DNA from: a candidate division WWE3 bacterium
Lineage (GTDB): Bacteria; Patescibacteriota; 4484-211; GCA-002791395
DNA length: 64,000 nucleotides
Direction of reading: 5' to 3'
NCBI GenBank assembly: GCA_013335095.1
Contig: JAAXWF010000001.1
Span: 150,797 to 214,796 of the forward strand
Numbering within the stretch: position 1 is the stretch's first letter; each line of letters begins with the position of its first letter. This document shows positions 1-64,000 of the stretch, piece by piece. The translations under genes were made by a program, and so were the position numbers. Under the pieces are notes generated by a model that made no database searches, had not been told where the DNA came from, and worked only from the letters and a program-made list of their open reading frames with translations.

Positions 1-701
1 CGACGAGCAAAGAACGAAAGACAACAGGAGAGAACTCATCGACAGATAGACCGAAAATCCAGAAAGTAGGCCCGCTTCTAGCCATATTCGAGCTGAAAAA
101 GCTCAGGGAATTTGGGCTTGGGTTTCTGGAGTTCTGGCTCGCCGTCGAGTATATCTTCGACGATAACCAAATCGGTTACCGGTACAATCGCTGGGCAAAC
201 TGGATCCCTGGAGGCAAAACCTCAGGTGATCGCAAAGTAGTCTGGCGTAATGTCATCGGTGCCAGAACCCGGACGATTGGCTTACCCATCTGGTTGATCA
301 CCAATTTCGACTGGCCGGATTATGGCTGGGTCGAACTGGAGATCGAAGGTAAAGAACAGTCCATATGGCTGTTGGTGTGGCACCCCAATGAGGCCACAGG
401 CCTCATCGCCGACTTTAGAGAAAGGCGCAATGGTCACGGCGGAAATGCGCCAGAAGCGCCAATAACAAGACCTCGTACCAGCACTTCTCGTGTACGAGCA
501 GATCAAGCGGAGCCGCCAGTTCAGCCGGCAACATTGGCAGAGACAGCAACGCCGTCCCCACAGTCGCGAGCGGTTGATCTTGGTGATTTCTGGGGAGCTG
601 GAGAAGAGGAGGCGGAATCCGAGCCAACTCGCCCACCCGAGGGAGTTGGTAACCAGCCCTCACGGACCCCGAGACGTCGGCCGCAGCCGAGGCGACGTTA
701 G
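1..701 (+). CDS. Partial (5'-truncated by the window edge) hypothetical protein, GC-rich, with a C-terminal Pro/Arg/Glu-rich disordered tail
   Basis: The frame is open from nt 3 to the TAG stop at 699-701, giving at least 233 aa (the ORF track only shows the part from the internal Met at 294). About 55% GC against about 38% for the rest of the window. I recognise no family. Confidence 0.4.
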   Translation, partial: TSKERKTTGENSSTDRPKIQKVGPLLAIFELKKLREFGLGFLEFWLAVEYIFDDNQIGYRYNRWANWIPGGKTSGDRKVVWRNVIGARTRTIGLPIWLITNFDWPDYGWVELEIEGKEQSIWLLVWHPNEATGLIADFRERRNGHGGNAPEAPITRPRTSTSRVRADQAEPPVQPATLAETATPSPQSRAVDLGDFWGAGEEEAESEPTRPPEGVGNQPSRTPRRRPQPRRR

Positions 702-721
702 TTCTACGAATAGATTACAAA

Positions 722-760
722 AAAAGCCCGGGTGCATTAGCATTCGGGCTTTTCTTTTAA
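722..760. terminator. Bidirectional rho-independent terminator
   Basis: Perfect inverted repeat AAGCCCG-N13-CGGGCTT flanked by an A-run on one side and TTTCTTTT on the other. It lies between the convergent genes ending at 701 (+) and 794 (-). Confidence 0.6.
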
Positions 761-793
761 GCAGTGGGTTTTCCGTCAGCAAACGTTGAATAA

Positions 794-1189
794 CTAATAT
801 TGAATCTTATTCTTAATTTCTGAGATCTCACGATCATGGCTTTCAACCATTTGTTGAATACTGAGTAGCTCGTCTCTGAGTTGAGCAAGCTTATCTTCAT
901 CATTAAGACCGCTTTGTTTTCGCAAAAACTCAAATACAGTTTGCTCCTCAACTTTTGCAAAATCTTCTTGCGTATAAAGAGGAGCTCCCTCTTGTGCCAT
1001 TTCTTCGATCATATTCTGAGCTTTTTCAACAAACTGTAGGTGCATCTTGTCAGATAAGAGTTGCCATAATTGAACCGCAAACGTAATTTTTTGCTCTTCA
1101 TTCATTACAGTTAATGCATCAATATAGCGTGACTTTCTTTCATCATCAATAACGGCTAAATCGATTAATTGCTTTAATTTTTGATCCAT
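794..1189 (-). CDS. Hypothetical acidic protein (131 aa)
   Basis: ORF with an ATGA-type junction to the upstream gene. No recognisable motif. Confidence 0.5.
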   Translation of the reverse strand: MDQKLKQLIDLAVIDDERKSRYIDALTVMNEEQKITFAVQLWQLLSDKMHLQFVEKAQNMIEEMAQEGAPLYTQEDFAKVEEQTVFEFLRKQSGLNDEDKLAQLRDELLSIQQMVESHDREISEIKNKIQY

Positions 1190-1191
1190 AA

Positions 1192-2622
1192 TTATGGTCT
1201 CCTCCTTCCTGCGGTAGATGCGCCGACATTTCGAGGTCGAGAAGGTTTACGACTCCGTTTCTTTGCACCTTTATTTAGCATTGAAGCCACCGATGAAAGT
1301 AAGCTCGACTTGCTTCGTCGAGATAAGCGGCGATCAAGTGCCTTTATGCGGTCGTCTAGAGTAGTTCCTGCTGGAACTTCTATATCAAGTTCTTCTTCTA
1401 ACCCAGCTACGACATCGGCTTCATCTAACGATCCCATTAAGTTAGTGATGTTTTCGACATTTCGAGTCTCTAGTTGTAATACCTTTGAAGCGACATCTCC
1501 TTCGACAAGTGAATACGCATCCTTTGCAAATGCACGTTGACGTTCTAAATCTCTGCGACGGTCATCATTACCTTCATTTGCGATCTCACGGTCAAGTTCG
1601 GCAATGGTTTGCATAATCTGTTCTGGGTTTTGAGATACCTCTCCCGCTTTAGCACGTGCAACCATTCGATCAAGGTCTTCAGCAAGTAAATCTTCTAAAA
1701 TAACTTGTTCTGGATTTTTAACATACTCTGCGGTATTAACAACCTCAGTTAATTCGGGTGTATTTGCCTTACGGATAATTTCAGCCAGCTCCCGCTCAGT
1801 TTGAGCCATTGCGATATCCATCTCAAGAACATCAAGCACCCTCCGAACCCGTTCAGTACTGCGGCCTGTCGGATAACGCCCAATTATTTCGGTCATTTTT
1901 TCAAGTGCTGAAGTTTTTTGTGATTCTAAATTTTGTGCACTAATCGTATCAATCCGAGCTTGTACAGTGAGCCGGCCTCGTTCATCCTGAAAGCCCTTCA
2001 TTCGTGCGGCATTGAACTCATCCTCATTCATTTCTTCAACGGATTTACCTCCGCGGCCACGACCGGTCAATGCTATACTAACAGCCTCAAACCGGGAACC
2101 AGCCTCTTTCGCTCGAGCAAATCGATCTTTCTCTTTAAAGTTTCCTGCTGCAACAGGATCAATACCAGTTAGATTCTCAAATATCTGAATACGTTGACGA
2201 TTAACACCTGCCACCATTTGTTCACCATCAGCGGAGAGTTTCCAACGCCCACGTTCGTCGCGTTCATAAATCTTCTTTTGCTTTGAAAAATCAGATTCAG
2301 GATCACTCATCTGTTTATACATAACCTCCATAGTTGAATAGATTTCAGCCTGCTGTCGGGGAGAATAATTACCCTCATATTGAGCAACTCGAGCGGCTGC
2401 GAGCTCTGCATCTGTTAACGATTCTGGATCTGTTGAATATTTTTCGCGTAAATGAGTGTAATAAAAATCTAAAACTTGATGGATTTCGACTTCTTGCTCA
2501 GCACTAACATCTTGTACCTGTTTACCAACTTCGCCACCCCAGTGAGTTGCTTGCCTTTCTACTTGTTGATTGTATTCAGAATTACTAAATAACGCTTGGG
2601 CTGCTTCGGAGCGATTCGCCAT
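1192..2622 (-). CDS. Hypothetical charged / coiled-coil protein (476 aa) with a basic C-terminal tail
   Basis: Long ORF rich in Glu/Arg/Lys/Gln. C-terminus is KKRSRKPSRPRNVGASTAGRRRP. It sits at the end of the secD-secF-recJ gene string. Confidence 0.5.
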   Translation of the reverse strand: MANRSEAAQALFSNSEYNQQVERQATHWGGEVGKQVQDVSAEQEVEIHQVLDFYYTHLREKYSTDPESLTDAELAAARVAQYEGNYSPRQQAEIYSTMEVMYKQMSDPESDFSKQKKIYERDERGRWKLSADGEQMVAGVNRQRIQIFENLTGIDPVAAGNFKEKDRFARAKEAGSRFEAVSIALTGRGRGGKSVEEMNEDEFNAARMKGFQDERGRLTVQARIDTISAQNLESQKTSALEKMTEIIGRYPTGRSTERVRRVLDVLEMDIAMAQTERELAEIIRKANTPELTEVVNTAEYVKNPEQVILEDLLAEDLDRMVARAKAGEVSQNPEQIMQTIAELDREIANEGNDDRRRDLERQRAFAKDAYSLVEGDVASKVLQLETRNVENITNLMGSLDEADVVAGLEEELDIEVPAGTTLDDRIKALDRRLSRRSKSSLLSSVASMLNKGAKKRSRKPSRPRNVGASTAGRRRP

Positions 2623-2656
2623 ATTGTAATAAATATAGCATTCTTCCTAAGTACAA

Positions 2657-4345
2657 TCAACACTCGGAAGATTGAATATCTTTTAATTTTAATTGGATTG
2701 ATTTACCACCCCGAAAGTCGTCTTTATCAATTGAAAATAGAATATCTACTTGAGGTGTGCTTTTCAAAGAACTGGCCAAACTACCAAGTCCAAAACCGAT
2801 ACCATTAAGGTTATTTTTTAAGATCACTTTTAAGTGATCGTTGTTTTTGCCAACAGTACGGACATCTGTTAATTCTAAACCCACACTTACAAACTGTGGC
2901 TGAGGGTTTGATACACCATGTGGGTTTAATTGTTCTAAACATTGAAACAAGTCCCACGATATTAATTCAGGATTTAATATCATTTCAGCCGAATCAGAAT
3001 ACTCGAGCACATCAAACATCTCATTTAAATTTATACTGTCGATGAATTGTAGCAAGCTACCGAGGTTATCCTTACTTAAACTAAACCCAGCAGCCATCTC
3101 GTGTCCTCCCACAGTGGTCATAAGTTCGGATGCACTTCGCAATATTTCAACAACATTAATTCCAGGAATAGAACGGGCACTACCTTTAACGCCTTCATCA
3201 CCATTTGGGGCCATTACAATTGCCGGTTTTTTAAATTTCCCAACTAATCGTGATGCGATTAATCCGATAACACCCTCGTGCCAATCTGGATGAAAAACTA
3301 TTATTGGAGAATTGCCATTCCATCGAGATTCGACCATCTCATAAGCTTGCTGTGTTGCTACCTCAGTTAACTCTTGCCTTTTCAGATTCAAATCTTGGAG
3401 TTTTTGTGCTAAAGTATCGGCTTGATCTAAGTTCTTTACCACAAGCAGACGCAGGGCATCGAGAGCATGGTCTAAACGACCCGTTGCATTGAGCCGAGGA
3501 CCAATTACCCACCCCACTTCATACGTACCAATTTGCTTACCGGGTATACCTGAAAGCTGGCATAAAGCACGTAACCCCATTCTCTTATGAGTGCTTAAAT
3601 CAGTAAGTCCGCTTTTAACTAAATTACGATTATATCCAGTTAATGGCTGGACATCTGACAGTGTAGCTAACGCCACAAGATCTACTCCTTGTAACGGAAT
3701 ATCTCGCTTCATCCTAAGGTTACTCGAAATAACCCATGAAATACCGGCTCCACATAAATCATAGGTATGTACGACAGCCGATGCTTTCGGTACATCATTT
3801 AAATCGTCGGGTAAGGTATGATGGTCAGTTACGATAACGGTAAATCCTTTTTCTTGAGCATACGTAACCGAGTCCTTTGCCGTGATGCCACAATCAACGG
3901 TAATTAACAAACCCGGTTGTAAGCCTTTAACAGCTAAATCAGACACCATAGTATCTACAGAAGATCGACTTAAGCCATACCCGTGATTAACTCGATGCGG
4001 AATAAATGGAAAAACCAATTTATAATTCAAGTCGTAATACAAAGCCTCCCACAAAATTGCGGTAGCAGAGACACCGTCGACATCATAATCGCCATGAATA
4101 ATTATCGACTTATTGGAATTAATGGAACTCTCAATAAGTTCGACTGCCTGATCGATACTTTGACCAATATGTCCTGATACATTTTTAACAAATACATAAT
4201 CAATCTGAACACCATTAATAAAATCGTCGTAGTTATCAATACCTCGATTCTGTAGGAGGGCTTGCAAGATATTTCGATAAACTTGATCGACAGGTAACGA
4301 CAGGTCCAGTTGTTCAGTAGATTCAATTTTCCAAGGTAAATTCAT
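2657..4345 (-). CDS. recJ: Single-stranded-DNA-specific exonuclease RecJ
   Basis: DHH family motifs: IIIHGDYDVDGVSATAIL, VIVTDHHTLPDD and a DHHA1-like C-terminal part. 562 aa. Confidence 0.9.
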   Translation of the reverse strand: MNLPWKIESTEQLDLSLPVDQVYRNILQALLQNRGIDNYDDFINGVQIDYVFVKNVSGHIGQSIDQAVELIESSINSNKSIIIHGDYDVDGVSATAILWEALYYDLNYKLVFPFIPHRVNHGYGLSRSSVDTMVSDLAVKGLQPGLLITVDCGITAKDSVTYAQEKGFTVIVTDHHTLPDDLNDVPKASAVVHTYDLCGAGISWVISSNLRMKRDIPLQGVDLVALATLSDVQPLTGYNRNLVKSGLTDLSTHKRMGLRALCQLSGIPGKQIGTYEVGWVIGPRLNATGRLDHALDALRLLVVKNLDQADTLAQKLQDLNLKRQELTEVATQQAYEMVESRWNGNSPIIVFHPDWHEGVIGLIASRLVGKFKKPAIVMAPNGDEGVKGSARSIPGINVVEILRSASELMTTVGGHEMAAGFSLSKDNLGSLLQFIDSINLNEMFDVLEYSDSAEMILNPELISWDLFQCLEQLNPHGVSNPQPQFVSVGLELTDVRTVGKNNDHLKVILKNNLNGIGFGLGSLASSLKSTPQVDILFSIDKDDFRGGKSIQLKLKDIQSSEC

Positions 4346-5217
4346 TTAGACTTTATATCATGCCACACAGTCAATAGAGGGGCGGCGGTAAACGGCGATG
4401 AGTACGATCCCGAAATTGTCCCAACTAATAGGGCTACAACAAACCATCGAATCGTTTCTCCACCAAGAAGTACTAAAGCAGTTAGAACAAAAACCACCGA
4501 CAAACTCGTACTTAATGAACGAACTAAGGTACTATTAATCGCCAGATTAACAACATCATTAAAGTTTTCTTTCGGATTACGTCGTAATGTTTCACGAACA
4601 CGATCATACAATACGATGGTGTCATGTACAGAAAATGCCAGTGCAGTTAGTGTTGCAGTAACAAACATCAGATCAATTTCAACACCCCAAACTCTGCCTA
4701 ACACAGCAAATACACCCAAGATAACCAAAATATCATGAATCATTGCGACTATTGCGGTAACGCCAAATCGTCGATTTTTAAACCGCCATCCAATATAGAA
4801 GAGTAATCCGATTCCGGTTATAATCACTGCTGTAATTGTTTTTTGGACTAATTCTTTTCCTAATAATGGGCCGATTGTTTCAAAGCTTAATTCTTCAAAA
4901 TCACCAAACTTTTCTTTAATCGATCCCTTAATTTCTTCCCATTTGTTTTGATCGATTGCAAGAGTCTTAATAACTAGGGAACCGTCATTTGTTTTTTGAA
5001 TTGAGGAAGGCTCAACTTGCTTATCCATAAATACCTGTCGTAAATCCGATACCTTATCTGATTGGATTACCGAGTCTCCTCGAACTTCAATGACAGTACC
5101 ACCGGTAAAATCGATACCTGCCTTTAAACCAAAGAATAGTACAGCAGCAAGAGATGACAACATGGTAATCGTAGATATTACTAGAAATACTTTTCGATAT
5201 TTAACTAAATTGATCAT
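4342..5217 (-). CDS. secF: Protein translocase subunit SecF
   Basis: N-terminus KAGIDFTGGTVIEVR. Multi-TM C-terminal domain. Overlaps recJ by 4 nt. Confidence 0.9.
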   Translation of the reverse strand: MINLVKYRKVFLVISTITMLSSLAAVLFFGLKAGIDFTGGTVIEVRGDSVIQSDKVSDLRQVFMDKQVEPSSIQKTNDGSLVIKTLAIDQNKWEEIKGSIKEKFGDFEELSFETIGPLLGKELVQKTITAVIITGIGLLFYIGWRFKNRRFGVTAIVAMIHDILVILGVFAVLGRVWGVEIDLMFVTATLTALAFSVHDTIVLYDRVRETLRRNPKENFNDVVNLAINSTLVRSLSTSLSVVFVLTALVLLGGETIRWFVVALLVGTISGSYSSPFTAAPLLTVWHDIKSK

Positions 5218-6593
5218 GACTTTTTTCCTCCTTCAGTAGGCATCGGATAGAATGAATATATCAGAGATTTTAACACTAACACGCCGGTAAATAGTCCTAA
5301 CGCAATACCGATACCCAAAGTTAAGGCGAATCCACGGACCGTACCACTAGTGACTAAAAAGTTCCAATCAAACGGATTGAATAAAACGAAAACGGTTATG
5401 ACACTCGCCAAATTAGCATCCCTAATACTGTCCCAAGCTCTTGTAAAACCAAGATTAATAGCCGCCCGTTTACTTTTACCCATTCGAAGCTCTTCACGAA
5501 TACGTTCAAAAATCAAAATACTCGCATCTACGGCTAACCCTATTGAAAGGATGAATCCAGCAATTCCAGAAAGTGTTAACGTAACTGGTACGAACTTATA
5601 AATTGCTAACGTCATTAATCCATAAATTACCAAAGCGACTATCGCAAAAATACCAAATAGCCCGTAGTTAATAATCATGAAGAGGGCAACCAAAAACAAC
5701 CCGACACAACCAGCGAGAACACTTTTCTGAATAGCTTCCTGGCCTAAGGTCGGACCGATATTCTTTTGCTGAACAATTGAAACAGGTACTGGTAATGCGC
5801 CTGCATTAAGTTGAACGACGAGATTGTTTGCCTCTTCAACAGAAAATTGTCCTTGTATGGTTGCCTGCCCTCCCGAGATTGCAGATTGAACACGTGGTGC
5901 TGTTAGAAGTCTTTGGTCTAAAAATATCGCGAGAGGTTTATCAATATTTCTACCTGTAATCTCTTCAAATAACTTTGCACCATCACCGTTAAATGAGAGT
6001 TGTACTAAAGGCGATCCAGTAGTCGGATCAAAAACGACATCCGCTCGTTCTAAAAATTTACCGTTTAAATCTGTCTGATTCCAATCCTCAGGTTTTGCTG
6101 AAAGGGTAGTTACATCCTTGTCTGCTGGAGCCTCGCGGAATTCGAGCTGTGCTGTCTGTCCAATTATGTCAACGACTTGTTTTGTATCAGTAACTCCAGG
6201 TAATTCAACAACTACACGATACTGATCTCCAATTTTACTGGTATAAATATTTGGCTCAGTGACGCCCAAGAAATTTACTCGTCTCTCAATAACCTGTTTT
6301 ACAGAATTTAGCGCGATATCGTGTCGGTCTTGTGGAATATCCTTTAAGTTAGCCTCCATCACAACCCGAACCCCACCCTGCAGATCTAATCCTGGTTGAA
6401 ATTTCAAATCTCTTTTAAAACGAAATCCTAAAAAGCTCACGTTTATATCATAATCACCAATAACAGTATCTATTTTAATTGGTAATGAACCAATTGTTTT
6501 ATCGATTTTAATAGGGATACGTGGTAGAACCATCAATAAACTGATAGTTGCAACAAAAAAAGTAATCCAAAGCCAAAATGATTGATGTTTCAT
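5214..6593 (-). CDS. secD: Protein translocase subunit SecD
   Basis: LDLQGGVRVVMEA motif, periplasmic domain plus six TM segments, adjacent to secF. Confidence 0.9.
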   Translation of the reverse strand: MKHQSFWLWITFFVATISLLMVLPRIPIKIDKTIGSLPIKIDTVIGDYDINVSFLGFRFKRDLKFQPGLDLQGGVRVVMEANLKDIPQDRHDIALNSVKQVIERRVNFLGVTEPNIYTSKIGDQYRVVVELPGVTDTKQVVDIIGQTAQLEFREAPADKDVTTLSAKPEDWNQTDLNGKFLERADVVFDPTTGSPLVQLSFNGDGAKLFEEITGRNIDKPLAIFLDQRLLTAPRVQSAISGGQATIQGQFSVEEANNLVVQLNAGALPVPVSIVQQKNIGPTLGQEAIQKSVLAGCVGLFLVALFMIINYGLFGIFAIVALVIYGLMTLAIYKFVPVTLTLSGIAGFILSIGLAVDASILIFERIREELRMGKSKRAAINLGFTRAWDSIRDANLASVITVFVLFNPFDWNFLVTSGTVRGFALTLGIGIALGLFTGVLVLKSLIYSFYPMPTEGGKKS

Positions 6594-6596
6594 AGT

Positions 6597-8828
6597 TTAC
6601 GATGTTGATACCGGGGAATACGGCTGAGCCATTTTTTTCTTCCGAAGATAAATAAAGATTCCTGCTACTAACAACGGAAGAACCGGTAGTCCAATTAAAT
6701 CGCTATACCGTATATACACCTTCTGTTGTGCATCTGCAAATACAAGGGGAGAAGCAAGACGGTTCTTTAATCGAATAGATGCTAGATCTCTGCTTTGGGC
6801 GGCTAGATCGACTAACTGACCTACAAATACACTATTATTTTGTCTGGTAAGGAAATTATCCTGTGGGAGAGTTTCGGATCCGATTACAATAATTGCTCCA
6901 TTCTTCTCTCCCCGACTACGCATAGCACCAACGATTCGACTTGATGGTTGATCACCAGATAGGTCAGCATCCGGAGTAAGCGAGATAGTTGATCCAGCGA
7001 CTAATTGAGCAGAAGTGCTGGTACTTAATATTTCATGTAATTCACTTCCATCTTCAAGGGTGAGGGCGGATGGCCAGGGTAAGGTTATTCTCTGCAAATC
7101 TTTCAACAAAGGCACATCCTGATTAATCGTCATAGTTGGCCAGAAAGCATATTGCACCAGAACCTGTCCTTGAGGCGTATTAAATCCTAGTAACTGGCCA
7201 TTTTGCTGATCATAGATAAGACCAGGCTGTATTTGTATCTTCCAATTCTTTAGAATGTCGTTAATCGCAACGGTATCCGAAGATGTTGCTGTCAGTGCTT
7301 GCGTTATAAGGCTCGCACCATTAGCCATAACAATAAGAGACATGCCATTGTTAACCTTATCAGTAATAAGTTTCTGATCATCTGTATGCATCGTCTGATT
7401 CACACCGACTAAAAATGCTATTTCGACGTCTAAATCTTCCGCTTTCAATCGATCTTTATCATCGCTCGAAGAAAGTTGTACATTTTTTACCAAATACACC
7501 GATGAAAGTAATTTACTTAGTTGAGAAGTTTCAACACCACCTTGATTTGAAATAATTGCAACTGTTGGTTTTTGATCTCGCGATAAGCTATATACAAGGC
7601 TCATAATTTGATATTCTAATTGCTCAGTTTGGCCCAAAAACGGAATTACTTCATTCTTTTCTTTATACTTAATATTCATTCCCAAATATCCTTCCTTTTG
7701 CTGATATTCAGTTTGAGATACTACAGTAAAGGGTTGCGACGTAATTCCCAACTGCGCGGCTTCTTGAGCAATATCACTACTCTCTTGTGGGTATTTACGT
7801 GCTACTTGTATGTTGCTGTTCGCCTTTGAGAGCTCATTTAACAATCGATTCAAATCTAATACGAGGGGTTGAAATGCTGGTGGTAAATCACGAGAAAGAT
7901 ACACATCAATGGCAACGGGCTCAGACAGCTGGCTAAGTATACTCTTGGTACCCTCGGCAATAGTAAAAATCTGTGCACGAGTTAAATCGATTTTTCCAGG
8001 AACATATGAAGTAAATACAGCTGCAACAAGGAGAATAATTGCGAATGTATTGAGTGGTACAGACTGAAAGGCAATAATTTGACGATTCTGTGGCAATCGC
8101 AATCTCATCACTTGCCAAACAGTTAATAGCAAGAATCCAATAATAGCCAAAATAAAATACAACACATCGGTAGAAGTAACGAGTCCGCGAGATAAATTCA
8201 TAAAATGATCCATTGGACTTACTTGAGAAACAAATCGAGTAAACGCAAGTGGAAAGATCGTGGTAACTAAATTAGTACCTACAATAATAATCATAAAGTT
8301 CGCTACAAATGACATAACAAAAGCAGCTAATTGATTCTTGAACAATGACGAAATCCACATATTGATAGCGAGAATAAGCCCAACTAACAACAAGCTTGAA
8401 ATATAACCAGTCGCAATAACACCCCAATCGAAATCAGCAATAGAGCTCAATGAGTATGGAATTATGAGTGTGATCAACGGAAATAATGCTAAAAATGCCC
8501 ACGCTCCCAAAAATTTGCCAAATACAATTTCGGTAACATTAATAGGGCTTGATAATAACCATGTGAGTGTTTTATCTTTCCGTTCTTGTGCAATGATACC
8601 CATCGAAACAGCTGGTATAAGCAGCGCGAATACCCAGGGGAATAGATTAAATAATTCATCTAATTGAGACACGCCAGTAGCGTAAAATGAATTAAAGAAC
8701 AGAAACGTTACTACGGCTAAAATTCCAGCAAATACTAAGAAATTTGAGAAGGATATAGCGTACATCCACAGCTCTTTACGAATAATGGTTTGAAGTTGTT
8801 TAAAGTTTATCAATTGCGCCATCTTCAT
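6597..8828 (-). CDS. ABC-2 type permease fused to a GldG-like auxiliary domain (743 aa)
   Basis: N-terminal polytopic ABC-2 permease region, large extracytoplasmic domain, and a C-terminal TM segment. It is immediately downstream of and overlapping the ABC ATPase gene. Confidence 0.6.
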   Translation of the reverse strand: MKMAQLINFKQLQTIIRKELWMYAISFSNFLVFAGILAVVTFLFFNSFYATGVSQLDELFNLFPWVFALLIPAVSMGIIAQERKDKTLTWLLSSPINVTEIVFGKFLGAWAFLALFPLITLIIPYSLSSIADFDWGVIATGYISSLLLVGLILAINMWISSLFKNQLAAFVMSFVANFMIIIVGTNLVTTIFPLAFTRFVSQVSPMDHFMNLSRGLVTSTDVLYFILAIIGFLLLTVWQVMRLRLPQNRQIIAFQSVPLNTFAIILLVAAVFTSYVPGKIDLTRAQIFTIAEGTKSILSQLSEPVAIDVYLSRDLPPAFQPLVLDLNRLLNELSKANSNIQVARKYPQESSDIAQEAAQLGITSQPFTVVSQTEYQQKEGYLGMNIKYKEKNEVIPFLGQTEQLEYQIMSLVYSLSRDQKPTVAIISNQGGVETSQLSKLLSSVYLVKNVQLSSSDDKDRLKAEDLDVEIAFLVGVNQTMHTDDQKLITDKVNNGMSLIVMANGASLITQALTATSSDTVAINDILKNWKIQIQPGLIYDQQNGQLLGFNTPQGQVLVQYAFWPTMTINQDVPLLKDLQRITLPWPSALTLEDGSELHEILSTSTSAQLVAGSTISLTPDADLSGDQPSSRIVGAMRSRGEKNGAIIVIGSETLPQDNFLTRQNNSVFVGQLVDLAAQSRDLASIRLKNRLASPLVFADAQQKVYIRYSDLIGLPVLPLLVAGIFIYLRKKKMAQPYSPVSTS

Positions 8829-9742
8829 GATTCTTTAGTTAACATTCTAAATGCTTCTTCCAAGTTTGTTGTCTGTTTATGCAATTCAGTTAAATATGCT
8901 TGTACAGAAGTTTTTTCCGCGAGCATTTTAAACAGATCGTTCTCCTTATCAGGTGTTGTACGAATTATCAATGAATCTTTACTAGTAACCTCAACACTGA
9001 ATCGGTTCTGGATCGTGCTGACAATTTCAGATTTATTGTCACCTTCAAGCTTGCATTCTATCGTAATCTGAGAAGTGGGTTGTTGTGCTATTTCATTCAA
9101 ATTACCCTGAGCTACGACCTGCCCGCGATTCATTATAACCACCTTCTGACAAATTGCTTCGACTTCTTGAAGAATATGGCTACTTAATAAAATAGTATGA
9201 TCTTTACTCAAGGTACCGATGAGGTTTCGGATTTCTTGCCGTTGGTTAGGATCGAGCCCATCGGTAGGTTCGTCAAGGATTAAGATCTTAGGGTCCCCTA
9301 GCAATGCCTGGGCTAATCCTACTCGCTGGCGAAAACCTTTTGATAGAGATTCGATTGGCTGATTATAAATTTCTTTGATGTTAGTCGCTTCAATAACTTT
9401 AGATTCTTGGGCAAAATACTGGGAAGTGGTCATCCCTTTTAAATCAGCAGCTAATCGTAAACTCTCACTGACGAGAAGATTTGAATAGAGTGGATTATCT
9501 TCGGCCAAATACCCGATGTTCTTTTTCATAGCCGAAGTTACCGATTTCATTGAGCGCCCGTCAATAATAATATCACCATTATCCGGAACAAGTACCCCCG
9601 TAATCATATTTAATGTAGTCGTCTTACCTGCTCCATTTGGGCCGAGCAAACCGACCACCTCTCCCTGATCGACAGTAAAAGAAGCACTATTTACCGCACG
9701 ATGCTTTCCATAAGTTTTTGAAATACTCTTTACTTCAATCAT
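8825..9742 (-). CDS. ABC transporter ATP-binding protein (GldA-like)
   Basis: Walker A GPNGAGKTT, signature LSKGFRQRVGLAQAL, Walker B ILILDEPTDGLD. Confidence 0.85.
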   Translation of the reverse strand: MIEVKSISKTYGKHRAVNSASFTVDQGEVVGLLGPNGAGKTTTLNMITGVLVPDNGDIIIDGRSMKSVTSAMKKNIGYLAEDNPLYSNLLVSESLRLAADLKGMTTSQYFAQESKVIEATNIKEIYNQPIESLSKGFRQRVGLAQALLGDPKILILDEPTDGLDPNQRQEIRNLIGTLSKDHTILLSSHILQEVEAICQKVVIMNRGQVVAQGNLNEIAQQPTSQITIECKLEGDNKSEIVSTIQNRFSVEVTSKDSLIIRTTPDKENDLFKMLAEKTSVQAYLTELHKQTTNLEEAFRMLTKES

Positions 9743-11057
9743 GTTCTTTTAATAATTGGCGTATCCTCTGCTTACTCGATTCGACGCCAGGTTGATCAAA
9801 TGGATTGATATTAAAAAATCCAGCCAAATAGATCGTAACCAACTCGAAGAAGTAGATTAAACCACCAATGTGCACTTCGTCAATCACATCAATCATTATG
9901 CTTATATTCAATTGTCCGGTTTCCGTCAAGACCATGCGTGTTGCTTCCCTTTCTGCCGCCAAAATTTCGCTTAGTAACTTTCCGCCAATAAATGATAATG
10001 ATTGATCTTCTGTATGTTCGACCTCAAGATCATGCTCATATGACGTTACACCTAAAAAGGTAATAGTTTTATCTAATGGCCCTTCATTGTAAAGTTGAAG
10101 TTGAGAGTGTTGATCTGCTGGTCCGATAGAGACAACCGGGGTAAGCCCCACACGAACTTCCTGACCAGTAAGTGTATGTTTCTTGCCTAGACTTTCGGCC
10201 CACAATTGCCGCCACCACCAACCCAATTTCTCGAGTCCATACCCATATGTAAATAAAACATTAATTAACCGATATTGTTCGGTTGCAGCCATATAATGAA
10301 GCCATGCATATTCGAGCGCATCGTTTGAACTCCCCTGTTCGGTAATATGCGCATCCATTTTAGCCGCACCATCTAACAACTCCTGAATATCAATACCGGC
10401 AAATGCAGCAGGGAATAACCCTACTGGAGATAATACAGAGAATCGCCCACCAAGATCTTCCCGCATTCCAAACACAGGGATTTCATGTTCAACTGCGGTT
10501 TGAAACAGGTAATTATTAGTTGTTTCGGTAGTAAATATAAAATAATTTGGCCATGATGTTCCAACTGCCTTTTTATAACGGTCCCGTATGATTTCAAAAA
10601 TTGCAATCGTTTCCATTGTCGATCCAGATTTCGAAACGATATTAAATGCAGTATGCTCCAAATCAATATGTGCTAACAAATTCAAAATAGGTGTAGGGTC
10701 CGTTGTATCACCTAAAAAGTAAACTCGGGAAAAATGTTGATTCTTTTTATGATAGATCGATTTTTTAAGCACACTGTACAACATCTCAGCCCCAAGCAAT
10801 GATCCACCAATACCGACGACAACGAGCGTATCGCATCGTTCTTTTGTCGATTCTACGGTTTCTTTTATATCCTGAATTTGATGAGGAAGCATATACGGTA
10901 ACTGCATGAATGCGATTTGATTACGCTCACGCTGTTCATTAATACGACGATAAATTGATCGCCAATCAGCAATAGAAGTTTTACGAGTAGATTCCGAGAT
11001 ACCGATGGAGCCAATTGAATCTTGATAAAAGTTTGAGAAATCGATCTTTATTGCCAT
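9735..11057 (-). CDS. pgi: Glucose-6-phosphate isomerase
   Basis: PGI family motifs VVGIGGSLLGAEM, VSKSGSTMET and GGRFSVLSPVGLFPAA. Confidence 0.85.
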   Translation of the reverse strand: MAIKIDFSNFYQDSIGSIGISESTRKTSIADWRSIYRRINEQRERNQIAFMQLPYMLPHQIQDIKETVESTKERCDTLVVVGIGGSLLGAEMLYSVLKKSIYHKKNQHFSRVYFLGDTTDPTPILNLLAHIDLEHTAFNIVSKSGSTMETIAIFEIIRDRYKKAVGTSWPNYFIFTTETTNNYLFQTAVEHEIPVFGMREDLGGRFSVLSPVGLFPAAFAGIDIQELLDGAAKMDAHITEQGSSNDALEYAWLHYMAATEQYRLINVLFTYGYGLEKLGWWWRQLWAESLGKKHTLTGQEVRVGLTPVVSIGPADQHSQLQLYNEGPLDKTITFLGVTSYEHDLEVEHTEDQSLSFIGGKLLSEILAAEREATRMVLTETGQLNISIMIDVIDEVHIGGLIYFFELVTIYLAGFFNINPFDQPGVESSKQRIRQLLKEHD

Positions 11058-11137
11058 ATAATTTAAACTGCACGGATTGCACTGACTTTACTATACTACG
11101 TTGAACAATTCCTGAGAATAAAACGTATCAAATTCCA

Positions 11138-11740
11138 TTATGAGGCGATCTCATCTTCATCGCCGATAAGGACGACATGCGGCAGAGCTAATACAGTACG
11201 GATAAAGGCATCTCCACGGTTTTTACGAAAACTAAATTCATCCTCAGTCATTACGGTATAGTTAATCTCATGACCGAGCTTATCTTCATAGGTCCTCACC
11301 AGGCTCTGAAGTACATCAAGCTGAACTTTTCCAACAATTAAGATATCGATGTCATTAGGTCCTGGATGGACATGTTTAATAAACCGCAAAGAGATGGTTG
11401 TGTATTTTATCTTTCCATACTGATCAATATTTTCGAGTAATTCACGACCAAATCCTGTCGTTTTGCCGATCATTCGTAATAGTTCTGAATAAAAGATAAA
11501 TTCTCGTCTGACTTTATAATATAAACGATTACTGCGTTGTTCTGTTGTTAATAAACCAATCGACCGCAATCGTTCAAGCTCTCGACGTACTGCATTGACT
11601 TCTTCATTTACCATGCGCGTGATTTGTCGAACATAATACATTTGGTCGGGATACGGAATAAAGATCTCAAGCAATTTGAGGCGAACACGTGATGTAAATA
11701 GATAATGTAAGACTTTATGCGATTGTGTGACTAAACCCAT
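11138..11740 (-). CDS. Winged-helix regulator with a C-terminal nucleotidyltransferase-like fold (200 aa)
   Basis: N-terminal wHTH-like segment (LKLLEIF...VRQITRMVNEEVNAVRRELERLRSIGLL). C-terminal G.NDIDILIVG resembles the minimal NTase motif. Shares an ATGA overlap with the upstream gene. Confidence 0.4.
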   Translation of the reverse strand: MGLVTQSHKVLHYLFTSRVRLKLLEIFIPYPDQMYYVRQITRMVNEEVNAVRRELERLRSIGLLTTEQRSNRLYYKVRREFIFYSELLRMIGKTTGFGRELLENIDQYGKIKYTTISLRFIKHVHPGPNDIDILIVGKVQLDVLQSLVRTYEDKLGHEINYTVMTEDEFSFRKNRGDAFIRTVLALPHVVLIGDEDEIAS

Positions 11741-12978
11741 TAGTAAATAACCTCCGCGTTATCGGGCACAAGCAATACCCACGTTTGCCCTCGATTCATT
11801 TTAACAGTTTCCCCGCTTTGATTCTTCAAATTGAGTCCACTCTTTCTAGTTAGTTTTTCGTAAGTACCTTTTATCACATTTCCATCCTGCAATATTAAAC
11901 TTTTACCGGACCCAATAACTTTAAACGTAATTCGAGCACTTCCATCGTTTGCTGATGACATCGGAGCGTATAGTATCACGACATTCCGTGCGGTCAATTG
12001 TTGATTTGTTACTGCATCCTTATGTGGACCACTTACAAATGAACGCTTGTATACGTTTTGGCTGGCATCAAAATTCCAAATTGTACTAAAATCATTCGAT
12101 CCACTACCAGTCCAGTTAATCTGAACTTTTTGGACAGCAGCACTTTGATCAGCAGATACGGCTGAATCTTTAAATGGCCATAAATTAATAGAAACCGGTC
12201 CATGCCATCCATTTGATGCAGCAACAGACCACAAATCCTTGGTATTTGAATACGCATTATGGGGAGCGAGTCGATCAGTGACTCTCCAGAATTTCCCACC
12301 TGAAACACCAAGAGATTTTACTCCTTGTTTTTGGATCTCACCCAAAGCATCGGCTTCGGGGTTCGTACTTTGAGCCCCACCAATATGCATAATTAACGAG
12401 TCATCAAGAAAACCTATTAGGTCAAGAAAGTATTTACGAACAGAACGGACGGGTCCGACAACCTCAGGCTCATTTGTGAGATATACACCCGCAAACCGAG
12501 TAATCCCTCCTTCTGCGAGGGTTTCAAAGACAAGATCAGCTTTATCTAAACCAGATTGAGGTCGAGCGTCTGGATGATTCTCCACCATTACAACAAGAGG
12601 TAACTTTTGCATTAATTTTGAATATTCCGAACTAGTAAGTAATACACCGTTCAATGGTGAGTTCTGATTCTTTGGTTCTTCTGGATCTTTTACTTCGACT
12701 GATTTTATTTGATTACCTGACAAAGGAATCGTTGTAATTTGCGATTCTACATTTTCATTTTTGGATTCTTTTTGACTTAATACATATATAAATCCACCAC
12801 CGCCAATTAACACAACGAATAATGCCAAAACACCCAAAGAGAGGGCGATACGTTGGCCATTATCGAGTACGACATCTGGCGAAGCACTGCGCTTAAACAA
12901 ACTCTTAATACGTCCAATCAACCCAACCTTGTGGGTATTTATGATTTGTTTCTCATCAATAACGATATCGTCTTTCAT
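11740..12978 (-). CDS. DUF3048 (YerB-like) membrane-anchored protein
   Basis: N-terminal TM segment. ENHPDARPQSGLDKADLVFETLAEGGITRFAGVY resembles the DUF3048 core. Confidence 0.45.
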   Translation of the reverse strand: MKDDIVIDEKQIINTHKVGLIGRIKSLFKRSASPDVVLDNGQRIALSLGVLALFVVLIGGGGFIYVLSQKESKNENVESQITTIPLSGNQIKSVEVKDPEEPKNQNSPLNGVLLTSSEYSKLMQKLPLVVMVENHPDARPQSGLDKADLVFETLAEGGITRFAGVYLTNEPEVVGPVRSVRKYFLDLIGFLDDSLIMHIGGAQSTNPEADALGEIQKQGVKSLGVSGGKFWRVTDRLAPHNAYSNTKDLWSVAASNGWHGPVSINLWPFKDSAVSADQSAAVQKVQINWTGSGSNDFSTIWNFDASQNVYKRSFVSGPHKDAVTNQQLTARNVVILYAPMSSANDGSARITFKVIGSGKSLILQDGNVIKGTYEKLTRKSGLNLKNQSGETVKMNRGQTWVLLVPDNAEVIY

Positions 12979-13000
12979 AGTGAATTAAAGTAACTTAAGT

Positions 13001-13507
13001 TTATTTATACCCCAACGAGAGGGCCTTGCGAATGGCCTCTTTTTCTTCATCAGAGAGCTCGTAATCAGAGGATTCACCTGCGACTATTGGTTTTGCATAC
13101 ATTCTCGTTTGCTGACGTCCATGCATACTTGAAATAACAACCCCATTATTCCGTTCATCTAGTAGCGCCAACACAAAACTTTGATCCCCTCCCGTATCAT
13201 TATAAGGATTGAACCGAATAATCGACATTTTGGCAAAGTGATTCATTCCATTTTTTTGCACATCAGTAACTATTTTCTCAAAATCTATAATTTTAACCTT
13301 AACCCCTTCGACTCTATTAATATGGTCATTAAGAATCTCCCTTAAATTTTCCTTTCCTGTTTCACCAAATAATGAAGTTGAATAACGGTGCGACTTATAA
13401 ACAAAAAAAGTCAGAACCCCAAGCCAAATAAAACCAATCACAAATAATATGATAAAAAGGATCCCGATATTTGAAGCAAAAAAAGCACCCAACGTAATAC
13501 CATCCAT
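13001..13507 (-). CDS. DUF4446-like small membrane-anchored protein (168 aa)
   Basis: N-terminal TM helix. GGDQSFVLALLDERNNGVVISSMHGRQQTRMYAKPI resembles the DUF4446 core. Size fits the family. Confidence 0.45.
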   Translation of the reverse strand: MDGITLGAFFASNIGILFIILFVIGFIWLGVLTFFVYKSHRYSTSLFGETGKENLREILNDHINRVEGVKVKIIDFEKIVTDVQKNGMNHFAKMSIIRFNPYNDTGGDQSFVLALLDERNNGVVISSMHGRQQTRMYAKPIVAGESSDYELSDEEKEAIRKALSLGYK

Positions 13508-13643
13508 AATTAAGTATGTACTTTATACTCTAATCAAGCTCGTTCTTCAATCAAAGACTAATTCGCCATACAACAGCATCAATCTCACTCGCCTCCCAAA
13601 TGGCTATAAATCAACACAAATCACAATTGACGTTATGCCCAGA

Positions 13644-13675
13644 TCGGTGTATACACGTATACATGAATACACGTA
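13644..13675. promoter_or_regulatory. Candidate LexA operator: GTATACACGTATAC followed by a second ATACACGTA copy spanning the lexA start codon
   Basis: 9-bp direct repeat ATACACGTA at 13651-13659 and 13667-13675. The first copy is embedded in GTATAC-AC-GTATAC (two self-complementary hexamers). It sits in the divergent lexA / DUF4446 intergenic region. Confidence 0.3.
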
Positions 13676-14409
13676 GACAACAGGAGCAGAACTTAACAAA
13701 TCGACAGCTCATAACCCTTGATTTAATAATCAGCGAAATTGAAACAAACGGATTTCCACCGACGGTACGCGAGATACGAGATCGTCTTGGTGTTAATTCA
13801 ATCCGCGGCGCATCTATTCACCTCGATGCGCTTGAGCGCAAAGGATTTATACAAAGATCGAGTAAAGCCCGTGGTATTAAAGTGCTTCGTCGACCAGAAA
13901 CAAATAATGCCCACCTTCAAGAAATACGCATACCGTTAATCGGCCAAGTTCAGGCAGGTCATCCCATTTGGGCCGAAGAGCATTTTGAAAAATATATAAA
14001 CGTTAAAAAATCATACCTCAAGGGATATCAAAAAGCATTTGCTGTCCGAGTTGAGGGGGAAAGCATGATCGAGGCCGGGATTGAGCCGGGAGACATAGCA
14101 CTCATACATCCTACAGAATCGGCGAGCAATGGCGACATCGTAGTTGCGTTAATCGAAGATTCTGTGACATTGAAAAGGTTTCATAAAGTAGACGACTTCA
14201 TTGCCCTACTTCCAGCAAACCCCAATTTCAAACCGATTATTGGTACAGAGTTTAATATACAAGGCAAACTCATTGGATTAATCAAAACTACTGATAATGC
14301 ACTTGGTTCTCTTGAGGATGAGGCGAGCTTAATACCCATAACTCCTCTTTCTGCCTCTGATCGACCCCAGACAATGTTAAAATGGGTGTATGGCACTACA
14401 ACTCATTGA
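13663..14409 (+). CDS. lexA: LexA repressor (S24 peptidase family)
   Basis: N-terminal HTH (LTNRQLITLDLIISEIETNGFPPTVREIRDRLGVNSIRGASIHLDALERKGFIQR). Cleavage-site and catalytic region IPLIGQVQAGHP...VEGESMIEAGIEPGDIAL...KRF. Start is placed at the internal ATG (13663); the track ORF starts at 13600. Confidence 0.85.
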   Translation: MNTRRQQEQNLTNRQLITLDLIISEIETNGFPPTVREIRDRLGVNSIRGASIHLDALERKGFIQRSSKARGIKVLRRPETNNAHLQEIRIPLIGQVQAGHPIWAEEHFEKYINVKKSYLKGYQKAFAVRVEGESMIEAGIEPGDIALIHPTESASNGDIVVALIEDSVTLKRFHKVDDFIALLPANPNFKPIIGTEFNIQGKLIGLIKTTDNALGSLEDEASLIPITPLSASDRPQTMLKWVYGTTTH

Positions 14410-15247
14410 CGGAAAAGAACTATCAAAAACAGTCCTGCAACAAACTCAAAGATTATTACAACAGTCTTCTCGAAAACCTGGACTCGTCAGCGTGGTGATT
14501 GGAAATGATAAACTTTCGCATTTCTTTTCTGACCTAAAAGGCAAAACAGCTCAGAAAGCAGGACTGACATTTCAAAAAGTATCCTACCCCGATAATTTTG
14601 ACCCAGAACGGATATTAACACACATACAACAATTAAATAGCCAACATACAATTCACGGCATTGTAGTGCAATTACCACTTCCTTCTTCTTATAAAAGACA
14701 CGTTATTCTGAAATCAGTACACCCCTATAAAGATGTGGATTGCTTACACCCCAAAAATATGGGGTTAATGCTCGAAGGAAATCCCGTATTTTTACCACCA
14801 GTTGTGTTAGCAGTAATAGATGCAATAAATGCTACAAAAAAATATCCGATTAAATCAATTGAATACCTAAATCAAGAGTATACGGTCCCTGATTTATCAG
14901 GAGTACCTGTTACATTGATTGGTGGAGGAATATTAGTAGGACAACCCCTCGCTACGTATTTACCATTTTTGGGGGCAACAGTAACGCTTGTTAACGAATA
15001 CTCAACAAACACTGACTTCTACCTACGCAATGCACAAATTATTGTAACGGGAACAAACGCTTCAGATGTATTAGAACCGACCGCAGTATCCCCTGGCACA
15101 GTAATACTTCCAGTTGCCGATGATGTAATAATAGAAAAATTTAGTACATATGATGTATTTATGACTCCAAATCCCGGAGGAATCGGTCCACTAACAATCG
15201 CCCACTTGATACGAAATACTGCACTATCCTGCGAAGTACTACATTAA
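14390..15247 (+). CDS. folD: Bifunctional methylenetetrahydrofolate dehydrogenase / cyclohydrolase FolD
   Basis: IDGK, GIVVQLPLP, KDVDC(G) and PGGIGPLTIAHL motifs. Overlaps the lexA 3' end by 20 nt. Confidence 0.9.
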   Translation: MALQLIDGKELSKTVLQQTQRLLQQSSRKPGLVSVVIGNDKLSHFFSDLKGKTAQKAGLTFQKVSYPDNFDPERILTHIQQLNSQHTIHGIVVQLPLPSSYKRHVILKSVHPYKDVDCLHPKNMGLMLEGNPVFLPPVVLAVIDAINATKKYPIKSIEYLNQEYTVPDLSGVPVTLIGGGILVGQPLATYLPFLGATVTLVNEYSTNTDFYLRNAQIIVTGTNASDVLEPTAVSPGTVILPVADDVIIEKFSTYDVFMTPNPGGIGPLTIAHLIRNTALSCEVLH

Positions 15248-17144
15248 ATTTCCACAAAATAAAGATAATCACCCCACTAATCATAAGTAAGAGACCATCG
15301 ATAATAACCCAAGAACCTGTTTTGGGTAGTAGCGAAGTGATACGATCACGATCAGTAGCGAGTCCTTTTACTTGTCCTGAGACTTTTATGTCATCACTAG
15401 ACCTCGGTAAAATTCTCACTTCATCTTTATATTTTGATAGTATACCGAGCACCGCAAGCGAATCATTCTTTTTAATCATAGGGCGTTTGAAACCAGTAGA
15501 ATCCTTAATATAAATCTTTACTTCGTTACCTTTCCCAGATTTTAACCAAAAGGTATTACCACTGAGTTTAGTAACAGTGCCTGTAGTACTAATAAGTCGA
15601 CCAATATTTTTCTCATCAGCATATTCTTGTATGTTAATAGGAAGCAACGAAATCTGTTCAGTTGAATACTCAGGATCCTCAGAAGCATAAAGATAATGTT
15701 CGCCTAAACTCATTCTGATCTCACCTTGAACACGAATAACTTCATTCAATGAAAATGACTGGTCTTTATTTTTAAACAGTATCTTTATCCCCCCTGATGA
15801 ATCCTCAATATATGCGATACCTTGACCAAATACACCCGTAGGGGAAGTGATTATGCCTTCAACGCTTGCGACATCTCCAAGAGTTAAATTCTTTACCTTT
15901 TCAATTGTTTGAACACCCAGCTCATCCTCTATGTAATATTCATCCGTCTCAATAGCCTCGTCAGATTCGATTTCGTCCTCCACAGACCGAGTGGCCGCAA
16001 CGTGAATAACGTCGGAGGTATACGTTGATGTGGAGTTTACCAACTTTATCTTTATTCTAATTGAGTAGTCTCCAGGCAGATTCTCCGGCTTAATCCGTGC
16101 TGTAATTGAAAAAGGTAAATCGCCCATGTCGTTGGTAAGCATTGGTAAGTTAGCCCAGGCACCATTCCATGAGACATACTCTCCTGACTCACTTTTAGTT
16201 TGCCCCTCGTACCAGTGAACAAGGTCAGATGTTGCCTCTGCTTTAATCTGGACCTGTATACCTTTTGATAAATTTTCAATAATACCGCGAATATGGAAAT
16301 CCTTCCCGATTTCAATACTTGAAACGGGATCCGAAATCTTGATTTGAGCTAATGACACCGTTGGGGTAATAGTCGGCGCGGGCGTAACAGTAATAACACT
16401 AGGTAAAGGCTCTACAGTTGGCTTGTTGATGATTGACGGCTCAATAGTGATCGTTGGAACAATAGGTTCAGTCGGAGAAATAACTATTGTTGGTTCAATT
16501 AATGGTTGATCAAAAAACAAATGATTTTGTAGACCTGGCGTAAATGGTTGGGCAATTATCCAATCAGCCACAGAATGTTCACTAGTTGAAACACGTTCAA
16601 GGCTTTGTCCGAGCTTAATAGTATCGGAATCTTGCCACCCACATTCTACGCAACCGACTTGAGACCAAATACCAAAGGTATTTAATTGGATTAATACATC
16701 TTTGCTTGATGAAAAAGTACCATCAGCATTCGACCACACGACCGCGTCGACAACAACTCCATTATCTTCTAGTCGGATTACATTATCTGTTCCTACTAAA
16801 CCAGTATCGGTAGAATAAACATCCCAATAATTATTTCCCCCTTTTCCTGTGGCATTACTTTCATCGATACCGCCGCTATCATTTAAATGAACTACAATAA
16901 TATCACCTGGCACTACTGTTAAATTAGAAAATACTTTGATTACAGATTGGACTCCTTCAATCACTTGAACACCAATGAGATCTCGATTAGCGGTTGCTAT
17001 TAATTCTATCCAGTCGTTATCTTCCTTCATTGCGACTTCAGAAATTAATACCGCGCTTGGTATGGTTGCGGCAAATACCAATGATCTAAGGCAAAATATA
17101 ATTATTATGCCCGCCAATAAGATATAACCTTGCATATTTTTCAT
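15159..17144 (-). CDS. Cell-surface protein: signal peptide, lamin-tail domain (LTD), Pro/Thr-rich linker, OB-fold-like repeats, C-terminal LPKTG sorting signal
   Basis: LTD-like ISEVAMKEDNDWIELI...VVPGDIIVVH. PT-rich linker PTEPIVPTITIEPSIINKPTVEPLPSVITVTPAPTITPTV. C-terminus LPKTG followed by a 21-aa hydrophobic stretch and a basic tail. Start is placed at the Met preceding the signal peptide (the track starts at 17174). Confidence 0.55.
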   Translation of the reverse strand: MKNMQGYILLAGIIIIFCLRSLVFAATIPSAVLISEVAMKEDNDWIELIATANRDLIGVQVIEGVQSVIKVFSNLTVVPGDIIVVHLNDSGGIDESNATGKGGNNYWDVYSTDTGLVGTDNVIRLEDNGVVVDAVVWSNADGTFSSSKDVLIQLNTFGIWSQVGCVECGWQDSDTIKLGQSLERVSTSEHSVADWIIAQPFTPGLQNHLFFDQPLIEPTIVISPTEPIVPTITIEPSIINKPTVEPLPSVITVTPAPTITPTVSLAQIKISDPVSSIEIGKDFHIRGIIENLSKGIQVQIKAEATSDLVHWYEGQTKSESGEYVSWNGAWANLPMLTNDMGDLPFSITARIKPENLPGDYSIRIKIKLVNSTSTYTSDVIHVAATRSVEDEIESDEAIETDEYYIEDELGVQTIEKVKNLTLGDVASVEGIITSPTGVFGQGIAYIEDSSGGIKILFKNKDQSFSLNEVIRVQGEIRMSLGEHYLYASEDPEYSTEQISLLPINIQEYADEKNIGRLISTTGTVTKLSGNTFWLKSGKGNEVKIYIKDSTGFKRPMIKKNDSLAVLGILSKYKDEVRILPRSSDDIKVSGQVKGLATDRDRITSLLPKTGSWVIIDGLLLMISGVIIFILWKFNVVLRRIVQYFVSSGRLLVDRFLRDLES

Positions 17145-17279
17145 ATATAACTCAATATTTAAGGATGATAACAAAATATTTTAAAATTGCAAGTTTTTTT
17201 AAAGTAACTAAGAGAAAGTAACCAACTTATTTCTAAATACAATATGCATTACCACCAACCCCTAGCCTTGAAGTTTCAT

Positions 17280-18503
17280 CTACTTTACATGCCAGTAAAT
17301 CGTTTTAGTACCATCCGGGTGGTCAATACGAATACCTTTACCTACGGTTCCGGTTAAAGAACACGGCTGACTATCACTTACCGCATATGCTACACCCTCA
17401 GCTGCGGCTAAAATTGGAGCACCGTCGCCAATAGTACTATCAACCATATCGACCCCATTATGACCAGGTATGCCAAAGTTAGCCTGATACCACGCTCGTG
17501 TAGAAGGATCATTGAAACCTTGTGTTATTGTCGGATCATTTAGGGGCCAACCGAATGCACCACTACTCAATTTGCCCATAGGGTCTACGGCTACATTATT
17601 TATGTAATATCCAAAATGTAGGTGAGGACCGGTGGAACAGCCAGTATTACCAACCCGGGCAATGATGTCCCCTTTTTTAACGTTTCCAAGTTTTGTCCCT
17701 AAATTAGTTAAGGCAGCTCGGATTGCCCGAATCTCTTCTTCAACCTGAGCTAATAATCTTTGATACTGATTTTCTTCATTCTTTGTTACCGTAAGCAACC
17801 AATTCTTTGTAGATTGCTGATTCCGTAAACTTTGTTCTTGGCTCTGTAATAATACATGGTGGTCTTGCAATTGAGCCTTCAATGTTTCTTTCTCTGTTTT
17901 GAGTGTTTCTAACTGCTGCTTTTGGACCTCAAAGTTAGATTTATTATCATGCATTTGACTGAGAAGACGATTATCCTCTTCTTGTAATGCCCGCAAGTAT
18001 GCACTTTCTAGGATCATTTCCCGTACATTTCCAGGCTTAAGGATAAAACCGGTACCTGCGGTTTCAAACTGATAACGGGCTCGAATTCTCGCCGAAAGGG
18101 TGGTGTTCAAATCATTTATCGACTCGGTAACATTTTCCAATTTTTCTGTAAGTTTGATGATATCGTTATTAACCCCGTCCAATTGGCCTTCTGTGGTTAT
18201 TATTTGATTTCTAGTATCTTCCTGCTCCAACTGGGTTAAGCGAATCTGATTATCTAAATACGTAACTTGGTTAGCTAGAGTTTTTTCCTGTTTCTGAGCA
18301 TCAACAATCTTCCGCTGTAACTCAGTTTTCTTTGTTTCTCGATCTTTTAACTCGTCGTATTTTTGTTGAGACGTATTTTGCCCAATAGGCAATAGAGTAT
18401 TTTCTCCGTCAATCCCCAAATGAGCCTCTACCGTCAAAGGCATTGTGGATAAAAAAAGAGAAGATATGATAAATACAGCACAACTAAGTATTCTTTTTTT
18501 CAT
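17280..18503 (-). CDS. EnvC/PcsB-like coiled-coil M23 metallopeptidase (FtsEX partner)
   Basis: Signal peptide, about 220 aa of coiled coil, then M23 motifs GNTGCSTGPHLHF and HNGVDM...IDHPDGTKTIYWHV. It is immediately downstream of ftsE-ftsX. Confidence 0.75.
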   Translation of the reverse strand: MKKRILSCAVFIISSLFLSTMPLTVEAHLGIDGENTLLPIGQNTSQQKYDELKDRETKKTELQRKIVDAQKQEKTLANQVTYLDNQIRLTQLEQEDTRNQIITTEGQLDGVNNDIIKLTEKLENVTESINDLNTTLSARIRARYQFETAGTGFILKPGNVREMILESAYLRALQEEDNRLLSQMHDNKSNFEVQKQQLETLKTEKETLKAQLQDHHVLLQSQEQSLRNQQSTKNWLLTVTKNEENQYQRLLAQVEEEIRAIRAALTNLGTKLGNVKKGDIIARVGNTGCSTGPHLHFGYYINNVAVDPMGKLSSGAFGWPLNDPTITQGFNDPSTRAWYQANFGIPGHNGVDMVDSTIGDGAPILAAAEGVAYAVSDSQPCSLTGTVGKGIRIDHPDGTKTIYWHVK

Positions 18504-18505
18504 AG

Positions 18506-19387
18506 CTATACCTTTAAATGCTGCCTCGTTGCTAAATAACTAACCACGGCGGTAAATAGTACGCCGATGCCAGTTGTATAACCCCAAACAAGATGGATAA
18601 GATTCTCGTGTGGTGGGAACAGTTCAACGGTGGCAATAAAGTGATCCGTAAATGATTGAACATACGGTAACACCCATACCATAATAGCACTTGCATATGT
18701 GGCACTGAATAGAGCGAATAAAACCCCATCAAAGATGAACGGCCAGCGAATATACCAGGAACCAGCCCCAACGAGACGCATAATTTCAATTTCACGACTA
18801 AATGTATTTATATTGTTGGTTACGACAATCAAGATGATTCCAATTGAAATTAATAATAGAACACCTAATAAGACCCCACCACCAAATCGAACCGCATCCG
18901 TCCAACTTGTTAATTCATCGACTAAATCTTGCTGGAATATAACTCTCTCGACAAATTCATTATTCTGAAACTGCTTAGCAATATTGGATAAATATTCGAC
19001 TTGTCGAGCCGAGATATCAAGAGAGGCTGGCAGAATATCCGGCGTTACAAACTCTAATAACTCGGGTTCGTTCTTATGTTGTGCCTTATAAATTTCATAT
19101 GCCTGTTCTTTTGTTATATAAGAAACAGATTCGATAAGAGAATCTTTCTCAAGTTCACGCTTAATCTGTTCAATTTGATCAGATGTAGTCTCATCTTTAA
19201 AGAAAACGGTAACCTGAGGTTGATTCTCTAAATAGGTCAAAATACGATCACTCGCAATTGATACAATCGCAAAGAGCTGCCCCATCAGCATAAGAACAGT
19301 CAAAATCATAATGATCAAAAAAGATTGCCAGACATTCCTTGTGATGTGTTGAAAGGTATATTTTATTACTCTTATTATTTGGTTCAT
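18506..19387 (-). CDS. ftsX: Cell division permease FtsX
   Basis: Four-TM topology with a large extracytoplasmic loop between TM1 and TM2, adjacent to ftsE. Confidence 0.85.
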   Translation of the reverse strand: MNQIIRVIKYTFQHITRNVWQSFLIIMILTVLMLMGQLFAIVSIASDRILTYLENQPQVTVFFKDETTSDQIEQIKRELEKDSLIESVSYITKEQAYEIYKAQHKNEPELLEFVTPDILPASLDISARQVEYLSNIAKQFQNNEFVERVIFQQDLVDELTSWTDAVRFGGGVLLGVLLLISIGIILIVVTNNINTFSREIEIMRLVGAGSWYIRWPFIFDGVLFALFSATYASAIMVWVLPYVQSFTDHFIATVELFPPHENLIHLVWGYTTGIGVLFTAVVSYLATRQHLKV

Positions 19388-19391
19388 ATTT

Positions 19392-20063
19392 TTATCGTTG
19401 TTCCGTTAATCGACCGTCCTTGATGACGACAACTCGCCCTTTAGTCCGTTTTACCAAAGCTTCATCATGAGTGGCCATAATAACTGTAGTTCCCCATTCA
19501 TTTATCTGTTTCAATAAGTCTACAATCTGTTTAGTGTTCTGGCTATCAAGGTTACCTGTTGGTTCATCGGCTAACAGAACTTCGGGTTCAGTAGCTAACG
19601 CTCGAGCAATAGCAACTCGTTGTTGTTCGCCAGTAGATAATTCTTGAGGAAATGCGCGTTCCCGATGTAATAGACCGACGCGATCAAGTAAGTACGGTAC
19701 AATCTCTTTAACTTCGCTCGGTTTTTTACCAACGACTTCGAGAGCAAATGCAATATTTTCAAACACGGTTTGCTGCCGCAAAAGCTTAAAATCCTGGAAA
19801 ACCATCCCGATTTGACGACGTAAATGAGGAATCTTGCGGCGGGGTAACCGAACGATATTGTCATCCTTAAACCAAATATCACCTTCACTCGGAATATCTT
19901 CTCGAATAAGAAACTTTAGTAATGTCGTCTTACCAGCCCCCGAGGGGCCAATAAGAAATACAAAATCGCCCTGGTTTATCTGTAATGAGACTTCTTCAAA
20001 AGCAGTGACACCAGAACGCTTATACCATTTTGATACGCTATCAAATTTAATCATCATATTCAT
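19392..20063 (-). CDS. ftsE: Cell division ATP-binding protein FtsE
   Basis: Walker A GPSGAGKTT, signature LSTGEQQRVAIARAL, Walker B LLADEPTGNLD. 223 aa. Confidence 0.9.
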   Translation of the reverse strand: MNMMIKFDSVSKWYKRSGVTAFEEVSLQINQGDFVFLIGPSGAGKTTLLKFLIREDIPSEGDIWFKDDNIVRLPRRKIPHLRRQIGMVFQDFKLLRQQTVFENIAFALEVVGKKPSEVKEIVPYLLDRVGLLHRERAFPQELSTGEQQRVAIARALATEPEVLLADEPTGNLDSQNTKQIVDLLKQINEWGTTVIMATHDEALVKRTKGRVVVIKDGRLTEQR

Positions 20064-20108
20064 TATAGAGAAAGGTTCTAATGAAGCAAATATAATCGTG
20101 GATTAATT

Positions 20109-20816
20109 TTATTGAGCAGGACTAGATTCGGTTGGCGCAACACTCTCTTGGGGTACATCGATTGTTTGAGTTGGCGCAATCGGGGTAACGCCAGAAGCTG
20201 AAACGAAATCATCATAACTGGTCACTCCAGAAAAACGTTTACCATTAATAAAAAACGTTGGTGTAGAATTAACCTTCAACGAGTTCGCAGCACTCCGATC
20301 ACTGTCGACAACACTACGCACGTCATTTGAAACATAATCTGCCAAAAATTGGTCTTTGTTTAGACCAAGATCAGCGCCAAACTTATCATAAAAATACTCT
20401 CCACTGACCTCTACGGCCGACCAAGTACTCTGATTAGTGAATAACCAGTCATGAACCTCCCAAAACTTACCTTGATGATCGGCAGCTTCTGCTGCATATG
20501 CAGCCGCATTAGAGTTTTGATGCTGAGGTAGTGGGAAATGACGAAATACCAATTTAACTTGGTCACGATAATCACTCATGAATTTATCGACGATTGGCTG
20601 CGCGGCTTTACATGAAGGGCATTGAAAATCAGAAAATTCAACAATTGTTGTCGTTGCATTACTATTACCTTGGGTAGGGCGAGACTCCCCAACCGTTTGA
20701 TCAACGGCGACAATATCTGGTCGATCAAAGACACGCGCAACAAATACGATTGCCGCGACCAATAGAATACTGCCTAAGATTACACTAAGAGATAATTTAA
20801 TATCATTTCCTTGCAC
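20109..20816 (-). CDS. DsbA-family thiol:disulfide oxidoreductase (membrane-anchored)
   Basis: N-terminal TM segment, thioredoxin-fold active site FQCPSCK, DsbA-like helical insertion. Confidence 0.8.
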   Translation of the reverse strand: MQGNDIKLSLSVILGSILLVAAIVFVARVFDRPDIVAVDQTVGESRPTQGNSNATTTIVEFSDFQCPSCKAAQPIVDKFMSDYRDQVKLVFRHFPLPQHQNSNAAAYAAEAADHQGKFWEVHDWLFTNQSTWSAVEVSGEYFYDKFGADLGLNKDQFLADYVSNDVRSVVDSDRSAANSLKVNSTPTFFINGKRFSGVTSYDDFVSASGVTPIAPTQTIDVPQESVAPTESSPAQ

Positions 20817-20845
20817 GCAACTATATTAGCATAAACTGCAAAGAG

Positions 20846-21922
20846 TTAATGTCTTTTCACAATCGATTTACTATCATGACGACGTAAAATCATGAAGTGC
20901 ATCAGCCAGATAATAATAACAACATAAGTACCTGACCACGTGCCGCCAAATTCCAATACACGAACAAAACTATGTACTCCAGCAAGAAAAAATATAGCCG
21001 GAGGGACAACAGTAGCTAAGATCGAAGCCGTTGGAGAAATATTGAAGTCATATAAAAAAGTGTCCTTTGTTGCATACGCAATGGTAAGAAAGGACGTAAT
21101 TATCGCTAAAGCACCAAAGATTGCCCCACCATAAACTACCCATGAGGGCAAATATATGAGGAGTCCGGCAATAGCTTCTTCGCTAGTTGAGGGACCAGAA
21201 ACGCCGGTTACCATTAACTGAAACAGTAAATAAACGATTGCCGGGATGATCGAACCGATAATAACGGCGAGATAAAACGATCGAACATTCATCTTTGCTG
21301 ACTTAAGCATCCGACCCATCTCAGGGATCACTGAGTATCCCATCAATGCATTTAACATAACTCCATAAGGGGCTATTAAAGTTATTCTAGAAGGAATTAC
21401 TTCGGGTAAACTCAGATTAGAATAACGCATGTATGGAAAACCGATGCATATAAGGACCAAGATTACGATTAGCATCGCACCAGTTAATAGGCTCTCTGTC
21501 GTAGCTAATAATTTTAAATTTATCGTTAATGTAACAACCACAAAGATTATCGACAGTAATGAAAAGAGGACTGAGGTCGTAGGATCACCCACCAAAATCG
21601 ATAGGAATTTGCCCATTCCTATAATGTATGCAAGTAGAGATCCCCAGTATCCCACCAAAATAAATATTCCGGTAATTGATTTAAATTTTGGAGAAATATA
21701 ATGTGCTGCATAACCAGCAAGTTGTTGGGGCTTTTTAAAATCAGCCGCAATGATTGATGCATAGGCAATGTTTGTAAAGGTAACTAAAATAGTTGTGATT
21801 AATAACCAAAGTAGACCGATCGGATATCCGGATTGTGCAGTAACATAAGGAATAGCAAAGATACCTGCGCCAATAGTAGTACCAACGTGCATGGCTATAG
21901 CAAGCCAAAATATACGGGGCAT
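20846..21922 (-). CDS. Amino acid permease (aromatic amino acid / APC-type transporter)
   Basis: Polytopic protein with N-terminal GTTIGAGIFAIPYV, typical of Tyr/Trp and APC-type permeases. Confidence 0.6.
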   Translation of the reverse strand: MPRIFWLAIAMHVGTTIGAGIFAIPYVTAQSGYPIGLLWLLITTILVTFTNIAYASIIAADFKKPQQLAGYAAHYISPKFKSITGIFILVGYWGSLLAYIIGMGKFLSILVGDPTTSVLFSLLSIIFVVVTLTINLKLLATTESLLTGAMLIVILVLICIGFPYMRYSNLSLPEVIPSRITLIAPYGVMLNALMGYSVIPEMGRMLKSAKMNVRSFYLAVIIGSIIPAIVYLLFQLMVTGVSGPSTSEEAIAGLLIYLPSWVVYGGAIFGALAIITSFLTIAYATKDTFLYDFNISPTASILATVVPPAIFFLAGVHSFVRVLEFGGTWSGTYVVIIIWLMHFMILRRHDSKSIVKRH

Positions 21923-21961
21923 GTTGTTTATTGTAGCAGAAAAGTTACAAGACTGGGTTGA

Positions 21962-22945
21962 TTACTTACTCACTATATTTTTAACCGAACCGGACAAATA
22001 CGAATTAATATTCTCAATTGTAGTAAGTAAAATACGTTCTACTGCTTCTTTACTATTGAATGCATTATGGGGTGTTACTAAAACATTATCCATCTTCATC
22101 AGCAGTCGATCAGCTGACGCAGACTCTGATTCTGATGCGGTCGAAGGCGCTTTCAATACTTCTTCGTCTTCGAGGACATCGAGCCCGGCACCAGCGACTT
22201 TTCCAGAATTCAATCCATTTACCAAGGCTTCAGTATTAATCAAGGCTCCTCTTGCGGTATTAATGATATACACACCTTTTCGCATTTGTGCGAACTGGTC
22301 ATGAGAAAGAATATGTTTCGTTGCTTCATTTAAGGGCAAATGGAGGGTAATTACGTGTGCTGTTGATAATAGTTCGGCAAGCTCAACATAGCTGAATCCG
22401 ATTGTTTTCGCTAATTCAGGTTTTTGGAACATATCAAAAACGACTACATCCATTTCAAAGCTTCGCGCCATCCGAGCAACGTGCATACCAATATGCCCCC
22501 CACCAACTAATCCGATACGCTTACCTTTAAGATCCCAACCGCGTAGACCTTCATAGTTAAAAGAACCTTCACGAATTCGATCGAAACTAGGTCTTAATTG
22601 CCGTGATAACGCGAGCAAGAGGGCCATTGTATGTTCCGCAACCGTATTTTCTCCATAAAAAGGCACGTTTGTTACTGGAATCCCTTTCTCTCGCGCATAA
22701 TCGAGTTCAATATGATCATATCCTGTAGATCGTGTACAAATAAATTTTAATGAAGGAAAGCGGTTAATATCTGCCGCTTTGACTGGAGTACCGACAAATA
22801 CACATAGAACTCCGATATCAGAAAAATCTGAGGGATCTTTTTGATATTGATCGTTTGAAACAAATATCAATTCATGGCCAGGTAAATTTTGTTCAAAAAA
22901 ATCACGTTGCCAATCTTCATTTATTTCGGTAAATAAAATTTTCAT
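21962..22945 (-). CDS. D-isomer-specific 2-hydroxyacid dehydrogenase, NAD-binding
   Basis: GLVGGGHIGMHVARMA...D Rossmann motif and a catalytic-domain His/Glu/Arg pattern. Confidence 0.85.
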   Translation of the reverse strand: MKILFTEINEDWQRDFFEQNLPGHELIFVSNDQYQKDPSDFSDIGVLCVFVGTPVKAADINRFPSLKFICTRSTGYDHIELDYAREKGIPVTNVPFYGENTVAEHTMALLLALSRQLRPSFDRIREGSFNYEGLRGWDLKGKRIGLVGGGHIGMHVARMARSFEMDVVVFDMFQKPELAKTIGFSYVELAELLSTAHVITLHLPLNEATKHILSHDQFAQMRKGVYIINTARGALINTEALVNGLNSGKVAGAGLDVLEDEEVLKAPSTASESESASADRLLMKMDNVLVTPHNAFNSKEAVERILLTTIENINSYLSGSVKNIVSK

Positions 22946-22947
22946 AT

Positions 22948-23943
22948 CTAATCTTCCCCAAGCTCTCGAGGGACGAGCTGAGAGTGCTTTTCTAGTATCG
23001 CATCTAAGGCCGATAACGTCAACAAATCTGTTGTAGCCCCAGGTGTTGCAACAGAGTGACCACTCTGAACAGAGGCTAAACGCAATGATTCCAATTCGCT
23101 TCGTCCATGGGCAATACCGCTTAAGTACCCTCCTGCAAATGCATCTCCTGCCCCTGTTGTATCAACCACTTTTGAAGAGAACGACTCCATATGGTAATAA
23201 TTTTTCCCATCACAAAAATAAGATCCATTTTTCCCATCTGTAATGGTAATTCGCTTGACGCCTTTGCGTACAAATGTTTCTAACAGCCATTGAACATCAA
23301 ATAAATCATCGGTATGTTCGGCATCGCTGCGCAATAAAATACTGGCCTCCTCTTTATTAACGATTACAGTATGGCATGCATGCATTAACTCGCCAATAGC
23401 GGAAAATCCGGCATCAATCTCTACTCGACCAGGATTGTAGACGACCTGTACATCCGGATGATATTGCAGCCATTTTTTCATCGCGCGATGGATCAAATGG
23501 AAATCTTTATATCCTAAAGAACTAACATAGAGCCAATCAATGTTATCCAACGTTTCTGGAAAACGATATATAGGTGTGGAATGGTAAGACAAGATCGTGC
23601 GGTCATGGCCGTAACTTAATATCACCGAGCTATTACTCTCTCCACTGCGGGCCGTATAGGTTAAATCATATCCTTTTGTAACCAATTGAGTATAGATCAT
23701 CTGGCCGAGCTCATCTTCACCGGTTTGTGAAATTAACTTAACGCCATGGCCTGTGGCTATAAGCCCTGCCCCAACATTTGGAGCGTTACCGCCTAATGAA
23801 ATAAATCGTTTGTCTACTGAAATTTTAGTCGGAAATGGTAAACATAATTCTTTTCCATTTTCCGATGGTTGTTGAATATGACCAGCAGAAAGCAAGAAGA
23901 TGATATCAATTGTAGTTAGTCCAATGCAGGCAATGCGGGCCAT
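22948..23943 (-). CDS. PfkB-family carbohydrate kinase
   Basis: PfkB signature VDTTGAGDAFAGGYLSG and an N-terminal GG dipeptide region. Confidence 0.8.
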   Translation of the reverse strand: MARIACIGLTTIDIIFLLSAGHIQQPSENGKELCLPFPTKISVDKRFISLGGNAPNVGAGLIATGHGVKLISQTGEDELGQMIYTQLVTKGYDLTYTARSGESNSSVILSYGHDRTILSYHSTPIYRFPETLDNIDWLYVSSLGYKDFHLIHRAMKKWLQYHPDVQVVYNPGRVEIDAGFSAIGELMHACHTVIVNKEEASILLRSDAEHTDDLFDVQWLLETFVRKGVKRITITDGKNGSYFCDGKNYYHMESFSSKVVDTTGAGDAFAGGYLSGIAHGRSELESLRLASVQSGHSVATPGATTDLLTLSALDAILEKHSQLVPRELGED

Positions 23944-23993
23944 AAAAATTGATTAGTAATTCTAGAATACCACGTAATCATCAAGAGTAAAAA

Positions 23994-24962
23994 CTACTCA
24001 ATATAGTTCATAGATTCTTTTACTGCTAACTGAATTCGGTCTTTAGTGAGACCATATTCGGTCATTAGTTCATTAGGCTCGCCGGATTGACCAAATAAAT
24101 CTAAAATCCCCAACCGCTTCATCCGTACAGGGAAATGTTCACCCAGAAATTCAGCGATGGCCGAACCCAACCCTCCCGCGACTTGGTGTTCTTCAACAGT
24201 AACAACTCGTTTTGTTTTGCGCACTGAAGAAAGTACGGTATTTCCATCGAGAGGTTTGATGGTAGATACATTGATAACTTCAACCGAGATCGATTGGCTC
24301 ATAAGTTCATGGGCTACAACTAAACAATCATACACAAGACTCCCGCAGGCAAAGATGGTTACATCGGAGCCCTCTGCCAATACTTCAGCGCGACCGATTT
24401 CAAAAGGAGAAGACTCAGAGGTAAATACCGTGGTTGCAGCACGGTTCAAGCGAATATATACCGGAGTGGGTTGAACCAGAGCGGCAATAGTAGCCTTCTT
24501 TGCTTCAATAGCATCGCAAGGGACAACGACAGTCATATTCGGCAATACACGCATTAATGCAATATCTTCGAGCGATTGATGAGTAGCGCCATCTGGTCCA
24601 ACCGACAACCCGGCATGGTGTCCGGCGATTTTAACCGGAACGTTGTTATAACAAACGGTGGTTCTAATTTGCTCCCAATTACGACCAGGAGAAAAGGTTG
24701 CATACGATGCGATGTACGGAATTTTTCCGGCTGCAGCTAAACCAGAAGCTACCGTAACTAAATTTTGCTCAGCAACGCCGATCTGAATAAAACGTTCAGG
24801 AAATTCATCTTTAAACGCCTGCATTCGAGTAGATTCAGTAAGGTCAGCACACAGACCGACAACATTAGGATTACGCCGAGCGGCCTCAACGAGTCCCTCA
24901 CCAAACCCATCTCGAATCGGCTTTTGGTCAGATGATGAAAGTGTTATATGTTCGACAAGCAT
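23994..24962 (-). CDS. Transketolase, C-terminal subunit
   Basis: Pyrimidine-binding and C-terminal transketolase domains (GFGEGL, QIGVAEQNLV, GPDGATHQS). Confidence 0.9.
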   Translation of the reverse strand: MLVEHITLSSSDQKPIRDGFGEGLVEAARRNPNVVGLCADLTESTRMQAFKDEFPERFIQIGVAEQNLVTVASGLAAAGKIPYIASYATFSPGRNWEQIRTTVCYNNVPVKIAGHHAGLSVGPDGATHQSLEDIALMRVLPNMTVVVPCDAIEAKKATIAALVQPTPVYIRLNRAATTVFTSESSPFEIGRAEVLAEGSDVTIFACGSLVYDCLVVAHELMSQSISVEVINVSTIKPLDGNTVLSSVRKTKRVVTVEEHQVAGGLGSAIAEFLGEHFPVRMKRLGILDLFGQSGEPNELMTEYGLTKDRIQLAVKESMNYIE

Positions 24963-24963
24963 T

Positions 24964-25821
24964 TTATTGGTGTTCAGAGTCTATTCTCCCACTCAGTGTT
25001 CTTAATTCAGATAATGCTTCGACAGCCTCTGCAGCAGAGGGCGCCTTACCATGCCATTCAGGAAGAAATTCCATAAATTCCACACCTTTCCCGGGAATAG
25101 TATAGGCAATGATCACAACTGGTTTACCGACGATGGACCGAGCTTCTTGCAATGCATCATGTATAACCCCAATATTATGCCCATCGATCTCAAGAACATG
25201 CCAATTAAACGCCTCGTATTTTGCCCGTAATAATTCTAACGGCATGACATCTTCGGTATGTCCATCAATTTGAATATTATTACGATCAATAATGTACGTG
25301 AGATTATCTAATTTATATTTTGCTGCAAACATAACCGCTTCCCACGTATTACCTTCATCATGCTCTCCGTCACTCCCCAGGCAGTACACCTGCCACTTTT
25401 GTTTATCCATACGGGCAGCATATGCCATGCCTGCTGACTGACTTAATCCAGAACCGAGAGGACCAGATGTTGTCTCAATTCCAGGCAACGTCCCTCTGTG
25501 CGGATGACCTTGTAAACGGCTCCCAAGCTTACGTAATGTTGATAATTCGTCGAGAGGGAAAAAGCCAGCCCGAGCTAATGTTGCATATAAAACCGGACAA
25601 ATATGTCCGTTTGAAAGAACAACACGATCGCGATCTGGACATGTCGGATTACTTGGGTCTACGTTTAATACACCGCTAAAATACAACGTCGTAAAGATGT
25701 CGGCCATACCTAAAGACCCTGCAGTATGGCCGCTTTTTGCGGTGACCAACATCTTTACTACGTCTTGTCGAATTTGATTGGCTATATCGACTAATTGTTG
25801 CTCCGATTTAATTTCAGTCAT
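24964..25821 (-). CDS. Transketolase, N-terminal (TPP-binding) subunit
   Basis: GHTAGSLGMADI, GSDGE...EG and TPP-binding motifs. Directly upstream of the C-terminal subunit gene (split tkt). Confidence 0.9.
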   Translation of the reverse strand: MTEIKSEQQLVDIANQIRQDVVKMLVTAKSGHTAGSLGMADIFTTLYFSGVLNVDPSNPTCPDRDRVVLSNGHICPVLYATLARAGFFPLDELSTLRKLGSRLQGHPHRGTLPGIETTSGPLGSGLSQSAGMAYAARMDKQKWQVYCLGSDGEHDEGNTWEAVMFAAKYKLDNLTYIIDRNNIQIDGHTEDVMPLELLRAKYEAFNWHVLEIDGHNIGVIHDALQEARSIVGKPVVIIAYTIPGKGVEFMEFLPEWHGKAPSAAEAVEALSELRTLSGRIDSEHQ

Positions 25822-25827
25822 AAAAAA

Positions 25828-26418
25828 TCACCGCGAGTTTACCAACTGATTTTCTTGAGTCATTGCAGCAATAGCCTTTACTTTATCGGCGGCCTCGGTT
25901 GGTGAATCAACAATATGATATACCATTAATTCCTCAGGACGAAGGCGCATATTTGCACCAAAGGCCTCAAGAATTTCATGCCACCATCGACCATATAAAA
26001 TTAGATGTTTATGGTGACCAAAGTGAAGTCGAGCCAGTCCCCAAGCCATTCCGAATTCAGAGATAGTACCTGTACCACCACTAAAAATTATGAATACATC
26101 GCCCTTCTCAATTAGGGTTAATGTTCGTTCCAAGTAATTTTGGGTGACAATCTCTTCATCGAGCTTATTAAGCTTATCTCGACCTTCAAACATTAATATC
26201 GCATCCTGAGATTCTGGATAAAGAGTAACACCGATTGTGTGTCCATTAGCGGCCTTCGCTCCTAGACTCGAAGCACGCATAACACCTGGCCCCCCACCAT
26301 TCACGATGGTAAACCCAGATAATGCTAACAATCGCGAGGTTTCAAATGCGGCAAGATATTCTTCGTCACCGTCTTGTGAATCCGCGTATCCAAATACGGT
26401 TACATTTTTTACGTTCAT
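25828..26418 (-). CDS. LOG-family protein (TIGR00730 Rossmann-fold nucleotide-binding / cytokinin riboside 5'-monophosphate phosphoribohydrolase-like)
   Basis: VNGGGPGVMRAS and FSGGTGTISEF motifs characteristic of LOG/YvdD. Confidence 0.8.
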   Translation of the reverse strand: MNVKNVTVFGYADSQDGDEEYLAAFETSRLLALSGFTIVNGGGPGVMRASSLGAKAANGHTIGVTLYPESQDAILMFEGRDKLNKLDEEIVTQNYLERTLTLIEKGDVFIIFSGGTGTISEFGMAWGLARLHFGHHKHLILYGRWWHEILEAFGANMRLRPEELMVYHIVDSPTEAADKVKAIAAMTQENQLVNSR

Positions 26419-27077
26419 ACAATCACCTCCTGTAAGTGACGCAGGGCTTGTGCTGGATGAGCTTGTGCAAATATGCCGCTCCCTACTGCAAAAAAGTTTG
26501 CACCTGCGTTACGAGCACTAATAATTGATTCTTCATTCAGACCGCCATCGACTTCGATATTTAAATGAGGATATGAATTGCGTAATGTACGAATTTTATC
26601 TAATACAGCCAGATTGAACTGCGCCCCTTGAATACCAATTTCATGGGCCATTAAAAGAACAACGTCAAGATGCTCGATCAGTTCCGGCTTGAGCATGTCT
26701 AGAGGTGTTTCAATATTTAAAGCGAGACCTGCTTCTACACCGGATGTTACGATTTGATTTACAAAGTCGTCTTGGTCTGGCATATGTTCGATATGACCAA
26801 TCAAACGCTTCGCTCCGGCTTGAATCCATTCATCAACATATATTAAAGGGTTTTCAACCATTAATTGGATTTCTAACTGAGGAGCGATTTCAAATTCACC
26901 AAGTAAATCAGCATCACAGCACGTGCGGATCGGAGCAAATCGTCCATCAATATAATCAAGTTGAACAGTATCTGTTTCCTGCTCTACCTGACGGAATTGG
27001 GCAATAAACTCTTCTACCGTTTGTACCAATATAGCTGGAATTATTTTAGGTTCATTCATCTTCTTTTTGCTCTTCAA
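26415..27077 (-). CDS. rpe: Ribulose-phosphate 3-epimerase
   Basis: IIPAIL...LDYIDGRFAP...QLMVENP...VDGG motif pattern of an Rpe-type TIM barrel. Confidence 0.75.
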   Translation of the reverse strand: MKSKKKMNEPKIIPAILVQTVEEFIAQFRQVEQETDTVQLDYIDGRFAPIRTCCDADLLGEFEIAPQLEIQLMVENPLIYVDEWIQAGAKRLIGHIEHMPDQDDFVNQIVTSGVEAGLALNIETPLDMLKPELIEHLDVVLLMAHEIGIQGAQFNLAVLDKIRTLRNSYPHLNIEVDGGLNEESIISARNAGANFFAVGSGIFAQAHPAQALRHLQEVIV

Positions 27078-27516
27078 TAATCTCGATTTCTTCTAAACGT
27101 CGTCGATATCGAGCTTCTTCAGAAAATACCGTAGTTAAAAAAGCATGCACCATTGCGAGACTCTCTTCGGGTGCGGTGAAGTCCGCGGCAATCGCTAGCA
27201 CGTTAATATCATCATCTTCACGCCCCGCAGCAACTTGGGCAACATTAATGCCGAGGCCACAACGAATACCATCAAACTTGTTCGCTGCTATAGAAATACC
27301 AATACCAGATCCACAAATAAGTACCGCAAAATCAATAGATTCTTTTTCCATGGTTTGAGCTGCAGCTTCGGCAAAATCAGTATAATCGTCACGCTGATCA
27401 ATAGAATGCGCTCCAACGTCAACCCATTCAACAGAGTCAGACTCGAGCACAATCTCGGATTTTATTTGTTCTTTTAGGTTATATCCGCGATGGTCAGCAC
27501 CAATTATTACTTTCAT
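27052..27516 (-). CDS. rpiB: Ribose-5-phosphate isomerase B
   Basis: MKVIIGADHRGYNLK...LICGSGIGISIAANKFDGIRC (RpiB/LacAB family). Start moved to the internal ATG (the track starts at 27570). Confidence 0.85.
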   Translation of the reverse strand: MKVIIGADHRGYNLKEQIKSEIVLESDSVEWVDVGAHSIDQRDDYTDFAEAAAQTMEKESIDFAVLICGSGIGISIAANKFDGIRCGLGINVAQVAAGREDDDINVLAIAADFTAPEESLAMVHAFLTTVFSEEARYRRRLEEIEIIEEQKEDE

Positions 27517-27626
27517 ATACCCTGTAATCATATTTACGATACTGTTTTGCCCCCAAGATGTCAACTTCACGATAATTTATAGGCTTAGTATTGCTGTACA
27601 CATACAGCTTTGTTAGTCTTTAAATA

Positions 27627-28586
27627 ATGCTAATGCATTTAGTAATTATTATAGTCGGGATCATTATTATGGTGATCGCTGCGACTCAATTGGTCAAAGT
27701 AATCGACTTTATGAGTCGATACTTTCATGTATCTGAATTCACTACCTCATTTATCTTGATGGGGATTGCGACTTCTATTCCGGAACTAGCTGTTGCCATT
27801 AGTTCATCGATTCATCAGAACGCAGTACTTTCTCTTGGTAATATTATCGGGAGCAATATTGCTGATTTAACATTAATCATAGGCCTGCCGGTATTAATTG
27901 CCCGAGGAATCCAGGTTAAATCACGGCTGACACAACTCGATACGCAATATATGTCGATACTGGCATTAACGCCATTATTATTACTATTTGATTACCAATT
28001 GAGCAGATTGGATGGAATGTTTTTACTTACGCTATACGGAGCATATGACTATCGACTAATAAGACAGCGCAGTCGGTTCACTCGATTCGTCGAACAGGTA
28101 AAAAAACCGCGCCTACTAAAACAATTACTGCTATTTATCATTACCATTTTAGCGATCTTCATTTCTAGCCAATTTGTAACAAACGCTGCCGTTTTGATTG
28201 CCCAGGAAATAGACGTACCAATATTAATTATTGGACTAATTGTCATTTCGACGGGAACAATACTTCCAGAACTAACACATGGAATTCGAGCGACAATAAT
28301 GAAACATGAGGGACAAATCATTGGAGATATTCTTGGAAGCGTAGTGGGAAACTCGACTTTAATAATAGGAATTGCAGCAGTTATTAATCCGATTAAACTC
28401 GTTAACTTTTCAGAAATCGTTGTGCCTGCAATGTTTTTAATAATAGCAATCATATATTTTCTAACCAGTGTTTATTCAGGGAAACGGCTTACGGTGAGGG
28501 AGTCGTTGATTTTAATATTCATCTATCTAACATTTATTATCAGTACACTAGGATTTGAGTATTTACGAATCGAAAAGTATTTATAA
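27627..28586 (+). CDS. Na+/Ca2+ exchanger family (CaCA/YrbG-like) membrane protein
   Basis: Two alpha-repeat motifs ([16 protein letters not shown] and [16 protein letters not shown]) in a 10-TM protein. Confidence 0.8.
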
Positions 28587-28624
28587 AAGATTCTGCTGAA
28601 TCTACAAGGTATATAATAGATCCA

Positions 28625-28975
28625 ATGGCAACAATTTTTACAAAAATTATTAATCACGAAGCACCAGCGGAAATTGTGTATCAAGATGATCTTGTTACCG
28701 CATTTCGAGACATTAATCCTAAAGCACCAGTACACCTCATGATTATTCCGAATAAAGAAATTCCAACGGTAAATGACGTATCTGCAGAAGACGAGCAGGT
28801 GTTAGGACACCTATTTACCGTAGCTAAACACGTTGCGACAGAATTGGGTTTGAGCGAAAAAGGTTATCGTCTAATCGTCAATTGTAATCAGGATGCCGGT
28901 CAGGTTATCTGGCATATTCACATGCATTTTTTAGGTGGAAAAGACCTTGGCCCCCTCTTATCTGAAACAGAGTAA
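28625..28975 (+). CDS. HIT-family (histidine triad) nucleotide hydrolase
   Basis: HIHMHFLGG triad motif. 116 aa. Confidence 0.9.
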
Positions 28976-29005
28976 AAACGGGGAAGGTAAATGCTCCCCC
29001 GTTAG
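28976..29005. terminator. Bidirectional rho-independent terminator
   Basis: AACGGGG-N12-CCCCGTT hairpin flanked by AAAA on the left and AGATTTT on the right. Confidence 0.6.
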
Positions 29006-29009
29006 ATTT

Positions 29010-29240
29010 TGGATCACCTCCTAACTGTGGACGACCTTGGGGATATATTTACCCCGATTCATCCGGCCGGAACAATCTCCGGTGAATTTATGGCTCGCCA
29101 ACTCCAGGGCGGCATCGCCACCAAGGTAGAAGTTCATAGGCAATCCTCCGATCTCCCTTATATTAAGGATAGTGCGTCAAACGGCGCTCCCGAGAGTTGT
29201 CATAGGCAACTTCCCTTTCTCGTAATAGGACGTATTCGTA
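29010..29240. other. GC-rich (about 50%) structured intergenic island between convergent genes; candidate small RNA or small-protein locus
   Basis: Several local hairpins (GGGGTAAATATATCCCC, CCGGAGATTGTTCCGG, GGCGATGCCGCC). Exact GGATCACCTCCT (plus strand) = AGGAGGTGATCC (minus strand) at 29011-29022. Contains a 38-aa minus-strand ORF at 29021-29137 preceded by GGAGG. Confidence 0.3.
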
Positions 29241-30707
29241 TTATACTGGAAAATCGGCAATATTGTTATCGGCTGAAGGTTGATACCCAACGATCGCTAA
29301 AACGTCATCGGTAGCGGGTCGGATAACGAGATGCTTCTTCTTGTCAAAAATAAACTGACAAAGGACCTTGTATAGGTCATAATCGAAACGATAGGGGGCA
29401 AGTTGAACATGATCCAATAACCCATCTGAAAGTCGCGCAGTTCCTATATAGCACCAATGATCGATAACGTGAAAATCCGAAGATAATCCACTCGAATCCC
29501 CCTCAATACACATAACTGGCGATGAATACGGCCAGCGTTTTAACCGTATCTGGGATACCGCATTGATAAAACGCTTATTATAGTCATCTGATGACTCCTG
29601 CTTCACACAAGCGCCAAGACATCGGCCGAGTCGATGCGCAAAACAAGCACCGCTGGTTTTTTCGATACCAAGGCGCTTTTCACAGAGTTGATATTGTTCA
29701 GATAAGGCAATCAGACACTCCTTCACCTGTTTCTGAGATTTAAATATGCCAATGAGTGAGTCGAGTGTTAAAGGATCGACTTCGGTAAGAGATCGTATAG
29801 TGGTGGTATAAAACCCATCATCGTCGGTCGCCAGATATGCCGCACGCAGTTGTCGAGAGTTACGTAATTTATGGTTATACAATGGCTGGTACTTCTTAAT
29901 TAAATTCGATTCTAAAATTAATGCCCCTAGCTCACCTACTGTTTGAATCGTGTCGATTCGTTCAACTTGTTGGGCAATCTTCATTTCAGTTGAGGATTGA
30001 TAATCTGCAGAAAAATGCGATAACACTCGGTCCCGGATATGTACACTCTTACCAATGTACAACGGAAGATCATTAAGACCATACATCAAATAAACCCCAG
30101 CCGATGGAGGTAAATATGATAAATCAGATGAAGATAGTTTAACTGGTAGGGCTGGCCGAGGGATAACCGTATCAAGAACATCTTCAATTCGTTCTAATGG
30201 AAAAGATTGCATAATCTGTTGATAAAACTGCCACAGAATGAATACGTCATCATATGCTCGATGACGATTTTCATAGACAAACCCAAATCGACGAATAATC
30301 GAACCGAGATCGTGTTTCTTTTGATCGGGATATAAGGATCTTGAAAGTTTTACCGTACAGAGTTGTTTGGCTTTAAGTGTGTACCCTAATCGGCTAAACT
30401 CGTTACGCACAAAACTAAAATCAAATCGAACATTATGTGCAACAAATATTGAGTTATCTAAAAGAGACAAAAGTTCTTCAGCTATCTGATAAAACGAAGG
30501 TGCAGCTAAAATATCTTTGTTTTGAATTCCAGTGATAGCCGTTATTTCGGAAGGAATGTCCCTTTCAGGATCAATAAAGGTGTGGATCGTTTTAACGATC
30601 TGACCATCTTCAATACGAATTGCAGCAATCTCAATAATCCGATCACTTGATGGATTGAGTCCCGTTGTCTCGACGTCAATAAAAGTTAATATTTTTGGTA
30701 TTTTCAT
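29241..30707 (-). CDS. DnaQ-like 3'-5' exonuclease (DEDDh) fused to a GIY-YIG (UvrC/Cho-like) nuclease domain
   Basis: N-terminal exo motifs FIDVETTGLNP, VAHNVRFDFSF and HRAYDD. Central GIY-YIG GVYLMYG...LYIGKS...R...H. Cys-containing C-terminal region. 488 aa. Confidence 0.75.
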   Translation of the reverse strand: MKIPKILTFIDVETTGLNPSSDRIIEIAAIRIEDGQIVKTIHTFIDPERDIPSEITAITGIQNKDILAAPSFYQIAEELLSLLDNSIFVAHNVRFDFSFVRNEFSRLGYTLKAKQLCTVKLSRSLYPDQKKHDLGSIIRRFGFVYENRHRAYDDVFILWQFYQQIMQSFPLERIEDVLDTVIPRPALPVKLSSSDLSYLPPSAGVYLMYGLNDLPLYIGKSVHIRDRVLSHFSADYQSSTEMKIAQQVERIDTIQTVGELGALILESNLIKKYQPLYNHKLRNSRQLRAAYLATDDDGFYTTTIRSLTEVDPLTLDSLIGIFKSQKQVKECLIALSEQYQLCEKRLGIEKTSGACFAHRLGRCLGACVKQESSDDYNKRFINAVSQIRLKRWPYSSPVMCIEGDSSGLSSDFHVIDHWCYIGTARLSDGLLDHVQLAPYRFDYDLYKVLCQFIFDKKKHLVIRPATDDVLAIVGYQPSADNNIADFPV

Positions 30708-30827
30708 CTTGTATTTATGCTACCAAATTACAAAACCCTTGATATGAACGTAGAAGTATCGGCATCATTGACTCATTGCTTTTCGTCGACAGTTTTTGAA
30801 TAATTAAAATACCCTACTGGAGGCGGT

Positions 30828-32528
30828 ATAACTCTATCTAAAAAAACATTTATTATCATAACCTTAGCATTTGCGCTTTTAACCGTTATAACGTATATAA
30901 CTGGTCGAATTGTCGTACTACGAGGATTTAGCAGCATCGAAGAGGCACAGGCACGGTCAACATTAGACCGCATTGCTGAAGCAATTCAGGCCGAACAAGG
31001 ACAAATCGGACGCACCGTAACGGATTGGGCCGAGTGGTCAGACACCTATCGTTATATCGATAATCGCGACCAATCCTACACAGAAACAAATCTCAACGAT
31101 GAAACCCATATTGGATTAGGCTTAAATCTCATTATGTATATTGATAAGAATCAGCAAGTCGTTTTCGGTAATGCATACGATTTAGAAAAACAAGAAAGAG
31201 TTCCGATTCCAAGCGATCTCGTCACGCAAATATTTGATGAACCCAAATTAGTACAACATACATCTACTAACGACCACATTGAAGGTATCTTGATGGTCGG
31301 AGAACGCCCAATGATGGTTGTTGCGAATCCGATCTTAACCAGTGAAAAGGCGGGACCAATTAACGGATCTCTAATCATGGGCCGCTACCTTAGCGATCAA
31401 ATAATTCGTAACCTAAGTGACCAAGTTAAACAAGAATTTAGCGTTCATACATTAAATTCAGTAGGAATACCGAATGAAGTAAAACAAGAGATAGCATCAA
31501 ACCAGGCAATAGTAAAGCCAATAAGCAACGACACCTTAGCTGGCTATATTGCACTAACTGACTTAAATGACAAACCCGTACTAATAGTTGAAGCGCAAAT
31601 TCACCGGGATGTGTATCGACAAGGTCAACAAAGTGTCTGGTATTGGGCAGTTTGGATGATCATTGCTGGGAGCGTAGTTGGCACAGCATTAATGCTGTTC
31701 GTCAAAATAAGTGTGATCGATCGCATGTATCAATTAAATAATGAGATAAAAGGCATCAGTATGAATAGCTTAAATCAACGGTTAACGGTTAAAAATCATG
31801 ACGAAATATCTGAACTTACAATATCGGCTAATAACATGCTTGAAGCAATACAGCAGGCGCAGGCCCAGCTCGAACGATTTGTGTATATTGTTTCCCATGA
31901 TTTACGTTCACCATTAACAGCACTACGTTCTTATGTGGCTGTATTACAAGAAGAAATACAGGAAGGAGATATGAGCATGGTGCTCAATGATCTCGGATCG
32001 ATGGAAAAGATAACAAAAAATATGGGAGAGATGATCGATAATCTTCTGATATTAAGTCGGATTAAACGGGAAGCGCGAGTTAAAGAATCAGTTAACCTAA
32101 ACGACGTCTTACAAAAGATAGAACAAAATGTGAGCATACTCGCAAAAGAAAATCACATCGAATTAGTAATTAGCCCGAACTTTCCGACTCTTCAACTATT
32201 TCGACAACCGATTATCGAAGTATTCAGTAACCTAATCTCTAATGCTATTAAATTTACCTCGGAAAAAGAAAGCGGCCGTATTGAGGTCGGATTTACAGAT
32301 CAAGGTGAAGAATACCACTTTTTTGTAAAAGATGATGGCCCAGGAATACCAAAAGATAATTTAGAAAAGTTATTTACGTTGTTCTTCCGGGACGGTAAAA
32401 AAGCGGGCAGCGGAATTGGCCTTTCGGTCGTAAAAGAATACATTCAATTACATGGAGGCCGAGTTTGGGTTGAATCAGTCGAAGGAAATGGAAGCACTTT
32501 TTGGTTCAGTTTACCTAAAAAGAATTAA
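30828..32528 (+). CDS. Sensor histidine kinase (TM1, periplasmic sensor domain, TM2, HisKA, HATPase_c); start codon uncertain
   Basis: FVYIVSHDLRSPLTAL H-box, N-box NLISNAIKFT, G-boxes DDGPGIP and GSGIGLSV. The ATG ORF starts at 31134, but the frame is open back to 30804 and encodes TM1 (KKTFIIITLAFALLTVITY) and sensor-domain sequence with no in-frame ATG. GGAGG sits 4 nt upstream of ATA at 30828. Confidence 0.75.
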   Translation: MTLSKKTFIIITLAFALLTVITYITGRIVVLRGFSSIEEAQARSTLDRIAEAIQAEQGQIGRTVTDWAEWSDTYRYIDNRDQSYTETNLNDETHIGLGLNLIMYIDKNQQVVFGNAYDLEKQERVPIPSDLVTQIFDEPKLVQHTSTNDHIEGILMVGERPMMVVANPILTSEKAGPINGSLIMGRYLSDQIIRNLSDQVKQEFSVHTLNSVGIPNEVKQEIASNQAIVKPISNDTLAGYIALTDLNDKPVLIVEAQIHRDVYRQGQQSVWYWAVWMIIAGSVVGTALMLFVKISVIDRMYQLNNEIKGISMNSLNQRLTVKNHDEISELTISANNMLEAIQQAQAQLERFVYIVSHDLRSPLTALRSYVAVLQEEIQEGDMSMVLNDLGSMEKITKNMGEMIDNLLILSRIKREARVKESVNLNDVLQKIEQNVSILAKENHIELVISPNFPTLQLFRQPIIEVFSNLISNAIKFTSEKESGRIEVGFTDQGEEYHFFVKDDGPGIPKDNLEKLFTLFFRDGKKAGSGIGLSVVKEYIQLHGGRVWVESVEGNGSTFWFSLPKKN

Positions 32529-33502
32529 TTAAGTAGAATAGATGCAGTTATCAAGTAAATAGTAATACTTAACAAATCCTGTAATGCTGTAGTAAACGGC
32601 CCGCTGCCGACCGCTTCATCTTTATGGATCATGGTTAGTACAATTGGAGTTAAACAGGCTAAAACAGTAGCTGTCGTCATCGATAAAAACATCGAGATCA
32701 TCACCACAAGTCCAATACTCGTAGAGCCAGAAATTACATATCCGGCAAACCCAGCAATAACGCCCAGAAACACTCCGATAGTCATACCGATCAAAGCCTC
32801 TCTGACAATGTATTGAGTTAACTTGATCTTGAACAGTGTTACCGCCCGAATAAAAATCGCCTCTGTCTGGGTACCGATTGCATCAGACATATACGTCATA
32901 ACCGGAAGGAAAAAAGCCAAAGTGATATGCTGCCTAAAAGACACTTCAAAACTGCTCGTTATTAGGCTTCCAATAAGTCCAACCATTAGTCCAAAGAGTA
33001 GCCACGGTAACCGCGCCCGAACGAGCCTTAACCAATTCATCTGGATCAAATCGGAAAGACCATGATGAACTTCATTAAAACCAGAAGATCTAAGATAGTC
33101 TTCCATGTGTTCAGCATGAAGAATATTTATTACTTGGTCGTCTGAAATAACACCAAGTAAACAATTATCATCGTCAACCACGGTCAATATTGGGGCATCT
33201 TTATGGATAATTTCAGCAACAAGGGAATCTCTTTTAGCTGAGGCTTTTACTGTTAATGGATTAATAACCATTAATTCTTTTAGTAACTGTTTAGGTTTTG
33301 AGATGAGTAACCGGGTAGTCATGACGAGTCCAAGTAAATGATTCGCCTCATCGACGACATAAATGGCATGAATATCATCTAAACTTTTCTTTGCAAGCCG
33401 CTGCATAGTAGCTGAGACAGTATCATCAGCCAAACCAGTGAGTACATTCGTTACCATTAAATCCTTAGCTGTTTCAAGAGTATAGAGCGAATTATCAGTC
33501 AT
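32525..33502 (-). CDS. mgtE: Magnesium transporter MgtE (CBS pair plus MgtE TM domain)
   Basis: Tandem CBS domains followed by a 5-TM MgtE channel domain (PVMTYMSDAIGTQTEAI). Start placed at the internal Met (the track ORF starts at 33595). Confidence 0.8.
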   Translation of the reverse strand: MTDNSLYTLETAKDLMVTNVLTGLADDTVSATMQRLAKKSLDDIHAIYVVDEANHLLGLVMTTRLLISKPKQLLKELMVINPLTVKASAKRDSLVAEIIHKDAPILTVVDDDNCLLGVISDDQVINILHAEHMEDYLRSSGFNEVHHGLSDLIQMNWLRLVRARLPWLLFGLMVGLIGSLITSSFEVSFRQHITLAFFLPVMTYMSDAIGTQTEAIFIRAVTLFKIKLTQYIVREALIGMTIGVFLGVIAGFAGYVISGSTSIGLVVMISMFLSMTTATVLACLTPIVLTMIHKDEAVGSGPFTTALQDLLSITIYLITASILLN

Positions 33503-33572
33503 ACAGTAAGTATACAAACCAGATATGGGTCTCTGCAATGATAAAAGAGTAGAGTACAATAAAGTTGATTTT

Positions 33573-36104
33573 ATGCTCTCAGTCTCAGAATACACGACAC
33601 TTACCGTTGATGATCTATTATCAAAATATTCTTTAAGTAATGAAAAAGGCCTTACTGATGATCAAGTTATAGTTCAACGTCAAGAACACGGCCTAAATCA
33701 AATTACTTCTAAACAAACCTTATGGTGGGAGATTCTAAAACGCCAATTTAGTTCACCTTTTGTATATATCCTGATAGTATGTGCACTTTTACTCGCAATA
33801 ATAGGAGAACCTATCGATGCGGTTATGATTACCCTATTCATTTTATTGAATACGACATTAAGCTTTTATCAGGAATTTCAATCTGAGAAAACTATCCAAC
33901 TACTTAAAGGTATCATATACACCAGAGCGCGCGTGAGACGCAACGGCGTAGAGCAGATCATTGACAGCAAAGATCTAGTTCCAGGCGATATTGTAATTGT
34001 CGAAAATGGCGATGTTATACCCGCTGATCTAAGATTCATTGAAACGACGTCGCTTATGATCAATGAATCCATTCTGAGTGGAGAATCCGCACCAGTACCT
34101 CGACATGATAAACCACTTATAAAGGCAGCGACTGAATTTAACGAAGCAGAAAATATCGGTTTTTCTGGAACTACAGTAGTTTCAGGTAAGGCAATGGGCG
34201 TTGTTATTGGCACAGGAGAACAAACAGCCATTGGCGAAATCTCAAACCTAGTCGAGAAAACACACGGCTCAAGCGGGTTTGAGCAGAATTTATCCAAATT
34301 AAGTACGTTCATCTTATGGATGGTCATAGTAACTCTCATACTCCTCTACATCAGTAATATTTTTATTAAAGGACCCGATGCCAATCCTTTTGAACTACTC
34401 ATATTTTCAATTACCCTGGCTGTTGGAGTTATCCCTGAAGCACTACCAGTGGTAACGACCTTTGCTTTATCGCGTGGTGCTCGAGAGCTTGCAGATAAAA
34501 AAGTTGTCGTAAAAAGACTATCTGCAATTGAGGATCTCGGAAGTATTGATATTTTATGTACCGATAAAACAGGCACGATTACTCAAAACACGCTTACCGT
34601 TGATAGTCTATATGAAGAGCCAGACCAAGATCCCTTGTTTCTGGCATGTTTGGCATCTCCCTTTGGAAATGAAACATCAAAACAGCCGAATAATTCATTT
34701 GACCTGGCGTTACTAAACAGAGCCCCTCAGTCATTTACCGATACAAAATCTCAATATACCTTTGTTGGTGAAGTTCCCTTTGATCCTGAAAGACGCCGTA
34801 ACATTGTCTCGGTTAAAAAAGGAAAGACTCAGATAATGATTGTTCGAGGAGCACCCGAATCAATCTTACCGTTATGCATCAGTTGCAAACAATCTGAACA
34901 GGAGATCTCGAATTGGATGAACCAACAGGGACGAGATGGTAAAAGAATAATTGCTGTAGCAACCAAAGAAATTCCCTTACATACAGCAGATGACAGTTTA
35001 TTAGAGTACGAAAAGGATTTAATTTTTGCTGGCTTAATTTCATTTATCGATCCATTAAAAGACTCCACAATCTCCGCAGTAAATCATGCAAAACAATTAA
35101 ATGTCGGAATAAAAATGATAACGGGAGATAATGCCGAAGTGGCGGGAGCAGTGGGTAAAAAAATTGGAATAGTAGATGATCCCGAGGCGGTAATAACCGG
35201 AACCGAGTTGGATAAATTAACACACGCAGAGCAAGAAGAGGCAGTTGAGAAATATTTCGTCTTTGCCCGCATATCACCTCAACAGAAATACCGGATTATC
35301 GAATTATTGCAAAATAATCACGAAGTCGGTTTCCTCGGGGAAGGTATTAACGATGCCCCAGCTCTAAAATTGGCTAACGTTTCACTGGTTGTACAAGATG
35401 CTTCGGATATTGCCCGAGAAGCGTCAGATATCGTCCTACTGGAATCAGGACTCGACGTAATCGTCATGGGTATCCAAGAAGGCCGAAATGTCTTTGCAAA
35501 TACGGTTAAGTACATCAAAGCAACACTCGCATCAAACTTTGGTAATTTCTTTGCCGTGGCATCAGCGACATATTTCATTAACTTTTTACCGATGCTTCCA
35601 TTACAAATACTGTTGGTTAATTTATTGTCTGATTTCCCGATGATATCAATTGCAACTGATAGAAATGATTTGGATCAGATAAAAATGCCAAAACGATACC
35701 ACATGGGTGAGATTGCTAAACAGGCGCTTATTTTAGGTGTTGTCAGTACTTCATTCGATTTACTTGTATTCCGTTTATTTGTTTCATCTGGCCCACAGGT
35801 TCTACAAACAAATTGGCTAATTAGCAGTATTCTTACTGAGTTAGTCTTTCTATTTTCGATTCGTACCAACCGATTCTTTTTGCATACCGTTGCACCATCA
35901 TTCCCGATCATTTCACTGTCACTGGGAGCGATAATAGCAACATTAGTTATTCCATTCACATCGCTTGGTCGGCAATTATTTAGCTTAACGCCTCCGACTC
36001 AATCAAACTTTATAACAATTGGATTAGTCGTTCTCGTTTACTTTATTAGCACCGAGACCATTAAACTCATTGGATATAAAACTGGATTCTTTTCCGAGAA
36101 ATAA
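33573..36104 (+). CDS. Cation-transporting P-type ATPase (type II/III, MgtA/Ca2+-ATPase-like)
   Basis: Cation_ATPase_N segment. Phosphorylation site DKTGTITQN, TGDN and GEGINDAPAL motifs. 10 predicted TM segments. About 840 aa from the chosen start. Confidence 0.85.
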   Translation: MLSVSEYTTLTVDDLLSKYSLSNEKGLTDDQVIVQRQEHGLNQITSKQTLWWEILKRQFSSPFVYILIVCALLLAIIGEPIDAVMITLFILLNTTLSFYQEFQSEKTIQLLKGIIYTRARVRRNGVEQIIDSKDLVPGDIVIVENGDVIPADLRFIETTSLMINESILSGESAPVPRHDKPLIKAATEFNEAENIGFSGTTVVSGKAMGVVIGTGEQTAIGEISNLVEKTHGSSGFEQNLSKLSTFILWMVIVTLILLYISNIFIKGPDANPFELLIFSITLAVGVIPEALPVVTTFALSRGARELADKKVVVKRLSAIEDLGSIDILCTDKTGTITQNTLTVDSLYEEPDQDPLFLACLASPFGNETSKQPNNSFDLALLNRAPQSFTDTKSQYTFVGEVPFDPERRRNIVSVKKGKTQIMIVRGAPESILPLCISCKQSEQEISNWMNQQGRDGKRIIAVATKEIPLHTADDSLLEYEKDLIFAGLISFIDPLKDSTISAVNHAKQLNVGIKMITGDNAEVAGAVGKKIGIVDDPEAVITGTELDKLTHAEQEEAVEKYFVFARISPQQKYRIIELLQNNHEVGFLGEGINDAPALKLANVSLVVQDASDIAREASDIVLLESGLDVIVMGIQEGRNVFANTVKYIKATLASNFGNFFAVASATYFINFLPMLPLQILLVNLLSDFPMISIATDRNDLDQIKMPKRYHMGEIAKQALILGVVSTSFDLLVFRLFVSSGPQVLQTNWLISSILTELVFLFSIRTNRFFLHTVAPSFPIISLSLGAIIATLVIPFTSLGRQLFSLTPPTQSNFITIGLVVLVYFISTETIKLIGYKTGFFSEK

Positions 36105-36131
36105 TCACAAAACAGAAATTAATATGAAAAT

Positions 36132-37457
<1,326 letters not shown>

Positions 37458-37543
37458 TCAAGCCAAATTATTACTCAAGACAGTACAAGTAAAAATGCCG
37501 GACAACACAATGCCCGGCAAAAAATTCCTGAGTACAAAAAACG

Positions 37544-37849
37544 TTACCGTCGCGTACGATAAATAATACGCGGCTTACGCGTGGCAACAACACCTCCAGC
37601 CATTGCAAAAAGAGGGTCACTATTATCCTCTTCATACAAATACGAAGAAATCTCGGCAGTCGCCCTCTCATCGCGTGTAGCTGGTCTCCATCGAGGACAT
37701 GCTCCTTGATGAGCAGATGCTTGTTCGAGTGTCATTCGTGGATGGACAATATCTTTTCCATCTTCCTGTGCCCGCAGGATAATTCGTGCGATACGGCAAC
37801 TGCGACATCCAAGCGGAGTGTGTTTGGTTCGTCCGTGAAGACGGGCCAT
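37544..37849 (-). CDS. Hypothetical GC-rich small protein (101 aa) with strong RBS
   Basis: AAAGGAGGT sits 7 nt upstream of ATG (MARLHGRTKH...). About 50% GC against about 38% for the genome. C-x2-C plus a distant Cys. Arg-rich C-terminus (KPRIIYRTRR). Confidence 0.4.
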   Translation of the reverse strand: MARLHGRTKHTPLGCRSCRIARIILRAQEDGKDIVHPRMTLEQASAHQGACPRWRPATRDERATAEISSYLYEEDNSDPLFAMAGGVVATRKPRIIYRTRR

Positions 37850-37958
37850 AATCGGACCTCCTTTGCATAACGAATTACAGTGAACAAGAATAATAATATA
37901 TGATGCGTACAAATACCAAATTAGCTAATGAGAAATAGTTACAAATAAATGAAAATTA

Positions 37959-38005
37959 GGGCTGATGCTGCTCGCATATTGTCTGTCTACACGAGCAGCC
38001 CAGCG
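37959..38005 (-). terminator. Probable rho-independent terminator of the glycoside-hydrolase-like gene
   Basis: Long GC-rich hairpin (GCTGCTCG-N17-CGAGCAGC with an outer extension) followed on the minus strand by a T-rich tract (TAATTTTCATTTATTT). Confidence 0.45.
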
Positions 38006-38141
38006 GGCACTTGGAGACTGTAGTCGGTCTTTAGCCGAAGTGTCCACAGCCATATATGTTTGCTATTATCGATGAAAAATTTCACAAATCAACCGTTGAC
38101 ATTGTTACGATTAGAAAACATTTAATTGATCTTTATCATAC

Positions 38142-39149
38142 TTATTTACCTATCCATTCTTGTGTACATTTCCACCAACTAGGGTTACCTTGATTCATGC
38201 ACGCAGCTTGAAATTCTAATCCCCATAACAGGCAAAATTCAAAATCGAATTGAGCGATTTTATATAATAGTTCTCGATACATGTCGATGGTAAAGGATCG
38301 ATTTCCTTTGGGATTACTAAAATCCATTTGATCAGGTTTAGATTCCCAAGGTTCGGCCTGTAACTCAGATATAAACGGAGTAGCGTTCCCCACTTTAGTA
38401 TCCCAAATTAATGTACTGAGCAATCTCCAATGACGATCGTGAGCTAAGTTCTTCACATCAAACAAGTTAAATACCCTCCTTTCACTTGAAGGATAGATGT
38501 TAAACCCGAGCAAATCAGGATTTAATGATAACAATCTCTTGAGAATTTTTCGACGAGTTAATGCAGCTACAAGTAGTGGTTCGGTAAATCCCGCTCCCAT
38601 AGTAACTGCAACATTCTTTAATGACCTTGTGCGTAAACAAAAAACTTCATCACGCATATCGGTGTAAGAAATTGTATGTCCCCCAGGACCGGTCATCTCA
38701 AATGGCTCGTTTTCAATTTGGATCGCGTCTACAGCAGGATGATCGGACCAATGATCGACAGAACTCTGCACATAGTTATTAAAAGCTTCTTGAACTCCTA
38801 ATTGATGCTTAGGTATAGAACCCCAAGACGTTATCGTATGATTTAGTAAATGCCACTCGGGGATGTGTACCTCGGGCCAACGTAAATTTTTTATCCCAAT
38901 TACTAAAATAACCTGAATGTTTGCGCTCCTGCATTGCTCAACGACATAATCATGTAAAGAAAAATCAAATACTCCTGGAGAAACTTCCAGCTCGGTCCAC
39001 GGAACAGATACTCGAAGAATCCGAGGATGCATGCCAATAATCTGACTCAATACGTTTTGCCATGACTGGCCAACAGCAGCCCCCCCCCACTCACCAGCCA
39101 ACCACCGACAATAGGAGATTGAAAAGTTTGCCCCAAAAGTCATACCCAT
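38142..39149 (-). CDS. Putative glycoside hydrolase (TIM-barrel, GH5-like NEP motif)
   Basis: QIENEPFE catalytic-acid-like motif and an aromatic-rich barrel. Family assignment is uncertain. Start is uncertain (the track starts at 39200; internal Met at 39149 or 39143). Confidence 0.45.
   Translation of the reverse strand: MGMTFGANFSISYCRWLAGEWGGAAVGQSWQNVLSQIIGMHPRILRVSVPWTELEVSPGVFDFSLHDYVVEQCRSANIQVILVIGIKNLRWPEVHIPEWHLLNHTITSWGSIPKHQLGVQEAFNNYVQSSVDHWSDHPAVDAIQIENEPFEMTGPGGHTISYTDMRDEVFCLRTRSLKNVAVTMGAGFTEPLLVAALTRRKILKRLLSLNPDLLGFNIYPSSERRVFNLFDVKNLAHDRHWRLLSTLIWDTKVGNATPFISELQAEPWESKPDQMDFSNPKGNRSFTIDMYRELLYKIAQFDFEFCLLWGLEFQAACMNQGNPSWWKCTQEWIGK
39080..39088. repeat. C9/G9 homopolymer inside the 5' coding region of the GH-like gene
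   Basis: Nine consecutive C on the plus strand (G9 on the coding strand, encoding W-G-G). Confidence 0.9.
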
Positions 39150-39211
39150 ATTGTACGCAAATCCTGTGCATAGATCGAAAAAAGCAGGGATACGATACAA
39201 TCAACTTCTAT

Positions 39212-40180
39212 ATGACCAATCAAAATATTTGGCAAACAATTAAAAAACCGTGCTTTATACTAGCGCCAATGGAAGACGTAACCGATACCGTCTTTCGTCA
39301 GATTGTTGGGTTTTGCGGGGCTCCAGACATATACTTTACGGAGTTTACAAGCGTCGATGGAATCAACTCGCCTGGTAAAGACCACGTAATCCGAAGACTT
39401 ATGTATACCGAGACTGAAAGGCCGTTAATCGCTCAAATATGGGGCAAAAATCCCGAGAATTATTACAAGGCAGCACAGATGCTTGTACATATGAAATTTG
39501 ATGGAATCGACATCAATATGGGCTGTCCAGATGCTTCTGTTATTAAGCAAGGATGTTGTTCAGCACTGATCGAAAACCAATCTCTGGCTAGCGAAATAAT
39601 AAAGGCGACTCAAGAAGGCGCTGCCTCCCTTCCTGTTAGCGTCAAAACAAGAATCGGCTTTAGGGTTAAAAAAACTGAAGAATGGCTATCATTTCTACTC
39701 AATCACAATTTAGCCGCATTAACCGTACATGGAAGAACCGCATCCGAGATGTCTAAGGTGCCCGCACAATGGGATGAGATAGCAAAAGCAGTGGAAATAA
39801 AGAAACAACTACAAAAAGATACCATCATCATCGGTAACGGAGACGTACTGTCATATGCCGATGGATTACTGAAAGTAGAACAAGCTGGCGTTGATGGCGT
39901 AATGATTGGTCGTGGAATATTTAGTAATCCTTGGATATTTAATACGGCTATAAATCCGGAAGAGGTGACGATTAAACAGCGACTAGAACTTCTTATCAGA
40001 CATGTTGAATTATTCGACGTAACATGGGGTACAACCAAAAATTTTGACATTCTAAAAAAGTTCTTCAAGATATATGTCAGTGGTTTTTCTGGAGCTCACG
40101 AGTTACGTTCAGAATTAATGAATATGAAAGCGGCTCCTGAGGTGTTACAACGAGTGCGCGAGTTTTTATCACAGCTTTAA
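39212..40180 (+). CDS. dus: tRNA-dihydrouridine synthase
   Basis: FILAPMEDVTDTVFRQI N-terminus. FMN-binding TIM barrel with catalytic Cys (GCPDASV). Start placed at the internal Met (the track starts at 39062). Confidence 0.85.
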   Translation: MTNQNIWQTIKKPCFILAPMEDVTDTVFRQIVGFCGAPDIYFTEFTSVDGINSPGKDHVIRRLMYTETERPLIAQIWGKNPENYYKAAQMLVHMKFDGIDINMGCPDASVIKQGCCSALIENQSLASEIIKATQEGAASLPVSVKTRIGFRVKKTEEWLSFLLNHNLAALTVHGRTASEMSKVPAQWDEIAKAVEIKKQLQKDTIIIGNGDVLSYADGLLKVEQAGVDGVMIGRGIFSNPWIFNTAINPEEVTIKQRLELLIRHVELFDVTWGTTKNFDILKKFFKIYVSGFSGAHELRSELMNMKAAPEVLQRVREFLSQL

Positions 40181-41460
40181 TTGCGCTTTGGCATCTTAAT
40201 CTTTAGGGTAAAAATTTTATCGGAAGAAAATATCTTTGCTGCAATTATTACAAATACCGTAAACACGATTATTTCATACAGCACCCCAAACAATACCAAA
40301 TCAGAGCGACCTAAAAATATGTTTGGTATAGCCTGAAATGGATGAGTAAAAGGTATTGCTAAAAGCGCATACCGTAATACGGGTGCGGCGCTGTACACAT
40401 CTATAAACATTGATGAAAAGTACGAAAACAAGACAAACACCATTAACGGAGTAGTGACCCCCTGCACGGCTTTTACATCTTCAGCAAAACTACCTAGTAT
40501 TATCGAAATTGCGAGTGCGCACAGTATCGCACCAAATAAAGAACCGCCAATTAAAAGAAAGTCAGTCGACGTTAACGATAAACCTAATTGGCTAATTGCT
40601 GATTGCAATCGATCTGATGAAGCCATTGATAAAGCACCGCCAGATATTCCATCAATGTAGGATTGAAGACCAAACATGTACGCACCAGCCAGAAGCAAGG
40701 CAACGAGTCCAGCACCTAACATCTTCGAACTAACGATCATCGTCCGACTTACCGGCGTACTTAAAAGTGTTTCAAGTGTTTTGTTCTCTTTTTCGGCGGC
40801 AATAGCGGATGCAATCATTTGAGATGACATGACGATCACCATGAACATAATAATTGGAATGAAATTGGCTTGAGAGGTTACGTATCCTAAAATTTCTGAT
40901 GGAGTAATCGTTGCCTTTTTATCTCCAATAACCACATGATCAACCGGAATAATCGGGTTTTTTAGTTCTGTAACCGAGGCAGAAGGAATTTGCTGAGAAA
41001 TAAGCTCATTACTAATAGTCTGATTAATGCCTTCCATGGAACTAGCCAGCAGCGCATACTGTGAGCTCGATCCAAACGAAAAGCTGTTCATTAATGAGTA
41101 TGTTTCGACTGTCGCTGGCTTCAATTGACTCAGGTTCTCATTAAAGTTATCTGGAATAATAATTACCATTCGAGCCTCCTGCTCACGAGCTCGTTGTAAT
41201 GCATCGTCAATAGAATGACTTTCGTCCATCGATACAATAAAGGCACCAACTTTGAGTAATTCAACTAATTTTGTCGATTCGGAAGATTTGTCGTTATCGA
41301 TAATAATTAGTTTTTGTGGTTGTTGGCTTTTTTCAATTTCTGAACGACTTACATTTCCTAACACCATAAAAACAGCAACCATGATTAAAAATGGAATCAA
41401 CATTTGAAGCGTCAACAATTCTCTAATCTCTTTTTTAACTAAAATATAAAATAATTTCAT
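40177..41460 (-). CDS. ABC-2 type transporter permease (NatB-like, with a large extracytoplasmic domain)
   Basis: N-terminal TM segment, about 150-aa extracellular domain, C-terminal 5 TM ABC-2 membrane domain. Overlaps the ATPase gene by 4 nt. Confidence 0.75.
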   Translation of the reverse strand: MKLFYILVKKEIRELLTLQMLIPFLIMVAVFMVLGNVSRSEIEKSQQPQKLIIIDNDKSSESTKLVELLKVGAFIVSMDESHSIDDALQRAREQEARMVIIIPDNFNENLSQLKPATVETYSLMNSFSFGSSSQYALLASSMEGINQTISNELISQQIPSASVTELKNPIIPVDHVVIGDKKATITPSEILGYVTSQANFIPIIMFMVIVMSSQMIASAIAAEKENKTLETLLSTPVSRTMIVSSKMLGAGLVALLLAGAYMFGLQSYIDGISGGALSMASSDRLQSAISQLGLSLTSTDFLLIGGSLFGAILCALAISIILGSFAEDVKAVQGVTTPLMVFVLFSYFSSMFIDVYSAAPVLRYALLAIPFTHPFQAIPNIFLGRSDLVLFGVLYEIIVFTVFVIIAAKIFSSDKIFTLKIKMPKRN

Positions 41461-42194
41461 TTTGTTGTGCTTGTAATTGCGGCAAATACCTCTTCAAGAT
41501 TTGCGGCATTGTACTGTTGTTTTAATTCCTGAGGCGTTCCGATAGCATGAATGGTTCCCTGACTAATAATCCCGACACGATCAGACAAATATTCGATCTC
41601 AAGCATATTGTGGCTCGATAACAAAACCGTCATTCCATTCTTAACTAATGATTTAATAGTGCGACGAATCTCTAATGCATTAATGACATCAAGACCGCTC
41701 GTAGGCTCATCAAGTATCGCTAATTTAGGTTTGGTCATCACAGTTCGTGCCAGTAAAACTTTTCGGGTCATACCCTTACTGTATGTTTTGATTTTATCCT
41801 TTAAACGATCCCCTAACCCCGATATTTCTTCACCCATACTGATAAATTCTTTAAGTTGATTAGTATCCTGCGTAAAAAGAGATCCCATAAAATGCAGATA
41901 GTCGCGACCCGACATATTTTTATAAGCGCCAGCTTCTTCCGGTAAATAACTTATTACACGCCTGACTTCTTGTGATTCTTTTATTCCATCATGACCAAAC
42001 ACATCAATGCTGCCTGATGTTGGGCTAAGAAGTGTCGCAATCATACGCAGTGTAGTCGATTTACCCGCTCCATTTGGACCGATTAATGCGAATATTTCAT
42101 TTGGTTTAATTGAAAAACTAATCGAATTGACCGCCACGATCCCGCCATAGGATTTGTGTAAATCATTTACTTGAACAGCAAAATTTGAAGACAT
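41457..42194 (-). CDS. ABC transporter ATP-binding protein (NatA-like)
   Basis: Walker A GPNGAGKST, signature YSKGMTRKVLLARTV, Walker B ILDEPTSGLD. Confidence 0.9.
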   Translation of the reverse strand: MSSNFAVQVNDLHKSYGGIVAVNSISFSIKPNEIFALIGPNGAGKSTTLRMIATLLSPTSGSIDVFGHDGIKESQEVRRVISYLPEEAGAYKNMSGRDYLHFMGSLFTQDTNQLKEFISMGEEISGLGDRLKDKIKTYSKGMTRKVLLARTVMTKPKLAILDEPTSGLDVINALEIRRTIKSLVKNGMTVLLSSHNMLEIEYLSDRVGIISQGTIHAIGTPQELKQQYNAANLEEVFAAITSTTK

Positions 42195-42226
42195 AACAGA
42201 GACTATTGTACACCTTACACTATTTA

Positions 42227-42307
42227 CTATTTCTTAATATAAGCAACTACCGCCTTTGTACCAACCCTAACGAATCTCCCCACAACATAGTATCGACGCC
42301 GGCTCAT
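42227..42307 (-). CDS. Candidate small ORF (26 aa, MSRRRYYVVGRFVRVGTKAVVAYIKK) immediately upstream of the ABC exporter
   Basis: AAGGAG sits 9 nt upstream of ATG. TAG stop sits 30 nt before the ABC ATPase ATG. Not in the ORF track (below its length cutoff). Confidence is low because the ORF is short. Confidence 0.25.
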   Translation of the reverse strand: MSRRRYYVVGRFVRVGTKAVVAYIKK

Positions 42308-42527
42308 GTAGAAACACTCCTTAACGGCTTTAGGTATTCCGACTGTCCCCACGTTCGATAAGCCATCTCATACACGCCTGAGTAATACCAGGCATCTGCG
42401 CCTGTACCATCAGTAGTAGTGTAGGCCACAGCCAAGTTCATCGTACTATTCATAGATAATCTGGAATATTGCCCTACAGTTTAATAGTACCGATGGAAAA
42501 AGATGTCTACAAGTAACAATTCGACAG

Positions 42528-43070
42528 CTAAACCTGAACCTCTAAATCAGAAGCGTGAGTTCGACCTCCCTGCCACTGACCTCGGTAGGTATTTGTCCCA
42601 CCTTTTACCTCATAAAACATAGCGTGGACTATTCTGGCACCCATCTCAAGGGTGAATGGAAGGGGACCGACATTAATAAGACCAAAGCTAAGCTCACCCG
42701 AATATCCTGGTGAAGCATTCCCGGTAAAAAGTGTTACACCCGATCGATATAACGTTGATCGAGGCCGAAAAAGTGCAAGAATATTAATCGGAAGATTTAC
42801 TTTTTCTATTGTCGTTACGAGATAATATCGATGGGGCTCAATTGTTACCGGCTGTACTTCATCGGCATTATATTCTGCAATTAACTCAACATCAGCGGTA
42901 CGACGTTCTTCAATGCCCAAATAACCTCCACCTTTTGAAAGTATTTGAATTTTACCGACGCGAAGGTCAAAACCTGCTCCCTCTGGATTTTCTAGTTCTC
43001 TTTGGGAAAGATTTTCGACAAGGTTATGGCTGGATACAAGCTCTAACAAGTAATCAGTACCTAGAATCAT
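42528..43070 (-). CDS. dcd: dCTP deaminase (dUTPase superfamily)
   Basis: MILGTDYLLEL...NPEGAGFDLRVGK...GYSGELSFGLINVG motifs. Start at the internal Met (the track starts at 43112). Confidence 0.8.
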   Translation of the reverse strand: MILGTDYLLELVSSHNLVENLSQRELENPEGAGFDLRVGKIQILSKGGGYLGIEERRTADVELIAEYNADEVQPVTIEPHRYYLVTTIEKVNLPINILALFRPRSTLYRSGVTLFTGNASPGYSGELSFGLINVGPLPFTLEMGARIVHAMFYEVKGGTNTYRGQWQGGRTHASDLEVQV

Positions 43071-43133
43071 TCTATTATAATAACAGGAGGTACACCAATT
43101 GCACCAAGTCATAAAATACTCTATGCTTTAATT

Positions 43134-44438
43134 ATGCAAGAAGAACTACAAAGTAGACATTTTAGCGGTAAACAAAAACTAATCGCAATACTAGCATTAG
43201 TGGTGCTTATAGCTGGAGGGATTGGAGTAGTTGTCTTGATGAAAGTAAAACCACCGATAACTCCCGTTCCGATAACCACAACCCCAACTCCCACAACAGC
43301 ATTAACAACAACCACCCCAGCTGTCTCAACAGCAATAACAGCGACTTCGACCCCTATCCCGACAATCGCAGCTGATACCAATCTATACTATTCAACAACC
43401 AATAAATCGAGCCAATCAGGATCATTTTCGATTCGTCGGATTAATTCAAATGCCAGTATTGCACCAGAAGAGGTATTTCAATTTCCATCAAAATATTATT
43501 ACAACGGACGCTATCGTATTGAACCGGAATTATTAGTTAGCACAGGCAGCAAGTTATTAACACTAAACATGATCAATAGAACCGGTACGACGGTATTTGA
43601 TCTACAAACCCCCTCATTAGAGATGAATAGTGCGTTGTATGACGATACGAATAATGTGATCTACTATGTTTTATCGAATATCGGTGCAACTTCGGGCTTA
43701 CCAGATAACGAATTATGGCAATACGATTTAAATACGCATCAATCCGAAATGTTAACAAGTAAAAAACTTACTGTTTTTACAAAATGGACATTACTGGCAA
43801 AGATGCGGACGAATGACTTGATTATTCTTGAAAAAGGTATCGATGGAACAAAAGTATATGGTGACCTCCTGTTAATTAGTCGAAAAAGCCCATCCCAACA
43901 TAAGGTAGTTGAAAGAGACAACGATATGCTACTAAATGGTCATTTAAATCCCGCCAAAGATACCTGGCTTTATCAGACGTGTCCGTATTATAACCAGACC
44001 GCAGTAGGATACGAATGCGCCGAAGGAGAACAACTCATGAAGTATTCCTTGGGCGGAAAACAACGCATCCGTTTATATCAAAACACCGAAACGACAGCAA
44101 ACGCTGCCGACCAACCCAAGCGACGAACAATATCATCAAGCTATTGGCTTGACGATAATAACGTTTTATTCACCCAGACGGACGGAATATATTCGCTCAA
44201 TATTGATAGTAAAGTTCTGACACCAAAAAAAATCTACTCATTTGAACTTACAAACTTAGATGAACAGTTTAAAGCTCACCCAATAATTAGATATGCTGAT
44301 TTTGATCAAATAATTTATGAGTATTCAAACCCTGACGCCCAACTATATCGATATAATATGCTTAGTGGCGTATCGCTCCCGCTCAATGATTCAATTAAGC
44401 CCGAAGAAGTGACCTCTTTCTTTAGAGTTCGAACTTAA
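43134..44438 (+). CDS. Membrane-anchored hypothetical protein with a Thr/Pro-rich linker and a beta-rich (propeller-like) ectodomain
   Basis: N-terminal TM segment, linker PPITPVPITTTPTPTTALTTTTPAVSTAITATSTPIPT, then repeated Y/W/D-rich beta-strand segments. No catalytic motif. Confidence 0.5.
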   Translation: MQEELQSRHFSGKQKLIAILALVVLIAGGIGVVVLMKVKPPITPVPITTTPTPTTALTTTTPAVSTAITATSTPIPTIAADTNLYYSTTNKSSQSGSFSIRRINSNASIAPEEVFQFPSKYYYNGRYRIEPELLVSTGSKLLTLNMINRTGTTVFDLQTPSLEMNSALYDDTNNVIYYVLSNIGATSGLPDNELWQYDLNTHQSEMLTSKKLTVFTKWTLLAKMRTNDLIILEKGIDGTKVYGDLLLISRKSPSQHKVVERDNDMLLNGHLNPAKDTWLYQTCPYYNQTAVGYECAEGEQLMKYSLGGKQRIRLYQNTETTANAADQPKRRTISSSYWLDDNNVLFTQTDGIYSLNIDSKVLTPKKIYSFELTNLDEQFKAHPIIRYADFDQIIYEYSNPDAQLYRYNMLSGVSLPLNDSIKPEEVTSFFRVRT

Positions 44439-44506
44439 CAATTCAGGGTATCAAATACCTAACAGTGGTCTAAATTACGCATATATTTGATATTTCTGGT
44501 AAACTC

Positions 44507-45100
44507 ATGTACGTGTCAAAGACAATATTCTACCTTTCTGGCATGCCGGGTACAGGCAAGACATCATTGGTACGTAATTTGCGTCACTATGGATTTGAAG
44601 TCATGGATGAACTCGTCGATGGCTTTCCTTTTAAAGTAGACCAAAATCCACGAAGCTTTGAAACAGCACAGTATATTTTTACACAAAACGTTAAACGGAA
44701 TTCACGCATCTTAGAGTCTGATCATGAAGTTATTATTGTTGATCGACACCCGATTGATAGCCTACTTATTGCAAAAGCCCTGCTACAGAATGAATTACAT
44801 ATCCGCGTAATCGAAGATCAATATCTGTCTTTTCCTTTTCTACCAGGGACGATAATCTGTCTACATCCACACGATACGTACCACAATCAATCATACTTAC
44901 AACAACTTTCTGAGACAGACCAAAATTTAATGAATGATATTCTTCGTGTCTATAGCAATTATGATCATTACATAAATGCCCATACTCATATAAAAAACGA
45001 TGCTGATTCAATCGATTCTGTTAACGAAGTACTAGACATCATACGCAAAACGCTCGTAGAAGAACACTTCTATCAATATCCCCAACCGAGTTATTTTTAA
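44507..45100 (+). CDS. P-loop kinase, deoxynucleoside-kinase-like
   Basis: Walker A LSGMPGTGKTS and a downstream IIVDRHPIDSL (DRH-type) motif as in dNK/TK-fold kinases. 197 aa. Confidence 0.5.
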   Translation: MYVSKTIFYLSGMPGTGKTSLVRNLRHYGFEVMDELVDGFPFKVDQNPRSFETAQYIFTQNVKRNSRILESDHEVIIVDRHPIDSLLIAKALLQNELHIRVIEDQYLSFPFLPGTIICLHPHDTYHNQSYLQQLSETDQNLMNDILRVYSNYDHYINAHTHIKNDADSIDSVNEVLDIIRKTLVEEHFYQYPQPSYF

Positions 45101-45188
45101 CGATAGTAATTTTCCGACGAAAGTATTATCTAGTTTTTTAGGGGAATTAACAATTAATCTAAAAGACTAGCTGGAGGGAATTTACCAT

Positions 45189-47837
45189 CTAACGCTTCTT
45201 TTGCATATTTGCCAGATGTTCAGAGGTATTCACCAATCCACAATTCTTCCACTTTTTCCCACTCCCACAAGGGCAAGGATCGTTACGTGAAATTGTTTTT
45301 TCTTCTTTCGATAATTGAATTGGTTCTGTTGATTGATTCGGTTCATTAATTTGATTACGAATTGGTGTAGTTTCTTGTTTGGGTGTTTCGAATTGATTTA
45401 ATTCTTCATGTTTCTCATTCGCTTTTTCCAAAATATTGTCCGATTTCATTTCTATCGGCTGGGATATCTGAACACGCAGATTATAAAACCGACTTACGAT
45501 TTCGGTATCAATATCATAAATAAGTCGCTCAAATAATCGATACGCCTCATTCTTGAACTCAACCAATGGGTCGCGCTGACCGTATCCACGAAGCCCAATC
45601 CCCGCTCGAAGTTCATCAAGACGATCGATATGCTCCATCCACAGCTGGTCAATAGTATTAAGGAATATAAAACGCAAAACCCCACCAAATTGAGCTGGAC
45701 CTAACAATTGTTTTTTGTCTTCTAGGTTCTTTTCAAACTCAGGAAACTGTTCAATCAATGGTTCGGCCTTATTGCGAAGCTCTGTCTCTAACGAATTTCC
45801 TTCCTGTGTATCAATTTGTTCGCCTAAATCCAATAGCCGACGGCGGCGGCGGTAAATAATCTCACGTTGTTTATTGATCACGTCATCATATTCAACAAGA
45901 TGTTTACGAATATCAAAGTTGTAGCCCTCAACCTTTTGCTGTGCACTTTCAATCGATCGGCTAACAATCGCATGCTCAATCGGAATATCATCAGGAAGAT
46001 TAAATCGATCCATTAACGCCGCTATGCGGTCACCATTAAAAATACGCATGAGGTTATCATCGAGCGCGACAAAAAATCTTGATGATCCAGGATCACCTTG
46101 TCTTCCTGCCCGTCCTCGGAGCTGATTATCAATACGTCTTGATTCATGCCGTTCAGTACCAATCACATGTAAGCCGCCCATTTCTTTTACTCCATTGCCG
46201 AGCTTAATATCGGTTCCTCGGCCTGCCATATTGGTTGCAACGGTTACGGATCCAGGTCGTCCTGCCTGAGAAATAATATCAGCCTCACGCTCGTGGTTTT
46301 TAGCGTTCAATACTTCATGTCTGATTCCCCTGCGATTCAAGAGCTGACTAACGAGCTCATTATTTTCTACAGATGTGGTACCAACAAGTATGGGTTGACC
46401 AGTTGAATGAATACCGGCAATTTCATCGGCAATAGCCTTCCATTTTGCCCTTTGATTTTTATAAATTCGATCAGGATAATCTTTTCGAACGGTAGTTCTA
46501 TGTGTTGGTACAGATACGGAATTGAGCTTATAAATCTTATGGAATTCTTCTGATTCGGTTAAGATTGTCGCACTCATACCGGCAAGTTTTTCATACAGTC
46601 GAAAGTAATTCTGAAACGTGATAGTCGCAACTGTTTTACTTTCCTTTTGAATCGCAACTCCCTCTTTGGCTTCAATCGCCTGATGTAGCCCTTCAGAATA
46701 ACGGCGCCCTTCCATTAATCGCCCAGTGAATTCATCGACAATAACCACCTGATCATTTTGAACGACATAATCGATATCTTTTTTATATACAAATTCAGCC
46801 TTTAATGCCTGTTCCAAATGGTGAGCATACATAAAATCTTCATAGACATTCTCAATCCCGAGCCACTTCTCGATTTTCTTAACCCCTAGGTCTAAAAGAA
46901 ATGCACTACGACTTTTTTCATCGAGCTTGTAATCTTCGGCGTTCAATTTCTTTACTAATCCAGAAAAGGTTTGATATAACTCATTCGATTCTTCGGCAGG
47001 TGAAGAGATAATAAGTGGAGTTCGTGCTTCATCAATTAATATCGAATCGACTTCATCTACGATGGCAAAATGATGAACTCCGACTTCGCCGCGGGAGTTT
47101 ACCTGGGCAACCTGATCTCGAGAATGAACCATATTGTCACGCAAATAGTCGAAACCAAATTCATTATTAGTACCATACGTAACATCGGCGGCATACGCAT
47201 CACGACGAGAGACCTCTTTCAGAAACTTACCATGTCCAAATGGGAATTCTCTCCAATTACCTGATTCTGGTTTTAAGGAATCAATCTGGGTTGAATCAAA
47301 AAGATAGGAGACTCCATTTGAATTAATACAACCGACACTAACACCGAGCAAAGAATACACAAGACCCATCCACTCAGCATCACGACGAGCCAGATAATCA
47401 TTCACCGTCACAAGATGAGCACCACGACCGGTAAGCGAATTTAAATACATGGGATGAACGCCCGCATGAGTTTTACCTTCGCCAGTTTTCTGTTCGGCAG
47501 CGTTACCTTGATGCAATAGGATACCAACCATTAACTGTTCATCATACGATCGCTCATTAAAAATACGTCGAAAGGCTTCTCGAACTAACGAAAACGCTTC
47601 TGGAAGATATCCATCTAGAAGAATCTGTTCTTCCGATCGATAATCGGGTGCCTGGAGGTCAAGAGAGTTGAGACCATCGCGTACTCGCTGTTTTAATTCT
47701 TGAGAAAGACTTGTAATTTCCAAGTCGGAGTACTTTTGTAAACCTGATTCAAACGCATTTATTCGAGCTACGATTGGTTTTAATTGATTTACTTTACGTT
47801 GATTTGGGTCGAACCAACGGTTGATCTTATCGAGCAT
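45189..47837 (-). CDS. secA: Protein translocase ATPase SecA
   Basis: DEAD-like motor motifs (GEGKTH, VTVNDYLA, DEVDS). C-terminal zinc-binding CPCGSGKKWKNCG. 882 aa. Confidence 0.95.
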   Translation of the reverse strand: MLDKINRWFDPNQRKVNQLKPIVARINAFESGLQKYSDLEITSLSQELKQRVRDGLNSLDLQAPDYRSEEQILLDGYLPEAFSLVREAFRRIFNERSYDEQLMVGILLHQGNAAEQKTGEGKTHAGVHPMYLNSLTGRGAHLVTVNDYLARRDAEWMGLVYSLLGVSVGCINSNGVSYLFDSTQIDSLKPESGNWREFPFGHGKFLKEVSRRDAYAADVTYGTNNEFGFDYLRDNMVHSRDQVAQVNSRGEVGVHHFAIVDEVDSILIDEARTPLIISSPAEESNELYQTFSGLVKKLNAEDYKLDEKSRSAFLLDLGVKKIEKWLGIENVYEDFMYAHHLEQALKAEFVYKKDIDYVVQNDQVVIVDEFTGRLMEGRRYSEGLHQAIEAKEGVAIQKESKTVATITFQNYFRLYEKLAGMSATILTESEEFHKIYKLNSVSVPTHRTTVRKDYPDRIYKNQRAKWKAIADEIAGIHSTGQPILVGTTSVENNELVSQLLNRRGIRHEVLNAKNHEREADIISQAGRPGSVTVATNMAGRGTDIKLGNGVKEMGGLHVIGTERHESRRIDNQLRGRAGRQGDPGSSRFFVALDDNLMRIFNGDRIAALMDRFNLPDDIPIEHAIVSRSIESAQQKVEGYNFDIRKHLVEYDDVINKQREIIYRRRRRLLDLGEQIDTQEGNSLETELRNKAEPLIEQFPEFEKNLEDKKQLLGPAQFGGVLRFIFLNTIDQLWMEHIDRLDELRAGIGLRGYGQRDPLVEFKNEAYRLFERLIYDIDTEIVSRFYNLRVQISQPIEMKSDNILEKANEKHEELNQFETPKQETTPIRNQINEPNQSTEPIQLSKEEKTISRNDPCPCGSGKKWKNCGLVNTSEHLANMQKKR

Positions 47838-47916
47838 ATGTTTGTAATTGTAACATCACCCCCCAAGAGAAACCTGATATATTGCTGAACAATAAGCCGA
47901 GTAATAAAATGAACAC

Positions 47917-48282
47917 ATGATTGGGTATTGGATGAAAAAATCACCGTTTAGGACCCGCCAAATACTTATTGGCATATTATTATTTTACCTACCGGTTTTA
48001 GTCATCGCTGCATTATCTATATTCTTAGGTTTTATCACCCTAGCTTGGAATGAAGGCCATACATCATATTCGTATTGGGGAGCGCTATGGTTAACGATGT
48101 TCGCATTATGGACATTTATATTAGGTATGATTAATACACAACACTTACTATTAAAACCCGATGAGGATACCCATAAGAAATTGATTTTTTGGACATTTAC
48201 GCTCACTCCTGCAGTTTTTCTATTCGGAGCAACATTTATATCATTAATCTCGGACTTCTTTAGCAACGGGTGGTATTTATGA
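47917..48282 (+). CDS. Hypothetical small 4-TM membrane protein
   Basis: Hydrophobic ORF, co-directional with and 13 nt overlapping the next gene. Confidence 0.4.
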   Translation: MIGYWMKKSPFRTRQILIGILLFYLPVLVIAALSIFLGFITLAWNEGHTSYSYWGALWLTMFALWTFILGMINTQHLLLKPDEDTHKKLIFWTFTLTPAVFLFGATFISLISDFFSNGWYL

Positions 48283-48560
48283 ATAAACCAAGTTTCAAAT
48301 TACTGGCTATATTTCTAGTTTTAATAATCTCATCGTATTTCATCGTCCATTACTTATTCTTTTTAAACAAAGGTATGCCCTATTCCCTCAACTCCATGAC
48401 GGCAATATCATATTTAATTATGGTCTACCATTATATCCTTGCTGCAATCTTAATATTACGTCTACTTCCTTCAGAATTGAGTAAGTATCAAGATACGTCA
48501 GTCGCGATACTTATAATATGGTTTATTTGTATGCATGCGGTACTGTTAATACCATCATGA
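48270..48560 (+). CDS. Hypothetical small 3-TM membrane protein
   Basis: Hydrophobic ORF. ATGA overlap with the downstream DUF2207 gene. Confidence 0.35.
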   Translation: MVFMNKPSFKLLAIFLVLIISSYFIVHYLFFLNKGMPYSLNSMTAISYLIMVYHYILAAILILRLLPSELSKYQDTSVAILIIWFICMHAVLLIPS

Positions 48561-50458
48561 CAATAAAATTACCAAGACGAATTAGAATCATCAGCATATT
48601 AAGCACAACGCTCGTATTACTGGCATTAATTAGTTCTGCGCGGCCGACACAAGCAAAGGAGTACTCTATTTCGGCAGATCAATTCGATGTTCAAATTAAT
48701 TCAGATAAATCTGTATCGATTCAAGAATACCTTACGTATACCTTTGATGGATCTTTTTCATGGGCCGAGATGTGGATTCCAACTCAAGCCAATCGATTAG
48801 GAAATATTTATAGTACCGAAATTACCGACTTTACCATCAGCGCGGCTGATGGATCACTTGTAACCGTCGATACGGCCGAGCAGCAAAACGATCGATTCTA
48901 TGCCCGATGGAGTTACTCGGCACAAGATGAACAAAAAATATTTGTCATTAACTATACCGTCGAAAATGCTATTCGAAAGTACCCAGATGTAGCCGAATGG
49001 TATTGGCAGCTAATCGGTCCAGACTGGAGTGTTCCCCACAATAATATTGATGTTACTGTGCACCTCCCTCAGCGAGTATCCAGTAAGGACATGATTAGCG
49101 TCTATGGCCATGGTCCACTAAACGGAAATTCAGAGATAATCGATACACAAACAGCTCGGTTTACCGCATCTTCTGTGGCATCGGGGCAATATATGGAAAT
49201 TCGCACAATATTTCCGACCTCGCAGATCATCGGAACAGTCGATGCAAATACCTCAATAACTCAAATTAAAAGTGAAGAGGCCACCTATGTTCAGCAGACG
49301 ATTGATGCAGCCAAACGGCAACAATTTATCAACCTGATGATTTCGCTTTATTTTTTGCTATTCGGCCCATTAGTATTAGTTATTTGGCTGTTCTGGTGGT
49401 ATAAAAAGTGGCAAATATATGGCAAAGAATCAAAATTTGCTGACATACCCGAGTACGTCCACGATATACCATCTTCATTAAGACCATCACAAGTAGAGGT
49501 ATTACTTTCACAAGGATCTAAGCCAACGACCGGAGCATTTACGGCAACTATTTTTGACTTAGCCGAGAGAGGTTTTATAAAAGTCGAAGATCATGTCGAA
49601 CAAGTCACGGGCTTATTATCGACATCACAAAAATATCACACAACCCTAATACTTCAAGAAAATTATCTGTCAATACATAGAGACGAATTGGTTCTCTTTG
49701 AACAGAAACTCATTGAGTTAATCTTTAACGACATAGGATCAGCTCCACCAAACCTATTTGAGCAACTATTTCAAGGAAAAAGAATCGATGATCCGTCACG
49801 ACAGGATAATCGGGTAACGCTCGATGAAATCAAGAAATGGTTAAAAGAGCACCCACAACAATTCCAAACTTGGTTTGAAGACTGGAAAAAGGACGTGGTG
49901 CAGGATACTGAAAAACAGAAGTTTATCGATCCAATGAGTCAACAGTTTTTTATACGGGCATGGGTAATTACTGTCTTGGTGGGGATACTTAGCCCGATGG
50001 TAATTTTTGCAGGTCTAATCTTAAATCGCTACCTAAAGCGCTGGGATCCTACGTGGGCAAAGGAATCGATACAGTGGCAGGGATTCAAGCATTTTCTTGA
50101 CGACTTTGCAAAATTCAAAGACTTACCACCTGAAAGTTATAAATTATGGGATCGATATCTCGTTTTCGGTATTCTTTTTGGCAATGCCCAGAAGATCATA
50201 AAAATGTTACCCGTTATTCTAGCAAATCCCCAAGCGACTCCAGCAACGTGGTACATAATAAATTCTCCAAACATGAATATCGCCTCGATGGCCACCACGG
50301 CCGATTCTATCAATCACTTATCCAATTCGTTAAATGTATTAACATCTGAACTTCAAACGGCATCAACAACAGCCGCTAATTATTCCTCTGGTAGTGGTGG
50401 TGGATTCTCGGGTGGTGGCGGAGGCGGCGGTGGCGGTGGCGGTGGTGGCGCGGGTTAA
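48557..50458 (+). CDS. DUF2207-family membrane protein with a Gly-rich C-terminal tail
   Basis: Signal peptide, extracellular domain, internal TM segments, and a C-terminus SGSGGGFSGGGGGGGGGGGGGAG typical of DUF2207. Start at the Met preceding the signal peptide (the track starts at 48518). Confidence 0.6.
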   Translation: MTIKLPRRIRIISILSTTLVLLALISSARPTQAKEYSISADQFDVQINSDKSVSIQEYLTYTFDGSFSWAEMWIPTQANRLGNIYSTEITDFTISAADGSLVTVDTAEQQNDRFYARWSYSAQDEQKIFVINYTVENAIRKYPDVAEWYWQLIGPDWSVPHNNIDVTVHLPQRVSSKDMISVYGHGPLNGNSEIIDTQTARFTASSVASGQYMEIRTIFPTSQIIGTVDANTSITQIKSEEATYVQQTIDAAKRQQFINLMISLYFLLFGPLVLVIWLFWWYKKWQIYGKESKFADIPEYVHDIPSSLRPSQVEVLLSQGSKPTTGAFTATIFDLAERGFIKVEDHVEQVTGLLSTSQKYHTTLILQENYLSIHRDELVLFEQKLIELIFNDIGSAPPNLFEQLFQGKRIDDPSRQDNRVTLDEIKKWLKEHPQQFQTWFEDWKKDVVQDTEKQKFIDPMSQQFFIRAWVITVLVGILSPMVIFAGLILNRYLKRWDPTWAKESIQWQGFKHFLDDFAKFKDLPPESYKLWDRYLVFGILFGNAQKIIKMLPVILANPQATPATWYIINSPNMNIASMATTADSINHLSNSLNVLTSELQTASTTAANYSSGSGGGFSGGGGGGGGGGGGGAG

Positions 50459-50459
50459 C

Positions 50460-50921
50460 TTATGACTTTTCAGAATAAAAAAAACCGACACCAATAGCAC
50501 AAATAATACCAATAAAAGCCCCCACAATTACATCAATAGGTGAATGCACTAAGAGTAAAACCCGCCCAATCGCGACACATAAAGCAAGAAAAAGCATTAT
50601 CCCTCCAAGCTTATGTCGATCATCCCAGACAGTCGCCGCAAGCGTAAAAGCCCACGCAGCGTGGGCTGAAGGAAAAGAATCATTTATCCCAACAGAGACA
50701 CCGGGCAATAGATTTGTATGAAGGTCCACATAGGGACGAGATACAGGAATTAAAAATTTAATCATATAGACCACCGCAGTTGTTAACATAAACGAAAGTA
50801 GGGATCGCCAAAACACACGTCGATCATGTTGTAATCCGACAAAGGCAACGACAAGAAATTGAATAATAATAAGAACCTCCCCAAAAAGGAGAGCAATATA
50901 ATCCTGAAATGTTAACGTCAT
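50460..50921 (-). CDS. PAP2-family phosphatase
   Basis: PSAHAAWAF and RVLLLVHSPIDV motifs (PAP2 motifs 2 and 3). Confidence 0.75.
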   Translation of the reverse strand: MTLTFQDYIALLFGEVLIIIQFLVVAFVGLQHDRRVFWRSLLSFMLTTAVVYMIKFLIPVSRPYVDLHTNLLPGVSVGINDSFPSAHAAWAFTLAATVWDDRHKLGGIMLFLALCVAIGRVLLLVHSPIDVIVGAFIGIICAIGVGFFYSEKS

Positions 50922-51712
50922 ATAATTAACGTTAACACGACAATAACAGCAAGAACAACCCGATAAATAGCAAACGGCTTAAAAGTCAATTTTGATATCA
51001 ATTTCAAAAAATAATGTATGGTTGCAAGAGCAACAGCCAGTGTTGTTAATGTTGCAATCCCCAGAATATTCCAATTAATAGTTGGATCAGCTAGTACCTC
51101 AGGTAATTGTAATAACCCAGCCCCCATAGATATCGGAACACCAAGCATAAACGAAAAACGAGCGGCTTGTTCACGAGTTAGTCGCCTAATCATGCCAGTA
51201 CTCATGGTAATACCAGACCGAGACGTTCCTGGAATCAGTGCAAATACTTGAGATAAACCGATAATTACTGCATCGCGCCATCCTAGGATAAATATATCGT
51301 GCTTTTTCTTTTTCGTTTCGGTATGTTTGACCTGTGTGTAATTAGCTTCAACCCACCACATTAATCCGGCAACGACAACAAGCATAACCGCAACAACCCA
51401 AGCCGATCTAAAAAAGCTCTCAATGGCATCGCCGAATAATACCCCGACAAGTGCTGCCGGAAGTGCTGCGGCGATCAGTTTCTTTAACGATGAATCGTTT
51501 TTCCAATTACGTACTAAAGATATCCAATCGTCATAAAAATAAATAATAATAGCAGTAGCGCTCGCTAAATGGAGGAATGCATCGACCGCTAAACCTTGAT
51601 CCATTGGTGCAACAAATTTCGCCAACAATAACAGATGCCCTGAAGAAGAGATTGGCAAAAATTCACTAACTCCCTGAACAATTCCGAGAAGCATTGCATA
51701 CCACCATTCCAT
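50918..51712 (-). CDS. uppP: Undecaprenyl-diphosphate phosphatase
   Basis: GIVQGVSEFLPISSSGHL and TSRSGITMSTGM motifs of BacA/UppP. Confidence 0.9.
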   Translation of the reverse strand: MEWWYAMLLGIVQGVSEFLPISSSGHLLLLAKFVAPMDQGLAVDAFLHLASATAIIIYFYDDWISLVRNWKNDSSLKKLIAAALPAALVGVLFGDAIESFFRSAWVVAVMLVVVAGLMWWVEANYTQVKHTETKKKKHDIFILGWRDAVIIGLSQVFALIPGTSRSGITMSTGMIRRLTREQAARFSFMLGVPISMGAGLLQLPEVLADPTINWNILGIATLTTLAVALATIHYFLKLISKLTFKPFAIYRVVLAVIVVLTLII

Positions 51713-51715
51713 AAT

Positions 51716-52996
51716 TTATCCTTTCCGGATCACATCCTTCCCCACATATTCTCTAAGAACTTCTGGCACACAGATCGAACCGTCCTCTTGTTGAAATGCG
51801 TCTATAATAGCGGCGATAGGGCGTGTATTAGTTATAGCTGTTGCCGATATTGTATGAGGATAATCCAATGAACCATCTGTTTTACGATACCTAATATTCA
51901 ATCTTCGAGTATGATATGACGCCAAATCTGAGTTTGAATGAGTTTCCATCCAGGTTTGTTGACTTGGTAACCATACTTCAAGGTCAAATTTACGATGAGT
52001 AGCAAGGCCGACATCTCCGGTGCACATTTCTAGAATATGATACGTCAGACCTAATTCTTGAAGTATTTCTTCTTCTACGGCTAAGGCTTCTTGCATATAC
52101 TCTTGTGACGTTTCTGGAGTGGTGAAATAAATCATCTCGACCTTGTCGAATTGATGAACACGTTTAATTCCTTGCACATCTTTCCCCCAAGAACCCGCCT
52201 CAGAACGAAAACAGGTTGAAACGCCGCCGTACCGGATTGGCAAATCTTTCTCGGATAAGATCTCATCCATGTGGTACGACACCAAGGCTTGTTCCGACGT
52301 ACCCGCCAGGTAATGGCGTTGACCATCCTCCACCTTTTCTCCTTGTTGCAGTTCGTAGATTTGAGATTCCTCGGCAGGGAAGTATCCCGTCCCATACAGA
52401 GGTCGATACTTTAATACAACGGGAGGAATCATTAATTGGAATCCTCGACTAATTAACTTTTTAATCGCAATATTCATCAGGCCCCAGTGCATCAAAGCAG
52501 CCTCATTTTTCAAAAAATAGAATCGAGAACCCGCAACATCCCCACTCTTTTTGGTATCAAATAAATTTAATGACTCACCAATTTCTGCGTGAGATTTAGC
52601 ATCAAATGGAAGTTTGTTTTTTTCGCCAAACAGCTTTATTTCTTTATTACCAATATCATCCGAGCCATCGGGCATTGCAGGATGTGGAAAATTAGGAAAC
52701 CAATCCATATGCCACTGCCATTTTTCACTAACTTCGTCTAACTGAGATTCTAATGACTTTAACTCTTCTTTAATCTTTCTTCCTCCTTCAATCACCGACG
52801 GATCCGGTTGGCCTTTTACATCTGCAATCTTATTCCTTTTAGCTCTTAGGTCATCAACCGTACGAATCAAGGCATTGCGTTTGGTGTCGGTATCTAAAAA
52901 CGCATCGACATCAAACTGATCACCCGCAAGATGACGCCGACGTATGTTTTCTTTTAATGACTCTGGATTGTTACGAATAATGTCTGGATTTAACAT
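51716..52996 (-). CDS. serS: Serine--tRNA ligase
   Basis: N-terminal coiled-coil arm. Class II motifs (FRSEAGSWGKDVQGIKRVHQFDKVE). Confidence 0.95.
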   Translation of the reverse strand: MLNPDIIRNNPESLKENIRRRHLAGDQFDVDAFLDTDTKRNALIRTVDDLRAKRNKIADVKGQPDPSVIEGGRKIKEELKSLESQLDEVSEKWQWHMDWFPNFPHPAMPDGSDDIGNKEIKLFGEKNKLPFDAKSHAEIGESLNLFDTKKSGDVAGSRFYFLKNEAALMHWGLMNIAIKKLISRGFQLMIPPVVLKYRPLYGTGYFPAEESQIYELQQGEKVEDGQRHYLAGTSEQALVSYHMDEILSEKDLPIRYGGVSTCFRSEAGSWGKDVQGIKRVHQFDKVEMIYFTTPETSQEYMQEALAVEEEILQELGLTYHILEMCTGDVGLATHRKFDLEVWLPSQQTWMETHSNSDLASYHTRRLNIRYRKTDGSLDYPHTISATAITNTRPIAAIIDAFQQEDGSICVPEVLREYVGKDVIRKG

Positions 52997-53012
52997 AAAA
53001 CCTCATGGGACG

Positions 53013-53798
53013 TTACACCTGGCTCGAAGAGCCAACTGCCTCAAGAATATATATCTTAATGAACATAAACACAATACCTACCGCAAGTAAGATGCCAAAA
53101 AGAGGAGCCCTGGTAACAATCCACCCGTACCAACTCCCCACAACTGATAAAGCGAGCAGGCCATTCGCAAGATTTATCGCGAATGCACGGAAATAAAAAA
53201 GAAAGCGGTTGAATCCCTTTAGGGCGCTCACCGAATATACTTCTTGTAGCAGTAAATTAACTTCTGGCCAGGATTGAGCCTCGACTACTATACCTAATGC
53301 AAAACTTTCATCAGTCGATTGTAACTGTACGTTTTCGGGATCATAGAATGGAGGCGCGACATAATAGTTTTTAATTGCCCGAACAATATAATTCCCGGGT
53401 TTAACATCAAAGCCATATTGCCCTAATCGATTTGAAAAAGTAGTTTTTAATTTCTTTTTGGTATTCGGATCCAGTAACTCAACTGCAGCAAGTGGAATAA
53501 CTTGGTCCGATCGACTATCCATACAACGCCCCCAAATCGGCCGAACGCGGCGTAGCCGAATCCCCGCTAAAAACTCTCCGATTAAAAATTGTGGCAACTC
53601 CCAGTAGTATTTTAATGGTAATCGGATCTCAACTAATAGTACGGCGAAGCCAAAAGCTAAACCGACAAAGACCAAACGTAGGAGATAATTATTAATAAAA
53701 TTGATAACTTCCGGAGTTTCTTGCAACACCTGGAGCCGATCAAGCCATTGATACAAAACATCCATAGTACATGATAATGATAGCACAGACCGCAGCAA
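53013..53798 (-). CDS. Hypothetical membrane protein
   Basis: ORF with 2-3 TM segments. No recognisable family. Confidence 0.4.
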   Translation of the reverse strand: MLRSVLSLSCTMDVLYQWLDRLQVLQETPEVINFINNYLLRLVFVGLAFGFAVLLVEIRLPLKYYWELPQFLIGEFLAGIRLRRVRPIWGRCMDSRSDQVIPLAAVELLDPNTKKKLKTTFSNRLGQYGFDVKPGNYIVRAIKNYYVAPPFYDPENVQLQSTDESFALGIVVEAQSWPEVNLLLQEVYSVSALKGFNRFLFYFRAFAINLANGLLALSVVGSWYGWIVTRAPLFGILLAVGIVFMFIKIYILEAVGSSSQV

Positions 53799-53851
53799 AT
53801 GCGAACAAAAAGTGTGATTTTCTACCGTCGCTGTAATATAATCACATCAAG

Positions 53852-55372
53852 ATGTCAACATTAGTAGAATTACGGGCTGAACGGCTAAAAAAAATCGAAC
53901 GGATGCGCACAATGGGAATTAACCCGTACCCATCTACTGCCCGAAAAGAGTATACAAACAATCAAATCCGAGCCCAGTTTGAACAGCTCGAAGAAAAAGA
54001 AGTTACGATAGCAGGGCGAATAATGTCTTGGCGAGAGCACGGACAACTTATATTTGCAGATATTCAAGATGAATCTGGTACGCTCCAACTTTATATTCGA
54101 AAAGATGCGATTTCGGAGACAGATCCGGTAAACAATCAATTAGGTTTTGAAGATCTTAATCTGATCGACATTGGTGATTTTGTTGAATGTACCGGTAAAG
54201 TAACTAAAACAAGACGCGGAGAGATTTCCATTCTTGTCACCCTGTTTAGAATACTAACCAAAAGCATTCGTCCTCTACCTGAAAAATGGGATGGATTATC
54301 GGACCAAGAAACTATCTATCGACGACGATATCTGGACCTCACGATGAATACTCAGCGGCGAGAAATGTTTCAACGCAAAGCTAAATTCTGGAAAGTAAAT
54401 CGTGACTTTATGGCTGCAAATGGATTTTTGGAGGTCGAAACACCGATATTGGAACATGTTACCGGAGGCGCTGATGCCCAGCCATTTATTACTCACCATA
54501 ATGCCCTTGATCAAAACTTCTATCTTCGGATATCTCCCGAACTCGCATTAAAAAGATTGATTGGCGGAGGTTTTGAAAAAGTCTTTGTTTTGGGCCCTAA
54601 TTTTCGCAATGAAGGGATTGATGACGAACATCTGCAAGAGTATTACGCAATTGAGTGGTATTGGGCCTATGCAGATTACAAACAAAATATGGACTTAGTG
54701 TCGAGAATGTTCCGCTATATGGCCCAAGAGGTCTGGGGGACAACAAAATTTACCAAAAATAATCTAGCATTTGATTTGGCCGATGAATGGAAAGCAATCG
54801 ATTACGTCGAAATTATCAAAGAGCGGCATGGAATCGATATATTCACTGATTCAGACGATAAAATGAAACAAGCACTAAAACAACACAAGGTCCATCTGGA
54901 TGGAACCGCTACACGTAATCGATTAGTCGATAATCTTTGGAAGGTGATTCGTAAAGAAATAGCTGGTCCAGCATTTCTTATTAATGAACCTAAATTTATG
55001 TCACCACTGGCTAAATCGAAACCAGAGCAACCCGAGCTAACTGAACGTTTCCATGTAATATTGGCAGGAAGCGAGATTGGGAATGGCTATTCGGAATTGA
55101 ACGATCCAATAGACCAGTTTGAACGCTTTCAGGAACAACAAGCCGCGCGGGATGCGGGTGACCAGGAGTCACAGATGATGGATATAGATTATGTAGAGAT
55201 GCTTGAGTACGGTATGCCCCCGTGTTCTGGATATGCACATAGTGAGCGAGCATTTTGGTTTTTGGAAGGAGTGTCGGCACGGGCAGGTATATTGTTCCCT
55301 CAACTCAAACACCATATTTCTGACCAAACAAAAGAGATCTATCAGTTAGATTATTCAACACCAAACAAATGA
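53852..55372 (+). CDS. lysS: Lysine--tRNA ligase (class II)
   Basis: N-terminal OB anticodon-binding domain (GRIMSWREHGQLIFADIQDESGTLQ). Class II motifs 2 and 3 (FRNEGID, GIDR-like). Confidence 0.95.
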   Translation: MSTLVELRAERLKKIERMRTMGINPYPSTARKEYTNNQIRAQFEQLEEKEVTIAGRIMSWREHGQLIFADIQDESGTLQLYIRKDAISETDPVNNQLGFEDLNLIDIGDFVECTGKVTKTRRGEISILVTLFRILTKSIRPLPEKWDGLSDQETIYRRRYLDLTMNTQRREMFQRKAKFWKVNRDFMAANGFLEVETPILEHVTGGADAQPFITHHNALDQNFYLRISPELALKRLIGGGFEKVFVLGPNFRNEGIDDEHLQEYYAIEWYWAYADYKQNMDLVSRMFRYMAQEVWGTTKFTKNNLAFDLADEWKAIDYVEIIKERHGIDIFTDSDDKMKQALKQHKVHLDGTATRNRLVDNLWKVIRKEIAGPAFLINEPKFMSPLAKSKPEQPELTERFHVILAGSEIGNGYSELNDPIDQFERFQEQQAARDAGDQESQMMDIDYVEMLEYGMPPCSGYAHSERAFWFLEGVSARAGILFPQLKHHISDQTKEIYQLDYSTPNK

Positions 55373-55626
55373 ATAACTCCGAACGATTGATTAAAATCCA
55401 CATGATTGATGGAAGCGTATTGTCGACACATATTACCCATGAAGAGTCATTAAAAAAACTCGTCGAACATATACGAGAATGGATGACAAAAGAGGAACCA
55501 TTTATACTCCCCTCGCCTGAAACGGCTGAACACCATGTTCATATTGTTCGCCCCTCAGCTATTACATATATAACAATCGAACAACAAGGTATTGATTTCG
55601 CAATGCTTGAAAAACAAGACTCCTAA
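55369..55626 (+). CDS. Hypothetical small protein (85 aa)
   Basis: ATGA overlap with the lysS stop. No motif. Confidence 0.35.
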   Translation: MNNSERLIKIHMIDGSVLSTHITHEESLKKLVEHIREWMTKEEPFILPSPETAEHHVHIVRPSAITYITIEQQGIDFAMLEKQDS

Positions 55627-55639
55627 AGCGTGGAACTTC

Positions 55640-56113
55640 CTAAGATATAGAAACAATACGATATTCAACAGAACCGGCAGGGACAGAAATTTGAACAATT
55701 TCCCCAACACGTTTACCGATCAACGACTGCCCAAGTGGAGATGCCGCACTAATCTTATTTTGGGTGATATCGACTTCGTGTTCTCCTACAATGGTAAATT
55801 CTTTATGTCCGTCACTAATTTGCAGCTTTACCACCGAACCAAGCTGAACTTCACCAATGGTCTTATCGGGTTGCTCCACGACCATTGCATTTTTTAAGAT
55901 ATGCTCAAGCTCATCTATACGTCCCTGGATTAGTGCCTGTTTATGGCGAGCCGCATGATAGGCTTCATTTTCACGTAGATCACCCATTTGTCGAGCCTCG
56001 TCAATATCACGAATAATTGCAGGTCGATCGACATGTACCAGCTGTTCAAATTCAGCCTTCAACATATCAAATCCAGTTTTAGTTATTGCTATTTGTTGTT
56101 TTTCGATTACCAT
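55640..56113 (-). CDS. greA: Transcription elongation factor GreA
   Basis: N-terminal coiled coil with an acidic tip. C-terminal FKBP-like domain. 157 aa. Confidence 0.9.
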   Translation of the reverse strand: MVIEKQQIAITKTGFDMLKAEFEQLVHVDRPAIIRDIDEARQMGDLRENEAYHAARHKQALIQGRIDELEHILKNAMVVEQPDKTIGEVQLGSVVKLQISDGHKEFTIVGEHEVDITQNKISAASPLGQSLIGKRVGEIVQISVPAGSVEYRIVSIS

Positions 56114-56231
56114 AATATCCCTTAAAACAGTTCCTGTAATATTAAGAAACCTCTAATTAATAAATTGGAAGGTCCACTCAATTAAGTTGTATATTATATG
56201 TACGGCTCGGCCCACCGTCAAGTCACACCCA

Positions 56232-57254
56232 TTACACACTAGCCTTTGCCCGCTGCCATTCACGATAGATGATTAATAAGATAGCCGTTACCGGCACAGC
56301 GATCAATGAGCCCATGACACCAGCGAGCCGGCCTCCAATCAATAATGAAACTATGACAAGAAGAGGATCTAGCCCAACCGCATGTTTCATAACACGAGGT
56401 ACAATAATGTGATTTTCAGATTGTTGAATGAGAATATACAAGCCAGCAACAGTAGCCGCAAGGATTGGTGAATAGGCAAGAGCAATTAATAAAGCGGGAA
56501 ATACCGATATAATAGGTCCGATAATCGGAACAATTTCAAGACAACCAGCGATAATAGCCAGAGGCATTGGGAACGGCATTCCGATCGCAACCAGACCCAA
56601 ATAGGTAATGCCGCCGATAATAAACATCAAGAGTAATTGTCCCCTTAGCCAGGCACCGAGTTTAAAGTCAACCTGCTCAAGAATCGTTCGTAACTCTTTT
56701 TTATCCTGATACGGGATGAATCGCACCAAACTGCGCCTGACAGATTCCCGCTCCATCGTTAGATAAAAAGCAAAAACCATCACCATAATTACATCCAACA
56801 CACGCCCAAATACCCCTAAACTAATACGAATGATACTGGCAGGGGCATTTGTTAAGCCGACCGATAAACTTTGAACAAAATCTCGTAAGTAGGATTGTAA
56901 GGTAGACTCATCGACGTAATGGGTTATTTTAATACTTTCTAAAGATCGCCGAATAAATTCAGGTAGTGCAAATAAGAATGATTGCATCTGAGTTATTAAT
57001 GGCGGTAAAGATATTGCGGTAAAAAATCCAATAATCGAAAATACAAGAAGATAAATACCGAGTATGCCCAAACCTCTCGGTACCCCACGCTTTTCCAAAC
57101 GTATAACCAAAGGACTAACCGAAGCCATGATTATATAGGCGACAAATAATAAGAATAATATGTCATAAATTAAAAATGCTAGAGCAAACAGGATAATAAA
57201 TACGATTAATCGAAACACGAACCGGGTGTTAATCTCGATATGAGCTTGTGCCAT
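56232..57254 (-). CDS. AI-2E family transporter (PerM/UPF0118)
   Basis: Eight-TM protein with family-typical TM1-TM2 spacing and a conserved GL..IP region. Confidence 0.85.
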   Translation of the reverse strand: MAQAHIEINTRFVFRLIVFIILFALAFLIYDILFLLFVAYIIMASVSPLVIRLEKRGVPRGLGILGIYLLVFSIIGFFTAISLPPLITQMQSFLFALPEFIRRSLESIKITHYVDESTLQSYLRDFVQSLSVGLTNAPASIIRISLGVFGRVLDVIMVMVFAFYLTMERESVRRSLVRFIPYQDKKELRTILEQVDFKLGAWLRGQLLLMFIIGGITYLGLVAIGMPFPMPLAIIAGCLEIVPIIGPIISVFPALLIALAYSPILAATVAGLYILIQQSENHIIVPRVMKHAVGLDPLLVIVSLLIGGRLAGVMGSLIAVPVTAILLIIYREWQRAKASV

Positions 57255-57280
57255 ATTTGTAATTGTACACTAATCAATAA

Positions 57281-58264
57281 TTATCGTAAGGTAGGGATAT
57301 TATCGTAAATACATTTAAATACTTCGTCATGATAAGTAGCAGAACTAACATCAAACCAATTAATTATTGACCGACGCTTGAACCACGTTAATTGCCTTCG
57401 AATATACTGATGCATTTGGCCCTTTATTATGTCGATTACTTGGGCTTGATTTATTTGACTTAACATATACTGAAAATAGGGTTGATAAATCATACTTTTT
57501 AGTAATGTAACAGTACCATTGAGCGAACGTAAGTATGTAACTTCATCTTTTAGATGCCGGCTTAATAGTAAAGAATCAACCCATGTATCTGCACGTGAAT
57601 AAAGATAATCTCGAGAGGCCGTTAATCCGACATATAAAACATTTAACATACCGATATCGATCTGATATTTGAGAGGCGACCAGCTGGTCGCATTTTCAAT
57701 CGAACCCGCTTTAGTAATCATTTCAAGATATCTAATTAAACGGGTTTTATTATTTTTTTCTGAATTACTCATCAAAGAAAAGGTTCTAGGATCACATTCT
57801 GCCAATCGTTGTTGCAAAGTATTTAATGATTGGCTACTGACCGAGCTCCTAAAAGATTGATCGGGTTCGACCCGGCTAATCGGAGATATGCCGACGAAAG
57901 AATCAATGTAAAATCCGGTACCGCCCACAATCACGGGTAATCCGCCCCTATTCCATATTCTCTCTAAATGATTTAGAGAATCCTCGATAAATCGAGAGAC
58001 ATCATATGTTTGATTTGCCGCAATCACATCATAGTTATTGATCCGAACTCCCTCTTGAACCCAATGCCCGGTCTCTTTTTGAACGCTTTCGTTTTTTTTG
58101 AATGATAATTTATTGGTACCATAATCAACCCCTTGATAGACCTGACGAGAATCAGCAGAGATTATCTCACCTTTGACTTGATGTAACAAATTTATCGCAA
58201 GTTGTGTTTTTCCGGTACCGGTCGGTCCGCAAATTACCAGAACATTCCGTTTATTTATACTCAC
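57281..58264 (-). CDS. miaA: tRNA dimethylallyltransferase
   Basis: P-loop VLVICGPTGTGKT followed by ISADSRQVYQG. Start probably GTG at 58264 (the track ATG at 58297 lies inside the hup terminator hairpin). Confidence 0.85.
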   Translation of the reverse strand: MSINKRNVLVICGPTGTGKTQLAINLLHQVKGEIISADSRQVYQGVDYGTNKLSFKKNESVQKETGHWVQEGVRINNYDVIAANQTYDVSRFIEDSLNHLERIWNRGGLPVIVGGTGFYIDSFVGISPISRVEPDQSFRSSVSSQSLNTLQQRLAECDPRTFSLMSNSEKNNKTRLIRYLEMITKAGSIENATSWSPLKYQIDIGMLNVLYVGLTASRDYLYSRADTWVDSLLLSRHLKDEVTYLRSLNGTVTLLKSMIYQPYFQYMLSQINQAQVIDIIKGQMHQYIRRQLTWFKRRSIINWFDVSSATYHDEVFKCIYDNIPTLR

Positions 58265-58265
58265 A

Positions 58266-58292
58266 GAAAAGCCCCCTATATGGGGGCTTTTC
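58266..58292 (-). terminator. Rho-independent terminator downstream of hup
   Basis: AAAAGCCCCC-TATA-GGGGGCTTTT perfect hairpin with flanking T-run, 29 nt after the hup stop. Confidence 0.65.
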
Positions 58293-58320
58293 TGCAAGCG
58301 TAAATGCTCTAAATAAAACC

Positions 58321-58593
58321 TTACTTTACTGCATCTTTCAGAGCTGAGCCAGCGCGAAAAGCTGGAGTCTTTTGCTCAGGAATATGGATAGGTTCTCCAG
58401 TTTGTGGGTTACGTCCCATTCGAGCTGCACGTCGGCGAACTAAAAAGGTACCAAAACCTGTTAACGTTACTTTTCCACCTTGAGAAAGTTGCTCAGAAAT
58501 AATATCGAGTAAAGCATTCAATGCGTCATCAGCTGCTCGCTTAGTCAAGTCTGCACGTTCAGCTAATTCTTGGATTAAATCTGTTTTCGTCAC
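58321..58593 (-). CDS. hup: DNA-binding protein HU
   Basis: MTKTDLIQELAE...GFGTF...RNPQTGE...AFRAG. 90 aa. Confidence 0.9.
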   Translation of the reverse strand: MTKTDLIQELAERADLTKRAADDALNALLDIISEQLSQGGKVTLTGFGTFLVRRRAARMGRNPQTGEPIHIPEQKTPAFRAGSALKDAVK

Positions 58594-58694
58594 GATACAT
58601 TCACCTCCCTTCAGTAATAATGAAATTACGAATACACATTTAAAAAACTTGATACATCAACCCATTCCGAGGGTATCACCGATTGCCTTTCATG

Positions 58695-59489
58695 TCAAGG
58701 TATTATGCGATCCACCCGCGCAAAGGTTGATATAGAGCCATCATTTTTCACTTCTACAAGCACTGCATTAAAAACCTTGGCACCTTGATATTCCCATTCA
58801 AATCGACGAGGTTGAGGATCAATAAAACGCTGGATAATAATCTCCTTTTTTACACCAAGAACGGAATCGCGATTTCCAACCATGCCTAAATCACTCACAT
58901 AAAAAGTACCGTTTGGTAATGTTTGTAAATCGGCTGTCGGAACATGAGTATGTGATCCCCACATAACGTGAATTCGACCATCAATATAAAATCCCATCGC
59001 TCTTTTCTCACTCGTCATTTCGGCATGAAAATCTAACAAAATAATAGAGTTTAAATCTTTAATAGAATCTAAGAATTGATCAATCTTTTTGAACGGGTTA
59101 TCCACAGAAGGCGTTAGCCCTTCGACGCCCTGCAAGTTTGCCAACGTTATTTTATTGCCTTTGACTTCAAAAGTTAACCAGCCAAACCCACTTGTGGATT
59201 CGGGATAGTTCATAGGTCGAACGATTCCATTATCGGAGTTAGCTAATACATCCTCCCAACCGGGACGCGAAAAGACATGATTACCACTGGTAAAATAATC
59301 GACTCCAACATTCATCATCTCAATAAGACGATCCTCGGAGACTCCCTTACCACCTACTAAGTTTTCTGCATTAGCAATCACGACATCAATCTCTAATTCT
59401 TTTTTTAGCTTAGGGAGTATATATTCAACAGCCTGACGTCCAGGTTTTGCTACGATATCACCAATGAGGAGAAAACGAATAGTATCCAT
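58695..59489 (-). CDS. ymdB: YmdB-like metallophosphoesterase (TIGR00282)
   Basis: LLIGDIVAKPGR, NAENLVGGKG and GNHVF motifs. Directly downstream of rny as in Bacillus. Confidence 0.85.
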   Translation of the reverse strand: MDTIRFLLIGDIVAKPGRQAVEYILPKLKKELEIDVVIANAENLVGGKGVSEDRLIEMMNVGVDYFTSGNHVFSRPGWEDVLANSDNGIVRPMNYPESTSGFGWLTFEVKGNKITLANLQGVEGLTPSVDNPFKKIDQFLDSIKDLNSIILLDFHAEMTSEKRAMGFYIDGRIHVMWGSHTHVPTADLQTLPNGTFYVSDLGMVGNRDSVLGVKKEIIIQRFIDPQPRRFEWEYQGAKVFNAVLVEVKNDGSISTFARVDRIIP

Positions 59490-59517
59490 AATATTCAGGT
59501 AATATATTTTTTACTAC

Positions 59518-60918
59518 CTAACTATTTCGAGGCTTGGCAATTGCGGTAGCCTTGGTTTCACGAATCACGGTAACTTTAATCGGTGCCGGGAAATTGGCTA
59601 CTTGTTCATGTATGGTTCGAGAAATATCGTGGGCTAGTTTAACCATTTCGGCATCAGTAATTTCCGCGGGTTTAACTAATACACGAACCTCACGTCCAGC
59701 AGAAATAGCGAAACTTCGCTCGACGCCTTTGAATGAATTAGCAATTGATTCAAGCTCCTTTACGCGATTTACATACCCATCATAATCTTCTTTACGTGCA
59801 CCTGGTCGAGCACCCGAGATAGCATCGGCCAAATACATAACCACGGCTTCTATTGTTTGAAAATTATCAGTATGGTGTCCTTCAAAACCGACAACGACAG
59901 CTTCTTTTACACCATATCGGCGACAAATATCTGCCCCTGCTTCGGCATGGCCTTTCTCTGTTTCAGCAGTGACCGCTTTACCAATATCATGAAGTAAGCA
60001 CGCCTGTTTGACGATTTCGACATCTGCCCCGACTTCGGCAGCAATTAATGCACCAAGACGAACAACTTCAAGTGTATGTTCAATCATGTTCTGGCCATAT
60101 GAACTTCGGAATTTAAGACGACCAAGAAGCTGGATGATTTCTTGAGGTAGACCGGTAATTCCAGCTCGATATAATAAGTCCTCACCAGCTTCTTGCACAA
60201 TCTTAGCGACTTCATCTTCTGCTTGATCGACACACTCTTCGATGCGTGACGGTTGTATACGACCGTCTGCAACTAATTTTTCCATTGCCCGGCGCGCGAT
60301 CTCACGCTTAACCGGATCAAAACTTGATACCGTCACTGTGGGTTCTCCTTCTTCACCTATTTCAACACTTACTCCAGCCGCATCTTCAAATGCTTTAATG
60401 TTTCGTCCGTCTTTTCCAATAATACGGCCTTTCATTTCTTCATCAGGAAGATCGATTGTATAGGTGGTATATTCTGAGACGTTCTCGGTAGCGACGCGTT
60501 GCATAGCCGTTACTAATATTGTTCGGGCTCGACGATCTGATTCTGTTTTGACTTTTTCTTCATTATCCCGAACTCGTTTTGCATACTCATCGATAAGTTG
60601 CTTATCGATCAACTCTAATAGACGATCTTCAACCTCTTTTGCGCTCAATGTACCTGTTTTTTCTAGTGCCTGAATCTCTTGGTCTCGAAGGTCTGATAAT
60701 TCTTTAAGTCGATCTTGTAGTCGAATACGGATTTCCGCAATATCCTGCTCAACTTTGCGGGCATCATTCATATACTGATCGGCTTCCTCTTTAAGGTTAA
60801 TTGCCTGGGCCTTAGCCTCGATAACAAGCTCTTTTGCCGCGCTTTTTAACTCGGAAGCTGAACCAACTTCTTGATTGAAGGTTGCTAATAATGAGTCTAA
60901 TCTCGATATATCTGCCAT
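59518..60918 (-). CDS. rny: Ribonuclease Y
   Basis: KH domain (GRIIGKDGRNIKAFEDAAGV). HD domain (HTLEVVRLGALIAAEVG...LLHDIGKA). Coiled-coil N-terminus. No obvious N-terminal TM anchor. Confidence 0.9.
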   Translation of the reverse strand: MADISRLDSLLATFNQEVGSASELKSAAKELVIEAKAQAINLKEEADQYMNDARKVEQDIAEIRIRLQDRLKELSDLRDQEIQALEKTGTLSAKEVEDRLLELIDKQLIDEYAKRVRDNEEKVKTESDRRARTILVTAMQRVATENVSEYTTYTIDLPDEEMKGRIIGKDGRNIKAFEDAAGVSVEIGEEGEPTVTVSSFDPVKREIARRAMEKLVADGRIQPSRIEECVDQAEDEVAKIVQEAGEDLLYRAGITGLPQEIIQLLGRLKFRSSYGQNMIEHTLEVVRLGALIAAEVGADVEIVKQACLLHDIGKAVTAETEKGHAEAGADICRRYGVKEAVVVGFEGHHTDNFQTIEAVVMYLADAISGARPGARKEDYDGYVNRVKELESIANSFKGVERSFAISAGREVRVLVKPAEITDAEMVKLAHDISRTIHEQVANFPAPIKVTVIRETKATAIAKPRNS

Positions 60919-60925
60919 GTCGTGC

Positions 60926-61570
60926 TTATTTTAGCACAGTTTGTATCGCTTCCCAACGAAATCCGCGTCGCAACAGTGTTTGGATCAACTTTTGGCGTTC
61001 TTTTCGATCAGCAACATTGTATTTTTTGCTTAATTTAACAACCAATTCTTGCAATGCATCGCTTTCCGGTGGTGCAAGCGTTTCCCAGGTAGTATTAAAG
61101 AGTAAAGAGGAGATACCCCGCTGTGATAGTTCTTTTCCAATGACAATCTTTCCCTTAGGTTTTGAGGCGTTTAGCCGCTGGTCTATCCACCAGCGAGAGA
61201 ACTCAATATCGTTTACGAAACCAAGTAGCTCTAGCTTTTCTATTATAGGATTAATAATTTCAATATCTGATACTGATTGATTCGTTAAAGAAAGCTTATA
61301 AGAAGCTATTTTTTTTCGTAAGTAATCCGCGACCTCCTTTTTTGATCGTGGCCGACGGGACAAATAATCAATCGCTCGTAGGTATAGTTTATGTAATTCT
61401 GATTTATAAAATATTTCATTTAGTTGTTCTTTAGTTAGCTCAACGCCATTGGTTAATTTGTAGTCAAGTAGAATACCTTCATCGATTCCACAATAGAATT
61501 CATCATCAATAAAAAGGCTTAATCTTTTCGGATTATTTTTTTGGCGAACAATTTTTGATACTACTGGCAT
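60926..61570 (-). CDS. recX: Regulatory protein RecX
   Basis: Three-helix-repeat protein immediately downstream of recA (RAIDYLSRRPRSKKEVADYLRKK). Confidence 0.8.
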   Translation of the reverse strand: MPVVSKIVRQKNNPKRLSLFIDDEFYCGIDEGILLDYKLTNGVELTKEQLNEIFYKSELHKLYLRAIDYLSRRPRSKKEVADYLRKKIASYKLSLTNQSVSDIEIINPIIEKLELLGFVNDIEFSRWWIDQRLNASKPKGKIVIGKELSQRGISSLLFNTTWETLAPPESDALQELVVKLSKKYNVADRKERQKLIQTLLRRGFRWEAIQTVLK

Positions 61571-61695
61571 ACGTATATTGTAGTACAGTTTATGGATTGT
61601 AACCTCGCACGATCAGAAAGCAGTCGGCGTTTTTGGAAACACTGCATCCATCTAAACGATGCCCACAGTCCGATATTTTAAAACAAGGAGATAAT

Positions 61696-62781
61696 TTAAG
61701 CTTCTTCTTCGGTAAAATCGACGGATGCGCCTTGCTCTGCTGGCTCCTCTTCAGCGCCAATGATAATAGGAGCGCCTTGCTCTTTCATTTTCTTTAAAAT
61801 ATCATGTTCAATCTTTTTAGCGATTTCAGCATGCTGACGGAGATACTCCTTCGCAGCTTCTCGTCCCTGTCCAATCTTTTCACCACCGTAACTTAACCAT
61901 GCGCCAGATTTGCCAACAACATCAACTTCAACTCCGACATCAAGAAGACTACCTTCACGACTAATACCTTCGCCATACACAATATCTAATTCGGCGACTT
62001 TAAATGGTGGAGCTAGTTTATTTTTAACGACTTTTACCTTTACTCGGTTACCAACTTCTTGTTCTCCATTCTTAATAGTCGAAATGCGACGAATGTCTAA
62101 ACGTAAACTTGAATAGAATTTCAATGCCTGTCCGCCGGTTGTAGTTTCTGGATTACCAAACATCACACCAATTTTCATACGAAGTTGATTGATAAATATT
62201 ACCGTAGCATTGGATTTATTTATTGCTCCGGTTAATTTTCGCAATGCCTGACTCATTAAGCGAGCCTGTAAACCGACATGGGCATCCCCCATTTCTCCTT
62301 CAATCTCAGCACGAGGAACAAGTGCGGCTACAGAGTCTACAACAATGATATCGACAGCACCGGATCGAACGAGGGTCTCAACGATCTCAAGCGCCTGTTC
62401 TCCTGTATCGGGTTGAGATACGAGCAAATCTTCAAGATTAACACCAATCGCAGCCGCATATACTGGATCAAAAGCATGTTCAGCATCAATAAAAGCAGCA
62501 ACGCCGCCTTCTTTTTGAGCTTCGGCTAACATATGTAATGTTAACGTGGTCTTACCACTAGATTCAGGACCAAATATTTCAACGATTCGGCCTTTAGGAA
62601 TACCGCCGATACCAATCGCTAGATCGAGCGCAATCGACCCCGTAGGGATAACTTTAACCCCATCAGCATGGGCACCTTCCCCCATTCGCATTATCGTGCC
62701 CTTACCAAACTGCCGTTCGATTTGTTCGAGAGCTAATGATACTGCCTGTTTTTTATCGTTATTTTTATTAATTTCAGCCAT
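61696..62781 (-). CDS. recA: Recombinase RecA
   Basis: Walker [11 protein letters not shown]1/L2 loops, IVVDSVAAL. 361 aa. Confidence 0.95.
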
Positions 62782-63057
62782 GTTGGTATTATATATTAAT
62801 TTATATAAAAGTCAATACCTATTTTATTTAGTACGGAGTTCTTCACGAATATGCCTAAGATCTTCTTGAATGCGATCCATATGGCGTTCAATATTTTCTG
62901 CGATTTGGTGCAAAGCCCGAATTTCATCAACCAATTGAACGGTTAAATCGTGACTGTCCATTTCTTCAAGTTTCATAGTATTGATTAATCATACCATGAC
63001 ACGCGATTATTGAAGGCATTTATTGATTGTTACAACAGCTACGACAACCTGGATTAT

Positions 63058-63483
63058 TTATAACTGGGTTTTATTCTTTTGAATCAACTTTAACTTTGCA
63101 ACTTCACGACGTAGCGATGCTTCGACTCTAGCCAAATCGACATCAACTGGCTTCTCACTTAATAATTGCTCAGCGCGACGTTTAGCTTCTTCAATTTTAG
63201 CGGCATCAAGATTTTCAGTCCGTTCGGCTTGATGGGCTAATATTTCTACTTTTTCACCGGTAATTTGCCCAACGCCCCCACCAATAAATAAATGAAACAC
63301 CTCAGCATTACCTGTAATAGCAAGTTCACCCACATCCAACACGACCGTTAGTGGAGCATGGTTTGGCAAAACCGTTATAACTCCAGATTTAGTTGGAATA
63401 ATGACTTGTTTTACTTGATCTAGGTTTAATACACATCGCTCGACTGTTGTTACAGTGACAGCGAGATGTTGATACTTTGACAT
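63058..63483 (-). CDS. atpC: F-type ATP synthase epsilon subunit
   Basis: N-terminal beta-sandwich (LAVTVTTVERCVLNLDQVKQVIIPTKSGVITVLPNHAPL). C-terminal helical hairpin. Confidence 0.9.
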   Translation of the reverse strand: MSKYQHLAVTVTTVERCVLNLDQVKQVIIPTKSGVITVLPNHAPLTVVLDVGELAITGNAEVFHLFIGGGVGQITGEKVEILAHQAERTENLDAAKIEEAKRRAEQLLSEKPVDVDLARVEASLRREVAKLKLIQKNKTQL

Positions 63484-63490
63484 AGGTGAA

Positions 63491-64000
<510 letters not shown>

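Follow-up and report, generated by a model that had tools for sequence, protein, structure and literature searches.

An ftsEX-linked coiled-coil protein with a circularly permuted M23 peptidase domain in a candidate division WWE3 bacterium

Described FtsEX partners and M23 peptidases

Few cell-wall enzymes have been studied as well as the M23/LytM peptidases, which include lysostaphin, LytM, EnvC, ShyA, and DipM and are under development as antibacterials. The LytM domain of EnvC has no catalytic activity of its own and serves to activate the amidases AmiA and AmiB, and the degenerate LytM factors EnvC and NlpD have lost their zinc-binding and catalytic residues. PcsB, RipC, and CwlO are FtsEX-controlled active hydrolases of Gram-positive bacteria. 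Bacteria of the Candidate Phyla Radiation (CPR), whose cell division is largely uncharacterised, are thought to have no outer membrane, like the organisms that carry PcsB, RipC, and CwlO.

The protein described here can be compared with each of these systems. EnvC (E. coli and Vibrio cholerae; PDB 6tpi, 8tzl, and 4bh5) is a coiled-coil LytM protein bound to FtsEX. Its LytM domain is in canonical order, whereas the present protein is permuted and retains the full set of catalytic residues. PcsB (Streptococcus pneumoniae), RipC (mycobacteria), and CwlO (Bacillus subtilis) follow the same apparent logic, a coiled coil on FtsX joined to an active hydrolase, but they catalyse with a CHAP or NlpC/P60 cysteine peptidase domain instead of an M23 zinc peptidase.

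Circularly permuted domains are known in the NlpC/P60 superfamily, namely YaeF/poxvirus G6R and LRAT-like proteins (Anantharaman and Aravind 2003, summarised in PMC6403190). As presented in that summary, they provide an earlier case of a cell-wall peptidase superfamily in which a natural circular permutation has changed the order of the catalytic residues, although their fold and catalytic chemistry differ from those of the present protein. Circular permutation has also been documented for the broader hybrid barrel-sandwich motif (PMC11515920). The initial annotation knew of no description of such an M23 arrangement, and none of a permuted M23, LytM, or EnvC domain was found in open-access papers and preprints.

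The ftsE-ftsX-M23 locus

The window, which is the whole stretch of DNA analysed, comprises 64,000 nucleotides of a candidate division WWE3 genome. The M23 gene is the third gene of a tight same-strand ftsE-ftsX-M23 cluster. The features of the cluster and of the encoded protein are as follows.

19392..20063, minus strand: ftsE, ABC-transporter ATPase, first gene of the operon (Pfam ABC_tran, E = 7.9e-36)
18506..19387, minus strand: ftsX, membrane protein (Pfam FtsX_ECD, E = 1.4e-21; FtsX, E = 3.7e-10)
17280..18503, minus strand: gene of the coiled-coil and circularly permuted M23 protein, 407 aa plus stop (HMM and phmmer matches)
18423..18503, minus strand: putative signal peptide or membrane anchor, aa 1-27, MKKRILSCAVFIISSLFLSTMPLTVEA (read from the sequence)
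17706..18377, minus strand: coiled-coil region, aa 43-266 (AlphaFold helices 43-71, 76-152, 160-240, and 244-266)
17580..17705, minus strand: first M23 segment, aa 267-308 (hmm 94-135; Pfam 61-96 of 96)
17550..17579, minus strand: 10-residue linker MGKLSSGAFG, aa 309-318 (read from the sequence)
17283..17549, minus strand: second M23 segment, aa 319-407 (hmm 7-86; 9gy1_A residues 41-91)

The initial annotation described this open reading frame as an FtsEX partner with about 220 aa of coiled coil ahead of an M23 domain of reversed order. The frame and all the peptide strings quoted for it are present on the minus strand, ftsX and ftsE lie directly upstream on the same strand, and the predicted helices span aa 43-266, which bears out the coiled coil. 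The gaps are very short, with 4 bases between ftsE and ftsX and 2 bases between ftsX and the start codon of the M23 gene. Scans of the operon for promoters and terminators gave no signal above chance level. The product is identical to a deposited candidate division WWE3 bacterium protein, P0068, which is encoded on a 536 kb contig, and this identity places the window in a CPR/Patescibacteria genome. In the AlphaFold model, its N-terminus forms a helix at aa 2-18, and confidence is low over aa 23-37. The protein shares two features with the class formed by EnvC, PcsB, RipC, and CwlO, namely linkage to ftsE-ftsX and a predicted secreted helical hairpin followed by a domain of hydrolase fold. The extracellular domain of FtsX (aa 58-149) is presumed to be the docking site for the coiled coil.

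The last helix of the coiled coil runs directly into the first M23 segment, creating a new N-terminal junction. This segment corresponds to the C-terminal third of a canonical domain. It reads LGNVKKGDIIARVGNTGCSTGPHLHF...VDP and holds GNTGCSTGPHLHF, with H294 and H296 (codons at 17616..17624) and C289. The linker then connects the old C-terminus (..VDP) to the old N-terminus (WP..). The second segment corresponds to the N-terminal two thirds of a canonical domain and reads WPL...HNGVD...DSQPC...IDH...YWHVK. It contains H348 and D352 in HNGVD (17448..17462), C381 in DSQPC, and H405 in the terminal YWHVK (17289..17291). The protein ends 2 residues past H405. The HxxxD pair (H348/D352), the HxH pair (H294/H296), and the third catalytic histidine of the Y-x-H motif (H405) are therefore all present, and we take their zinc-binding and catalytic roles to be those of the homologous residues of LytM and lysostaphin.

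Order of the two M23 halves

Three kinds of alignment place the C-terminal part of the M23 domain before the N-terminal part, in agreement with the order proposed initially. First, Pfam PF01551 (Peptidase_M23) matched the protein with 62.3 bits against a cut-off of 28.7 (E = 5.1e-17). The match fell into two stretches, as the initial annotation had anticipated, and the better one aligned aa 273-308 with profile positions 61-96 of 96. Second, phmmer against solved M23 structures placed aa 347-406 on the first domain half (9gy1_A residues 41-91), whereas aa 275-309 fell on the second (9gy1_A residues 102-137). Third, an HMM was built from 57 M23 domains of canonical order only. It matched the protein with hmm 94-135 at aa 273-313 and then with hmm 7-86 at aa 313-406. 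With the same HMM, canonical control proteins gave a single colinear match, and a tandem-domain protein gave two full matches. The E-values of each half lie between 1e-14 and 1e-18, so chance is excluded as the source of the two half-matches.

The order was also reversed in silico by placing aa 263-316 after aa 317-407. The un-permuted sequence gave one colinear Pfam match covering positions 3-96 of 96, with 72.8 bits compared with 66.0 for the native domain. The canonical-only HMM then covered positions 6-135, and the alignments to PDB structures were likewise single and colinear. The two pieces are complementary and do not overlap, and about 7 profile positions are lost at the breakpoint, which is the signature of a circular permutation. 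The colinear M23 order (HxxxD, Y-x-H, HxH) is not that of this protein. By its sequence, it is an M23 homologue with permuted connectivity and not a canonical member of the family.

Canonical relatives of the same architecture were found in two groups. Five Bacillota loci (L053, L062, L075, L077, and L078) encode a canonical coiled-coil M23 protein after ftsE-ftsX in the same gene order. Two Parcubacteria loci (L050 and L056) encode a canonical-order coiled-coil M23 protein with no ftsEX within the flank. The canonical proteins of both groups resemble the present one in length and in the arrangement of coiled coil and M23 domain. However, they run HxxxD...Y-x-H...HxH and end after ..DPxxYL, whereas the present protein places HxH first and ends with Y-W-H-x-x. 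The un-permuted domain is 37-46% identical to canonical M23 domains, those of L056 and L065 among them, over 108-148 residues. The coiled coil has weak similarity to that of canonical ftsEX-linked M23 proteins (E = 5e-7 to 1e-4, database of 57 sequences). This similarity is only suggestive, since composition can inflate the scores and the database holds only 57 sequences.

Three proteins (L050, L056, and L065) initially considered as full-length permuted matches were rejected as such, being of canonical order. BLAST had aligned their coiled coil and N-terminal half colinearly and had skipped the moved segment.

Conservation and distribution

The swapped order is a property of a large family. 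A search with the domain only returned twelve full-coverage matches (E = 7e-62 to 2e-10), all of the same swapped order. A full-length search returned 432 clusters at E<=1e-5, and in 120 of the 120 matches listed, HxH lies about 50 residues before HxxxD and the protein ends in Y-W-H-x-x. A profile search run exhaustively over 1.84 billion representatives returned 291 clusters (50% identity) at E<=1e-30. The permuted order was found in 149 of the best 150 of these, the exception being P0314. In total, 277 permuted sequences were collected, and 219 of them end exactly 2 residues past the last catalytic histidine. The linker from ..DP to WP.. was defined by a regular expression and could be measured in 249 of the 277 sequences; its modal length is 10 residues (147/249). 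H294, H296, H348, D352, and H405 are invariant in 73 full-length relatives that are 32-72% identical to the window protein; the initial annotation had likewise noted that all metal ligands appear to be present.

The permuted gene occurs in WWE3, Woykebacteria, Berkelbacteria, Saccharibacteria, and unclassified Patescibacteria, as well as in the Microgenomates lineages Daviesbacteria, Curtissbacteria, Levyibacteriota, and Gottesmanbacteria. The assemblies come from NCBI, ENA, JGI, and Logan. The gene order ftsE-ftsX-permuted M23 is present in 19 of 21 related CPR loci, and the other two are cut upstream by a contig end. Short paralogues (P0003-P0005) consist of a signal peptide, a proline-rich linker, and the permuted domain, without the coiled coil. 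One of them, P0004, shares its assembly with an ftsEX-linked copy, yet it is not adjacent to ftsEX. The presence of the permuted domain in paralogues free of coiled coil indicates that it is an autonomous module.

The database names of the permuted proteins are generic, for example 'peptidoglycan DD-metalloendopeptidase family protein', 'CwlO-like', and 'EnvC family'. Profile searches split the domain and Foldseek missed it, which accounts for such annotation; structure-based surveys may overlook these proteins as well.

Several records titled 'Candidatus Nanoarchaeia archaeon' or 'uncultured Gammaproteobacteria' carry the operon in its CPR type, with ftsE, ftsX, and the permuted M23 gene. They are L001, L081/L082 (assembly GCA_036382695.1, DASVHF01), L004, L006, L007, L010, L015, and L018. 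L081 also encodes a bacterial rpsL-rpsG-fusA, and L015 is a 615 kb 'chromosome'. These archaeal and gammaproteobacterial labels are probably wrong, because the same CPR-type operon is carried.

Proposed function

The reading that best fits these data is that the gene encodes an extracytoplasmic FtsEX partner with a naturally circularly permuted zinc M23 endopeptidase domain, and we give it a probability of roughly 75%. The protein would consist of a signal peptide, a long helical hairpin, and an M23 (LytM-type) peptidoglycan endopeptidase domain. In this domain, the old C-terminal segment bearing HxH comes first and is fused directly to the last helix of the coiled coil. By analogy with EnvC, PcsB, RipC, and CwlO, the coiled coil may be bound by the extracellular domain of FtsX and may change conformation when FtsE hydrolyses ATP. 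This change would switch on the cleavage of septal peptidoglycan cross-links and thereby lead to daughter-cell separation.

The permutation moves the attachment of the coiled coil from the canonical N-terminus to a loop beside the catalytic Y-x-H histidine. Because the helix enters the strand that canonically follows Y-x-H, and the chain ends 2 residues after the histidine, the strand of the active-site histidine could be repositioned directly if ATP hydrolysis by FtsE were to pull or twist the coiled coil. The relocated tether may, speculatively, couple the motion of the coiled coil more directly to the active site. Such gating by the histidine strand would be distinct from the occlusion by a restraining arm in EnvC.

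Among the alternatives, the best survivor is that the permuted domain is a non-catalytic regulator that activates a separate amidase, as E. coli EnvC does with its degenerate LytM domain. Against this, the five zinc-binding and catalytic residues of M23 enzymes are invariant across the 73 relatives, and the protein scores 15.2 bits against a cut-off of 270 with the NCBIfam equivalog model of the murein hydrolase activator EnvC (NF008644). This alternative is improbable, and a directly active endopeptidase like PcsB or RipC is favoured over an amidase activator because the catalytic residues are intact. If so, the FtsEX of CPR bacteria may control an active endopeptidase directly, as in Gram-positive bacteria, rather than through an amidase activator.

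An active permuted endopeptidase at this locus would likely be the septal hydrolase of much of the CPR. As a natural permutant, it suggests that the M23 fold can accommodate new chain ends next to its active site, and it could serve as a template for engineering.

Predicted structure and the cysteine pair

The AlphaFold2 model of the domain (monomer, 13 sequences) has a pLDDT of 91.7 and a pTM of 0.83, with both segments at 94-97. The full-length model (monomer, 73 sequences) has a pLDDT of 90 and a pTM of 0.75. It consists of the helices 76-152 and 160-240 with flanking helices, followed by a beta domain. The two segments would refold into a single M23-like body that retains all metal-binding and catalytic residues. 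A Foldseek search of the PDB with the domain model gave no M23 match and nothing significant. With the full-length model, the best matches were EnvC from the V. cholerae FtsEX-EnvC complex (8tzl_E), EnvC bound to the periplasmic domain of FtsX (6tpi_A), and PcsB (4cgk), and the N-terminal domain of RipA (6ewy) was also among the top matches. All of these matches are weak (best E = 9.3e-4; TM 0.37/0.43). Sequence and comparative data support the permutation well, and structural data support it moderately.

The fold could also be completed in trans, with an obligate domain-swapped dimer that combines the HxH of one chain with the HxxxD of another. Coiled-coil proteins often dimerise, PcsB is dimeric in the crystal (4cgk), and the AlphaFold models presented here are of the monomer only. 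On the other hand, the domain modelled as a monomer is compact and of high confidence (pTM 0.83), the linker keeps a conserved length of about 10 residues, and the domain also occurs in short secreted paralogues without a coiled coil. A dimer of this kind is even less probable than an EnvC-like regulator, and a fold closed within one chain is preferred.

The two segments of this single-chain domain may also be joined by a disulfide. C289 stands where canonical domains usually have R or F, and C381 lies within a short insertion of the second (old N-terminal) segment. Each of the 122 members with C289 has an odd number of cysteines in the other segment, whereas 6 of the 13 members without C289 have no cysteine there. 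This pattern of cysteines points to a likely C289-C381 disulfide that staples the two M23 segments together.

Evolutionary origin

The most economical route to the permuted domain would be a tandem duplication of an M23 domain, followed by loss of the outer halves. In P0314 (717 aa), a BlaR1-like membrane protein is extended by two canonical M23 domains in tandem, and the permuted profile matched it across the junction of these domains. Such a natural tandem is the kind of arrangement that could give rise to a permutant.

The same arrangement allows another reading, in which the protein of the window carries two decayed remnants of a tandem duplication and no functional domain. Tandem M23 proteins do exist, and a tandem junction looks like the permuted order. 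However, the two pieces are exactly complementary without overlap, the catalytic residues are invariant over sequences that are 32-72% identical, the breakpoints and the C-terminal end are conserved in the 277 sequences, and the predicted structure is confident. Decay is accordingly very unlikely, and a functional permuted domain accounts better for the data. An artefact of assembly or sequencing, for instance a rearrangement confined to the gene, was also considered for this window from a metagenome-assembled genome. It is refuted with near certainty, since nothing was found in its favour, no notable internal DNA repeats were found in the M23 gene, and, in the orthologue comparison called for in the initial annotation, hundreds of independent assemblies share this order and these breakpoints.

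The permuted domain may have arisen more than once. In a neighbour-joining tree of un-permuted and canonical domains, exact monophyly of the permuted sequences was recovered in 4 of 100 bootstraps, and the main permuted clade holds 52 of 62 sequences. A Berkelbacteria/Saccharibacteria-type group with the same breakpoints falls outside this clade in about 70-80% of the bootstraps. The tree is compatible with a single origin and with several. More than one origin within the CPR is suggested because two groups share the breakpoints and do not form one resolved clade. The broader proposal that the permutation is not neutral but re-wires the control by FtsEX, and that it may in addition have arisen more than once within the CPR, is tentative and, taken jointly, rather unlikely.

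Neighbouring genes in the window

The gene immediately upstream of ftsE (20109..20816, minus strand) encodes a DsbA-like protein of thioredoxin fold that has a CPSC motif. Its position beside ftsE is suggestive, because C289 and C381 co-vary in the permuted M23 family. As a conserved partner of the cysteine pair, however, it was rejected, since the adjacency is absent from the other 80 loci.

Directly downstream of the M23 gene lies a 671-aa open reading frame (15159..17174, minus strand). Its C-terminus has LPKTG (15315..15329) followed by a hydrophobic stretch and basic residues, which together form a sortase-type cell-wall sorting signal. Besides this signal, a weak DUF5689 match is all that was found in it. 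A segment related to this frame sits downstream of the M23 gene in a Berkelbacteria locus (L016).

ARAGORN found no tRNA or tmRNA genes across the whole 64 kb window (1..64000). Transketolase is split over two adjacent genes (23994..24962 and 24964..25821, minus strand), one with the N-terminal thiamine-diphosphate domain and the other with the pyrimidine-binding and C-terminal domains. A LexA-like repressor (LexA_DNA_bind and Peptidase_S24) is encoded on the plus strand at 13600..14409. As called, this frame has an N-terminal extension of about 29 residues ahead of the DNA-binding domain, and the stop of the gene overlaps the start of folD at 14390.
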